A stretch of 64,000 bases of DNA from Klebsormidium nitens (Eukaryota > Plantae > Klebsormidiophyceae), in assembly GCA_000708835.1 (NCBI GenBank), contig DF237352.1, positions 21,352-85,351 on the forward strand, given 5' to 3'. Under the pieces are notes generated by a model. That model was given only the letters and a program-made list of their open reading frames with translations, was not told where the DNA came from and ran no database searches. Shown one piece after another: positions 1 to 64,000 of the stretch. The position numbers and the translations under genes were made by a program. Numbering within the stretch: the first letter of the stretch is position 1; each line of letters starts with the position of its first letter.

Positions 1-495
1 TATGTTATGAATACGCCACAGACCTCTGGTGTACCCACAGAATAGGCCTGTGGGGATTTCACACCTTTGCATATTCCTACCTGCGTTTATTCACATCTAT
101 GCGTAATGACAGGCCCGTGGCGTATTCACACCTCAATGGTGGCTTTGCACACTTGCCTTTGGTGGTTCACTCTCGTTGCCATGACGCGGCTGATCTTGCA
201 TGGTCGGCTCGCCATCTTTCTCAGTTTGCACTTGTTTCTGCAACCACAAAAGGGCCAGTCCTTAAGTTCGTTCAGGTACTGAGGTGACTAAGTCAGAAGT
301 AAACTAGAAAGACCAGGGAAACTGGCCATAATTCGTCAGTCGCGTGTATAAAGGTACGACAGAACAGCGAACTAGAAAGCAAACAGAGACACAAAACCAT
401 ATTATATATCATTCTTTGAGTTGAAGGATCAGATTCAAAAGAGAGTGTGGCCTGCGAATACCAGGATTGCGACTTGCATCTGCACAACGTTTTGC

Positions 496-1824
496 CTAGA
501 AAGCATAAGTACAAGGCAGCCGTTCATGTGATAGCCACTGTGCAACCTTCTTCTGCTTGTTGTCATGATACTTTTTGATCTTGGCCGCTTGGCTCCGCCT
601 GTAGCGGTCCGCGTTCACTAGCTTCTTCTTCAGGTCGTCGATGATCGATGTGAAAGTTGAATTGAAGGAAGCTGCAAGGATTCATTTGCTAAAGCTGTTA
701 AAGTGTTGTATATGACCCTTGCTTATAAACGCTCTGGTTGAAATACCAGTACAGGTTGAATCTTAACCCAAAACCATGACAGGTTTCGAAATTGAATGAG
801 TTGAATGAATGAGTTGAATTGAATGAGTTGAATGAATTCATGAGTTCTAGGAAACTGATTATATTCAAGGAGCTCTTTCTGCAGTCACAAGACTCTAGGC
901 AATCTACCTTTGAGACTTGCTAATCTGAAACCAAACAACGAGCAGAACGAGAATATTCCCAGCAGAGAAGATGCATATGCGATTTCAAATTCTTCCTACT
1001 GAATTATCAGACGCCACATGCACAGAGCAGACGGTGTGCTTACCTCTTGGCCACTTGTAGACGCTGCCGTCCAACCCTGTGACCTCACAACCTCGCTCAT
1101 CGTCTTCCAGGATCGAATCAAAGATCTTGTCTCTCCATTCGAGATCCTGTGGATTCTTCTTGAGGTTGATGTTCCTCAGCCTCGTCAGCTCGGCTTCTGA
1201 GGGGATCTCTTTTGCCTTCGCTTCGTTAGGCATGTAATCACTCAGTCCTAGATCCGCTGCTACACGGCTGACCACACGAGCATGGAAACTCTGCAGCCTC
1301 CTGACCCCATTCTTTCCAACAAGCGTTGTATACTTCTTGCTGTGCCACAGCGTTTCGAACAACTTCGAGGCAGTCATTGGCGAGGTTGGAGCTGATCCCC
1401 TCTGCGACCTACCCTGAGCGCTGTTCCCTCCACCTGAATCATTCACTTGTTGAGAAAACTTCCCTTCCATGCTTTCTCTGAGAGGTTTACCATCTTGAAC
1501 GCCTCTCTGCAGACCGACCGCAGCTTCGCTTCCTCCGTCTCTTGTTTCTCCAGCCTGAGCAAAAACTTCTCTGCCTGCAGCTTGTGATGAGAGCCAAGAA
1601 TCTCTCAGCTCCTGCAGAATGGTTTTGTGACCTCTTTTCACTGCCAGTCCGCTGTCCAGATCCTTGAAATCTTCTATGAGATCGTCTCCTTTCTCCCCCT
1701 CTGCCAGGAAAACTCTTCCGGTGATTGCTTGGTCGATGATGAACTTGGTATACAGGTCGCATCCAAGCTCTTTTGAAATTTCCGCTGCAAATGCATGCTC
1801 GTCCAGAGCACGTACGCGACTCAT
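496..1824 (-). CDS. Two-exon gene, N-terminal SAM-like domain plus uncharacterised helical/basic C-terminal region (about 318 aa)
   Basis: Exons 1044-1824 (ATG; donor AG/gtaagc) and 496-671 (ttgcag acceptor; TAG) join in phase 1, giving ...YKWPRASFNSTFTSIIDDLKKK... The N-terminus LYTKFIIDQAITGRVFL...LAVKRGHKTILQEL fits the SAM consensus Y...F....IdG..Ll...Gh+.kil by eye. Confidence 0.65.
790..846 (+). repeat. Degenerate (TTGAATGAG/GAAT)n short tandem repeat in intron
   Basis: attgaatgagttgaatgaatgagttgaattgaatgagttgaatgaattcatgagt read directly. Confidence 0.7.
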
Positions 1825-2411
1825 TGTTGCACCTCTTCGACCTTACACAGGAGCGACGCGCATGCACGTGTCATGTGCTCCACCGAGCTTTACTCCACTT
1901 GCTTCGAAGCTCCTTCTTGAGAGTTCGCAAAGAAGCAGCTGCGCTTCTCAAAGACAATGACTCAATGGAAGCTCAATCGCTCAATCGCTCAATTGCTGTA
2001 AAATTGGAAATTGTGCCCTTTCAAACTTTCACGCGGGCTTCCTAAGGCAGTCTTGGCGCAGTTTGACTAGATACAGCTTTCCTCATTTTCGATATGGTTT
2101 CGAAAATCGGTTTGTCCCTGCCGGTTGTTGCCTGTCCAAACACTTGGTTAACCGACGTCAAATGGTATTATGCCTGTCCAAAACGAGAATTTACCGAAAC
2201 CAGGTTTCCGATTAACCCCTATGTTGTCGATTGACGATATCGATCTTACAGCCCCTTTCGAGCGTCTTTGAGCACAGGATACACGGCAAAGATCATGCGC
2301 GCTCTTCGAAGTAGATGACGCGCACATGATCAGCAGAGGAAAGCGTCGCTGGCGCTAGCGGGGCTGTACCCCGAAGGGGGAGGTGCCTGTCGAAGGACCA
2401 GTCACCCTAAA

Positions 2412-5400
2412 ATGTCGAGTCGTCTAGAGCCAGTTAACCCGGAGGGCAAAGTGTGGTGCACATGTCCATTGTGCAAATCAAGAGGGAGCAGAGAAGGACG
2501 GTTTGTTTCCGCTTCCACACGAAGAAACCACCGTGCGCGCGAGAAGGATGTCGATGCCGGAGCACATCTAGAGCAGCTGCAAGAAGCGCGAGGCTCAGAG
2601 AATCAAGATTGGGGGGGTGATGGGGGAGGTGAAGATCAGGGATGCCTTGAAACGGAAAGGCGCTCCAATGATTCTGAGGAATCGTCAAGATCCAGAAGCA
2701 GCAGCGGAGCTGAAAGAGTCGGTCAGCGAGCAAACGTTGAAAGCTGGTTTACAGGCGGGCAACTGCCAAACTTCGAGCTTGCAGATGATATCATGGATGA
2801 AGGATCAGAACGGCAAGCAAATGGACCAGCTTCCGTCTCTGATGTTGAGCTGAAGATCATGGACTGTCTAGTTGACCTAGTGAAGCTTGGAGATGTAGCA
2901 GGGCTCAGCAACGAGACCATGGACAAGCTAGTGAAACTATGCATGTCCGCGACCGACTCGATTGCTGCGGCGATCGACCCTCATTGGAAGGAAACGGTGA
3001 AAAGGCTGGGTTTGCCACAGTCCCATGACCAGGTAGGGCCCCTCTCTCCGTTTAAAGAGGCAATGATACAATACTTATGTAATCTTTCCTTCACCTATTC
3101 GTGTCTCATCAATTTGAAAACTCAAAGTCAATGTTGTCCGTTTGAGTTTTTGTCAATATTAATCCAGTTTTGAAGTGCAAATCAGCTGCAAAGTTCCTGA
3201 TAATCGCGCGAGACTCTGTAGAGAAAGTTCTCTCAAGAACTTCCCGAATAACAAACATTCACTCGAAAATTCTCTTCAAGAACTCTCAATGATGATCTCT
3301 TCAATTGAGCCGTCTTCCCGCAGCTTGTCACGTGTCCTTTGGAAAGATTCGTAACAGAAATTCGAGCTCCCTATACTCGTTTCTGATTTCAGAGTCCTCA
3401 AGGGGTTGAAGCTTAGAACTCTGCTTTCTGAGTCGCTAGCCACCCCCCCAAAGTCCCTTGTCAGATCCCCCGGCCAGCCAGCCGGTTTTGTCAGTAAAAC
3501 AGCCATCTCGCAACCTCCTTTTTCGTCCCGATTCCATGCTGTTCTGCTTTCTAACTTTAAAATCGTGTTATGCATCGGCCAGTGTACATGTCTAGTCTCC
3601 GAACAGCCGATCCATGAGTTTTCTATTCTCCGAACAGCTGATCCATGACTTGCCTTGAACGGATTCACCACAAATTAACCCTGAGATTTAGCCTCCGCAA
3701 ACCCGCATCTGTGACCCCACGTGGGGTGCACCCTGCAGTTTTCTCCCCTCACCGGTTTTCGACCTGCCGCGCTGACGTCATACTTTGAAGTTTTGAGTGT
3801 TTCTCTTTTCGCGTGTCTTCCCCAGTATCTANNNNNNNNNNNNNNNNNNNNGACCGGTTTTTGACCTGCCGCGCTGACGTCATAAGTTTGGCTTTGTCGT
3901 TTCTGTCTTTTCGCACACCCTTTCTGGCAACAAAACCTTCAACTGCTGAGTCGCTTTTATTCAGTTTCCCCAACCTTAACCAAAAATCTGACCCGTCAAA
4001 ACCTGCTTTTTTGCGTTTCCAGCCTTTTCCGCCCCCTTTGAGCAGACCGCGCCGCGTGCTTACCCGTCCGTTTTGACTTCTAATTCGACCTCCCCCTAGT
4101 AAATAGGACCTCGGCAATCCATTCCCTTTCAAAGTCTCTTTCTGTTTCACAATTGCCTCTCCGTAACCGACCCCGATCGAAACCTACCTCCAGCCAACAG
4201 CCGAAACAGCCACCAGTCACACCCCCTCTTTCCAGCCACCAACTAACCCAAAGCACTCGCCCCGCATACGCCTGAGAAGCTCTCAAAGTATAAAATAAAA
4301 GAACACGATAACCTCTCACAGCTGTCTTTTCTATCTTCGTCGATTCGTTTCTCGCAGAACCACTTACCAGAAAAATCAATCACGCCTAGTATAAATCATC
4401 CCTTTCCCCGAACAAGACTATCTTTGCTGACGTCCAGCTCCCCTTGTGCAGTTGTCTACTTACCTCGCGAGATCGTCACGTCTGCTCGGAGAAGTTCAGA
4501 CGTACCGCTGGCATCCCGGACCCGGCAAAGGGAAGGACAAGGGCCACTGGCACCTGTTCGCACCCAGTCAAGAGGACTGCAAGTCCACTCCGTGCCCCGG
4601 GTGCGAAGACCGGCCAGGCAGGCCAGCGTGGCGAGACTGCCCGGAGCACCAGGAAAAGTGCCCCGACTGCGGATTCTTGCGGCGGGATGCCTTTGAACTC
4701 CCCTTCATCTCCCCCGAGCTCCATGCTCGCGCAAAGCTAACCACGGTCGAGGGGTGCAAGGATGCCACGGTCAGGGGGGCTTGGGGGGAGCGAGATCACT
4801 GGTTGGGGAAACCGAAAGGGGCGGTACACGAGCCGCAATTTGAAGTATGGGACGGGGAACGCTGGCGAGACGACTCGGCTTTCTTCGACCCGCAATCCAG
4901 CTTTCTCCTTCCGTTGAAGTGCGAGGAGTGCTGCAAAACCCGGAGCGTGTATTGCGCCCAAAACTTCAGACCCCCGTGGTTCACCCGCCCTACCCCCGAG
5001 ATGTGGTGTGCGGAACGGAAGCGGTTCGAAGCTCGGTGTCCGATCTGCAAGGGGGCAATCGTTGCAACTTTGGAGGAGCTCCAAAGACGGGGGGATCCAA
5101 GAAACCTGAAGCTCGGACTTCACTTGGACGGGTTTCCAGCGGCGACCACGTCCAACAAGTCAAGCTGCATCATGGACCTCTTCCCGATGACGGTCTCGAA
5201 GCTGACCCTGCACAAGGGAGCGGAGGACTGGCTGTGGCCTGTCATGTACCCCCAGAAGATGCAAATAGTCGCCGGGCCGGACAGCTATGATGCTTTCATG
5301 CTGGTCCTTGTCCTCGACGCCCTGAGGCTGTTCATTGACGGCGTCGAGATTGACTACGCCCTTCTCCCCGAGGAGATCAGCCCCCATCTCCCCCCCCGGA

Positions 5401-8400
5401 GAGGACCGGTTAAGATTCGGATGATGGTCTCGAGCGTTTTCTCCGATCTTCCGGCGCTCGCGGACATGCTCAAGTTCAAGCTGGGGGGGTTCCACGCGTC
5501 CAGATCCTGCAAGCACGTCGGCGGCTACGTCGACGGAAAGCTGGTCTACACGGACGGCCGCCGACTCGCCCGCGACGGTTGCGAGCCAAAGAAAATGGAC
5601 GAGGTGGCGGCGGCCATGCTGGAGCACCTGGGGGCGGAAACGAAAGCCGAGCGGACTGAGATCGGGCACCGGACAGGCGTGATCGGGTTCAGCATGCTGC
5701 TGATCCTGTCGGCGGCATTCTGTCTGCACCTCGTGCATGACGTATGCAGCGACTTCCTGCACTGCGGGCCGGAAAACCTCTGCAAGCATCTGGTCCGCGA
5801 CCTGCTGTACGGAGTGAGCCGGAAGCAGGGGGAAACTACGACGATCGTCGAACCCCCTCGGGCGGATCTGAAAGAGTTCGGGAAGCGGTTAGCGGGGATC
5901 AAGCCAACGAGAAAGCTCGCCAGCGGCCGGTGGCCCGCGGACCCGGCAAAGCGGCCCCTCGGCTGGTGGAAGGCCGACGAGCACATGAAGGCGGCGACCG
6001 TGTGCTTCGTCACCGCCTTTGCGGGCATCACCGACCCGGAAGCCTACGCGGTTGTCCAGCTCGTGGCCTGCATCCACACGCTGGTGTTCGTCGTCGGCAC
6101 GAGGGGCGGGTGGACGGCCGAGCTGGCGCACTTGTTTCGGCAGCTGTGCAGGGCCAAGCTGGTCCGCGCCGAGGAGGACGCGCTCCCCAAGCTGCGACCG
6201 CTCGAGCACGAGACGTGCCTGCACATGCCGGCAAACGTCCGGATGCACGGCCCCCCCGACGCGTACTGGTGCTACGCGCAGGAGCGATACATCCGGAAGC
6301 TGGTAAACACGCCCAATAACGGAAAGCAGATAGAGACGACCCTCCACGGGCGGACCTTGGCCGCTCTCACGGTCGGGTGGCTGCAGCGCCGCCGACGAGA
6401 AGAGCAGCTTCGCGCGGCCGGCCGGACGACGGGCGACGAGTCGTGGGAGCGCGCGCGCGCGCGCGTGGCGGACGGAGTCCTCTTTGCCGCGTCGCAGCAG
6501 GAGGCCCGGGGCTACTTGACGGTGTTGGAGCGCGAGCCGCCACGCGACGGGAGGCCGTCGGACGAGCGGCTTTTAGCGAGCATGCGAACGGAGGGTGTGG
6601 CAATCGGTCAGCTGCCGGAAAATTGGGAGCGGCGGTCCTTCATGCGCCTCGAAAACCCGCAGCGGCTGGCCGTCGAGAAGATTCTCGACAAGGAGGCACG
6701 GGGTGCGGGGCAGAACGGGGTCCGCACCGTCCGGTTGGAAGCCGGTACTGTCAAACGGGTGAAGAGCATTCAGCTGGGGGAGAACAACTTTGCGGTTGGC
6801 GACTTTGCGGTGCTGCGACCGGAAGCCGCGGGCGGATTGGACGAGTACGTGCTGGTGGACTCGTTTTTCACAGCAAAGCCGCTGAACGGTCCCCGGCGGG
6901 TCTTTGTCCAATTTTCAGCCTTTCAAACCCAAAAAGACGGGGTAACCGGGGAACCTCTCGGCGGGAGCCACCACAACTGTCTCATGCTGGACCCCCTTGA
7001 GCAAGACCAGGAGCGCGTCCGGCTGGCTAGGGACCTGCATCGGCACTTTGTTCCCTACCCCACTCCCGGCGAGACCGTCTTCACCGGGAGCAGCCACGTC
7101 ATCGAGGTGGCGCAGAGCGGGTTCGGGTTCGATGCGCACGACGTATGGGTGCCGGTTTACCCCCGGGTAAGCAGGCTCACTTTTCAAGGACGCATTTCTA
7201 AGAGTGTCCTGCTTTTCTTTCCTTCTCGGCGCAGAGGTACATCAAAAAATTTGACAACCAGATTTTGACTTTGCTTTCGACTTTTGTAGTGCCACAGTTA
7301 TGGCTTCAAAACGATCATCTCAGTTTTAGGCGGTTCTCAGTATTGGGCGGCACTCGAGGGAATATGAAGAGCCGGATCCTTGTTGCGTTTCAGAATCTAA
7401 AACCGACAGGTTGCTTTTCATCCGATGTTAATTAGTAAGCTGCAAATTCGACCGCTCCTCATCCAATCTACGATACCGAAGCTTCAGAAGCTTCTTGGAA
7501 GGCGCTCTGATGTACTCGCTTCTTCCCAAGACGGCTCCCTAACTGCTGTCGCTTCCTTGTGAGTGAAGCTGCTAACAATCTGAGCTGAATTCAAGCGGGT
7601 TTATTTCGGTCACCTCACTGTGTGATGAAGCTTTCGTTTTACCACTGGCCGCTGACTTCCACCTAATTCGAGGTGACTGCTGTCACGGATCCGTGATGAC
7701 AGGCCGTCCGTTTTGCATCGGCCGAAGGGGCTTTGAGAAACGATTCTTGTCGCCGAGAGCATCTCTCAGATACGTCTTCGAATGCAGTCAATACTTCTTG
7801 AACAAGTGATTAAGCTACTATGAACTTGCTCTGACTTTCATCGAGTAGGCCAAGAGAGGGCACGGTGACACATCGCGCTCTCTGGTCGGTTAATTCTTGA
7901 CCGTTTGGGAACCTTCTAAAGACGTCACACGATCATTCGTTCTGAGAAAGTTGCAAAGCGGCGTTGACCGGCTTCGGTTGTTTGGTTGTTTTCATTCTCG
8001 AATTCGGCATTAATCTATTCGATTAGTATAAATTCTGAATGCTTTCTAACTGATCTCAATCATTCTTTTAATGACGCGTCCACTGTATGGCAGCTTCGTA
8101 GCCAAACCATCAGACAAAGCAACCCGGGCTTTGCAGGTTGGGGACGTGGTGCGGCTGGCGGTCCGTGAGCCTCCGGAAGTCCGCCAAGAGGGCGTCGAGG
8201 GGCAGTGGGGATACGGAGTGCCGTACGACATCCTGAAGTCCGTACGGCCTGACTTTTCTCTCTCGTACGCGCTGGTCAAGCAAGTGAGCAGCGGCCAGGG
8301 GAGGATGGCCGTCGTGCAGTGGCTGCGGCGCTCGGAACCCGCTGCATCAGACGGGGAGGAAAGCGATTGGACGCTGTGGCCTATAGCCGGGCGCACGGCG

Positions 8401-8589
8401 ATGGACGTAGATGACGTCAGTGGGAGCGAACTCAGTGAGAGCGAGGACGAAAGCGCGGGCGAGTTCGAGCTCAAGCGAGTCACCTGGAACTCGATCATTG
8501 ACGTCGTGGAGGCGGTCACAACGGTCGAGGACGAAAAAGGGACAGTGTTCCGCTTCAAGACGCTGCCGCCCGTAAGAGTACGAATCTAG
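2412..8589 (+). CDS. CACTA/EnSpm (Tnp2/Transposase_21-like) DDE transposase with two C-terminal BAH-like modules, about 1262 aa, three exons
   Basis: Exons 2412-3032 (CAG/gtaggg), 4452-7166 (tgcag/; CGG/gtaagc) and 8137-8589 (ttgcag/) all join in phase 0 with no stops. Family motifs: N-terminal WCTCPLC...NH, GLSNETMDKLV, LGLHLDGFP, SDLPAL, DFLHCGPENLCKHL, HETCLHMPANVRMHGPPDAYWCYAQERYIRKL. The last junction reads PVYPR/VGDVVRL. The true last exon is uncertain (see finding at 9524). Confidence 0.85.
3832..3851. other. Assembly gap (20 N)
   Basis: Run of N, flanked on both sides by the same sequence GACCTGCCGCGCTGACGTCATA. Confidence 0.95.
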
Positions 8590-9374
8590 GGTAGGGCCAA
8601 GAACCGAAAAAAAACCGTGGGGAGAGGGGCCGGAAACGAGGATGGGGAGAGAAACGGTTGGCTGACGTCAGCCGAGAGAAGCGGTCGATTTGTCGGAAGC
8701 TTTGGATTGGTCGGTGAAAGTTGCACGGGAGTAAGCGCGAGCTCAGTCCCCGGAGAAGTGGCTCCGGAAACGGAGATCAAGGAAACCGGAACCGGAAACG
8801 GAACAGAGAGCGGAACCGAATCGGATGCCGGAAGTGAAACGGGACCGAAGCGGAGTCGAAAGCTGAATCAGAACCGAAAGTGGCACGGGAACTGGAAACG
8901 GAACGGTGAAGCAACGGAGGAGGTGGGGAAGACTGGAGGGAAGATTGGACCTCGACCATCGGTGCACTGTCTACCGCTTCTGGACGTGCCCGCCCGTGCG
9001 GGTCCGCATCTAGAATGGACGAGCTTTCATAAGAAAGGCGTAAGTTTTCAAAATCGTTCCTTCTGCTTTTGTCTCTTCTGAATTTGTGAGTGTTTCGGTC
9101 GAGGGAAAACCATTCAGAAGCGTTTGTCGACAAGTTTTCGTTCTATTTTACATCTGGTCAACTTTTGGACCCGGCGCACCAACCTCTTTCTTTCGGGGAC
9201 CTCTTTTGATTGGCAGATGTACACTGTGTGCGCACAAAGGAGTCTGCACTTCCTGATCGAATTGCGAACGCGCGTCTTAATTACGGTTCTTATCTGCTGT
9301 TCCTACAGCTCTCCGACTGATTGAAGCTGTTGTTCTTCGAATTCGGGTTGACATCTCGTTTCGAATGTAGTGCA

Positions 9375-9500
9375 GTACTTTCAGGCTTTTTGTTCATTAC
9401 TCTCAGGCTTTTTGAAGTACTCTCAGGCTTATTGAAGTACTTTCAGGCTTTTGCCGTTTTCAGGCTTTTGCAGTACTCAGCAACTTTGCAGTACTCTTAG
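9375..9500 (+). repeat. About 20-bp degenerate tandem repeat (TACTYTCAGGCTTTT...)
   Basis: Five to six successive copies, e.g. gtactttcaggcttttt, tactctcaggctttttgaag, tactctcaggcttattgaag, tactttcaggcttttg. Confidence 0.8.
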
Positions 9501-10774
9501 CGCAAATCCATCTGATTTCGCAGGGACGTTCAACCACCCTTCGCGCTGACGCACGATGAGATCGGCCTGCCGATCGAAAGAACGGAGGCTCTCCCGTGGC
9601 GTCCTGAGGACTGGGTTCGCGCGGACAACATGGAGACGGGCAGCGAGTACGAACGCGCATTCCCTGCAGAGCAAGCGGCCGACCCTGGGAACGACGCATG
9701 GGACAGCGAGAGCGACGGCGATGTGTTCGAGTAGTTGGACGTGTTCAAAAGTGCTTACGTAAGCCTTCCAAAGTCTTGCGACCCGCAGTGGCTCTGACGA
9801 CGAGCATCTTGTGCAGAACGATGAAGCTAATCAGTTAAACTTTCACAAGCCTTCAGGTACAAACGGTTTGGCATCAGAAGAATAATGATGTTCTCAACGC
9901 TTCAATGCATTGAATGTAAGTTCAGCAAGACTGTACTACTGAGAACGGACGATGTTTGTACGCTGGATAGTTGGCTAAAGAAAGTGGTTTGTTGATCAGA
10001 AGCTTTGATCAGCAAACGGCAATTCAATTCCCCTTTGTGCAGTTCCGAATTTCTAGATATTGCCCGATGGCCACAATTCCTGGGACTCGCATTTGCTCGC
10101 TTCCAGCGTCAAAGAGTCCAACGGGCGTAGGGGGTTCTTTGAATCATCCACGTACTTTGTGAGTTTCGCCAATTTTTGTCCAGGATTCAGCTTACGATGC
10201 TCCTATGAACAACCTGCAGGACAACAGATCGTCCGAGTGGGTTCTCAGCACCGCTGGGCGTATGGACCACCTCCACCGTGCGCGTGACAGTGCGCGCGCA
10301 GCCGCCTTCTTGAGAGAACTGGCGTTGCGCTCAGCGAGGCGCAGGAATCCTTGCCAGTAGACTTCCTAAGTCTCACGTAGAATCACTGAGAGTCTGAGAG
10401 GGCTAGACTTGTGACGGATACTTGTAGAGTCAGCATGTGCAGGGAGGAATGAACATGTCTGACTATCTGACAATCGTAATTTCATTTGGATTTTGCAGCA
10501 CGTAAGTAGCTTGACAACGCGATTCCGTGCGGCTATCCATTCGATGACTCTGTAAGAGAAGGCAGACTTGAGAGCATTACTTCTGATGATTGCGCTCGCG
10601 TACGTTCCTACGAAAGACCACTCGATGTCATGACTTATAGAATCGAGCAGCATGTATGCAGTCGTGGATCAATGCTGAAAGCAAGTTGCAAACTTAGCTG
10701 CTCACTAAAGCGTTCGTGTAACCTGTGACCGAGTGGCCGTTCACATGATTCAATCAAATCACGTTGATAGAGTG

Positions 10775-11259
10775 CATCCGGCAACGTCCTGTGACCGGCA
10801 ACGTTAATCAAGGTTTCTGATGCTATTGCAATCTAGGCCCGGAGCTAACTAAGCCGTGTTCTGCCGGGCTGTCGGTCGACGTTGCCCGAGCATCTATTTG
10901 CTGCCCGGTGTTTTCTGCCCGACTACGCTGCCCGGTGGTATCCGCTGCCCGGGCACTCCGCCTCCCCGCCCTTCTTGCCCGGCCTGAACCTGGCGCGCTG
11001 CCCGGTCACCTCAGTTGCCCGGAGGAGTGTTCCTGCCCGGAAACGCGCTGCCCGGCCGGGGACATTCCTTGCCCGGTCAATCCGCGTTGCCCGGTCGTCC
11101 CGCGTGTCCGGGCAGGACGACCGGCAATTCTTTGCCCGGACACGTGACCGGGCAGGGAACCCGGGTGACCGGGCAGGAGGTCCGATGGCCGGGCAAAGCT
11201 TCAGAGGATGGGGATCCCCGGGCAAGAAGACCGGGCAAACCGCAGATTCCCCCTGTGGG
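10775..11259. repeat. Array of TGCCCGG / CCGGGCA heptamers in both orientations (transposon subterminal-repeat-like)
   Basis: More than a dozen TGCCCG(G) copies at about 10880-11140, switching to inverted CCGGGCA copies at about 11107-11237; ends in CTGTGGG at 11253-11259. Confidence 0.8.
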
Positions 11260-11795
11260 TCTCTTCACTTGCATTAATTAGAAGGCGGTGATGTCAATCG
11301 TTGGGAGACTTGGTCAAAGGCTCCGGCATTGCTCGGTCTCAGCGCAAGTACGTTATACATACCAATTTTCTGCTCGAAGAGACGTGATCACGTACACATC
11401 ATACACGAAAATCAAAGCCTCTGCAGAGGCTGCGCGTGTTCCCTTTCCAAAATCAAATCGACAAAAGGTATGGTGCACCGTTTTCATTGGGTCATGTTTG
11501 CAGGGCTGCCGTACGGCATAACGATAGTATATAGATCATTTGCGTCGATCGCATAATGAAAGGGTTTAAAACTAGTTGAACCTCGTAGCTGCGATTGACC
11601 TGATATATGCCAGAGCTACTAGTGGACGAAGTACTGCTTCCTACGCTCACTTATGTTGAAACTGAAAGTCACGAGTTTACCGTTTATGGTAGTAAAAACT
11701 TGGGTCAAGGACTGGAACTTCTGACACCCACCCTAATCTCTCAGTCGAAAACGAGCTAGCGTCCCCCGGTCTCTCCTTTGAAGTACACATAGCTT

Positions 11796-13074
11796 CTACA
11801 GGGGCGCTCCGAGTACTATGAAAGCTGCAGCGAAGCTTCCCCCCATAACCGCTCCGCCTGAACCCGCCCTGGAAGCTGCACGAAGGGTGTCGGACCAGGA
11901 CTCGGGCGTTGCTTGCTCCGGGTCTTCGACGAGGCGGGCTGCGATGGGGAGATTTGCTGCCATCAACCCGCCCGCAAGCGCACCTCTCAAGATCCGGGAT
12001 AGAGCTTTCTGCAGGGCGGGTTCAGAAGGGGCGGAATGAGACACCTCGGGAGAGGGAACTAATAGCTAAGAGTAGAACGGTGTCAGAAGGAAAGCATAAC
12101 TGGTTACATGCTTCTGCACCAAGTCAGGCAGAAACGCACACCTGTTAACTTGGTTTGGTAGGAGCGAAACCTTGCTTTAATTTGAAAGGATCTGGCACGT
12201 CGTCTTCTGAGCTTGACATTGATTGGCAGTATACAAGTTTCGTTCGATGTCCGCGTGGTACTAGAAGCAAAAGTTTTCAAGAAAATTCGAGCGGACTGAG
12301 AATTTCGTGGCGACCGTTGACGAATCAATGCGGCACCACCGTCCGCCCCCGCTGGCACCCTGCTGAACTTGGGAGCGACACCCATGTCAATAGCGTAGCG
12401 TCACGAAAACCAGGCTGGAAAAGAGACTGATCATCACACCAGTACTACTACTAGTAATTTCCAATACAAGTAGCCGCTGGAGCGTTTGCCAGGTGTATAA
12501 TACTTCAAACATGTGGTGCCGTTGTACTGGGAGTTTGAGAAATGCATCGCCGCTTCAAACTGCGTTGTTCAAGTGGCTGTGTTGCTGAAGACTTTAACCG
12601 ATATCGGTTAAAGATTTAAGTAATCGATTTTCTTTGTGTCGCGTTGCTCGAGCGGACGCTAATCTGCCCTTTAAACAGAGTTGACCTGCTTGAACAATCG
12701 CGAACGTCCAGGTTTCGGGTGGACTACATGCTGGAACAGCAACACGATCAAGATCCTTCATTTCCAGGATGTCAATGTTGCTTGGCTACACGGTGCAGCA
12801 ACATTCATGGGGCTGAGACTTGTAGGTTCTCCCAATCGTACTGTATGATGGACCTACCTTTTGGAATGTTTTGTTCGGTTAATTTCCGTCAAGGATCTCA
12901 ATGTTGACCAGATTTTTTTCTCCATTCAATGCTTAAAGCAGCTACTGGTCAACATTAACCACGGCTGCTGACTGTGACGGTGGTCTCATAGCAAGTGCTC
13001 ACCTCAACAGATCTGAGCACCATGCTCGACGCAGGCCGCGCGCTCCGAAGTGTGCTGATAACTTGGCTGCTCAT
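11796..13074 (-). CDS. Small Gly/Ala-rich predicted 2-TM protein, paralog 1 (94 aa, two exons)
   Basis: Exon 1 13003-13074 (MSSQVISTLRSARPASSMVLRSVE; /gtgagc) and exon 2 11796-12008 (ctgcag/; KALSRILRGALAGGLM...TPESWSDTLR...GGAVMGGS) join in phase 0. Homologous to three other copies. Confidence 0.7.
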
Positions 13075-13294
13075 GGCTGGTTTCACAGGAGCCTCTTCAC
13101 CGCCTCTTCTTGATGTACAGCAAGCTGATTTTGTGACTTTAACGAGGTTGAGCCCGGTTCCGGTTCAAATACAGTAGATTCTCGTGAAAATGACGAACTC
13201 ATCTGATTTGTTGACAGTTTATAGGCTTTGCTTTGCAGATCATCTGCTAAAAGATCAAGCTGTACGATCAAGCGAACGGAGAGTCACGTATCCC

Positions 13295-13480
13295 GTCTTC
13301 CGCGCCAGCGCCGCATCGTGCGGACCTCGCGGCCGGCGGTCTGGCGCCCCTCAGCTGGGGATACAGCCGGGCGATCTGGCTGTCGGGGCAGGCCGGCCGG
13401 CCGGCCGCTGGTCATGTGCCGCAGTCGATGGCTGCGCGAGGGGGCCGGCGGGCCGCGTCGCGCTGCGCTGCAGGGTTTTA
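13295..13480 (-). promoter_or_regulatory. GC-rich GGCCGGCCG island upstream of paralog 1; homologous islands at 15665-15845, 18715-19510 and 24145-24290
   Basis: Very high GC with GCAGGCCGGCCG and CAGGGTTT motifs, lying 170-230 bp upstream of exon 1 in every unit. Promoter function is inferred. Confidence 0.5.
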
Positions 13481-14181
13481 GCTAGCAGGAACCTGAGGAA
13501 CTTGCAAAGATCCCAATCGTGTGGATCGTGATACTTTCGGTGTACCGATTCTAATCGGAATTGCAGATGATTTCGCATTTCGGATATGCTATACGCGTAG
13601 TCGCTTTAGATCCGGATTCTCCAAGTGCCAGCCAGTTTGCGGTGTAATCAGCAACGTCTGCGGATACTTCACTTCGAAAACCTCCAGAACCTGGCATTGT
13701 GCTCGCGCAGCGTCAGGACGGGATAGTTTGCCCGGCTACTAGCGGGACTGGAAGTCCCTGTTCGCTATCTTTGGAGTTCACGAAGACACTGAGTTCATGA
13801 AGCTATTTCTCCTCAACTATACATGACGAGAAGAACACCTACGACATCCTGCAGAGGAAAGTTTCTTCCCTCGAAAGCTTCCGCCTTGGTGGTGACGTGA
13901 TCCTTTCGGTTAAGCCAGCGGGTGTAATTGACAGTCCCTGCTTTGTTTTTGGGTCCGGCCGTACTGTGAAATTGACATGCATACACGCGATTTGTCGTTC
14001 AATCCGACTCACACATCTATATAGGACATAAGAGAAGCAGCCACTGCTTATGTACTCTGCAAAGCTTCAATGTTATTTCTTCACAGTTAGAGCTTGTAAT
14101 GTATTCGTTGAGAACGAGCTATCATCCATGATCGCTCTTCTCGGTGTATTGTGCAACAGATTACGGTGGATTCCTAGCCTG

Positions 14182-15461
14182 TTACATCAGATTCCGAACA
14201 AGGATTGAGGTAGCTGCAGTGACACTTCCTCCGAAAAGCGCTCCGCCTAAACACGACCTGGAAGCTTGACGAAGGGATTCGGGCCAGGACTTGGGCGTTA
14301 AGCGGCGGGAATCCTTTATGTCTGGACCTTCAATAAGGCGGCCTGCAAGGGGGAAGGCTGCTCCCATTATGCCGCCCGCAAGCGCACCTCTCAAAATCAA
14401 AAGTAGAGCTTTCTGCACGGCGGGTTGAACAGAAGTCGAGTTAGAAAATTCGAACAGAGACTTCTAGAATGAATTGAAACAGTATCAGGAAAAGCAGACA
14501 TAATCAAGCATGTGGTGAATAGTCAGTGGGCTAGTGAGTTGCCTACTTAAACAATCACTAAAGATTGGGACTGCTGGTCAAAGTCTGAGGTCAAACGGAC
14601 ACTCTCTTTTCTGTTGATATGCTTGGGGAACCTCTTCGTAGGAGTTTCTTGATATGTTATTTAGTGACTAGGGCTTGTGGTCGTTTGATTTGGGATTCAA
14701 CGTCCAACCTTCGTAGAAGCAAACATTTCGAACAAGGTACGAAATAAACTGCTGACCCAATACAGTCAACTGAATATTTTGTGATGACTGTTGACAGTAA
14801 CGAGGTACGAGGCAAGCACTCTTCGCCACTGCTGGCACCCTGCTGAAGGTGGGAACGACGCCCCTTCAAAGTATTACAAGATCCGGGCTGGAAAGAGAGA
14901 GCCTAGTAGTCCTCCATCAAGACCGTGACTAATTATTGCTCTCGACTAGTCGCGGCTGGAACACTTGCAGAACGTTCCATACATACAAAGGTGTCTTTGT
15001 TCAAGTAACGGAGATATATACAACTTCCAAGTGCAGCTTGACAATGATCCTTCAGAACTCATGCTGCTGAAACCAACAAACCAACGGGGGTTTTCATTTT
15101 TAATCTCCTGTATCTGAACCGCTTTTCGAGGCTATTAGCTTGCTCATACAAATCAAAGTCGACCATTATTGCTTCGATCAACGTATTTTGTTTGCCTTGA
15201 CCCCGCCTTTACGGTCTAATGAAGGAACTGAATTTTCGTGGGCAGTCTAAATCTTTCGAGTATCATTCATTTCTATGGTGGGTCTTACCTGCTGACAGGT
15301 TTTGTTCAGGTGTCTGTCACATGGGCGATTACGAGCAGAGTGGAAGGAGTCCCCAAGTGTAATATTGCTTAGTGAGTCGACTGCTGAGCATCTACTGCCG
15401 CTCCTGACTTTGACGGACATCTATTTTGTCGAGGGCTTACCTGATACGATTCGTCCCCCAT
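14182..15461 (-). CDS. Small Gly/Ala-rich predicted 2-TM protein, paralog 2 (about 83 aa)
   Basis: Exon 2 14182-14412 (gtgcag/; KALLLILRGALAGGIMG...TPKSWPESLR). Probable exon 1 15441-15461 (MGDESYQ; /gtaagc), phase 0. The first exon is less certain. Confidence 0.6.
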
Positions 15462-17371
15462 TTTGCTCACTTGGGCGCTCCTCGTGTTTGATTTTCCTGG
15501 GAGCCTCTTCAGCACGTACTGCCGCCCCTTCTTGGTATCCAGGTAGCCGGTGGTCTGGTTCAGTGATGAGCTTGCGCCCTGCTTGCGCTCGGCCCGTCCT
15601 CTAAGTTGTCACAATGACGAAGGAACGAAGTTTTGTTGACAAGCCGTGATTGCCACTCTCCGTATATCTCATCCGCCGTCGGCGCCGCGCCGTGCGCCGG
15701 CCGCGGCCGCAGGATGATTTGGCGGCCAGGGTTTGGGCGAGCAGGGGTTTGGTCTGGCCATCGCGGGGGCAGGCCGGCCGCGCTGGTTGTGACGGGCCGC
15801 AGCTAATAGCTAGCTGCGGCCGGCAAGCCGCGTCGGCCTGCAAGGAAGGGGGGTTGACGAACTCCGAAATCCTGGTGTGTTTTGCTATGAGATGCTTATT
15901 ATAGTACCAGTCGCAAAATCTTTCGGGTACGCTAGTCGCTTTAGATCCTCAAGGAATCGGCAGGGCCATGCAATGTTTGCGGTAACCTATATGATTACCG
16001 TAGCAGCAATGCTACGGGGCAGCAAATTCAAACGTCTCCTGGACTTTCATTTCGAAAACCTTAGAGCCCACCGGGCGCGCACGCATGAGTAGGAGAAGAG
16101 TGCGGAAAAAGCTGCCAAAGATTCAAGGCCAGCAGATCGAGAATCTTGAAAGTCCGGCCGGCAGCTCGGGGCGCGCGGCCCATCAGAATTTTGTTCGTGA
16201 AGTCCGTCGCTCGACGTGATAGTCTATCGATTCCGAAGCTTCAACAAGAATTGTCAGAGGCGATCGCAGATCCTTGTTATCGTTCTCAGATCGAGTCGCA
16301 AAAACTGCCCTGTTGGACACGCGTAGTACGGCCGCACTTCCGGAAGCTCAATGTCAACTTTCCAGTTGCGCCCACGAAAGGGCCGCTCACAAATAGCACC
16401 GGTAACGCTTCCAGGATTTGCAGCTTAGTACAAATGGCAGGGTGACGGTTCCGGAAGATTTTTCTGTGGCCAGTGAGAGCACCGCACAAAAGTCCTAGCA
16501 ATTATGCGTCAACCTTTGTAGATCAATGTAAGATGTGCGTCTGTTTGTTGACAGTCTATGGAGCTCACTCAAGTGTGGCGCTCGTACCGGGCCAGCCCTC
16601 ACCATAATGTAATCATGTATCAACGTACGACTTGCTTGGGATTATGGTCGTAGCAGAAGACTCCTACCGTTGGAAACGAGAACACGAGTTATCAGCCCTC
16701 GAATATGGATCGGTTAGGATAAACCAATGCCGAGTCTGATTTGCAGGACGGGCGCAGGAGTTTCGAAGCGTCGCAGCTGCTTCGACAACAGATCAAACAG
16801 TGAAGGTGATCAGAGATCTGTGTTATCGCTGAAACGACTTTGCCTGCATCGGCCTCGATTAGCTTGGAGAGCGGTGTGCAGTGCTAGAGCCTGGCCCGGT
16901 GATTCCGGCCCAGTAATGTCCAGTATTGAATCGAGCATGTCAGACATATCATTCTTTGGCTCGAAGATGAATCACAAGACCAACATATAGTACGGTAAGC
17001 CCTTGCAAAACCTGTGTCTTACCCATTCCTCAAAAGCCTAGGGACACTCATGGTGCACCGGTTCTCTTCGGTCAAGGTTTTAGAACGTCGTTAAATCACT
17101 GGACAGATCGTTTGGTCGATCAAACGTCCGAAGCAAGTCTTACAAACATAAATTGCATACCTCCTGATTGACCTGATCTGTCAAAGCTTCTACCGGACGA
17201 GGCTAAGCCTGCTTCTCGCGTCAGCGAACTGGGCTAACGTTAGAACTCAATAATGGACAGTTTAAATCGACCGCCTACATTACAAGAAGCATCCGACAAC
17301 TAAAGCAAACACTCCGTCGAAAACGAGCTAGCGTCTCCCGGTCTTTGCGGTGGATTGACAAACTTCCAGAG

Positions 17372-18511
17372 TCAAGCCAAAATGATCATCGCAAAACCTG
17401 CAGTGAGACCTCCCGTTAAAACCGCTCCGCCTGAAGCGGCCCTGGCAGCTAGACGAAGGGTGTCGGGCCAGGACACGGGCGTTGTGCGGTATTCCGAATT
17501 CGTTACACTTTCTGGACCTTCGAGGATGCGGCCTGCGATGGGGAGGGTCGCCCACATGACCCCGGTCCCGAGCGCGACTTTCAAGATAGGGGAGAGAACA
17601 CTCTGCATGGTAAATTCAGGAAGAGCGGAATCAATAGCCTGGAGGAGGCACTTCTGAGACGAAAAGTATCAGAAAATCACAGCTGATCAAGCGTATACGA
17701 AGCGCGCGCGGTAATCTCAAAGCTGGCAAGCATTGAGGCTTATTTACCATTGAGACTGCTGGCTACGTCTCGAGGCAATGAGACTGCTGGCTACGTTCTG
17801 GACTAAGGGCGACCTTTTCTTGGTTGGAGCGAAACCTTGCTGTGAAAGGTTCTGGATACGTTATCACTGACTAAGATTTTAAACGATTCGACTAGGTTCC
17901 AACGTCCAGAGTGGTAAAACCAACACTCGCCAACACGCAAACAGTCAAGCGCTTTTCGTGGCTTTGTTTACTTGTTATACCTGCTAGACCGTTTGCCCAA
18001 CGTACAAAAAAAACAGGTGCCCTTGTTCAAGTAACGTGGTTTTGACTTCAAATTGTGAGATTGACTTGCTGGTTGGCATCTTCTTCATCCAGTTGCTTTG
18101 ACGTTGATGAACGACCGATTTTCTTTTTGTCCCTGTGTCTGGGTCATTGAACCGATGCTATCTTGCTCCAGAAGAAAATTCAAAGTGCTTGAACAAACTT
18201 TGAGCGGGTCAGAGTTGACAACGGCTGGGTCTCTAGTCTGAGATTACAGTTAGCTCTGCCATCCGGTATCGGCTTGTTCGATGGCTCTTCCTTGCGAGGA
18301 AGTTTTGTTCAGCTGTCCCTTGATGTTCTCAATCAAGAGCAGACCGTGATTTTCGTTCATCCCTCAGAATAAAACAGCTACTGTTTACCAGCAATCAGCC
18401 GCTGTATGTGATTATTGTCTCCTGACATCAAGTGCTTACCTCAGAAATCTTGAGCACCATGCTCCGAGACGCAGGCGCGTTCGCCATTGTGTTGACCACT
18501 TGGCTGCTCAT
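17372..18511 (-). CDS. Small Gly/Ala-rich predicted 2-TM protein, paralog 3 (100 aa)
   Basis: Exon 1 18440-18511 (MSSQVVNTMANAPASRSMVLKISE; /gtaagc) and exon 2 17372-17602 (atgcag/; SVLSPILKVALGTG...TPVSWPDTLR), phase 0. Confidence 0.7.
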
Positions 18512-18774
18512 GATTACTGATTTCCTGGGAGCGTCTCTACAGCCTCTTCTTGATGTTCACCAAGCTGGCTCTGTCACTCTTCTGAGCTTGCGTCCGGGAA
18601 AAGCTTCTCGTGAAATGTTGCGTGAATTTGACGAAGGCGGCTGACTTCTCACATTGTATAGGCTGTGATGGGAGTGGTGAAGATCATCTGCTTATACGTT
18701 CAAGCGGGGAAGGCCGCATATCCCGTCCCCCGCGGGCGCCGCACCACGCGGCGCCGGCCGGGGGGGCCTCGCGG

Positions 18775-19328
18775 NNNNNNNNNNNNNNNNNNNNNNNNNN
18801 NNNNNNNNNNNNNNNNNNNNNNNNNNNNNNNNNNNNNNNNNNNNNNNNNNNNNNNNNNNNNNNNNNNNNNNNNNNNNNNNNNNNNNNNNNNNNNNNNNNN
18901 NNNNNNNNNNNNNNNNNNNNNNNNNNNNNNNNNNNNNNNNNNNNNNNNNNNNNNNNNNNNNNNNNNNNNNNNNNNNNNNNNNNNNNNNNNNNNNNNNNNN
19001 NNNNNNNNNNNNNNNNNNNNNNNNNNNNNNNNNNNNNNNNNNNNNNNNNNNNNNNNNNNNNNNNNNNNNNNNNNNNNNNNNNNNNNNNNNNNNNNNNNNN
19101 NNNNNNNNNNNNNNNNNNNNNNNNNNNNNNNNNNNNNNNNNNNNNNNNNNNNNNNNNNNNNNNNNNNNNNNNNNNNNNNNNNNNNNNNNNNNNNNNNNNN
19201 NNNNNNNNNNNNNNNNNNNNNNNNNNNNNNNNNNNNNNNNNNNNNNNNNNNNNNNNNNNNNNNNNNNNNNNNNNNNNNNNNNNNNNNNNNNNNNNNNNNN
19301 NNNNNNNNNNNNNNNNNNNNNNNNNNNN
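18775..19328. other. Assembly gap (554 N) inside the GC-rich upstream island of paralog 3
   Basis: Run of N flanked by very GC-rich GGCCG sequence. Confidence 0.95.
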
Positions 19329-22300
19329 GGCCGGCCGCCAGGGTTTGGGTGAGCAGGGCCGGGGTTTAGACCGGACTGTCTGCGCTGGCATGGCTTTCGG
19401 GGCAGGCCGGCCGCGCCACGTGCTGATTACTGGGCGGCCGCGGCCGCACTGAGTCAACGGCTGCAGTGTGGGGGCCGCCCGGCCGGCCCCGTTTGGCTGC
19501 GCCGCACTCAGGGAAAGGGGTTTGAGACAGCAAAAACTTGCAAAGATTTTGATGATGAACCTCGGTACCGGTATGAGATCCTGATCTGAGTTGCAGGGAC
19601 CTTCGAATAAGCTAAGTCGCTCTGCATTCCAAATTCCCAATTGCCACCGGGCCAGCCAATTTGCGGTGTAAGCAGCAACGTCTCTGAAGACTTCGCTTCG
19701 AAAGTCCAGAGCCTGGCATCCTGCAGCTTTTGCAGCATAAGCACAGTGAGGAGCACAGGGTTTTTTTGGCGGTTAACCATAGTCGGTTATGGGCTGGTTC
19801 GAAGCTGGTCAACTGTACAATGACCAGACTCGAGCAGTGACCGGGTTCTTAACATGGCTATAATGCGGTTATTGGTCAAAGAGCCAGACTGCAGATTGGT
19901 TAGCGAACCTGGTTAGCAGCCAAACCTTCCCTGTGGAGGAAGCTGCGAAAGATTGAAGGCCATCCATCGATTAACCTGAAAGACAGGCCGGCAGCTTCAG
20001 GGTGCGCGACGGTGGCCCATCAAGTCTTGAGTTACCAGTTGCAGATTCATAAGTTAGTCCGTCACTTGACGTCAACGTATAACGACCTCAAGTGTGCAGA
20101 CGTATGACGACCTGCAGCCGCTCTGCGCGCGGCCCTTGGACGCGGCCGCCCTCTCGCGTACGCTCTCGAAAGCACATGTTCAATATGCTTCAAAGGCGCC
20201 CACGTCGAATCCGGCCCGCTACTATAGCTGTGAGCTCCAGCAACGCTATCGATTCTAAAGTGCAAGGTGGCAAGCTGCAGCAGAGGAAATCAAAAGTGCC
20301 TAGTGGGTTCAAGGATTCCTTCTCATGCGAAAGCAGCCCAACGAAACTGTGAGCTTAAAGTTTAGAGCGTCAGCCTTCGTAATCTGATTCAATAATAGGT
20401 AGCATGTACGTTTGGCCGACACAACATGTACCATGTACGTTTGTCTCTTTATCTGTGGGGCCATTCAGGCGCGGCGAGCGTACCGGGCCAGCCCTGATCA
20501 TTGTCATCAACGGTCATACCGGTGCGACTTGCTTGGGATTCTGGTTACCAGTGGAGTCGAAGATCCGGCCCGCACTTGGAAACGAGACCAGGCCGCACCG
20601 TGGGATCAGCCCTGGAGATGGATCTGTCGGGATAATCAACGTAGAGTTTGATTTGGATCGGACCTGCTTGAGCGGACGTACTGCTACGCCTGTGTTTTGA
20701 GGTGTCTTGCTACGACGCCCTGATTTGCTATCAATAAAAATTCTCTGTGCACTTGGTCTAATTGAAGGGGATAACCAGAGAGTTTGGGCTCTGGATATTG
20801 AGCCATCTGGGCAAGTTGAAGAAATTGAAGATTGAAGAAATTGCTATGTCACATGCAACTGCACTTTTGGTGCAATTGGCGAGGTGAACATTTCCGAAGT
20901 GTTCACTCATTTCAAACGTGCACCCCTTGGCCGCGCCGAAGGTTAGCAACGAAGACGCGATGTATTCCTGGTTTACGTTTCGTGCTTCGATGTCGCTGTT
21001 CGGATTAAACAAGCCCAATACCGTTCCGTAAGCTGGAAGCAGAAGCTGGCGACGCCCTCCGGCGCAGTACCCACGGATAAGATGCAAACGGATAAGATGC
21101 TCGTTAGATTCGCTTCCTTTGACAGGACTTCGGACTGTTTGAGTTTAGGGAACAAAACGAGTCGGCTGTTTTATGTTTCCGAATACGTACTGAAGGCAAA
21201 TTCATCACTGTTTTGAATCCGGAAAGGTGCTTCGCCTGCGGCTTGAGTATCGATGGTGATGGTAGGCCTAAAATGGGCACGGAGGCAAAAGAAAGATGAT
21301 AACGAAGTCGGACAGGGGACAAGTAAAATTTAAGTTGGAGTGCGAGATATAAGTCGAACTAAAACTTAGCTTCGAATATTTGGATCTGCTCGAACATTCT
21401 GCTGCTCCGCGCCGAACACTGGACAAAAGAGATCTAGAACATGATGTTGAAACCATCCTAAGCGGAAATCTAGGTACGATTGGAGACGCCCCACCGGCAT
21501 AGGTTGAGCCGTTGGCAGATCTTCGCATTCTCGCTCACACTCTTAAGAGCCTTTCTGCAGAGCTCCCTTGGTCGTCCGCCGGCCGCCGCTTCCGACGGGC
21601 CGCCCGCGGGTGCCAGGAGCGCCGCCCATAGCTTTATCCTACTCAGCCAGCCACTCATACTCGCCGATGTAAGCAGATTTTTCTGGGGAAAGCGAACCTG
21701 TGCTGCTCCGTCCCCAGACCCGAAGCCACATCAGCTGCTGACGTGGAAACGCCGACCACGACGTGAAAGATGACGTAAACTTCGCCCCGGCTGTTGCGGT
21801 CCTTGGATTACCTTTTCAGCGGGCCGGCCACACGCGGTCGGTCGCCCTTCGCTTCATTGCACAGCGGCTGGAGACGTGACTACTGTGACTCGATTAAGAG
21901 AAAGCCTTTGGCCATTATCCTGTCTGAGACTTGGTTTATTTCCCTCGTCTGGACTCGGTCCCAGTCCCTAGCTCGAGCCAACTCTGATAGGTGTAACTGA
22001 TCTGACAATGTCCGAAGTAAGTGGGAACGCCGTCGGGAAATGAGATTGAGCCGCAGAGTGTACTGCAGAATTGATTTGAAAAAAGTGATGGCGCGTGCAC
22101 GTCATTTAGGAAAGGCAGACTTTAAAGCGACGAGCAGGTTTTTGAGACGGATCAGACCGGAACCAGACAAGAGCTTTCTCTGGGTGAACTCTGATGAGCA
22201 TCACCGGCTCCGCTAATGCTCGGTGTCAGAGCAAGTAAGGCGTGCTACACATCTATCATCTGCTCGAAGAGCAATTGCGAGGCCATCATGTACGGATTCA

Positions 22301-22672
22301 GAAGCCCCTGCGAACTGCGCACGTTCGCTCTTGAAACCACATTAACATCGAATCAACGTGCACCGTTTCCACCGGGTCACATATGCAGAGCTGCGGTACA
22401 ACATTTCCTTAGTAGACAGAGCATTTGCGTCGGTCGCATTTGGTAACACAATCTCCAAATCATGCCACTCGTAGCTCCTGGTTGAGGAGGGGGCACTGCT
22501 TCTCGCTTTGCCACTCTTGCCACTCTTGATTGTCGAAACTCAACTTAAAACGAAAGTTGACCGTTTCTCTTTTCTAATCAAAGATTCAAGCAGCTGTGGA
22601 GCATCCAAAAAACGAGGGCAAAGTGTCCGTCGAATACGAGCTAGCGTCTCCCTTTTTGTGAATGAAGCCTTT

Positions 22673-23982
22673 CTAACAAAAACCAAGCACAAAGACCGTG
22701 GAAGCTGCACTGCAACTTCCCAAGAAAACCGCGCCGCTTGAGCCCATCCTTGAAGCTAGACGAAAAGTGTCAGGCCAGGACTCGGGCGTTGTGCAGTACT
22801 CCGTTGAACCTTTTGGACCTTCGAGAAGGCGGCCTGCAATAGGCCAGGCCGCTCCTACGATCCCGCCCGCAAGCGCAGTTCCCAAGATTGGGGCTACAAG
22901 AACCTGCATGGCGGTGCCAAAAACAGCGGAATGAGAAACTTGGAGGAGGCACCTCAGAAATGAAGGACTTATCGGGCGAAAAAAGCACAGCTGAACCCGC
23001 CTACGGTGTAAGTACTATTATTAAGCTGGCAAGAGTTAGATGCTCTGTACCTCGAATAAACCGCTAGTCAAGACTTGGGGTCGATCGAACGCGATAACGT
23101 CAAGGTAGTCTAGCTGGGAGCGATGTGAAAGCAGCCAGACACAAGTTGTGTACTTCGCGTTGACTTGCAGGGGACTTACGGAATATCGTGCAAATTGGAT
23201 TTACAGATTAGTTGACATTCAAATTAATTAAAGTGGTAGAAGCAACGATTACCAACAGAGTTGAGCACAACTGCTGACCCAGCGAAAGGCAGGATCTTCC
23301 GTGCGGCCAATAATACTAGCCACTGGTTTCCGCTGCTGGCACACTGCGGAAACTTGGGACTTTAGCTCATGCCAAGGCTGTCACGAGCACCGGGCTGGAA
23401 ACGCCATTAACATTATGTAAGACTAGCTGATGCCCTCTACCAGTGATATCGTCGCCGCTGGAACATGCGGTAAGAGTACACGGCACTCTAGAACAGGTGC
23501 CTACTTTTCTGGGTAACGTGAGTTGAGCCCTTCACCGCTGCGTGGATCTTCGTGATTCAAGCCGCTACCTTCCTGAAACATATTGACCGCTTTCTTCACT
23601 AACATTCTTGTGTTTAAGTCGCTTGAACCGAGGCTTCTTGCTTGAACAGTCTACTTGACGTGCTTGAACAAACTTAACGATCCTGGTTTCAAGTGGATCA
23701 CATGCTGGAACTTCAATCAAATCACGAAGGCCTTGGTTTATAGGACCCATTCATGATGACTATGATGGGTCTTTCAGCAGCCTGCTGGAATGTTGTCGTT
23801 CATCTGTCGGACAAGCTGACTGTCATTCTTGTTCAACTGTGCTTAAGGCAGCTACAGGTTGATATTGGCCGCCGCTCCTAAGCCTGACGGAAACCTCCAG
23901 TGCAAGTGCTTACCTTGAATGCTAATCTGAGCACCGAGCCCGCAGTGGCGCTCCTGGCCACTGTGCTTACTTGATTGCTCAT
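22673..23982 (-). CDS. Small Gly/Ala-rich predicted 2-TM protein, paralog 4 (99 aa)
   Basis: Exon 1 23914-23982 (MSNQVSTVARSATAGSVLRLAFK; /gtaagc) and exon 2 22673-22903 (atgcag/; VLVAPILGTALAGGIVG...TPESWPDTFR), phase 0. Confidence 0.7.
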
Positions 23983-25419
23983 AGTTGATTTCGTGGGGGC
24001 CACTCCACCGCCTCTTCAAGTTCTTGATATCAAGCTCGCTGATTCTAAGAGTTTGCTGAGCTTGCGCCGGCTCAGACTGAGATAGCTCCTCGTCACACTT
24101 ACAAAGCCGGTTGACTTGTTCGTTCAACGTTCAGAGAAAGTCGCGGTCGCGTATCTCGTCGGCCGCGCCGCGGCGCCACGCTTCGGCGGGCAGGGTTTGG
24201 CGGAACGATTGGCAGAGGTTTGGTCGCGCGCCATCGGGGCAGGCCCGGCCCGGCTGCGTCGGGCTGCGCCGCACTCGGGTCGAAGGGGGTAATTGTCGGA
24301 ATTTGGAAACGGCAAGAACTTCAAGTTCAAGGCATGCAATCTTAACGTCGGAGTCGCAGACACTTTTGCGAATGATGAGTCTCTTTGGATCCGAAGGAAA
24401 GCTGCAAACGATATTCAAGATCTGGCATCCAATCAAGAATTAGTTAGCTAGACGACCGGAGGGGAGCTTCAATTACGACTAGGTGCGTACGTGCGAGCAG
24501 AATCGAGTTCAGATCGAAAGCTTTTTCAACAATGACGTCCGCTGGATCTGATGTCACCATGCAGGAAGACGACCTCAAAGCGTAATTAGTAAAAGAATCA
24601 AAGGGTAGCTCGCGATTGGAGAGCAACAAATCTCATGATGTACTGGACCTCGAAATTGACTCATGCAATTGCCTCATGGCAAACTGCAATGCGCGCTCCG
24701 CGCACAACCGGCGTTCGCCGTGGCAGCACTATATCGAGGAAGTACTAAGGCACATGCTGAGCCCGAATATGCTTTGAGTCGTTGCGCAAACGGCCCTAGC
24801 TGCTCACATGCAAAGCCTGCGCTAGCAGATAGCGATCCGACATGCGACCGTCGCTAACAGAAAACTACACCGGAGGATAAAGTCATGCAAGCTAGTGCCT
24901 GGGCGTGACGGTAAAGATACGTCGTCGAACGTGCTCACTTATACACAGATAACATACATGCAATCGACCTCACCAGGCAGGTTCTTACAGGCAGCGCGCA
25001 GCGGCCTTGACTCAAGCTTTCTGCACGCCTAGATTATATCCACTACATAACTATCGCCCGCCACATTTTTGCTGTGTCAGCCTCATGCAAGCACTAGTAA
25101 CTTGAACTGGTCCGGAAGTATGTCCAGCCCAACTGGAAGATAAGGGCACGGCCAACAAGTAATCGGGGTTCCTCCTTCTGGATAGTTGAGGCCGATGATC
25201 ACTCACAATAGGTCGCGATCGGTGAGGATCATCAAGAGAGCAAAAGATTCTTCGTGCAATTGTCGCGCATTGTGCGCAATCCTTCGATGCCCGATCTGGC
25301 TTTGGCCAATTTGGCCCATGGCATGGCCTGTGATACTCCTGTCCTAACAAGGCCTGGCTAATCAGAGTCAACACATTTAAGCACCGTAGCAACTCGAGAG
25401 GTCAGCAACTCGTCCCTTG

Positions 25420-28400
25420 TTACTTTCCGGCTCCCCCGAGCCTCAACGCCTGCAGGATTCGGCCACCCCCAGGTGACGGGTGAGGGCCCTTGTAGTTGCC
25501 CAGCTGCACGCGAGTAAACGAAGCATGACGTCATCCTCAAGCAGACTCCAGTTCACATTGTCACCTCAGTTGGCATCAAGGTCTGGAAAAATGCGTCTAA
25601 CTAGTGCGGGTCCAAGAACTCGATCCTTTGCGCTCAGAAGGCTGACCTGATCAAGCTACAGAATAACCGCCGGGTTTCGTGTTTCAAACTTTAGCCAAAC
25701 AAAAGAATTGCCGGACACGTCCTCGACTGAGTCTGCTACACGATGTCAGTCTCTGCCAAACGTACGCTTTGCTGTCGCGAATAAATAGTCTCAGGTCGGG
25801 AACAAGAAGTAAAAGCACACAGCAAGAGCGCTCACCTGCGCTTCGGAGTTTGCCTTTGCTAAAGCCACCAGTCTTTCTTGAGCGGCTTGAATGTTCTCGG
25901 GCTGCAAAAGAAGGAGAGAGACTCAGAACGACACAGAAGGATGCTGGGAAAGGAGTAGACGGCGGGTGTGAAGAAGCTGCAGCCGGTGGTCTTGTATTGA
26001 TTCAACCAGATTACAGGGCTTCAGAATCTTGATGATTCAACGTTTTGAGAAGTCGGGGGCGTTTCTGGAACACAGTATGCTTGAGAGGGCATAAACGGAC
26101 GGCATTCACAGGAAGGCAACTACTGCCGACGCTCGTCGTCTCGGTGAGCACGTGGCAGTTGCTGACATCAGCACTCAGCGGTGGGCCGCGGCAAATTGTA
26201 TTCAAAAGTCGCTCTGTGGAGTTGCTGCAGATGCATCAGCGTGCGCGCAATACACGCAAAGGACGGCACAAATCTTATAAACGACGGTGTTTACACGATC
26301 TGGTATAGTATAGTATGCAGTTGACCGAAATGCGGAACAAGGACGTGAAGATACGCGGTCTGCATGCTTAAGGGACCGGATTGCCAGGCCAGAAAGAAGA
26401 GCGCCGCCAGAGTGAAACTGCATCTCGCAGACATCCACAAATCTCTTTCTTTTTGAGCTTTATATTGTGTATACTTCTCTTCCTTCCTCCTGACGTGATC
26501 GAAGAGAGCAACCCGCCTTGCCCGACCACGTATTGAGCGCCCTTCAGTCGGTCGGGAGGCGTCGTTCATGCTTTTGAAAGACTGGCTCGTCAGCTTCCGG
26601 GTTTCGAAGTTCTCGAATGTCGGAAGAAACCCTAAGATTGAATGAGAGAAACGCTGAATGAGAAGACAAAATCAGCTCACCTTGCGGACCACGTCTTGAG
26701 CGTGCTCGACTGGAGCGCCCTGTCGCACCAGACCAGCTTTTCTCTCATTTTCCCAGCTTTCGAGACAACGAATTTCAAAGAGAGACGAAACCACTCTTTC
26801 TATCGAGAAACAAACCGAGTTCGCAGAGAGACTAGCTCACCTTGCCCGACCACGTCTTGAGCGTGCTCGACTGAAGAGCCCGTCCGTAGGAGAAGGTGAG
26901 CGACCAGGGGTAAGGGCCGTACGCTTGGAGGGCGTTCAGGTTCAGTGTTGCCTCCTCTTCGCTCATGCCCCCGGACAAGAAATGGATGCCTGCGGGTGGA
27001 AATTCGAAGTTTGAGCAACTGCGTACGAGAAGTTGCACCAGGTATCTGAGGATGTTAACAGGTGAGTTGGAGCTATCGGACGGCTCACAGAATTGCCCCT
27101 TACAACCCGCCCTCAGGACTCAAGCTCGTTAGTGTGCTCACGACATGCAGCAAGACGCCCGATTTACGAGGCTGCACGGGGCGATATGCGTTCTATTTAC
27201 CTACTCGCTGCTCTGCCTGCCTGGACGAGGCACCGCAAGGCTGAAGGTGAAGCGCGAGCGTGATACTTTCGTTACTCAGGAGGCTTCACAACTCTATCCG
27301 CTGACTGCAGCGCTTATATAGTCGCTGATGTCACTGATACTCCTGTCACGGTGACACTCAAGTCATCCAAGATCAAATCACAAAGTCTGGTATCTTCTGA
27401 AGCAACCTTGCCTATCTTCTGTCGATATTATTTTGTGCATTGCCCCCGGCGCATCAAGACACCGAACGAAAGGGTTCGAGAATCTCATAGGACTGTCCAC
27501 ACCGTGCAGCAACGCAAAGGCCGCAAGAGGAGGAAAAGGGAGCACACGCCACCTACTTTTGAATAGATCTATGAAGTCAAGTAAACAGCTTTTAAGGTCT
27601 TAACAAATTGAAAAGCACAGAAAGCACCCGGCGGCACTCACTGGGGACTGCGGCAGGGACGCTCCGGAGCATGGTCCGGACGGTGTACTTTGCGACCTCC
27701 TCGGGGGAGGGGGTCGAGACGTCGAGGCCGGGCAGGATCATGTTGGGCTTCAGAAGGATGCCCTCCAACATGACGTCATACTCGTTGAGCAGCCGGAAGG
27801 TGTGGCTGTTCACCTTCTCGCTGATGTAAGCGGTGCGCTCGATGCTGCGGGGAAAGAGTTTACCGGGCAATGGTCAGGGCACGCTCTATAAGACCCATTA
27901 AGAGGGTCGGACACTGTCCCAATGCAGAGGAAGAGAACCGCGTGATGAGAGGTTGATGGAGGATCACCAAAATCACGATCCGTGTCGAAGTGTTTCTGAC
28001 CTAATCTTGAGGTGCATGACCCGCAAGTTGGCCGCACATTTTCGGAGTCCACCTATTCTTCCTCACTATGTCTTCGCTCCATCCAGAGCGCTCGTAAAGC
28101 TCTGCGCACTACAACCATCAGCAGAGAGGGGAAAGGCTGGCAACATCCTAAGAAAAAGGTCTTCGTCCCTGATCAAGTTCCACACAGAATGGAAACAGCA
28201 TCGTAACCCATTTCCATACCTGTAGTCCCCCTCGCCCAGCGTCACTTCCGGTTCCACGATCGGCACCAGCCCGTTGGCCTGGCAGATCTGCGCATAGCGC
28301 GCGAGCGCGTGGCAGTTTTCTAGAATGGCCGTCGAGGACGGGTGCACCGAGCTGTCAACTTTCAGGACTGCGCGCCATTTTGCAAAGCGGGCACCTTGAG

Positions 28401-30768
28401 CATAGTACCTGGAAATCAGGGGTTTTCGGAGTTCTAGCATTTGGCGAAGCACGGCTTTGAGTGTAGTACCTATGGGGGGTTTTGGAATCTTGGTGTACAA
28501 AGGGTCGAACTAGTTGTGATGGTCGATTGACTTTATACTAAACGACCTTCTTCCCAGATTTGTGCACGCAAGCAATTGTGAAGTCTTGAAATGCTTGGCT
28601 TGAATTCGGAGGTGGTCCGGAGGCAGTGCTTCCGGCATTTCATTATTTGGTGATTGTCAGCTCGCAGTTTGTGCAAAGAGTCTGTCCTGAATCTGGCGCT
28701 GGATCCCTGCCTGGCCCAATCAAGTGGAAACCATGAACATCTCATGTCTATGCAAAGTACAAAGAGTCCAAGCGTTTCAGCACAACGGCTTCACGAACTG
28801 TGATTCCAAGCTCGTCCGTTGCACAGAAACCTTCACGAGACTCTTGGAACTGACAGACTGCGACTATTTTTCATGCAAGAAACCTGACTTCTTTTGCCCT
28901 TACTTTTTGCAACGGTCAGCCAGCCCGTCCAGCCCCTGCGTCGACGTCTCCCCGTCGGTCCCGTAGATTGGCTGCAGCCCCGTATCGACCTTGATCCCTG
29001 GCACAATCCCCTGCTTCTGGAGGATCTCAACGAACGGAACGCCGTCCGCGGACGACTGGAACAGCGTCTCGTCGAAGAGAATTGCACCGCTAATGTACTG
29101 CCCGAGCCCAGGGGCGGTGTAGAGGAGCTGGCGCCAGTCACGGCGGTTGTCCTCGGTATTCTCGATGCCCACGCTTCCAAGCCTGCACACATGAGGTGTG
29201 GTAATTTCAGGAGGTCAGTAAGATGTGGGTCCATCATAATGTTTGGCTGCTGTATCTGACTTAGCCGGCTCTAGGGCTGGCTTTGTGCTCACATCCGGTG
29301 CTGACAGCCAAGAGGGGGCTTGAGCTTCACAGTTATTTCAGTTGCAAGAGGGTCGCTAGGCATATCTTGGATTGAATTGACATGCAAAATTGACCGGCTA
29401 TGAGGGTAAGCAAAAGCGACCTTTGTGCAAACTTGCACCCAATGCCCAAAGTGAATTGAGTCTGCGTTGATGGGGAAGCGATTCAAGGAATGGACGAACA
29501 GCAAGCGCATTGGCAGGTGCTTATAATGTCAGTGTTTGGCCCAGGAGTTCAAAGAGGCCTTTCAGCTGAAAGTAGACCCCTCTCAGATGCTCTTACTTCT
29601 AAGCACGTTGTCGCTGAGCAGCAGTCTCAAACATGTGCCGCTTTACTCGTGACACCTATTTGTCCCACTCGTAGGGCAGTAGATCCCTGCGCAGTATCAT
29701 TGATCTCCAAAGAAGAGGCTTATGGAGAATGTCTGTCGCTTTGTTTGACACCCTTGACTTTGCCGAGCTGACTGTCGGAAAACGCACAACTTCCAGGGAT
29801 ATTGAGTCTAGTCAACTGCCTGTCTAAGACCAGAACCCTAATCTGAGAACCCTAGAGTTTTGGCTCACCGCTTCCCCGTCGTCACGTTGCTCTCGTCCGA
29901 CGCCAAAATGCCCTTCCCGGGCGCGCCAATGTAAGCGGCCGTCTTGCGCAACTCCTCCGCATACTGGTTCTCTTTCTCGAAAGCGGTTGTCATCATAATG
30001 CCTGGCCGGCCAGCAGAGGCCTTCCTGGCGGGCAGGATAGCCCTGCCGGCCAATGAGAGGCTGCCAGCTGGCGCCGCACCCACGAAGGTGGAGGCTGCAG
30101 AAGAGGGGTAATATGAAGGTGAGTGGCTTGGGAAATGTTGTAACGTCATGTTGATGGGCGAGTAGAATACGAAGGGGTTCGTCACGTATTCGAATGGGGT
30201 GGATACGTGTATTGGTCAAGGTGGGTGCGGGTGCCAAGGGGCAAATCACAAGACTGGGAATTTAAGGGTTGCTCATTTTCTAATCTCAAAGTAAATTCAC
30301 TACCCCAAAACTGGTTCCACAGATAGGGTTTCATAGTCGAGATTTGCAGGGCACAAGCAATCCTGACGTGGCCTGTGAACTACTTCAGGCCTGAATGTAA
30401 AACTCTGGTCAACAGGAGGTTGCGACTACGCAAATAGCAATGAAAGCACCGGGCGTATGGACACAAAAGCATAATGTCAGCGTTCAGAAAGGCACAGTTG
30501 ACATGGAGCGGTGGCTGATCATAATGCCGCCTGCTGAGCAGATCTTGCCAATCTCTGTAATGTACCAATGTTTTGGTGAATGCCTACAATGCTGACATCC
30601 CTCACATTGCTCCTGACACGAGCAATGTGAAACCTAAGCAGTTTGAGAAAGGTGGCAGCTAACAGGTATTTCCATGAGCAGCAATGCGGGATTTTCAAGC
30701 AGAACAATACCTTGAAGACTGCTCTGCTTAAGCGCAGACCCCTGCGCCATCTGTGCCGCCGACGCCAT
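25420..30768 (-). CDS. FBA: Fructose-bisphosphate aldolase class I, plastid-targeted (417 aa, 8 exons)
   Basis: Exons 30711-30768, 29869-30094, 28904-29182, 28220-28408, 27642-27844, 26841-26989, 25836-25901, 25420-25503 total 1254 nt in frame. Motifs [37 protein letters not shown] (Schiff-base Lys), [14 protein letters not shown]. Ala/Ser-rich N-terminal transit-peptide-like segment. Confidence 0.95.
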
Positions 30769-31453
30769 TGTTGTGGAACCGCTAGCCCTCTGTTTTCTAG
30801 TGCGGCGTCGCGCCTCAGAGCTAGGGCAACAACACACGTAAGCACTGTTCCCTCTTGGGCTCCAAAACGCTGTTGGTCCCGCGATCAATGCAAAGAGATT
30901 TGAGAAGACTTTGCTCGTGGAAAGAGTTTGGTGCATTGCAATTTGCAGCATGGGAAACAGTGTTGTTGTTGTCAAACGTGAGGTCACAATCTCGCTCAAG
31001 TTGTCCTCAAGAGCCGCTCCTAAACAAAACGTCTGGCTCACGTTGCTCGAGCGCAGTGACGTCATGTCAATCGGGCGCCGTCCAAAAGCTGCCCCATCCG
31101 AATCTGACGGTCCTAGGCTTACGAAGCAGAGCCACATGTCATGCTACAATTGGTTAAGCTGGTGATGATCGTTGCTTACGCACTCCCCCTCAAAACGGGA
31201 GAAATCAGAAATCAAGCCTGCTGCTCCCGTCTCACCAGCCATTTCAATTTTCATCAGCACCAGGCCTTCAACTTCAAGTTGTCTCACTTGAGCAAGGCGC
31301 GAAACATTGCTAGGAATCTCTGCTAGGAATCTCAATCACAGCTAGAGGGAGGGAACTTTACTGTTTGCCTACCTAGCTTCAAGTTGTCGTCTGAGTCTTC
31401 CAGTTCTCAATGTCGGCAGGCCGCCTGTAGGGTGCAAGAAGCGGTACATTGTG

Positions 31454-33902
31454 ATGGCCCGCACCAAAGCGACCGCGCGGCGGGAGTTCTCCAAGCGAAA
31501 CCCTGCGTCCTCTTACGGCATCCAGAGGGATCAAACCACTCTGCAGAAAGCGCAACCGACCAAGACAAGCAATGCCAAAAAGAAAGCTGCAACCAAACCA
31601 GCTGCCAAGCCGGCAAAAGGGGTGAGCAGCGTTGTGCTTTGTGGGTCAGTCCAAGAAGAGTGAGCTTCTCCTTTGATGAGAGTTTTCAGTGGCTGAAAGT
31701 GGTTGATTGCATCGAGGGTGCATCGAGTGCAAGGTGCACTTAATGAGCTGGTGACTCCACCCAAATCGAGTCTGATCATCACGTTGCACGGCAAGCCTTG
31801 GAGCACACTATGAGAGTTCCGGCAGCTTGGAAAGCTTACGATGCCCAATCAGGTCCTGACCGACCAAAGTCTTTCATTAGCGCGTACCTTGGGACTATGT
31901 TCCACCTCTGGCTGGCTGTAGAGCAACTGCCAGGAACCAATGGAGCAATGGAACGATGGAGGTATTGAAGCAACAGAATCACCAAACGCTGGTGATCTGC
32001 AATCAGCTTGCAGTCCAATTAGGCAGTTGGACTGCTCCAAGAACTCAAGATGTGCAAACGCGCTCTTCTTGTAGCAAGCTGCCATGTCTTCAAGCTGATG
32101 AAAAGCATACTTTGCATATACTACTATACCAGTTTCTTCACCAGACCTTCCAGATTCTGACGTGGGCTGCATCGGTGACTATGCAACTGCGGTGCCACAT
32201 CCTACAGAAACCAGCAGCGAAAACCAACAACTCCTGCAGAGTCTGATCAAAACTGGTCCATTTGAAGATGCTGGTTATTGTAGCTGCTGATGGAGCTTGC
32301 AGGGCCTTGTTGAACCACTGTTGGAGAGATGATAACCGACCTTCTGTTTCATGTTCTTCTCTCTGCAGGGAAGGAAAGCTTCTACAAGTGTTGTTGGAGA
32401 GTACTCTCTGAAGGTGACCGAGGAGCGCAGCAGCGGGGTACGTGTTCTTTTGTCTTCCCTCCCGATTCCACTTTGTTAGATTCCCCATGCATACTGGTAC
32501 TTTTCTGGTTCCTCCTTTTCTTTTTCCTGAGTAGCTGCCTCAAAAGACTTTTTGAACCGGACAGGTGTGAACCACAGCCGTCGATAAGCAGCATCCAAAA
32601 AGCAAGTCATAAGGCCAGTCTTGATTCACCACTTGCTGGGCTTCCTCTGTTAGAGAGGCTGAATCTGCATTGGCAGCCGCTGCTTGTCGTAGTGGACCAG
32701 GCGACCCAGATATAAAGTGCGCTTGGACTCGAATTTGTGGATTGAGCTGTTGCACGCTGACTTGAGAAAGACCTGTCTTGGAGCTCGTACAATCAGCACA
32801 ATTTTGTTCCTGATAAATCAGAGGGTGTCTGTAGCCTTCATTACCACATCTATTAAATGATTTAGTGATTGGGTGTAAGCCCAGTCTTGAAATATTCTCT
32901 CCGACTATTTCTCTCTCCTGCTCCGGTCAGATATCTTCAATATAGTTGCAAGGGTGGAGTCCCGTTTCAGGGTTTGGGGAGTTTATTGTGCCACTGGCGC
33001 TTTTTGATGCTGCCCAAATGCAGCACGATCCTAGTTGTGATAAAACATGAAAGAGACATGAAGTGTTCGAAAAAGGATTCTTGAGAGCAGCTGAGAGGAA
33101 CTGAGACTTTGCAGTGTTTTGCAGGGCATGTTTGGGAGCTACGAGGCGGATGATGAAGATTCGGAGGAGTATTCCATGTCCGTATTTGAAAGCGGGGGGC
33201 ACACCTGGGCGCGGTTTGAGCTGGAGACTGTGGAGGGTTGTGCCAAGTTCGGAAAGCGCACCGTCAGCAAGGGGCAGGTAAGGAATGCATATGAGTTCGC
33301 GGCCATTAGGGTCGGCCACTCTGCCTGGTTCTTCTGGAGTGCTGAGAACAAGTACGGAAGACGTTCCGCAGACAAGAAAAACTTTCTTCCTTTTCCATGC
33401 ACCCATGACTTTCTCTGCAGGAGAGTTGGTGAAAGGAGCCACTGTGATTTATTAAGGAGACACAGTGCGAGGGATCTTCTGATAATCGGTAGACTTTTGT
33501 CAGAGCTCCGTTTTTGGCTCCCGATCCAACATCAGAAGTTGAAACGCAGGACACCTCGGTTTCTGCCGGCTCTGGTTTCTTTAACCTAATACTACAGTAG
33601 CAAGACCAACTTTTCACCACTCGTTTTCAGGACTTATGACGTGCTCTTCTTTGCAGACAACGTATGCTTACCAATGGCGCGGGCGGGAGACTGGCGAAGG
33701 CGAGATTCAGTGCGCCAGCGATCAAAAGGGCACGTTCAAGTTCCACGGCGATAAAATCGAGGGAACGATGAAGACTCCTTTTGGTGATCTCATTCTGACG
33801 GGGGAGAAGGTCTCAGACGAGCCCGATGAGAAGAGTGCGTCCATGTGGGACTACTGCACCGAGGAGCAGCATGAAGTGGAGCGCGTGAATAGGTGGAAGT
33901 GA
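31454..33902 (+). CDS. Uncharacterised protein with histone H3-like N-terminal tail and WRGRETGEGEI domain (about 203 aa, 4 exons)
   Basis: Exons 31454-31621 (MARTKATARR...AKG; /gtgagc), 32369-32413 (least certain), 33125-33277 (/gtaagg) and 33657-33902 (TGA), all phase 0. Confidence 0.7.
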
Positions 33903-35215
33903 TGAGGAATCTGTGCAATTGTCAGCTAGTATTCTTATAGAGGAAAAGCGAGCCTGGATAAATTTTTTCCACGTTCTTGAATCTTACTTAATGCGGCAAG
34001 TCTTGACAGTACCATCTTGAGATCGATTTCAAAGGTTAGCAGGTTCCAGTACATGGTAGGATTGATTGCTTGAAACTGTACATGGTAGGAAAGTTCGCTC
34101 AGTGCGGAACCGGCCGCGAGTTTTGTAGCTCACGACCAGATTCTTCCAAGAACGTGGAACATACATGGTCGATCAGAACTGTTCTAATGCGCGAGGCATT
34201 TCAGCTGGGCAGACGCTAAGCTTCTGCCTTTTTCGAAAGGACGTCATTTGCATAACCCTTTCGAAGGCACGTAAATGCATAACCCTTTACCAATCATTCA
34301 CCGGCCGTATGGCCGCCCCGGCCGTGACCGAGCGCAACTAGCTGAGCCTATCTTCCGACGTACGTGTCGTAATGACGGTGAATGTCAACCGCCGCCTCCG
34401 ACCAGTACTTTACTAATAGAATCTCTTTTCCGATTTGTGCCCATGTGTGTAGGGCTAAGTTCGACAGACGATATGCAGAATTGCATCGTACGAGCCATCA
34501 CCCTTGTGGATTGTTTGCGGACCGTCAACCCTCCACAAGGCTTGAGCTACAGCCTGTGAGTCATAGGCCATATGTACATGGGCATTGCTAACGATTATTT
34601 TGGGCACGGATCAGATCGTGAAAAGCTAGAATAGCTGGCTTGATCGAAGGCATCGATCAATCTGCATAAACCAAAAGGATCGATCGTTGGAATGTTAGAA
34701 GAGCACGTAGATTGATATAATCGTACAGCTAGCGCAATCGATGGAATGCAAAAGAGACGGTCTGTATACCCAAGTCGTCCCAATCGGATCCCGTACAGTC
34801 GCTATACACGGGCCAGTTTTCATTTGGTCCACATGAACACGGATCGGTATCATGGAATGTCTCGTGCGTCCGCGTTCCGCTACGTCTGCGCAGTCATAGT
34901 CGAGCGTTCTTGCCGGGTGGTACATATTTGATTGAACTTACTTGATCACTTTCCTCCACTATCTTTCTACTGATGCAATAAGTAAACTGGCCCGTTGCAG
35001 CCGCGCTTAAGTTACAGTTTGAACGGTCGATCATCCACCTAACTTCTCAATGGCCGGAGCCTGCACTCCTTATACTTGTTTTCTCTTGCGAGACCCACCA
35101 CCGATAACTTTCTAAACAAAAAAGGGCAGCCTTTCCAGCTGATCGTGCGCCTTCCAAACGCTGTGGTTGATCTCAAGCGCATATATATCCGAAACCCAAC
35201 CTCGTGTTACCGCGC

Positions 35216-38200
35216 TCATTGCCTGCCGGAACTGACTTCCACAATCTCCGGCTCGGGCCTGTGGTTGTCCGACTTCCTGATCGTGGATAGCCTATCGTCC
35301 TCCTCATACTCCGGCAGCTTCGCCTTGCCGCGCGCCTTCTTCGCCGCCTCCGCGGCCGCGGCCGCGGCTTCCTCGGGCGTTGCAACCGTCGCCGCTTCCT
35401 CTGCTTCGCTCACGGGCCTGACCATCGCCCGGGGGGTGCCAGCCGACCGCTTCTTGAAGCAGTGAACATAGACCAGGAGCGCCCCGATGACCATTCCCGG
35501 GAACCCGATCCCCATCGCAAGCGAGACCCCCAACCCGATCCCCCAGTGCCGCGCCGCGTTGTAGTGCCGGGCCGGGGGCGCTGTAACGTTCCCGCCGGAC
35601 GACCCGTTGCCGTTACCGCTGCCGCTGCCGGTCGGGACGTCCAGGATTGTCGCGTTGGTGGTGTTTCCGCGGCTCGGGGGGGATCCCACGGTGGGCGAAC
35701 TAGGCTGGGCGAGAAGGGAGCCGTCCAGTCGGAAGACGCATAAACCGGTCTGGGTAAGCGACCAGCCGTCGGCGCACTGGGAACAATCGGCGCCGGCGTG
35801 ACCGGTGAAGCAGTCGCAAACACCGGTGGAGTCGAGGCAGCGGCCCGCGCCCGCGCACGGCTGCCCGGCGCGGGCCCCCAGGGCGGGGGCGGGGCAGAGC
35901 ATGGGCACGAATTGGCAGTCCTGGGGAGAAGGAAGGAGTATGAGAGGTGGAAAACTTGAATGGAGGGCGCGAGGAAGAAATAGCGAGTTCCGATTGCGGA
36001 GAAGATGCCCAGAAATAGTGGATTTGTGTCTTCTATCTTGCCGCTTTAGATTTGGGTGAATGCAAGTAGCGAGGGGGAAAGTGGAAACGTGCTTCACTTT
36101 CGACTGAAACTTCGCGAAAGGGCGTTGGTTCATGATCGTTCTGCCAAACGCCTCGGCAGCGCGGTCATTTCATAACGACAGGAGCACTAGTATTTGCAAC
36201 AAGAAGAGCATATTTTTGATTTCCTCTCAAGAGCGATGTCAAGCATGTTACTATCAGCATTTGAAACTCGATCGGTCCGTCACAATATACCAGCTCTCCA
36301 AGAAAGAGTTGACTCATAAACTCATGATTTGAAAGGAAAATGCTGAAACCCCATACAAACTGCCCGAGCAAGGTCCTGCAATTCTGAAGGATTCCACCTC
36401 CGAAAAGCGCACCTCCCAATTCTCTCCACCCACCCAGCCCCTCACCTGGTAGCAGCAAGCGACCGGTAGGCCAGTCACCGGGTCGGTGTCATTCCCCATT
36501 GTCGCGCTTGTTCCCTGCGCGGTGCACCGTTCCCCGAGCTCGCACATGCCGTTCCCGCAGACGCCCGCCTTTTGCACGTGGGTCACGGCGGTCAGGGCCG
36601 CGCCGGACAGCCACAGGTCCTGTCCGTCGGAGTTCTGGCCGACCGACTGCAGCGGAAGAACGGAAGAGGTTGATTGAAGAGGTTTGTGCTTTTGAACTGA
36701 ACCGACGACTGAGTACTTAGAGCAGCGCCGAGCAGCCACAGGCTCTGTCCGTCGGCGTTCTGGCCGACCGGATGGAGCGGAAAACGGAACGGATGAGTTG
36801 ACGCTTTTCAGAAGGAAGTGCTGGTCAGTGAAGGATAATGCAGGGGCGCTTCGGACAGCCACAGGCTCTTTCCGGCGGAATTCTGGCCGACCAACTGCAG
36901 CGGATAACGGAACGGGTTGAATTCAGCGGTTTGAATGAAGCGACTTGCATTAAAGCGGTTTGGAACGAAGCGGTCAGCGTGGGATGAGTGGTTAAGCTGC
37001 GCCGAGCAGCCGCAGGCTTTGTCCGTCGGAGTTTCGGCCGATCGAATGCAGCGGAAGACGGACAGTGGCAAAAGCGGGTTGGATCAAAGCGTCGAACGAA
37101 GAACGAACGACGGAACGAAGGAACGAGGGATGAAACAAGAGCCAAAGACGTGATCCTCTCTGAAAGTTAAATTGGCGACGGGCTCCTTCAGGCGGCGCTC
37201 GGGTAGTCTGCCCCCAGCCAAAAGGACCCGCTTAGAGCAGGTCCGATTGGCCAAGCACGAAAAAAGGCCCCCTTTGAGATGCATCGAAAGAAGTAAGCAT
37301 CCAAAGGAGAGCACAACCTCCATTATTACGAATGCAAAATTGAGGAACTTCTTAGAGAAGTACGATTCACCCAGATAAGGACACGGAAAATGCAGTCATC
37401 TGAGAAACAAGTCGAATCATCTTACGAGACCCAACAATCAGCCACAGGGGCTCCAAGGTTTTTGTAACCACAAGGAACCAAGGTCGGATCGCAAAATGGT
37501 CCAGCCCAACCTTAATCTCAAAACCTAAAACTCTAAAACTCCCTTTACCAGCGTCAAAGCTGCTTGAGTCGCGGCCGCGTGTGTGATCACGGCTCCCGCG
37601 GTCAGCCCAACTGCGGAAACAGTGCTCTCAATGGCCAGCAGGTCGCCGTTGCTGTTATCTACGGCCATGCTGCGGACGGCGACACCCTCGAGCGCGACGC
37701 CGACCGCGGCCGCGAGCTGCAAGAGCAAAACGGGGTTTGAAGATCGGCTTAAGAATCGGCCAGCGACAGGCAGAGCGGAGTGGGACAAATTTGCAGGCGG
37801 AAGCTGCTGAAGCTTTGAACTTTTGAAAATTGCTACAGTACCTCACGAGCCTTTGTGCTAAGAAAACTTGATTGCAGATGCACTTCTTCCGATAAGCGGA
37901 ATCAGTCCCAGCCAGTCTCAGAAAAAAACTCCCGCTTTCTGTTCCCGGACTCCATGCTCAAGATTTGCAATCCTTCGAAGCTCAGACCGTTTGCCTTGAC
38001 CAAACAGAACAGCTCTTTCACGTTGACCAGACTCTTGTCACAACTTCGACCAAAGGGATTACGGAGATTCGGGTTGAAACGGAGAAGCCGAAGTCAGCCG
38101 AAGGGCTTCTCGATCTCACAAAAGTTTTGCCTGACTCTTTTCCAAAATCCTTCCTGATGTAAATAGCACGCAAGCACACAACTCAGACCGAGGGTTAGCG

Positions 38201-41200
38201 CACTAACCCGCTTCCTGAAGTCCAGCTGGAAGGGAGCGTAGTAGGCGGAGGAGTTGTCCGCGTACGGGGCCGCGCCCCCGCTGACGTCAAGCGTGACGCC
38301 CACCATGCTGACGCAGCTCGTGCCGTCACCGTCGCAGATGGAGCACTCATCCAGTTGGCCGCTGCAGAGACTCGACGGAGAGGAGTTCAGTACGGCATGC
38401 TTTTGCTTGCACCTCTGAGGCAGAAGATAAAACGGGGTAAGAAGCGAGAAGACATTTCTATTCTTCACTCTTTCGCTCCACCGCTTTGTGACCCTCTATA
38501 AGCTCAATCAGACAAGCTAATCTCCAACAAGATCTTCCGACCCTCTAAGTCCTTGCACCGAAAGCCGCTAGATGGAAAGACCTCGATCCGCAATATCTCA
38601 ATTCTCAGAATGGCACACCCCCTGAACAATAGCGGCGGCAGGCCAGATCTCTGAGGTTCCCCGAACCCCCCAAACCCCCTCACCTCGCGCAGCAAACGCC
38701 CTTCTCGTCGCGCACCGTCGCGCAGCAGCGCCCGAGCGCGTCCACGCTCGTCGACGCCCCGTCGCACACTCCGCACGCGTCCACGTGTCCGCTCTCGCAG
38801 CACTCGCCGGCGGCGTCCACGACCGCGGCCGCGGCCGCGCAGCACTGCGCGCGCGCGCCCACGACTCCCGAGAGGCAGCACGTGCCGCCTTCGGCCCCGG
38901 AGGGGATCCCTGGGCACGTGGTCGGGGTTTCGCAGAGGTCGCCCTTCCAGCCGGGGGCGCACTGGCAGAACGACCGGTTGATGCAGGTGCCGTGGCCGGA
39001 GCAGTTCTGCGGGAAGAGAGGGAACAGTGTGAGAATCTGCTACCAAGAGAAGAGCAATGCTTTTCGTTATGACGTGACCAAAACAGAAGCAAGCCCGTTC
39101 CGGCCCAGATGGCGAGTCCCTACAAAACCAGACCGAGTCTTGAAGAACGACGCGTGAATTTCGTTACAGGTCTCCCTGGAGCATCTATCCTGTATGTTCC
39201 CTCCATTTACCGTAACAAATCTCATCAATTCCATCCATTGTGTCTCCACGTTTCTCACTATGATCCAATTTTTGAGATTTCCCTGTTTCGAGATTTCTTT
39301 CAGCCTTGCGAGCATCCACTGAACAGATGTATCAAGCATCAAGCGGCTATTGCAGCCACGTTTCGGCGTCGAAGATAATGCCACTCACCTTGCAGTAGTC
39401 GCAGTTCGACGCGGTGCTCCGGCACCCCTGCGTCTCGCCGGGCTTGATCAGACCGGCGGCGTCGCAGAAGGAGCCGTCCCTCGTTAACCCTTGCTGGTCA
39501 ACGCACTCAACCACCCGGGTTTGCACGGAACTGCAGTTAGCGGTGACCGGGCAGTCGCCCCACGGGGAGGCAAGCCACGTGATCGCTTGGCAGGGCTGCA
39601 GGTTGCACGGCTTGGAAGTGGGCGGGGCACCTGCGGGGTTAAAGACTCTGGTCAGGGGAAACTGTTAAAACGATTGTTTTTGCTTGATGAGGAGATAGCC
39701 AGGCACTTTCAAAAGGGCATCTGGGAGGGGGGCAAAGATGAGAAGGAAACAGGAGTTCAGGCTTCGTCAGCGTCAGCCTTTTTAAGATATCACGGGGGGC
39801 AGGCTATTGAGGAAATTTGGGGTCTCTGAAGATCATGAAGAAGGAAGTGTTTGAACATTGTGACTGTGAACTACATCAAGATTATGAAGATCAACAGAGA
39901 CAAGGGCATCGGGGATGCCTGAAGGTAAAAGGCGCCAGAAAAACAGGTCTTCGCTTATCAGAGCCATCATCTGCTAGGCGATCCTCCAAACCGGTACTTA
40001 TCTCACTTTTCGGCACTCGCTCTCATCATACGCGCCCCATAATGTGCCACGTCGGTAACGTTTCCAGTCGCGGTATCGACGCATTGGAGCTCCCTTATAA
40101 TCACTACTCAAAGCAATGTAAGTAGTAGTAAATACTCAAGCCTTTCAAACATGTTCCAGGTCCGGCGCTCACTCTCATCATACGCGCCCCCGCAATTTGC
40201 CACGTCGGTCAGATTTCCAGTCGCCGTTTCGACGCACTGGAGGTCCCGGGTGACCGTGCCCCCGCCGCACGGCCGGTTGCACTGCGACCAACCGGGCACC
40301 GCCCAGTAGTACTGCCCGCACGCTGACGTGGCGCAGGGCTGTGACGTGGCCGGCGCGGGTTGGCCGGCGCACGCGGAGGCCTCGACGAGGTTGCCGTTGG
40401 CGTCCTGGGGGAACGGAGAGAGGCGGATTTCAGTAGCTGAATGTAGAGGCGAATTTTGTCAGGCGTATGAGACCTTGTTGATGGGATTGCCTTCCAAGAT
40501 CTTTCAGGATCTTGGGCTCAATTTATGGATTGGACTCTTGTCGTTTGAAACCATTCGTGAAAAGGGTGAAGACAGGAGGACCGGAAAAAGGGCCTCGCAA
40601 ACGGATTTCTTCACTGTGAGACCGCGAAACCGAGCACAGATCCAAAACCTCTTCCTAGATAGTTTGTCCACAACCAAAAAGGCCCGTTTGAAAGTTCGAA
40701 ATGGCTCCGAGAAGTCCTGATATTCTGATCCCCCAAACCCCGCAGTCCAAAGATTCAAGGTAACAGTTTTTCTTGTAGGAGGCCGCCTCTACAGCCGACG
40801 AGACATCACTTGCTGTTCATTCGCCGGACTTCAAACCAAGGCAGGGCAACCGCGCGCTAACAAAGCTCCCTAAACGGTCGCCGCAAACCTTACCTTGCAT
40901 TTTACTGTCTCTGTCTGTATTCCTCCGCCGCAATTCATTGGGCACTCGGACCAGAGTCTAGAAACCTAGCGACGACAAAGCAGGGCAACCGCGGGCTAAG
41001 GAAGCCCCTCGAACGGTCGCCGCAATCCTCACCTTGCACTAATCCGCCTGCGTCTGTGTTCCCCCGCCGCAAGTCACCGGGCACTCGGACCAGATTCCAG
41101 AACTCTAGCAGAAGAATAAGAGGGCGACCGCGCGCTGGAAAAGCTGCCCAGATGGTCGCCAAATTTCTCACCTTGCAGTAAACCGCCTGCGTCTGCGTTC

Positions 41201-44200
41201 CCCCGCCGCAAGTCACCGGGCACTCGGACCAGCCAGCCGCGAACCACGAGTACTCGGGGCACGCCACCTGGTTGCACGCCTGTGACGTCAGCGGCGTGTC
41301 CGCGTCGCAGTTGCTGACGTCGACGACGTTGCCGATGGTGTCCTCGCAGAAGGCCGTCCGCGTCTGCAAAGGAACGGGGGCGAGATGTTGAGAATGTATG
41401 AACGTGGGGTTGTAGAGTAGACGAGTCTGAACCAGTGAGATACGAAGTAGTAAGCTTTGACTCGATGCGGGTTTGTAGGGTGAGCGTGCACTCGGGCTGG
41501 CTTGTTTGTGTCTGAGGGGGTCTGATTCATAGATTCTGCGTGCGTGAGCTTGGTTCAAGATTCGCTTTCAAAAGGTGGAATGGACTTTTGTGCTCCATCC
41601 AGTAGAGGCACACGTCACTTGGTTGAAGGTGGGCAGCAAAGCCCTTGTAGAAAATGAATGCTCAATCACAATCCCAAAAGGTGTCCGGTGCTTAAGAAAA
41701 TCTGTAAATGGCTAGTTGATTTCAGCACACTGACGATCCGTCCAGAGTTCTAGGGCTTATGCACACGCCCGCACGTGGTGGAGCGCATTCACACCTGCAT
41801 GCCGCCGCCGCAAGACGCGCTGCACGCGCTCCAGTCGGTGGTGACCCACGAGTACACCGAGAAAAGGCCGCCCGTTCCGGGTCCTTTTCCGGTTCCGCTG
41901 GTTCCGTTCTGCTGCTTGGCCACCCAGTAGTTCCAGCGTGTGATCACGCCCTTGCTGACGGTCTGGACCGGCGCGGGAACGTTAGCGGGAACCTCGGTCG
42001 CGTTCACAATCTCGCCGACGCTGCGCGGCCAGGCCTGGCCAGACGGGGCTGCAACAGAAAAGCAGACCACTTAGGAAAATCTAAAAGTCCTTTCTGGATT
42101 TGAAAATGTAGGATGTCGAATAGAGTTCAGGATTTGAAGGTTAGATCAGTGGTATGCGGGCGTTGTACGAGTTTCATCAAAGGTACGGGGCTGGGATTGG
42201 TCGCATGGAGCTACAGTGAAGACAGGTAAACTGAAAGTCGGGATAGTGAGCCACTCTAACGCCCTGCTGCTAACAGTCAGAAATGGCTTCTACAGAAATT
42301 AAGAACTCGAAGTTGGCCGTTGGCCCCGATCTCTTATACTCAAAAGATCGGAAATAGGAAAGGCCAAAAGTTTGGAGTCTTCCAGACAAAGAGAGCTACG
42401 AGTTCCAAAATCGAATCTTTCCACCCGGTCACAAAAGCGACACGAGTGCACAAAGTGCGTGCGCTCGGCAATGCTGACGCCAGCTCACGTGGGGTTGACG
42501 TCACAATGTTGATCCCGTACGGCCCATTCGCGCCGTTGTATCCGTCGACCACGATGTAGTACGTCTGGCCCCCGGTCATGGGAAGGTTGTACATCGCACT
42601 CTGGACGTTGCAGTAGTCGTCGTTACACCAACCGGGGATGAGCGAAGCGGAACCGGAGCCGGTCTTCTGGTAGATCGCCATCATGGTGTCAAACTGGGTC
42701 GTGCTGCACAGGCGGGGAGAAAGGTATTGATATTTTGACACCACATTTAACGAAAATTAACAGTAGTCGTCGTTACACCAACCAGGGATGAGCGACGCGG
42801 TTCCGGAGCCGGTCTTCTGGTAGATCGCCATCATGGTGTCAAAGTGGGCCGTGCTGCAGAGCCGGGAAGCAAGGTGTGACGGCTTTGACACCAGTACCCA
42901 GGCAATTCGCCCCTCGAAAGTGTTGCGGTATTAGTCGTTTCGTCGATCGGTTGGGACGCGGAAGGCGGCGGGCAGAACGGTTGACAGGTTGCTTGCCTTT
43001 CAAAATAATCCGTTTGATCATCTTCGTTCGGTTTGAAACGCTGAGACCGAGCCAACCCTGGGTTTTGTGAGACCTATACTGACAGAGATTCGATCGCGGC
43101 GGTTCCTCATCGGTTTGGCGATTGATGATGACAACATTGGGCTTTGCTGAAATGGTTTTAGGGCCTGCTAAGGAGGACAATGATTCGCACTTCGAAGAGC
43201 AAGCAGGCGAGTGATTCTCAAGATTCACAGTAAACACAGGCTGCTCTTCTATCCACTCTGTTTGGCCAGCCCACTCGCGACCTGAAATCAAGTAGACTCA
43301 TTGCAGCAAAATCAGGCGTAGAACTCGAGGACGACAGACGATGGGAGCGCATTCACCTTGAGCACAGGTCGACGCTGACGCTCATGCTCCAGGGCGGTGT
43401 GAACGCGTACACAACGTCCGGCCCCGACCCGGTGCAGCCGCCGTCGTTGTAATTGTCCTGGTAACCGGTGGTTGTCCATTCGTGGTAGAACGGGAGCTTC
43501 GGGACAACCTTGGGATTGGCGAACGTGTCCCCGCATGAGCGGCAGACGTCTGCGAAACGGGGTTAAACCTCGCTTAGTTACTCGGTTAGGAAGTGGGTTA
43601 ACGAGAGGAGGACCGTTGTTGTACGACGGGAGCTTCGGGACTACTTTGGGGTCTGCGAACGTGTCGCCACATGAGCGGCAGACGTCTGGAAGAATGGGGT
43701 TATCACTTCGTTGAGAGGTTGGTTAATGCAGGGTCGACGCTCAACGACCATTCGTGGTAAAACGGGAGCTTGGGGATCACTTTGGGGTCGGCGAACGTAT
43801 CGCCGCATATGAGCGGCAGACGTCCACGAGATTGGGTTTAAAAAGGGGGTTAAGGTTCAAGAAGCGGGTTTAGAAAAGGCTGGAAACTTGGAAACCGTCG
43901 GCATGGGGGCTTGGGGACCACTTTCGGGTTGGCGAAGGTGTCGCCACATGAGCGGCAGACGTCTGCGAGACGGGGTTGAGAAGCGGGTTAATGGTTAAGA
44001 GGCGGGTTTTAAAAAGGCTGGAAGCTTAGGAACCTTCGATATAAAATGAGAGCTTGGGGAGCACTTTGGGGTTTGCGAGCGTGTCGCCGCATGAGCAGAC
44101 GTCTGCGAAATGGGGTTACGCATTGGGCTTCTCGGTTGAAAAGATGCGGTTCAGAGATGGTTCGAATCTGAAAATGGAGTTAGTTGGTCAATTTGCAAAT

Positions 44201-47200
44201 GCATGAAACGGGCGTCGGAAAGCACACAACTAGTTGCCTTTGCTTGTGAAGTTGTGTGTGGAGAGCAGAATCGGAATGGAGAACAACGATTTTGGGAATC
44301 TCACAAAACGCACTCGCCGTCTTACCCGTGTCTTGGGAGTCCAGGTAACCTTCCAGCGTGCGCATGAAACGGGCGTCCCGGCTGATGAAGTTAAACTGGA
44401 TTAGGCTGGTGTGGTCCAAGTAATCTGTACACAGACACAGGAAGAACAGTCAGTGTGAAAAGCTCAATGGCAAGAGCAGTCACCGTGGCTGTGAAGAAGC
44501 ATTATGAGGACCAGCTCGATAAGAAGAAGCTCGGCCAAAAGTGCGCTTACAGTGATTGCAGGAATGCTCGGGTTTACAAGCACCATCTCGTTATGAAGCG
44601 CGTAGGTGAGTGCGGTAAGTGTGGATCCGACGACTTTCACAAATTTTCAAAAGCATCCTTGTTTGAAAAGCTAAGGTGACGAGCACAGTTTCAATGGGCC
44701 TGTGTTCGGAAGGATTTGAGCTCGCAAGCTTTACTGTTCCACTACATAAAGATCTGACTGGCGGACAGTTGCCAGCGTCTACTGAGTCGTCCGCCTGCTC
44801 TCCAATCTTCTTTGAGCTCCGAAATGAGGTCACAGTTAGCTTAATCTCCCGCTTGGTATTTGTAAGCAGCACCTCTACGGCGCTATCCGTACGGAACACG
44901 CAGACCAAGAGAGAGTCCTACGTAGTTTCTGTACCGGCGTATCGTGACGCTTTCACGGGTCACTGGTTGCTATACCTTCCACTAAGAGTTGCTTTGCAGA
45001 AAATAAAAGGCCCAAGGCCCCTCCGCTTGAAGTACCCTGAACCCAATTGGTTACGTTGACCGCACCCCCACCCATTATATACCCCAAGCTAGCCCTACCT
45101 ATCCTTTACGCCCAAGGCATCTGTACCCGTTTCGCGGGGCTGAGTTTGATCAAGTCCGCTGTGAGAAGAAAGCCAGATTTATTGAAACTTTCAGGTTGTC
45201 ACGTGAAACAAAAAGATGGAAAAACTGCTCACCCGCCAGTCGGGGGACGGCCAAGGCCACGGCCTGCGGCGTTTGCCAGTTGCTCGAGTCGAAGGTCAGG
45301 CGAGACGGAACAAAACGGCCTGCAAGAAACTTCCGTTTTACTCTGGAGTTGGCCGTCGAAAAAGCACCCAAGATGGAGAAATCATCATCCGCAACAGAGA
45401 GATCGTGCGGTTGTGGGAGCACGCTCAGCATTCTCGGACAGTCGACTAGAAACGTCTCAGACCGTCTCAGCCTGACTTGAAGTTACAAGCCTGACGAAAT
45501 CATAAGGTGAGCTTCAAAGCATCGCTCACCAATCCCCCCGACTGTCATCGCCGGTTGCAGATACACGGGGTTCGCCGGCCGCGCCTTGAGCCTGACCGTG
45601 ATTGCCTTCTTCGAGTTCTCTGACGTCACCCAGCTGCGGGGGCTGACGTCAACCAGGGGCGAGCTCAGGCGGGTGTTCATCAGGCTGGTCGGGGTTCCGG
45701 TTCCGGGGATGGTGTTCCGGACGGTGTTCGGCAGAGTTCCGTCCAGCAGCGCCTGGCGGACTTCGGAGGGGCGCGCGTAGATGTTGGCCGAGAGGTACAG
45801 CGCGGCCGCGCCCGCCTGAAAAAGGGTTTGGGGTTTGGGGTTCGAGGATTGGGTTGCGGTCGAAAGGAGGGCGGCCGCGGCCGCGTCAAGCGGGAACAAG
45901 CTGAGATACGTTATGCGTTGGGCATAGGCAAACGGTGTGCGAATGAGAAGCCCTAAACTGGTGACCGTTCGAACAATCACCGAACCCTCCTCTGAGGATG
46001 CGAAAGATCACTTCTTGAAATCTCAAGCCTCAGGTTTCAGCCATCGAAAATACTGATTGAATTTTCGAGGGACGCCTTTAAAACTTCTCTCGTGGCTGCT
46101 ATAGCTCCCCGTTACCATCTTTGATGACCTATCTCGTGAAAAGCGTCTTCATTCTCTAGATTCCTGTACGCGCCCGCACCGGACTAGCCAAAGCACGAGC
46201 CTGAGGTTTTTCCGAGGCTTTACCACGAGCCAATTTCGCAGACATCATCACCGTACCGTGGTAGCGAACAAAAATTCCATCTGGCTTCCAGCCACAAGCA
46301 ATCAAACGTAAACCCGAAAGGCTTGGGCAAGCACTGAAAACGCGCGCGCGCTCGCTCACCACGAAGGGGGTCGCCATGGACGTTCCGCTGAGGGTCACGA
46401 TTCCGGTGTCGCTCGCGTAGCTCGCGCTGTCGATGTCCTCGCCCTGTGGGGAAAGAGGCGCGACGGTTTAGTTTGCGGTTAAACGTAACCTCCCAGAGGT
46501 AGTTCTGATAATCCAGGGCGCTCAGCAACTCTATGCTCTATAACACACCGTCGTAACAACGTTAAGACTGTTATCTTCTGCAGCGAAACGCTTTGATAGA
46601 TTGGTTGTAAATTTGGACTGAGAGAGCGTAACTTCTGCCGATCCAGTCGAAGAAGTAGGGGTCACACTCGACTCTGTATCCACCTGTAGGGGCTTGGGAT
46701 ATGCTCTTTCCGTTTGCATCAAGATCAGGCCACACGTTACCTGGAATACGAAGAGTGATTACGCCACCTGCTCTTCCTAGGACTGGGCCGTGATAGCCAG
46801 GTTGAAACAAGGACACGATTTAAACTGAGATGACGGCGGAAGAATGTCGAGCAAGCTGCGCAGCTTACCGGCGCGAAGAGCGTGGTGCACGAGCCGTAGT
46901 TGGAGAACCAGCTGATCGAGTCCGCGCGATTGGTAGCGCCCACTGCAATCACCGACTGCAGAAAGAGTGGAAGCGGGTTTGACCTTTAACATCAAGAGAT
47001 CCGACATCAGAGGCCGTTCTATTGGTATGGCCCACCCTTGGGTCGTCTAGGCCTGAGGAACTGAGTTGACGACCGCATGTCAGGATCAGACTGGCGTTTC
47101 TTGTGTAACGAGTAAGATTTACGTTCCGGGCAGCGCTGCAGAGTATGCGGTTTGCGGAGTCAGGACAAACACATCAGTATAAGTGTCCAAACGGAACGCT

Positions 47201-50200
47201 TTACAATCTGATGGTGTACGAAGAGCATGGCCTGAACGCATCCAACAGTACTTAGGCACGCTTATCGAAGTCTGATCGTCGGGTAAGTCGGTAAGAATTT
47301 GCTTACAGTTGCGCGCGCAGGCGAGTAGTTGCAGGTGTTCTGCGCGAAATTGCCGGCGGCCGCAACCACCGTGATTCCGCTCGTGGCAACCAGGTTGTTA
47401 ACCGCCTGGTCAAGGCTAACCGAGGTGGGGGTCGTGATTGACATGGAGACGACAGCTGGCATCTGCTTATTGGCCGCGATCCAGTCCAGCCCCGCGATGA
47501 TGTTGCCGTAGCCGCCGTTTCCGTCGCAGCCCATTGCGCGGACTGCGATGAGCGAAAAACGAGATTATGAGTACGTTCCGTTCCGTTGTTTTGACTGAGC
47601 GCAAGTCTGCTCTGTAAACAGACGAAAGGAGATTTTGCGAGCTTTTCTAGATCCTGACGAGCAGCGAAGGTGGGTGTCACCGCGCTTTCGCTTGCATTGA
47701 GGAGCAGACGCAGATGGAATGGCAGGAATGTGAGTGTTCCGTTTCCAGCGAGAGGGACTCGTTGTTTGGAGGGATTTTTTTTTCGATAGCAAGGGAGGCA
47801 AAATCATGCCTCGGTGGCTAAGCATGCAGCCTCCGAATCGAGTACTTTGGTTTCCACTTGGAGCCTGGACTCCGTTCTCAGGACGGATGCAGATCGGAGT
47901 GCAGATTTGCTTTCAGCACAAATTGTATCTTGATGGTTCGGCTCGGACTGGAAGACCGGATTCAAACTTTTGTGGATTGACTCGCATGCCAGGAAAAGAG
48001 ATGACTTTGCAAAGACTTTGCGTGCTTCGTCGAGCCGCTAAGGCTCTCGCAACGGTTCACACATGGAGCAACCTCCACTTGAGACAACACAGCTCGAACA
48101 CAATCCAAGCCAGACCCGGTCTGAAGGAAAGGAGGGAGTCGCTGGATAGCTGCAACTCGTCGCTTCGGCAACTACTTCGAGCGACTCGAACATTCAACAT
48201 CGTAAGCTTCTGCTCGGGAGACTAGTAAAAAGGACAAACGCCCAAGCGCACCAGAATGGATGTATGCGTTCTTGGCGAGCCCCGAGACCCGCCCCGCCAC
48301 GATGCCGGCGCAGTGCGTGCCGTGACCGTTGCAGTCTCCGGTGCCCTGGCCATCCCCCACGGCGTTAAACCCGGTTAGCACGCGGCTGCGCGACCCGTCC
48401 ATGGTCAGAAAGTCCTGATGGCTTGCGCGCACGCCCTGCGAAAACCAGATTCACCTGAGGGTTAGCTGGCAATTAAATGACTGGTAGTCGAAGTTGTAAG
48501 TCCTGATGGCCCGCACACTCGCCCTGCAGAAACCTGATTTCGACGACTCTAAGAGGGTGGTTAGCGGACTGGTAGGTGGGGTTAGTGAGTCCGGTTGATG
48601 TCCCGTCAAACCTCATAATGCTTTGGTTGGTCGCACGCAAACCTGTACTCGCAACCTCTGAACGTTTGCCCGTTTTTATGTTGCGACGAAACAACGACCA
48701 GCAAAGCTCGCTTCTATGAAACATTGAAGCTCCATAGTTCGACATTCATGAAAGTAGGAGCTTCAACAGCAAAAGAACGAATCACTGACGCCGTCACTCC
48801 CCAACGTTTCAAAATGGTAAGAGGTCGATTGGGAGCAGCTGATAACAAGCAATATTCTTCTCCAGAATACAGGGATGCAGACGTTGGTTCCTTGCAATGC
48901 AGGTAAGGACCTTACAAAGATGAGCTGCCATGTCCAGCTTACCGTATCGATGATATAGACGTGCACCCCGGTTCCGTCCATCGGGTAGTTGTAGGTATAC
49001 GTGTTATCCAACGTTGCGCCCCCAGGGTTCTGATCGCTCCTGTCAACTCCCCATGGGGGCCGGGATTGCGTCGCTGCGATCGACGCCGTTTTCGGGACCT
49101 CCAGAGTGGCGATGACGTCTTTGTTGTCGGCGAGCAAACCCACTAGGTTAGGCCCGGTTATGTTGATCGTGAACCCCTGGACGAGCGTGTTGAAGCGACG
49201 CGTGCAGATGCCGAGCTGACGACCCTCGACCTAGAGCAATATGAGGCAAGGGTGTAGTTCGTATCAGCTTTTTGTTTTGTAAGTTTTGGATAAGTGCTCA
49301 GTAATCGTTAGGCAGCTAAAAGGTTATCATCAATCTTGGTTGGATAGTGACAGTGCTTGGGGTTGTTTAGTCTCGATATGGTGGGGAGGCATTGATGATG
49401 CCAGCGAGGGGCGGCTGTTGACGTACGAGACACTGTAGAGTCCACCGGAAACCGGTCGACTAGAATTCAAACTCAGTCAAAGCGTTTGGTCAGAACCCTG
49501 CTTGGAGCTCAACGGGCAAACGTCCTCATTCGGTGGTACGTGCTCACAAAAATGGGCTTGGGTTTGAGGGCGTCATTTAGTCGAGTTCATCAAGTTTTTC
49601 CAGGTCCCATCAAACTCGCCGAGATTGCTCCGATGCCCTCCGTCGATGTATATGCAGCATCATCAGTCCTTTTACCTGCTTGCTCTAACCAGTGCAAGGG
49701 GTGGATCAGCCAGCATTTCATTTGACTCCCCAATAAGCGTTGCAACGGCCACAACACATGAGATCTGTTTAAATCCTTTGTTCAGATGCAAAACTTCAGT
49801 CAGCAGTGGTCATGCGAGTCAGTTGTGTTGCTAAAACAGAATTTTGGCAGAAACATTGATGAAGCAAGAGGCATCAGTTACTCTGCCAGTCATGCTTAGG
49901 TAGCTCAATTGAAAAAGCTATAAGAAGCAGTGTCTCCAATTCCTCTTGAGCAAACAAACCAGGAAGTCGACGCAACTTGTCCCAAAGCAACAGTCTTTGA
50001 GGGGCTAGGAGGGAGGGTCCTGTGAACCCTAACTAATGAAAAGGTGAAGCTTAACCGAATGGAGCTTCAAAAGAGTTCATCATGAGCTTGAACATTCAAC
50101 GCATGTTGAAGCCATTGCCAACCTTTGAATTTCGATCTTAAGTGAATTACCAGGCTGCTGTTAAGTGGAAGCGTGATCGAACCAGCAAAGGATGAAAAAG

Positions 50201-50594
50201 TATGTAGTGGAATTTAGCACAAAGCCGTGTCACATTTGTCTCAACAACAGGGATCACAAATCCCTGTGCAAACCAAGCGCGGGCGGTGCCTCACATTGTT
50301 GCAGATCTGATCCGCTGTCCCATTGGCCGTCGTATTCTTCAGCAAGATGATGTACTCTTGCGGGGTCTCTAAGCCACGCAAGCTGACAAAGGACCCATTG
50401 CTGGCCCCCCGGAAAGCTTGATCACAGGAATGAAGCACAGGGAGTCCCTTCCCCAGACTGCAAACATGGTACCCATTTCCTGTGCTGGAGCTACTTCCTG
50501 ACTTTCTGCCATCAGACTGGAGCACAGCCTGTGTGCATCCTAGAAAAAGAAGGATGAGAGCTAGGGTGCCAGCAAGCTGCTTGGGGAAATGCAT
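35216..50594 (-). CDS. Type I membrane subtilisin-like protease (S8, proteinase K-like) with I9-type propeptide, PPC-like domain, 4 TSP1 repeats, EGF/Cys-rich modules and TM (about 1417 aa, 19 exons)
   Basis: Exons 50473-50594, 50295-50382, 48943-49230, 48252-48435, 47307-47542, 46869-46955, 46360-46443, 45530-45815, 43357-43549, 42489-42703, 41795-42048, 41172-41363, 40173-40404, 39389-39630, 38684-39006, 38208-38361, 37549-37716, 36446-36646, 35216-35920 total 4254 nt with consistent phases. Signal peptide; triad VYIIDTG, HGTHCAG, GTSMATP; oxyanion AAAGN; WSxCxxxCGGG repeats; CSGHGTC EGF; TM WGIGLGVSLAMGIGFPGMVIGALLVYV. Confidence 0.9.
36650..37060 (-). repeat. Degenerate intronic copies of the acceptor and start of the 36646 exon
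   Basis: Copies of agccacagg(c)tc(t)gtccgtcgg.gttctggccgacc at about 36735, 36857 and 37007. Confidence 0.75.
40790..41240 (-). repeat. Tandem copies of the TSP1 exon 3' end and donor (about 138-bp period)
   Basis: ccgccgcaa(g)tcaccgggcactcggaccag at about 41203, 41065 and 40924, each with an accttgca donor echo. Confidence 0.85.
43500..44110 (-). repeat. Five copies of acceptor plus exon start (about 135-140 bp period)
   Basis: gaacgtgtc(g)cc(a)catgagcggcagacgtc ending near 43552 (true exon), 43687, 43824, 43964 and 44104. Confidence 0.85.
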
Positions 50595-52043
50595 CGTGCT
50601 GTTGGTTCAACGCCTGTCTGCTTGGGTCTCATGCAGCACGCTTAGCATCTGAGCCTGAGGACCGGTGTAAGACTAAACGAGCTATTTAGGGGGTAGTCCG
50701 TTTGGAGAGAAACGCCTCTTTCATTCCGACTTTGCAAGAAAGGTAGGTGTTCTCCTTACTACAATCGTCCAACCAACTGCGCCCCTTTGCTTCTAGTATC
50801 CAGTCCTGACAAGCTAGTTCTGCTGGCTGCCAGAGATATTCCAATACATTACGATCATTCTGCTTCATTCACTTGACGAACCAAAAGCGGCTGCCTTTTG
50901 CTGGTTTCCAGACACGACCAGCTTCTCTTTGGGTTTAAGGTTTCAAGACTTGCAGACTAAATGGAGGGAGCCTTTGTAAGGACAAATCGCAGGATTCCAG
51001 AGCTGCAACTTGCCTACTTGCAGCTTCCCCTCAATCGAAGATCCAGCCAGATGGACCACGCAGAAGGCGTGACGTTCAGCTTCAGAAGTGGAGAGATCTT
51101 CAGTGACTTCTCTAAGCAATGAGGACGTCAGATAGCGCCCTCAATTGGCCTCAAGCTCATGAAAAACAAAAGACAAACGCGGCCCAAAGGAGGAGCAAGC
51201 AGCATATGCCCAGTCCTCTCGCATCTAGAGCGTACGGCCAAGTACTTTTGAGTTGGTACCTTAACTAAGCTTGGTAATACCCTTAGTACACACCAGGCCG
51301 CTCATCGGATGCTCAGGGTAGGTACCTACTGCCCAGCTCTCGGACTGGTATGCAATGCACTACTCGGACCAGAGTACCGTACAGTGTTTACCGGTACTAT
51401 AGATGTCAGCAGCGTACACCGGAATACATACATTGATCCGCGCGCGCAGTTCAGCGAAACCGCCGCGACGATCTTGCGGATCAATCTGCATTTTGAAGAT
51501 GTATCGACGGTTCGCGTGTAAACATGTACGGCGAGAGTTAGCGCAATAACCCGACACGGTTACACGTACTGTATCCGTAACTTTCATTGCGTTTGTGACT
51601 TTCCAAGACTACTACAGCAGCCTGAGGGGACCATCGCTAGATCGAAGGGTAACATACTTGCTTCCTTCCAATGATGGGCTGAAATTTCAAGGCCCAAAGA
51701 GCCCCCATATATGTGGATTATCCATGATCAAGTCGATTGACAAAAATCTTCCGAATTGGAGAATTGTAATTCAAACAGTTGCAGGGTCACTCACAAGGTG
51801 CAAGGTTTGGCAACAGCTTTTGCACGAAACATGGTATTCGAGGATCGTTGGTGGATTCTAAAGAGCCTACGACTGTGAGTCACCATGCGAATCAGCTACG
51901 ACGGGCTTCTAAGAGGATCCTGTCACAATACTCGCCTACAATCGGTCACCATCTTGCCGTGTGCAGTACCCAAGATTGCAATGCCAGGAAGAGCTTCAAG
52001 GCCGCGTCAAGCTGACCGCCGAAGTTACGGAATAGATGGGTAC

Positions 52044-55000
52044 CTAGAAGAGTCTCTCCCTTAGAAATGCTAGAAGCTCACTCCAAGCTTGACGCTGGGG
52101 TCCACTACCCGCCTCCACCTAAACAGCGCAGTAGGAGATGGTCATGTTTCCATTCATGTCCCTCACAACGAGAGGTATCGAAGTGCTCGAACTGCAACAC
52201 TATAAAGGAATCACTTCACAGTGGCATCAGCGAAACGTGAATGAAAGGAGAGCTTCATTGTCGTGACAGCCGCTTAGTCGAGAGACCCTCAACTGACCAG
52301 CTACTTAAGTTCACGGATCGCCAACACATTGAGAAGGACGAGAGTCTAAACCCGAAGCTCCAAATTTCGCTAAGACCAGAACATGCTGCTTAGAAGTAAC
52401 TGCACGCAAACGGGGGCAAGCAACTACGAGCGAGTTCGCCGTGTACCTGGCCAGCATTGGCATACCCAACGCTGCGGTTCCACGTAAAGGTTGATTTTTC
52501 CAACCCGTTCCTACGGCTCAATGAAAATCAGGAACCCCGAACCATGACATGCATGAAGAGCATGTCAGCATGGGTTGGGCGCGGTTCATCTTCCGGATCC
52601 ATCCAGTAACTTAGTCAATGCTCATATTGGAATAATCTATTCCATGTTGTGATGAGCTTCTACGTGTGTACACCCTAGAACGAGACAATCTGGGAAGTGC
52701 TGAAGGAGAATGGAAGACGAACGGATTTTTACCCACCTGCGCCATGTTTCGAAAGAAGGCGTGGCCCTGTCCCGGAAACATGCTCTGCTTGACGTCGATA
52801 CCGGCCTTGACCAAGGCGTCCCGAAAAGCGTGCACCTGCGTCAGAGTCGTGCATTCATTGAACGATCAGGCAAAGATAGTAATATTGGTTTCTCAAGAAG
52901 GCATCCGTGTATAGAGCCTGGCATCTTCAATCTTGACCACCCCAAAGAATGCTTTCAGTATCCTTACGAAACTGACGTCACCGAGACCAGCAAACCTCTT
53001 CTCATGAGCAAAGGGTTTGAGTATCGGGCAATGTTTTGCCAAGTGCGCGCCTCCCTTATCCCCTTACGTGGACACCATGATTTAGAACACTTTGTGAAAA
53101 ACGATACACTCTTTCCGAGGGGACGTGTCCTGCTCCATCCACCGTCGAGCTCTCGAGGCAGAGGAGAGGCCGATACTTTGATCAAGTGTCACCTTGTGGT
53201 ACTTTCGAGAGGGCATTCTGATTCTGCAAGAGTGGGGCTGAGATGCAGCAGAATATGCGTGGGCGACCTTGTCTAGAAAACCTGCGAAGTCAGGCGGGCT
53301 GACCTTCGCAGGAGGGAATTGGGCGTCTCTGTCTCCGTAGATAAGCAGCACGGGGCCCTTCAGGCGGGCCAACACATCGACGTCCGTCAACTGCACTGAA
53401 TCAAACACGTCTGAGGGTTCAGGATCACAGTGAAGCTCGACAGTACTTCGATTGGTCAGCAGCGCGGAAGATCTTGAAAGTAGGCAGTAGCGAATATTGA
53501 CTCTGGGCGCTAATAGAATGTAAATGGAACGTTTGGGCTAGGGAAGGGGGGATAGATGATTTTTCAAATAAGACACATCCTGAAGAAGATATGAAAAGTA
53601 GATTCTGACACGGGCCCAGCTTGACGAGCAGTCACGTCACAAGAGAGTCCCAAAACTTTACGAAGATTATTTTCGAGATCTAAGCAACTTGATGAGGTCA
53701 GTGAGTCTGAATGGACCAGAACAGCCAAGAAGCGGACATACGCTCTTCAGGTCTTGCAAGGAAATTGACATGAGTGAATCAAACCAGGTCCCCCAAAAAG
53801 CTTCTTTCATTTTTGCAACACACGGAGACGTCTTCATCGGAGTGTTTCGACTCGACTTTCTCAAGCACGTGACTACAGCCAGCGGTGAAAGCAGCCACTG
53901 TGATTCATCTCCTTCAAGGAAGTATCTTCAGAGCGAAACAGGTGCGGTGTGAACAGACTTCTACATCGAAGCAGCTTTCTGCAGTGTTCAGGCTCGCAGG
54001 GGAAAATCTCAACTCCCGGTGTGGAAAAGCTCACCGGGCTGCCATAGAAGACGACGGTGGCAGCAGGGTTCCTGCGAGTGGCACTGTATCGGATGGCCTT
54101 CCCGCCGCCATAGCAAAAGCCCATCACCACCAGCCGAGTGATGTCTGCATCCGGTTGTTGGCTTGCCCACGCAACAACCGAGTCAAGGTCGTCGTTTACT
54201 CGCTCCTGCGAACCATTTTCACTTCGTTAAGATCAAGGAACGTAGTCAGATCGAACTCATCACAGTCACAGTCAAATACACCTTTCCTGAGTCGGCCAGT
54301 GTTTCGGAAGCTGTTGTTTAGGACAAGTGGTTCCTTTAGCGAACTCATCTTCGGAGGCGGCCACACCAAAGTTCTTTGGCTCAGATCCGTCAAACTTGTT
54401 GAAGAGTGTGCAAACAAAGGCATGCTTGCAGATAGCACATAGGATGAGAGAATAATGCTGGAGTTTGAGGGTCGAACTTGTACTGACGAATCTCCTATGT
54501 CTTGAATACAAGTCTGCCTATGATCAGTATTGCCTCACCTGAGGAGTGGATAATGCAAGGAAGATTGCCTTTGGAATGAACTTTGTCCAGTCCCCCCGGT
54601 AGGTGTCTGGAGCAATGACAAGAGCCCCCAGCTCTTCTGCAAGTGCCTGCGCCTTCCTGCAGAGCCAGTAGAAAGTTTCAGACTTGCTAGGCCACAGCTT
54701 GGACTCTGATTCATCCGACTAGTATCTACTATATCATGAGAAGTTCCTGCAGGCAAGCTGAGTGTTCAGTCCATACCCAAAAGCTCAACATCACCATTTT
54801 CAAACCAAGATGACAGAAGTGAAACCCCTGATTGTTTGTTGTATTCTACGTTTGATCCAGTTGCAGCTTCTCTGAGACCACTTGAAGTGAAAAAGGAGAC
54901 AACAGAAGGTCAAAATTTGTCATTTGGCCAGGAAGGTGCGACACGGCTCTTTGATCAATTAATAATCTATATGTGGCAAAGCCTCAGGCTGGAGTGCTGA

Positions 55001-55513
55001 AACTCACCCAACCATGTCCTCAGTCAAACCGTAAAACTCGTGAATCATGATTACAACAGGTAGCTTTCCAGGCCGGGCATGTGCTGGCCGAGCTGCAAAG
55101 GCGGCCACATCGGGTGAGCCATTCAGCCCCGGCACAATGATGTTCACTAGCTTTTCTAGTTCTGAATGCAATCGACAATTGATCTGGTCCCTCCTTCCAT
55201 TGCGTCGCCGCTGGTTGTGCGCCGAAGACTTTTGCCTGACCACAACCCTCCCATGGGTCAGAATATTGCGAAGAGAATGCTGCTGTTCGATCGGCTTCGA
55301 TAAAGACTGATTTGCGGAAAAGTTTCTCGGGGAAGTGCAAGCAAGACAAGACTGCGTTCTGCTTCTATATGATGTTGATGGTGGTGTTACAGGACGGATT
55401 CTAGTTGCGCTCACTTTATGACTACTCAAAGTACGCCCTTCAAGATTGACGCCAAAACCGAAAGATCCCCTTGGGACTGTGGGCGCACTGCTTGCTACTG
55501 AGCGGGAAGCCAT
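52044..55513 (-). CDS. Dienelactone hydrolase family protein (alpha/beta hydrolase) with long transit-peptide-like N-terminus (351 aa, 6 exons)
   Basis: Exons 55008-55513, 54539-54656, 54035-54205, 53304-53390, 52737-52835, 52044-52118 are in frame. Motifs PVVIMIHEFYGL, VIAPDTY, MGFCYGG (nucleophile Cys), IYGDRD (Asp), GHAF (His), QAWSELLAFL. Confidence 0.9.
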
Positions 55514-55816
55514 CGCGGCAGCTCTTCTTTGGGGTTTTTGAGTTCAAGAATCATGATGTAATGTACCCTGCTGCTGATCATTCACACCTACTTTCGTGAA
55601 CACTCCTGATCCATACTCAGCCCCTTTCAGGCTGCATCTGGGCTGACATAATTTCTAACTCGACCACTCCCATACAATTGCTACCAAGGACTTCTCTGCA
55701 ATTGCTGTCCGGCATTGCACATAAGCTGCTGCCATAGCAGCCTGATGGGGCGCGGGAGAGAGAATTGATCTCCCGAAGGACAGGCCCTTGCACATGATTC
55801 TGCAGATTGCAGGAGG

Positions 55817-55865
55817 TATAAAAGTGAAAATTTTACGGGCTATTAGGTCCGATGGAAAACCCTAA
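55817..55865 (+). promoter_or_regulatory. TATA-like TATAAAAG (55817-55824) and telo-box AAACCCTAA (55857-55865) in the 372-bp divergent spacer
   Basis: Motifs read directly, just upstream of the ATG at 55886. Function inferred. Confidence 0.35.
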
Positions 55866-55885
55866 TCGACGGACAAATCGGGCCT

Positions 55886-58800
55886 ATGGCTCAGGTCCAA
55901 TGCTGCGGGGCAGAAAGCAGCAGCTATCTTCACAATCAGTATCACAGCCAGGAGGGCAAATGGCAGGATGAAGACGTTCTGAGGCGCCCTAAGTGCCTAA
56001 GCATTGGCCATGGTGACTTACAGGCAGTCAAGAAGCCGCGCTCCGAACTTTTTGCAGTATTTGCTTTTCTTGGACTACTGCTCCTCGGAATCCAGACTGG
56101 GCCCTTCACCCAAAAGTCGAAGGAAAAGCTTGGCACTTGTGAACGTCAGCCGCTGGCAGCTCCATTCCTCAAAATGTCCAATGCACCCTCTCAGGAACAG
56201 GCTGCAGGCAGGCCAAAAGGGTGTGGAGGTGGAGTCTCTGTGAGAGGGGCTGACGGGCAGTTTAGGAAGAGAAGCTGGAAGGATATCTCCCCAGAACGAA
56301 GCAGCGGCAGCAATGATACAACACAACCAGATGTGAGTCACCAGAGAGCACCAAGCAATGCAACTCTTCCTGGGCAAGAGCCACTTCAGTCTCAGGTGGA
56401 CTGGGCCGAGGATGGCGGCGATTGGAGTAGCCAGTCTGATTCATTCCAGCGAGAGCCGTCGGTGCTCGATGTCTACACCCACCAGCTGCTCAGCATCTTG
56501 GAGGAATGCGTGCCCCCTGTTCTGCCGCTTGGTCCAGATGACGTTGATGAGGTCCTGGAAAGCACTTTCTGCTTTCCTACTTTTGTTGAGACAAAGGGGG
56601 TTTTAAACTACGACTCATTCGTAATGCCGGGGGTCTGTGAGGTCCCGCTTGTAGGTGGTGGAATAGCAGTGGCCCATTGGTGCAACTGCTGTCCAGAGCT
56701 AGAATTACAACGGTGCATCTTTAGTGGCATTCCCCAAGGGAAGCAGGAAATGTCTTACCTTGAGAGCCAGGCGCCACAGTGCATTCACCTAAAGGCGCTG
56801 TTCAAGCTTGGGGATGCTGTCGAGCTGACGGCTTCTAAACTTTGCGCACGGTCCAGTGAAAGCAGCAGAGCGCAGTCCAGTGGCGAGCAAGTTGCTGAGG
56901 AGCGTGTCCTTCTCCTCCCGTTTCGGGGTACTGCACCCAAGGCAGCTTTGGTAGGGACAACACGGTCGGATTGTGTTGTGGTTGTAGAGAAGAGTCCTGG
57001 ACGTTGGAACTGCACCGAGTGCTACGGCAAGGGGAAGATAAAGTGCTGGCATGTGCAAAGGGTGATGGGGCCAGGGGCGTCTTTTGAATATTCGAGGATG
57101 ACGCCAGAGCAGTTTGAGGAGCAGTTGGCTCAGGATTTTGACAAGACCACAGGAAAACGTAGGCTGAAGTGCCTCTCTCGGGCGGCTGTTCGGGAAGCAC
57201 ACCGGGCAGACCAGGATTTGGCCAGCCTACTGATGCGAAGAGGCACGGGTCAGGTTGGCTTCCCTGCGGTGTGTCAAGTCGGCGCGCCTTCGGAAGGAGA
57301 GTGCGGGAGCTGCAAACGGCCTTGGGCGGACTCCTTCGTGTCTCTGGTGTCGGGTACGATCTTCCACCTGCTTGCGCCTGTCCAAACTCAAGTCCAGGTT
57401 CGGACCTGCCCATGTGGGCGCACTGTTTGGCATTACGGCGGTCGTGCGGATGGCATTTTGAACTTCAACGACAAGTATCTCTACTCCTACGAGATCCTGC
57501 AATGGTGAGTTTACTGTGTAACTTGTAGTAAGTTCATTGATTCGCTCGTTTGGTCATGCTGGTTTGCTTTGACTTGCTTTTCTTTTGAGGTTGCCATCCT
57601 TCTACGGTTGTCTGTCGCAGGTGGTTACTACACGTCTTCTCACAGGCCTACTTTTTAGGGGCTGCTCTTGAAAGGGAGCCAGTTCAAGTGGTTGCCAATT
57701 CTGCTGCTTTGGTGTTTGATCAAGGGAGACGTTTCGAGTCCGAAGTCAGAAATGTCAGACATAGCCGCTTTGTCAATCAGCCGCCCTGACTCGCCAGTCT
57801 CTTTTCCGACGTCTGCAGTCCGCACAGATAGCAAAGTCTTTTGATCCGCTTGGCACATCCAATTCAGTGAGTTGCTGCTTGCGTCAATCTCAATCTTGTC
57901 AGGCACAGTTGGTCGGCGTCGCAGTTAAGGTGGAAAATTAACTGAATGAAACGGCTTCTATGTGCCCGACAAATGTGCTTGACCGGCTGGGGAAGCGTAT
58001 GCTTTTATGCATGTTGCGAAAGCACTGTACTCAAGAGGTTATCCTTCACGCTTTTGCTTGAATTCTGATTAAGCCACTGCTTTTGCGTTTGAATTGTACC
58101 TCTTAAGGACTCCCGTTTATGCAGAAACTTTCACCGACTTCCTCAACACAAGCTAAGAAAGTTTTCTGTAGGTGGTGTCATCTGACAGGCTCGCAAGGCG
58201 TGAGGGTCAGTATGAAGTTTTTATGGACATTGTTGAAATATATCTTGAGATTATCATCGTGATTTTCGAACTGCACTCGAATATCTACTGACTCTCATTG
58301 CTTTTCTTGCGTCGTTCTAGGTATGCCAACCAGATGTGGCGCGCTAAAGTGCCATTTGTGTCCATGTGGGAATCCGTTCTGTCAATGTACCTCGCTGCGG
58401 GCGTCGACAAGGAGGCCCTCAAGTTGTACATCAACCAACGTCAGGCGTTCCAAGACGCCTTCTTTGACTACATCACCCTACTCGACATCAACTACTCTAC
58501 GTCGTTCCGCTGTACGTGCGCCCCTCCGGAGGGGGTGTCGCCAGCGGATCACGAGCCATCTGAGCTCATCGGGGACGGTGTTACACTTGGTTATCGGGCA
58601 GATCTTAGCTACCTTGTAACACCTTGGAAGCGTGACAACACGGCTGAGCTAAAGACTGGTTCCCTTCATCAGAACCGGACGTTCGTGCAGAATGCTCAGA
58701 TCCGCGGGGCTCTACTCCGATTTGCACAGCCACCGGGGAAGGCAGGAGCGGGACTGATAGAGGACGAGTTAGAGCAACTGCGAACCTCCCTTTCAAACAC

Positions 58801-60452
58801 TTCGGCGAAGCATCTCGTTTACCTCCTCGATTCCCCCCAATTGCACCAAGCTAGATTCTTCTGTAGCGAGCGCGCGATAGAGTTTCTCCGCGCTGCATCA
58901 GTACCCCAGGCTGCTGCCATTCTGCTTCCGCAAGAGGTGGAGTCGATCATCGAGCTTCTCATAAGCTCTGAGCATCTAAGACTTGCAGATCTAGGTGTGG
59001 CACGGAAACTCGCAGAGCGAGCTCCGGTTCTCGGACGGTTCCTACAAGGGCGGCTCGCTCAAGCGGGCAACCAGCTTGGCGAAGCAGATTGCCTCCTCCT
59101 TCGAGACCTGCTAGTCGTTGCACGGAAGTCGTACGTTGAGGAACCGATTGAGGCGTTCAAGAAGCTCAGAAGACGCAAAATGGACGACGCCCAAAGCGAA
59201 AGAGACTCCCCAGGTGAGAACCGAACCGCTGCACGCCATTACGTGATTTAAATTACATGCTGCGTTTTTGCTTTGATAGGAAAGTTTCTTTGGCTTCTGA
59301 TCTGGTCAAGATGTTTCTTGACCAGTGTGCTTTACATAGAGTTGTCCAAAAGCAACTTACGTCTCGGCCTTTCAGTACGCTACACAATTTCCTGAACAAA
59401 GGTCACCAGATGCGATGATCAATCCTAGACGAACGGCTCCAAAAGGACGACGATTAGTCAGGTTTTGCGTGTCGGACTGTTGCCATCCGGGTACCCTCCA
59501 ATCAGCTCAAGTGAAGGCAACCTTCGACAACAGCGTTGGGGGCTTCATCACGATGTCGAGCGTGTCAGGCGTGTCTCAGAACCGTGCCTGCTTTGTTGTA
59601 GAGGGGCAGGATTTTGATTAGGAAAAGGTGATATACGCTTACCCTATCCCGACGGAGCAGAGAGTGTACTCTTCTCGAGAAAGAAACAAATCTTGAAGGT
59701 GGTGGCCCAACGTCTTGTGATTCTGTCGACCCTTGAAGAGCACCACGAATCATTTAGTGCTCGGTCTAAAAACTTGTACACCGATGCGAACTACCCGTAT
59801 GCAGACCGTTCACGACGGGATGTCTTTTTGTGCAGGAGCGCTCGATATGGACGCCATGTCCGAAGATGAACAGTTCCTTCGGACTGGACACTACTTCCCG
59901 AACCAGCCCATCTCGCGGCAGCTTCCACCATACGCCGCCGACTCTTTCAGTCAGAAGGTGGGGCCGACCTGCACGAAATACAAGAGCCAACATAAGAAGC
60001 TCACTCCGGGCATCTTCCCCTTCTTCTGCATCTTTTGCGCGATGTGCGTTGGCTTTGTGGTCCTACCAAGCGCGGAGTCTCCCAAGATCGTGTTCCAGAC
60101 CCTGTTCACCCGTTTCAGAAAACTGAAGCGCTTCATCTGCGACAACGTCTGCCACTTGTTTTCTTATGCTTTGAATAGAGAGCCGAAATGGGCGGGGGAC
60201 ATCCACTCGCTTATAGACAGATTACACACCGTCAATCACAAAGACTGCAGTCCAGCTTTTGGAATTGACAGGTACGCTTCCTTACGATCAGTTAACTCGC
60301 AGCGTAGTGAACAGAAAAACTCGAGGCTCGTGAACGCGAAAACCCAGGCCGCATACATGAAGCAGAGCAACTTCTTGATATTTATGCGTTACTATCTGCA
60401 CTGTTTGAATAGGCAAGAAGAGCTCGGCGATCTGCTAGGTGTGGACAAATAG
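55886..60452 (+). CDS. CxC/KDZ-type (Kyakuja-Dileera-Zisupton / HMGXB3-like) transposase-like protein (about 1042 aa, 3 exons)
   Basis: Exons 55886-57504 (TG/gtgagt), 58321-59213 (tctag/; G/gtgaga) and 59836-60452 (tgcag/) are in frame (3129 nt). SWIM-like WCNCC...CIH and CTEC...CWHV; CxC-like CGSC...CPCG; LIGDGVTLG; GHYFP...CTK...LTPGIF; ESPKIVFQTLFTRF; ICDNVCHL...NREP; IDRLH..NH..CS; NSQRSEQKN. The start may be the later M(SNAPS). Confidence 0.8.
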
Positions 60453-61564
60453 TGCTCATGCTTATCAAGAGAACTTCTCGGTCTGCTGAACAATAATCTG
60501 TGACGCAATCTGTGGGACGGAATCGTAGGATGGAATTTTCATGATTAGAAATCTGACTCAAGACTCAGTTTGGGATTTCATGCACTATACCGCGTGTATA
60601 GTACCGAGATCGGATCCTAAGTGGGCTGTACAACATATGTGAATATAATATATATGTGCAAGCATCATGGCATGTGACTGAACAATTTGCTAGTAAGTCG
60701 GACAGCGCGCATGTCGATCACGAGTACAAGGATGCATGGATCGACTCAAAATCTTTTCACTGGGTGAATTCCGGCTCCGAAGATACATGATAGCACGAAT
60801 ATTGTTTATGAAACATCGTTCGCGTGCGTGCATGGCTTGGCAAGTGGCCGTCAGACGTAGTGCCATGCAGGTGCGGCGCGAGATTGGATACTGATACTTG
60901 CACTGTTCTCACCATGTGACCAAACGGTACTAATAAATGACTCAAAATTCTCATGGCATAAAGACATTCAAAGCTGTAGCTTTCCTCTTTCAAGACGTGA
61001 CCACGATTGAAGCTAGACATGTCACTGGACGTACACATTGGCAGCTTAGTTGTGCGCCGAGCTTGCGCTGGATTCAGACGCGGTATCATAACATTGAGAC
61101 CTAGCTATAGCTCGCCGGGCCCATGTTGTAATATCAGTATAATAAGTTTTATTAATTCGTGATCGAGTCGAGACTTTTGTCCGTGTGATGAGAAGCCTAG
61201 AAACGATTGAAATGTATGCATTCATTTGCCGTGCGCATGACGCAATCCGTGCCACGCCTTTTTCTTGTTTCCTTCATCTTCAGTACGATTAAAGTCATGC
61301 ACGTTGGATGCTTTGCCGTGCAATGCCATGCATGATAATCATGTAGAGTCAATGCGAGTAATTTATCTATAAAGGCTATGTAGCTCAGGTTGAACGAATG
61401 ATCCATTGACTCACGTGTGAACCATTGCATGCCCCATTCAATTGTTTTTCAGGTCACCGGCATGGTGTCAAGCTATCTCACATGATGCCGAACGACATGC
61501 TGTAGATTTTCAATGAATGGAAACGCCTATCAGGTGTACCAAAACGTACACCAAATCTACCACA

Positions 61565-64000
61565 TCAACGCAAGTGATCACCGTTCTCTGGAAGCAGATT
61601 ATGGTCTCTCAACACCTCTAAGTCGAGTGCCCTATAGATTGTCCAACGGAGCCTCCAAGTGCTCAACCCCACGTGATCAATCTTGGATGCCTTGGCAAAC
61701 TCCACCAATACCTGCAGGTCAACTTCGTCGAGGCTTACAAACTTTGGCCCGTGAGCTGATCCTGCAACCAACAACTCAAACTCCTCCGACCCAACCTGTT
61801 TGTATAACTCCTTGCAAGGCCGCGCTTCAATTGCTTGGATCATGGCCTTGGTAGCAATGTCTTCAGGCACGCTGGCACGAAGTCTGGCCACCCGCTCATT
61901 GTGCCGCTTTACGAATGTCCTCATGGAGGAGTTCCGGCCACCCCTAGCCCGTTTCTCGCCACCACTAGTTGTCATGTACTCGACATAGTCTTCTAAGTTC
62001 TCGAAATAGACACCAGCCGAAGCCGCTTTCTTCCGTTTCTGACCGATTCGCTGGGCGGAATTCGCGTCGATCGGCCTCAGAGGCTCCGAGGCAGGCTCTG
62101 AGAACACTACACGTGGCTTCCGCTTGCTCCTCAAGCCAGTGCCGGCTGCCGGAGCTTGATGAGTTCCGTTTACCGGGTCTTCTGCGGCGGGTGCCTGCGT
62201 CGCCGACCCTCTCAAAGGACTTGCGGGATCCTGGGGCTGCTCCCGACCTGCACGAAGGGCGAGCATGGACATCGATTGGGGCGCTGTCTCGAATGACTAT
62301 ACCGGTCAAGCACCAGTAATCTTTCCCTGAATGGTGGAGCAGAACCAACAGATTCTCACAGTCCTGAGGTTCAAAGTTCTTGAAGAGTAACAACCCGAGG
62401 TCGGGATCAACTATGTGGGCTTTCGGCCATGGTACTGTAAAAGAGAAGGGGAGGTTTGAGCACCGAAAGCTAAGTCTGGCTGGGGCCAAGGAAGCGCTTC
62501 GCTCGCTGCAGATTGGAACATCGCTTGTCAACACGGCTCTCCCGGTATGTACCGAAAGCTAAAGGCCCTTAGACTAGGCGCTCACCTGTCGTGTAGGCCG
62601 CTGTTCCCTTGTTGACTGCCGGACCCTGATCGGAAGCTGGCTGCCCCGCCGAAGCTGCAGGGGAGTTGTTGTCCGAAGGACCAGGTGCAGCGCTCGTTGC
62701 TCTTGCGGGATTTTCCGCTGGGCGAGGTGGTCCAGACGCCTCCTCGGCTGCAGTGTTTACAACAAAACAAAATGAGGGCTCCGGACTGTGCATAGACCAG
62801 GAGGTACGGACTGCTCCCGAAGACCGGCTGGTGGATGCATCTGACTTTCCAAGGGAAAGAATCGAAGACTTGCTTCGACCCGATCAGATCTAGGTTGAAG
62901 TCTGTAACTGAGAGTCTTTTGAGCCTGATGCTCCAAACTGAAGGGCTGCAGGTTGAACACGTTCGAAAGCTCCGAATAGACAGGCGGACTTCGACCACCT
63001 TTCAAGTACAAACGACGAGGATCCTTGAGCTCTGAGTCGACTTCAGAATAGCTTACTCGGAGGTTGTCCAGGAAAACCAAACCTAGTTCGAGCAAACCAG
63101 AAGACTTTGTGTTCCAACACACGGCATCGTAGCAACGAAGAGAAGGAGTCGTAGAAATTGAAACACCCAAGGCAAGACTCAACGAGTAAACTTCCTCTAA
63201 TGCGTCCAATCCGTTGAAAGATGATGTGCAAGAACTTCCAGCTGCACTTACCGGGCGCATTAGCAGCGTCCACGTTAGCATCGTCCCCAGGAATAGGGCG
63301 AGTCGCTGCTTGAACGCTCCCTTGGCGATGCTGGTCATCAGTTGCGAAGACATCGCCTCCAGGATGGGACTCTGGGACGGGCGCTGCCGCAGGGCCGGAC
63401 TCTCCAGTAGAACCTACGGAGAGAAGCTATGGTAAAGTTAGCATACGGATTCATATAATGCCGGTTTCAAGAAGTTGCAAATGACTACTAAAAAGCGAGG
63501 ACCTCGACCTAGCAACGTGCACCTTATGAGAAGGGTTAAAATAGGTGGCTGAGCGACTAATCTTTTCTCTGCATCACCTACGGCTGCCAAAAGGGACCGT
63601 TTGCAAAAAGCACAATTATCGGCCTTGGAACATTACGACGCCAGACCATTATAAGCCGCGTTTTCGAAGAGAGTCAAATGGCCTTGAAAGAGCAATGTCC
63701 AACAGGTAAGACATGCAAAAGAAGCTTCAGATAACTCGACTCACTTATACCAACCTTCATCATGTCCACCTTGCAACAACCGTTGGGGTTCAAGAGGCGA
63801 AATCTCAGAATTACGAATTTTCTTGCATGGAATCATTTCTTGTGTCCCCTTATGTTTCGCACCTTCGGTGTTTGGGGCAGCACCTGGCGCACGCGGGTGC
63901 TTCTTCTTGGTGTGCCTCTCAAGCCCGCTCCGAGTCGTGAACCCTGCATGGGTGGTGCACTCGGGATGAAGACACTTGAAAGGCCGCTTGATGCCATGCC
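61565..64000 (-). CDS. Partial gene (5' end outside window): C2H2 zinc finger, Ala/Pro-rich linker, basic NLS-like region and C-terminal HEH/Rho_N-like motif
   Basis: Exons >64000-63755, 63252-63413, 62586-62747 and 61565-62247 are joined by phase-1 introns. KRPFKCLHPECTTHAGFTTRSGLERHTKKKH at 63897-63989 (missed by the ORF track). C-terminal LDEVDLQVLVEFAKASKIDHVGLSTWRLRWTIYRAL. Confidence 0.7.

Follow-up and report, generated by a model that had tools for sequence, protein, structure and literature searches.

An undescribed, lineage-restricted family of small, probably membrane-spanning proteins encoded by tandem gene arrays in Klebsormidium

We analysed a 64,000-nt stretch of the Klebsormidium nitens genome (contig DF237352.1; here referred to as the window) and identified on its minus strand a tandem array of four real two-exon genes, two of which show the predicted splicing in faint RNA contigs. 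They belong to an undescribed, lineage-restricted family of membrane microproteins with an odd selection signature, for which the mechanism given below is a proposal only. As a whole, the explanation that we favour, and to which we give somewhat better than an even chance, is an undescribed family of small membrane proteins that is restricted to Klebsormidium, is held in at least two tandem clusters and evolves by birth and death. Taxonomically restricted tandem arrays under birth-and-death evolution are a recognised general class, with which the arrays described here share local duplication, decayed members and the lack of homologs beyond the lineage; the window array differs from the general case by an unusual split, at which radical amino acid changes are suppressed while conservative ones are raised. 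Klebsormidium is an alga closely related to land plants and a model for the adaptation of plant ancestors to land. An undescribed small membrane protein family with one high-light-induced member extends the list of candidate stress genes by ones that standard analyses pass over.

The four genes, referred to as copies 1 to 4, have open frames of 94, 83, 100 and 99 amino acids (aa), respectively, each interrupted by one phase-0 intron of 994, 1028, 837 and 1010 nt with a GT donor and a TGCAG acceptor. All features lie on the minus strand of the window. Copy 1 consists of a modelled exon 1 coding part (13003..13074; 24 aa, rich in Ser, Ala and Arg), beyond which contigs extend to at least 13203, an intron at 12009..13002, and an exon 2 (11796..12008) with a 70-aa hairpin domain and a stop codon, identified by the model, the alignment and RNA contigs. 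In copy 2, the exon 1 coding part modelled from a downstream ATG is 7 aa long (15441..15461; a contig extends to 15573), the predicted intron spans 14413..15440, and exon 2 (14182..14412; 76 aa and a stop) keeps an intact frame according to the model and the alignment. The position of the ancestral start of this copy (~15485-15480) reads ACG/AGG, compared with ATG in the other copies. Copy 3 has a 24-aa exon 1 coding part (18440..18511), an intron at 17603..18439 and an exon 2 (17372..17602; 76 aa and a stop) that is backed by the model, a contig and the fold, its sequence being the one used for folding. Copy 4 was predicted with a 23-aa exon 1 coding part (23914..23982), an intron at 22904..23913 that is a prediction only, and an exon 2 (22673..22903; 76 aa and a stop) found by model and alignment.

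Alignment of the four second exons revealed 20 invariant columns, with copy 3 showing 42–52% identity to the others, and the length differences were confined to the loop and the tail, where the loop indels were all in frame. The initial annotation had proposed four two-exon genes of 83–100 aa with these junctions, a shared motif, in-frame loop indels and a kept phase-0 intron with its tgcag acceptor, and all of these are borne out in the sequence, the intron and acceptor in all four models. No fifth copy was found in the window, at which the profile returned the four copies with E ≤ 2e-34 and a next best match of 0.2. The duplication spans whole units, as the introns align above shuffled controls, and a GC-rich element upstream and a 31-nt stretch past the stop codon recur. 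In copies 1, 3 and 4, the N-terminal 32 residues contain 3–6 Lys/Arg, 0–1 acidic residues and 34–38% Ser/Thr/Ala.

The expression data were assembled contigs whose RNA status is presumed, and they cover only exons and flanks, with the introns skipped. Among the 24 runs listed, 8, from two studies, contained 7–11% of the sampled words, about the share of the exons, while 16 under the same species label contained next to no words of the window stretch. Contig depth was 2–9, indicating faint expression. The junction analysis covered copies 1 to 3. The copy 1 junction 13003/12008 was seen in contigs from both studies (X2, X5), which skip the whole intron, and the copy 3 junction 18440/17602 was seen once, in an RNA contig whose loose end at 17604 consists of exon 1 letters. 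Thus, the junctions of the initial annotation stood for copies 1 and 3 but not for copy 2, where the predicted junction 15441/14412 was replaced in the only contig seen (depth 2.2) by a join between 15441 and 14342, which lies 70 nt beyond the predicted acceptor. This contig skips 14343-15440 (1098 nt), which shifts the frame and gives an out-of-frame 15-aa product. Perhaps an in-frame isoform exists beside it, and copy 2 may be decaying and possibly on its way out. Translation of the copies into protein is predicted.

Family searches used exon 2 alone as query or profile, exon 1 with its 7–24 aa being below the length that most tools can handle, and the joined models served only to calculate length, hydropathy and composition. 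From 1.84 billion protein representatives, the exon 2 profile retrieved 8 credible relatives. The annotated K. nitens relatives are the hypothetical proteins KFL_000840140, KFL_000840145 (GAQ81572.1), KFL_000840150 (GAQ81573.1) and one neighbour, so the family, described as unrecognised in the initial annotation, was not unseen. None of the family accessions is named in the main text of any paper. Five other profile matches (P0008 and P0010-P0013) were long proteins with several short matches each, and were set aside as Gly-rich false positives. The window copies had no NCBI protein among the matches of any protein search, and ten window ORFs were absent by exact look-up; the absence of the copies from the search returns suggests that they are unannotated, although the word index also missed known members.

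A second tandem array, with four genes of 154–165 aa and two broken fragments, was identified next to an Ariadne-type E3 gene on scaffold DF237033.1 (GCA_000708835.1). Two of its proteins, KFL_000840145 and KFL_000840150, matched the profile with E 1e-6 and 4e-5 among the 1.84 billion proteins. The proteins of the second array, which are annotated but uncharacterised, share with the window copies the domain (32–34% identity to copy 3), the phase-0 intron, the tandem arrangement of four and a remnant of a flanking gene; they differ in their length, in an acidic N-terminal exon of ~70 aa, in a polar tail and in an omega of 0.47. The two arrays formed separate clades with 100% bootstrap, and in every intact family copy the phase-0 acceptor lies immediately before the domain. 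Between copies 3 and 4 we detected a decayed remnant of the late exons of a 584-aa gene (21012..21825, minus strand, by sequence match; 21825-21694, with a stop codon, and 21053-21012), and the same gene flanks the second array on DF237033.1. This decayed fragment suggests that one of the two array loci gave rise to the other.

Synteny of the second array was kept in sample SRR23617307, and SRR23617210 contained three further relatives. In SRR20627847 the end of a copy precedes the beginning of another, which shows a tandem arrangement there as well. The Ariadne-region DNA of one of these three samples was 72–86% identical to that of K. nitens, which fits a related alga. Searches of JGI metagenome, viral, and bacterial and archaeal contigs yielded no relatives. 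With two arrays, relatives in three other samples and none found outside these algae, the earlier suggestion of a lineage-restricted, expanded family is supported. The idea of a new system, on the other hand, did not survive, as what was found is a gene family rather than a multi-part arrangement and partner genes were not found.

AlphaFold predicted exon 2 of copy 3 as a two-helix hairpin (residues 3–28 and 45–75) in two runs, with pLDDT of 79–80 and pTM of 0.51–0.58. The predicted hairpin has Gly/Ala faces on its helices and a polar loop ending in P-x-S-W. Two hydropathy peaks were present in 14 of 14 members, and Gly and Ala make up 23–29% of the residues; this composition with two hydrophobic helices is a trait that is not specific to the Tim17 family. 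Based on these models, the proteins of ~100 residues probably cross the membrane twice. The hydrophobicity of helix 2 was only moderate in some clade B members. Structure comparison returned generic hairpins only: Foldseek gave no match at E ≤ 0.001, VIA none with Z ≥ 8, and the best fold matches, with Z of 7.8, were among unrelated hairpins at noise level.

As the initial annotation had stated, the family resembles none that is recognisable. No Pfam or NCBIfam family was matched, the hits at E 0.05–8 (GHMP_C, B12D and Shiga B among them) being single-member noise, and sequence searches of the PDB gave nothing significant. Likenesses to PsaK, PMP3/RCI2 and oleosin were also considered, but were given up in the absence of a Pfam match. 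The echoes of Tim17, Romo1 and DUF1757 in these sequences are faint and fall below membership thresholds. They could still reflect a remote member of the Tim17 superfamily, either Romo1/Mgr2-like or a truncated DUF1757 protein, that retained helices 1–2 only and diverged past detection, which we regard as a doubtful though serious possibility.

The language-model neighbours point in this direction, namely DUF1757 at 0.86, with 167 of 256 shared features (guide value 170), and a Tim17 cluster at 0.75. There is also precedent for the architecture, as Romo1 and Mgr2 are Tim17-family members with only two helices, which correspond to Tim17 helices 1–2 (PMC5072337). Romo1/Mgr2 (PF10247) and the Tim17 family (PF02466) share with the window proteins Gly-rich membrane helices, a similar size and a weak structural overlap. 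Tim17 (9–82) aligned with Z 5.1 and rmsd 2.6, and Tim22 (64–150) with Z 6.4–6.5 at rank 8–9, below unrelated chains at 7–7.8; both alignments fall on the N-terminal part and within noise. However, Romo1/Mgr2 are conserved across eukaryotic groups, whereas the window family is found only in Klebsormidium, is tandemly expanded, evolves fast and carries the P-x-S-W loop. No profile match was obtained to PF02466, PF10247 or solved Tim17/22/23/Mgr2 chains, at HMMER filters that drop anything weaker than ~E 0.1.

The likeness to DUF1757 (PF08560) lies in its first two helices, where Gly/Ala and basic residues are similarly spaced. With a profile of the DUF1757 N-terminal half, 8 of 12 members outscored every one of 100 shuffles and 11 of 12 outscored the reversed sequence; as shuffling destroys hydrophobic periodicity, outscoring the shuffles is weak evidence. 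Against this kinship, none of the 14 members matched the DUF1757 Pfam model at its gathering score of 21 bits, while 23 of 24 fungal controls did. These controls came from ~60 fungal-type proteins carrying the motif, found via a DNA pattern that the Pfam scan of the 24 validated. The C-terminal half of DUF1757, with W-x-D-R-x-W-R-L and further Gly-rich helices, is absent in all members, and the window proteins end directly after helix 2. HHalign gave a probability of 0.7–2% over 23–29 columns, and the reverse search with the family profile did not separate DUF1757 (median −1.1) from decoys (−1.5). If the Tim17/Romo1 link were true, an ancient mitochondrial import module would have been recruited into a fast-evolving tandem family.

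The selection signature sets the window copies apart from their relatives. Over 62 core codons, omega of the four copies was 1.1–1.2, not different from 1, and the best-fitting model for the core was omega = 1 with codon rate variation, compared with values below 1, indicating purifying selection, in clade B (0.47, p 5e-6) and in the other members of clade A (0.41, p 1e-5). The terminal branches of the window copies had an omega of 1.36 versus 0.46 elsewhere (p 0.0013), and 1.36 was not different from 1 (p 0.27). The initial annotation had taken a dN/dS near 1 as speaking against it, and this is the value obtained; selection became visible only after conservative and radical changes were separated. 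In a two-class codon model, conservative omega was 2.1–2.4 in the window copies (p 0.0003–0.006 versus 1) and 0.5–0.9 in the relatives, and radical omega was 0.36–0.53 and 0.12–0.26, respectively. Out of 422 neutral simulations, one reached the conservative value and none the radical value. With a charge-based split, the conservative class reached only 1.3–1.4, which was not significant.

Two further results show purifying selection on the protein character. No indel occurred in the 62 core codons of the four copies, while more than 20 would be expected from the intron rate of ~0.03–0.04 per site per branch. In the helices, whose limits were set after the alignment was seen, one polar or charged residue was observed versus 9.2 ± 2.9 expected under neutrality (P 0.0004–0.0008), and over all core sites the mean BLOSUM score of the differences was −0.22 versus a neutral −1.05 ± 0.16. 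The retention of frames and hydrophobicity despite an omega of ~1.1 indicates protein-level selection with fast turnover. Thus, the protein-level selection claimed initially holds on the missing indels and the kept hydrophobicity, but not on the open frames alone, since the absence of stop codons was not significant by itself (P ~0.2). The window array is a clean case of a dN/dS near 1 that masks opposing forces, and a routine test would wrongly label its genes neutral. Conservation also extended to some third codon positions. Covariation gave no support for conservation of an RNA structure in exon 2 (covariation term +0.41).

Positive selection in the window copies is suggested only. A site-model signal was set aside, as it weakened from p ~1e-4 on the whole exon to 0.05–0.09 when only the core was analysed, and disappeared when codon rates were allowed to vary. 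The copies could serve in defence or recognition, as glycine-zipper hairpins that oligomerise into membrane pores or capture a foreign ligand, and whose diversity would stem from an arms race with microbial or viral opponents. We consider this unlikely, even though a conservative omega above 1 only in the window array, terminal branches with a higher omega than those of relatives, tandem birth and death, and small-residue helix faces would all suit it. Beyond the loss of the site-model signal once loop and tails are left out and codon rates vary, the proteins show neither a signal peptide nor a cleavage motif, and no Cys is conserved among them. By eye and by hydropathy, no traits of secreted or processed peptides (bacteriocin- or defensin-like) were seen, exon 1 having no hydrophobic core. 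In addition, exon dS was 0.16 per branch, below the intron estimate of 0.25–0.3; the omega ratio may therefore be inflated by slow synonymous sites or by gene conversion, which would account for part of the excess.

The same core omega and best-fitting model, together with terminal branches that are not different from 1, an insignificant absence of stops, low expression, and a copy 2 that is mis-spliced and has lost the ancestral ATG, could instead be read as relaxed selection, at which the window copies became dispensable after duplication and drift to pseudogenes while the working members are those of the second array. This is rather improbable in view of the indel-free core and the suppressed radical changes, and of the neighbouring duplicated fragment, which did gain a stop codon. 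A still less probable combination would make the family a Klebsormidium-specific Tim17/Romo1 offshoot in two arrays with swappable first exons, of which one, with diversifying selection acting on the residues inside the membrane, encodes an organelle-membrane pore or gate co-opted for stress or defence. That the copies are non-autonomous transposons or non-coding repeats resembling genes by chance is very improbable and largely refuted: transposon-like genes (CxC4/KDZ) do occur elsewhere in the window and some third positions are conserved, but the spliced RNA, the purifying selection on annotated paralogs, the kept hydrophobicity, the absence of terminal inverted repeats bounding the units and an exon 2 RNA fold lacking covariation all speak against it.

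Returning to the preferred reading of a Klebsormidium-restricted membrane protein family, a role can be proposed tentatively. The gene kfl00084_0150, without an Arabidopsis or Chlamydomonas match, is in a list of high-light-activated genes, rising from 94 to 250 FPKM (PMC9121098, Table 1). By naming convention it is taken to be KFL_000840150, so the datum concerns a distant paralog in the second array and not the window copies. The basic, Ser/Thr/Ala-rich and acid-poor N-termini of copies 1, 3 and 4 are of a kind compatible with an organelle presequence, unlike the N-termini in the second array, which are acidic. Together, the high-light paralog and these basic N-termini favour an accessory role in an organelle membrane, followed by defence and then decay.

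By analogy, the proteins may be stress-responsive and act in an organelle membrane, the mitochondrial inner membrane being the most likely one, as accessory or oligomerising subunits; we see this role as possible but well short of even. Both helices of exon 2 would span one bilayer, their small-residue faces would let hairpins pack on one another or on a partner, and the Trp and Arg residues would set the depth in the membrane. The swappable first exon would determine targeting or the partner; in the window it is short, basic and Ser/Ala-rich, whereas the second array has an acidic one of ~70 aa. After duplication, the window copies would exchange similar residues fast and avoid disruptive ones. 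Such a subunit would work like Romo1/Mgr2-type two-helix proteins, a likeness of function that implies no shown membership.

The GC-rich elements upstream of the copies (~13299-13478, 15673-15850, 18727-19512 and 24130-24280, minus strand), each with an AAACCCT word nearby, are promoter-like, and we infer a promoter role for them. The element of copy 3 contains a non-coding assembly gap (N run, 18775..19328) that lies 264 nt upstream of the ATG and affects no exon, intron or frame. The flanks of the N run can be aligned over their whole length to the intact element of copies 1, 2 and 4, with few bases left between them. The real size of this 554-nt gap may be far smaller, or it may hold an insertion. 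On the other side of each gene, 30–60 nt past the stop codon, lie the conserved 31-nt stretches (11734-11764, 14097-14127, 17306-17336 and 22619-22649, minus strand; core TAGCTCGT), which are a possible 3′ UTR element.

The 584-aa hypothetical gene at L002 (the Klebsormidium nitens scaffold DF237033.1 locus with a second tandem array of the same family) lies beside that array at 989-7419, and a decayed remnant of its late exons, with a stop codon, was identified in the window on the minus strand (21825-21694 and 21053-21012). By eye, a stretch of this gene near L002 3845-4057 looks like an adenylate or UMP-CMP kinase, and the tested pieces of the gene gave no match in a Pfam scan. Within the second array itself, two broken family fragments were detected at L002 12103-12313 and 14309-14371, the first of which carries an in-frame stop after helix 1.

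In exon 2, which encodes the predicted two-helix hairpin, about 40% of the codons were slow at synonymous sites too in all four window copies, and 14 of the 62 codons were identical across the four. Gene conversion or a nucleotide-level element could be responsible for these slow synonymous sites. In copy 1, a 23-nt inverted repeat with 87% complementarity (window 11849-11871 and 12012-12034) flanks the acceptor, such that the intron end pairs with exon 2. The telo-box-like word AAACCCT was found at window 13478, 15734, 19346, 19763, 24198 and 11567, clustered at the GC-rich, putatively promoter-like elements upstream of the copies; 6 of its 13 occurrences in the window fall within 11.5-24.5 kb.

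The profile of fungal-type DUF1757 proteins (alignment A5 of the control sequences L008-L067) matched NDUEG9, a subunit of Euglena complex I (8IUF chain E9), at an E value of 5.7e-12. Since this subunit was termed Euglena-specific (PMC10884005), the profile match suggests that DUF1757 proteins may form a family of the mitochondrial inner membrane with a wide distribution. In the Pfam scan, one DUF1757 member also matched Pfam Tim17 weakly (E value 0.0012).

Elsewhere in the window, a 940-codon ORF on the plus strand (4446-7268) resembles, by eye, a transposase of the CACTA/Transposase_21 type, but it had no match in Pfam. The plus-strand region 55886-60452 holds a CxC4 (KDZ transposase-associated) domain (E value 1e-7) and, downstream of it, ORFs that are probably part of the same element. 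On the minus strand, we identified a class I fructose-bisphosphate aldolase exon (28066-28500, E value 3e-24) and a weak match to dienelactone hydrolase (55004-55513, E value 0.02). Short-period tandem repeats, with a period of about 130-150 nt, occupy 36593-37062, 40837-41232, 42611-42893 and 43476-44118.

Follow-up and report, generated by a model that had tools for sequence, protein, structure and literature searches.

A predicted membrane-anchored subtilase with ADAMTS-type thrombospondin repeats in Klebsormidium nitens and its relatives in the green lineage

The minus strand of the 64,000-nt stretch of Klebsormidium nitens DNA that we analyzed (contig DF237352.1; hereafter the window, whose positions are used throughout) carries an intact 20-exon gene, probably for a cell-surface protease that would be docked through its ancillary domains, a reading to which we give a probability of roughly 0.6. 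Sequence comparisons place the gene in a vertically inherited family of the green lineage that shares one layout. The gene itself is not a discovery, because its product is already deposited and named for its architecture (P0022, titled 'Subtilisin-related protease with thrombospondin repeats [Klebsormidium nitens]' in GenBank/UniProt). The value of the analysis therefore lies in the family picture, in which TSP1 and EGF modules sit on a membrane-tethered subtilase that passed by vertical descent from streptophyte algae to liverworts and mosses.

Joining and counting the exons between 50594 and 35216 gave a single minus-strand gene of 20 exons and 1509 codons plus a stop, with 0 internal stops. 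P0022 mapped at 100% identity onto 19 of these exons (exons 2-20) and ended at 35219, and all 19 introns (the 18 junctions of the P0022 mapping plus intron 1) were GT-AG. The locus thus reads as one intact gene whose predicted product is a 1509-residue membrane protein of type I topology. A single gene had been claimed from the sequence-only reading, and the continuous frame, the canonical introns and the recurrence of the layout in orthologues bear this out. Every element listed in that reading was recovered on the minus strand where it had been placed, by Pfam, direct reading, family consensus or fold. In Pfam scans run exon by exon, Peptidase_S8 and TSP1_ADAMTS each appeared in four exons and EGF in two, and full-length P0022 matched Peptidase_S8 (4e-41), TSP1_ADAMTS (4e-37, in four stretches) and two EGFs. 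The features are as follows.

35216..50594 (-), whole coding region (exact P0022 mapping with exon 1 added)
50594-50295, 49230-48943, 48435-48252, 47542-47307, 46955-46869 (-), exons 1-5
46443-46360, 45815-45530, 45319-45233, 44424-44326, 43549-43357 (-), exons 6-10
42703-42489, 42048-41795, 41363-41172, 40404-40173, 39630-39389 (-), exons 11-15
39006-38684, 38361-38208, 37716-37549, 36646-36446, 35920-35216 (-), exons 16-20
50526..50594 (-), predicted signal peptide of ~23 residues with a hydrophobic core, ending in TQA (direct reading)
49075..50525 (-), putative propeptide (I9-like): what is left of exon 1, plus 52 codons at the start of exon 2
45675..49074 (-), S8 catalytic domain, proteinase K/aqualysin subfamily, exons 2-7 (PF00082, 4e-41)
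48946-48948 (-), catalytic Asp codon (direct reading)
48322-48324 (-), catalytic His codon (direct reading)
47349-47351 (-), oxyanion Asn codon (direct reading)
46378-46380 (-), catalytic Ser codon (direct reading)
44326..45674 (-), Ig/Fn3-like beta-sandwich, 3' half of exon 7 with exons 8 and 9
42489..43549 (-), PPC/collagen-binding-domain-like beta-sandwich, exons 10-11
39389..41848 (-), four ADAMTS-type TSP1 repeats (PF19030 in four separate exon scans)
38926..39006 (-), first EGF-like domain, P0022 residues 899-925 (EGF_Teneurin 5e-8, EGF_2, EGF)
36446..38925 (-), Cys-rich region without a Pfam family
35783..35866 (-), second EGF-like domain, P0022 residues 1199-1226 (EGF_2 8e-6, EGF_laminin)
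35546..35743 (-), stalk rich in Ser/Gly/Thr/Pro, with four sequons for N-glycosylation (direct reading)
~35456..35545 (-), single predicted TM helix, then KK (hydropathy scan)
35216..35455 (-), predicted cytoplasmic tail of ~80 residues, charged and Glu/Ala/Lys-rich, with the stop codon (direct reading)
43565..44120 (-), intron 9, the intron/exon-10 start repeated in four further tandem copies at a spacing of 136-143 nt, outside the coding model
42704-42893, intron 10, a second copy (150 nt) of the start of exon 11
40837..41171 (-), intron 13, tandem copies with a 139-nt unit of the exon 13 3' end (partial tblastn echoes)

The signal-peptide/propeptide exon (50594-50295) is absent from P0022 as deposited, which begins instead with a different, signal-less first exon of five residues (MDNPH, 51725-51711). 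The sequence-only reading had placed the signal-peptide exon correctly: it joins exon 2 across a phase 0 GT..AG intron of 1064 nt and aligned to the family N-terminus with hhalign (94%, E 1e-7), and hydrophobic N-terminal signal sequences also occur in the orthologues. Splice phase and family profile support 50594-50295 as the predicted first exon, which gives the Klebsormidium database entry a corrected gene start. The Pfam I9 propeptide family (PF05922) had no match in the exons, P0022 or any of 13 family members. The ends of the PCSK9 and pro-proteinase K prodomains aligned to residues 18-57 of P0022, and the fern orthologue model could be superposed on PCSK9 and pro-subtilisin with prodomains included.

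The S8 match of P0022 was strong (141.6 bits, with a PF00082 gathering score of 21.8). The best solved relatives were the Thermus extracellular serine proteinase (8c4z, 5e-70) and aqualysin-1 (7e-70), followed by the Vibrio proteinase and proteinase K, while subtilisins BPN' and Carlsberg gave much weaker matches than the proteinase K-type enzymes. The domain was ~50% identical to those of the Thermus enzyme and aqualysin-1, and its triad, oxyanion Asn and four aqualysin-type Cys all fell into alignment. We therefore assign the catalytic domain on sequence to the proteinase K/aqualysin type and not to the plant SBT type. The complete triad reported from the sequence-only reading was upheld by reading the codons and by the Thermus alignment; the triad, oxyanion Asn and disulfide Cys were invariant across the alignment of 13 family members from chlorophytes, streptophyte algae, bryophytes and one fern.

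Two beta-sandwich domains are predicted behind the protease. In the fern orthologue model, the residues homologous to the first (440-549) were all-beta with pLDDT 83-93 and matched an Ig-like domain (Z 11.0), and distant sequence matches of this Ig/Fn3-like region were repeat proteins with fn3_6/Big_2. For the second, fold comparison of the fern orthologue model, and not of the Klebsormidium protein, matched the collagen-binding domains of ColG (Z 13.3, with an rmsd of 2.2 A for 112 aligned residues, and 12.9) and ColH (Z 12.1) and the PPC domain of a B. anthracis collagenase (Z 11.4). The fern domain was linked to exons 10 and 11 by tblastn (3e-10 and 1.5e-14), and an ESM Atlas lead to PPC clusters stood at 0.87. 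PF04151 (PPC) had no match in the exons, P0022 or any of the 13 members at E up to 1, so the assignment is purely one of fold. The PPC-like domain proposed from the sequence alone thus held by fold but not by Pfam, and the fold supports a PPC/collagen-binding-type domain probably encoded by exons 10-11.

The TSP1 repeats start at 41848, 41246, 40305 and ~39570; repeats 1-3 are each split by an intron, and repeat 4 lies inside exon 15. Repeats 1 and 2 carry the CxxS/TCxxG motif. The earlier view that they are of the animal ADAMTS type was confirmed, as PF19030 (4e-37 on P0022) scored far above PF00090 (1e-9), and animal ADAMTS/ADAMTSL proteins were among the sequence matches of the repeat region. 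Exons 16-17 of the Cys-rich region hold CC...CC repeats with DxCGVCDG / DECSICDGDGTSC, exon 18 is Ala/Val-rich, and exon 19 holds CGNGMCELGERC. The CC/DxCGVCDG and CGNGxCExGE motifs were kept in the family consensus. No Pfam family matched this region in the exons or the 13 members, NCBIfam had no match on the otherwise unexplained exons, and the ESM Atlas returned unnamed clusters at 0.81-0.83, which is chance level. Other TSP1 proteins of algae contained the entire module as well, with a coverage of 86-99%. DxCGVCDGDG...C is presumably similar to a motif of the ADAMTS Cys-rich/spacer region; we do not claim that identity, as the ADAMTS_CR and spacer Pfam families had no match.

By hydropathy scan, a single C-terminal TM is also predicted in the Calypogeia, Marchantia, Riccia, Physcomitrium, Trebouxia and Tetraselmis orthologues, and most full-length orthologues combined a signal sequence with one C-terminal TM.

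TSP1 and EGF modules are usually regarded as parts of animal matrix proteins or parasite adhesins. The predicted protein shares with ADAMTS proteases the order of propeptide, protease and ancillary TSP1 repeats with a Cys-rich part, the TSP1 repeats being of the PF19030 type in both. However, its protease is of the serine class (S8), whereas that of ADAMTS is a zinc reprolysin, and it is predicted to be membrane-anchored, whereas ADAMTS enzymes are secreted. Reprolysin (M12B, PF01421) or related families had no match in P0022 or the 13 members at E up to 1, nor did the disintegrin-like, ADAMTS Cys-rich and spacer families (PF00200, PF17771, PF19236, PF05986) in the same proteins. Because the reprolysin, disintegrin and ADAMTS spacer domains are absent, the description 'convergent with ADAMTS' in the sequence-only reading is fair for the layout.

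With the aqualysin-1, Thermus and Vibrio proteinases the protein shares a ~50% identical catalytic domain, the same triad and both disulfides, and many proteinases of this type have C-terminal PPC-type extensions, with a PPC-fold domain lying behind the protease here as well. The bacterial aqualysin-type enzymes are small and secreted, however, without TSP1, EGF, Cys-rich module, TM or tail. Site-1 protease (S1P, MBTPS1), which processes SREBP, and Plasmodium SUB2, which sheds adhesins, have the same type I topology, with the S8 domain lumenal or outside; they belong to another S8 subfamily and lack the TSP1/EGF/PPC set. S1P was a generic fold match of the fern orthologue model (8uw8, Z 17.2). 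Like the land-plant SBT1-5 enzymes (tomato SBT3, 3i6s, Z 14.3), the protein has an S8 fold followed by a beta-sandwich, but unlike these pyrolysin-type SBTs it has no inserted PA domain and is nearest in sequence to proteinase K-type enzymes; PA and fn3_6 had no match in P0022 or the family members.

The full architecture was kept in Closterium, liverworts, mosses and some chlorophytes. Independent predictions gave the same colinear layout in Calypogeia, Marchantia (two annotations), two Riccia species, Physcomitrium, Sphagnum and Closterium. The orthologues matched the Klebsormidium gene colinearly from propeptide to second EGF, four of them by tblastn on the window, and S8 and TSP1 lay on single Tetraselmis transcriptome contigs. 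Ferns and a lycophyte had a short form that stops just after the PPC domain, without TSP1, EGF or TM, and sequence comparisons found no seed-plant member. The gene is therefore not the algal oddity, set apart from land plants, that the sequence-only reading took it for: liverworts and mosses have the full-length form, and ferns and a lycophyte the short one. A separate S8 phylogeny, which that reading had proposed, gave a streptophyte clade with support of 100/99 that branched as in the species tree. The S8 tree, in which a bacterial origin of the domain by horizontal transfer was also considered, is unrooted, and the bacterial proteins in it are all long ones. The sequence-only reading had also allowed that the architecture might be already common and characterized; the architecture is deposited, named and recurrent, but none of the entries has a studied function. 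Uncharacterized orthologues include Marchantia MPTK1_3g13090, Calypogeia CAM6098029.1, an 'uncharacterized protein' of Physcomitrium and Closterium CAI5934011.1. Our literature searches found no published work on the family or on Mp3g13090, and a paper on plant subtilase evolution mentions neither thrombospondin nor TM forms (PMC6713707).

The likeliest function, as far as we can infer it, is proteolysis at the cell surface, with the ancillary domains providing the docking. The zymogen would cut off its own propeptide and so activate itself, as in other S8 enzymes, and the activated protease would act at the cell surface. The ancillary domains of ADAMTS enzymes serve in docking and substrate selection, and by analogy the PPC, TSP1, EGF and Cys-rich domains could do the same for wall or matrix glycoproteins; we know of no ligand of a TSP1, EGF or PPC domain in any plant or alga. 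Cleavage of the stalk might release the ectodomain. Wall or matrix remodelling, adhesion and shedding, suggested from the sequence alone, would accordingly be candidate functions. The family offers a candidate pericellular protease or adhesion system, and its Marchantia and Physcomitrium members are genetically tractable.

Intact catalytic residues do not prove a substrate-cleaving role, because PCSK9, also of the proteinase K subfamily and with an intact triad, acts through binding and not through substrate cleavage. The protein might accordingly be mainly a receptor or adhesion molecule whose subtilase cuts only its own propeptide, which would stay bound as in PCSK9 so that the domain served as a binding module. 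The shared subfamily (E ~1e-41 to PCSK9 chains), the top fold match of the fern orthologue model to PCSK9 with its prodomain (Z 25.5) and the receptor-like combination of a large TSP1/EGF/Cys-rich ectodomain with TM and tail favor this. We nevertheless consider it unlikely, as identity to the broad-range proteases (aqualysin, Thermus, Vibrio; E 1e-57 to 5e-70) is far higher than to PCSK9, and the triad, oxyanion Asn and disulfide Cys do not vary from chlorophytes to the fern. We rate just as low the proposal that the ectodomain is shed or processed, leaving the protease and PPC part as a soluble secreted enzyme and the anchor for trafficking or timed release only. The short form of ferns and the lycophyte ends after the PPC domain, which means that the N-terminal half can stand alone, and the bacterial relatives of the same S8 type are secreted. 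Against this, the long anchored form was kept from Klebsormidium to mosses and liverworts as well as in chlorophytes, and its conservation speaks for a real role of both the anchor and the ancillary domains.

Gene prediction, and the sequence-only reading with it, could have merged two adjoining genes, one for a secreted subtilase and one for a TSP1/EGF membrane protein, since both halves occur separately as protease-free TSP1-EGF-Cys-rich proteins in other algae (P0144, P0219) and protease-only short forms in ferns. This is very improbable: the frame runs through canonical introns without a stop, no start codon or signal peptide context precedes the TSP1 exons, and at least nine species with independent annotations show the fused layout, as do the Tetraselmis transcripts. 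Hardly any weight falls on an unexpressed or decaying copy. Echoes of exon ends in introns 9, 10 and 13 could hint at decay, those in intron 9 being 20-24 residues long and 78-95% identical by tblastn, but these duplicates fall outside the coding exons, and each of the 20 exons is intact, free of stops and frameshifts, with all catalytic residues and conserved Cys present.

Beyond the single gene, we tentatively raise a broader scenario that we think is probably not correct as a whole. The green lineage may have had its own counterpart of an ADAMTS or sheddase system before the chlorophyte-streptophyte split, namely a membrane-anchored serine protease that TSP1, EGF and collagen-binding-type domains would direct to surface ligands or to glycoproteins of the wall or matrix. 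Bryophytes would have retained it, ferns and lycophytes would have reduced it to a core of protease and PPC domain, and seed plants would have lost it. If true, this would mark an 'animal-like' element in the extracellular matrix biology of early land plants.

An Rfam scan of the 64,000-nt window gave no match. The neighbors of the gene are a KDZ-transposon CxC4 ORF (55886-57508) and an aldolase exon (28066-28500), neither of which suggests a functional link. A further sequence, P0001, is a fragment with 71% identity.

The composition of the window was eukaryotic, and the stop-free frame segments on the minus strand from 50594 to 35216 contained recognizable protein pieces. A piece-by-piece Pfam scan placed Peptidase_S8 and TSP1_ADAMTS in four exons each and EGF-type domains in two. 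The best solved relatives of one S8 exon searched alone were proteinase K-type enzymes. Exon 7 (45531-45815, the S8 C-terminus and linker) had just 13 matches among 1.84 billion representatives using HMMER, including proteins from Calypogeia fissa (1878 residues) and Marchantia polymorpha (1403 residues). Both contained S8 and three to four TSP1_ADAMTS repeats, with EGF in Calypogeia, and both were colinear with the window, beginning at the propeptide and continuing through the last EGF. When the Calypogeia protein was used as query in a word-based search, it retrieved P0022 (1414 residues), a GenBank entry named 'Subtilisin-related protease with thrombospondin repeats [Klebsormidium nitens]', which mapped to the window in 19 exons from 49230 to 35219 at 100% identity, with GT-AG at 18/18 splice junctions. 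This match assigns the window to K. nitens. The gene has thus been deposited previously, and the entry name already states its architecture.

The P0022 model has no signal peptide. Its first five residues (MDNPH) matched solely 51725-51711 on the minus strand, which lies 1.1 kb 5' of the exon for the signal peptide, and position 51711 is followed by ATATGG instead of a GT donor, so the deposited N-terminus seems to be wrong. The start at 50594 chosen in the sequence-only reading opens a 100-codon exon with a typical signal sequence and a GTGAGG donor at 50294, in phase 0 with the acceptor at 49230 that the deposited model also uses. This start was supported by tblastn alignment of the Calypogeia, Marchantia, and Ceratopteris N-termini to the exon, by its placement at family positions 32-89 when its profile was compared with that of the family (94% probability, E 1e-7), and by signal sequences at the N-terminus of the orthologues. 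With this exon added, the gene had 20 exons and 1509 codons with zero internal stops. Full-length analyses were run on the deposited P0022.

Peptidase_S8 was found in P0022 with an E value of 4e-41 (Pfam), and the domain shared ~50% identity with a Thermus extracellular proteinase and with aqualysin-1. The Asp, His, Ser, oxyanion Asn, and four disulfide cysteines all aligned with these enzymes, and direct reading located the catalytic codons as follows.

48946-48948, minus strand, catalytic Asp
48322-48324, minus strand, catalytic His
47349-47351, minus strand, oxyanion Asn
46378-46380, minus strand, catalytic Ser

The catalytic residues were invariant across the 13-member family alignment, and the complete S8 triad claimed from sequence was borne out.

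An Ig/Fn3-like sandwich lies between the protease and the PPC-like domain. No family member (n = 13) had a Pfam match to PPC, so we modeled a fern orthologue (689 residues, ending directly after the PPC-like domain) with the family alignment. Overall pLDDT was only 66 and the S8 part was of low confidence, with both post-protease domains at 70-93. In a structure search against representatives, the last modeled domain matched collagen-binding domains of bacterial collagenases, with Z 13.3 (rmsd 2.2 A over 112 residues) and Z 12.9 for ColG and Z 12.1 for ColH. It also matched the pre-peptidase C-terminal domain of a collagenase at Z 11.4. These matches indicate that the PPC-like call was right by fold, as judged from the modeled fern orthologue, and an Atlas look-alike search with the Klebsormidium segment agreed at lead level.

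The remaining modules were also as first described. TSP1_ADAMTS matched P0022 in four stretches (E 4e-37), with classic TSP_1 scoring far worse, and Pfam found two EGF-type domains, accounting for the EGF and the second EGF-like module. The Cys-rich stretch contained the CC pairs, DxCGVCDG-type motifs, and CGNGxCExGE, all conserved family-wide; it matched no Pfam family, and an ESM Atlas look-alike search gave no useful lead. At its C-terminus the protein has a Ser/Gly stalk rich in sequons, followed by one TM helix and a charged tail ~80 residues long. The TSP1-EGF-Cys-rich-EGF module also stands alone, as the algal proteins P0144, P0147, P0219, and P0224 (environmental contigs, Auxenochlorella, and Raphidocelis) carried it with no protease domain, covering 26-99% of the module (86-99% for the first three).

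The repeat region matched ADAMTS and ADAMTS-like proteins of animals with 30-36% identity, which is expected because the TSP1 repeats are shared. Reprolysin, disintegrin, and ADAMTS spacer domains were all missing from the Klebsormidium protein and its family (Pfam). The ADAMTS-like architecture proposed earlier therefore holds for the layout with TSP1_ADAMTS repeats but not for membership. Separately, a transcript from the euglenid Ploeotia vitrea (P0135/P0254, EukProt) encoded reprolysin, disintegrin, and ~15 TSP1_ADAMTS repeats; barring contamination, this is a metalloprotease with an ADAMTS-like layout in a non-animal.

The fused layout was independently predicted in Calypogeia, Marchantia (two annotations), two Riccia species, Physcomitrium, Sphagnum, and two Closterium strains, and in the window the frame runs unbroken across canonical introns. 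A merger of two genes is thus unlikely, which favors the original single-gene reading. Most full-length members had one C-terminal TM in addition to a signal sequence. Trebouxia and one environmental contig likewise combined S8 with TSP1, as did single transcriptome contigs from Tetraselmis. The likeliest function is that of a cell-surface protease, predicted to activate itself, whose ancillary domains would dock or aim it. Live alternatives are that it acts by binding, as PCSK9 does, or that it is released by shedding. Our literature search found no paper on the S8-TSP1 family.

A maximum-likelihood S8 tree, built from 15 eukaryotic rows and 28 bacterial ones after redundant members of clusters had been removed, recovered a streptophyte clade with support of 100/99, and its branching order of Klebsormidium, Zygnematophyceae, and land plants was that of the species tree. 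Chlorophyte S8-TSP1 proteins grouped apart on long branches and fell between the streptophytes and the bacterial rows. Since the tree is unrooted, a single green-lineage origin and a bacterial source each count as candidates only. Querying with the fern protein brought up short forms (690-810 residues) consisting of protease, sandwich, and PPC only, without TSP1, EGF, or TM (P0006, P0263, P0264, and P0265; two from Ceratopteris and one each from Adiantum and the lycophyte Diphasiastrum). Word-based searches of one database with the fern or Calypogeia protein returned no seed-plant members. The next-best eukaryotic matches to the fern short form were echinoderm I9+S8 proteins from sea cucumbers and crown-of-thorns starfish (P0266, P0275, and P0364), with 31-42% identity and coverage up to 73%, ranking above most bacteria.

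Three introns contained short tandem arrays with units of 136-150 nt in 2-5 copies.

43476-44120, intron, tandem array
42611-42893, intron, tandem array
40837-41232, intron, tandem array

Each unit repeats an exon end and the adjoining intron, leaving 'echo' ORFs of 20-24 residues with 70-95% identity to the real exon, none of which the deposited model uses. An Rfam scan found no structured RNA match anywhere in the window. Upstream of the gene by 5 kb is probably a transposon copy, given a 540-codon ORF at 55886-57508 (plus strand) whose cysteines form a CxC4 cluster of the kind typical for KDZ transposases. At 28066-28500 (minus strand) is a class I fructose-bisphosphate aldolase exon (Pfam Glycolytic, 3e-24).
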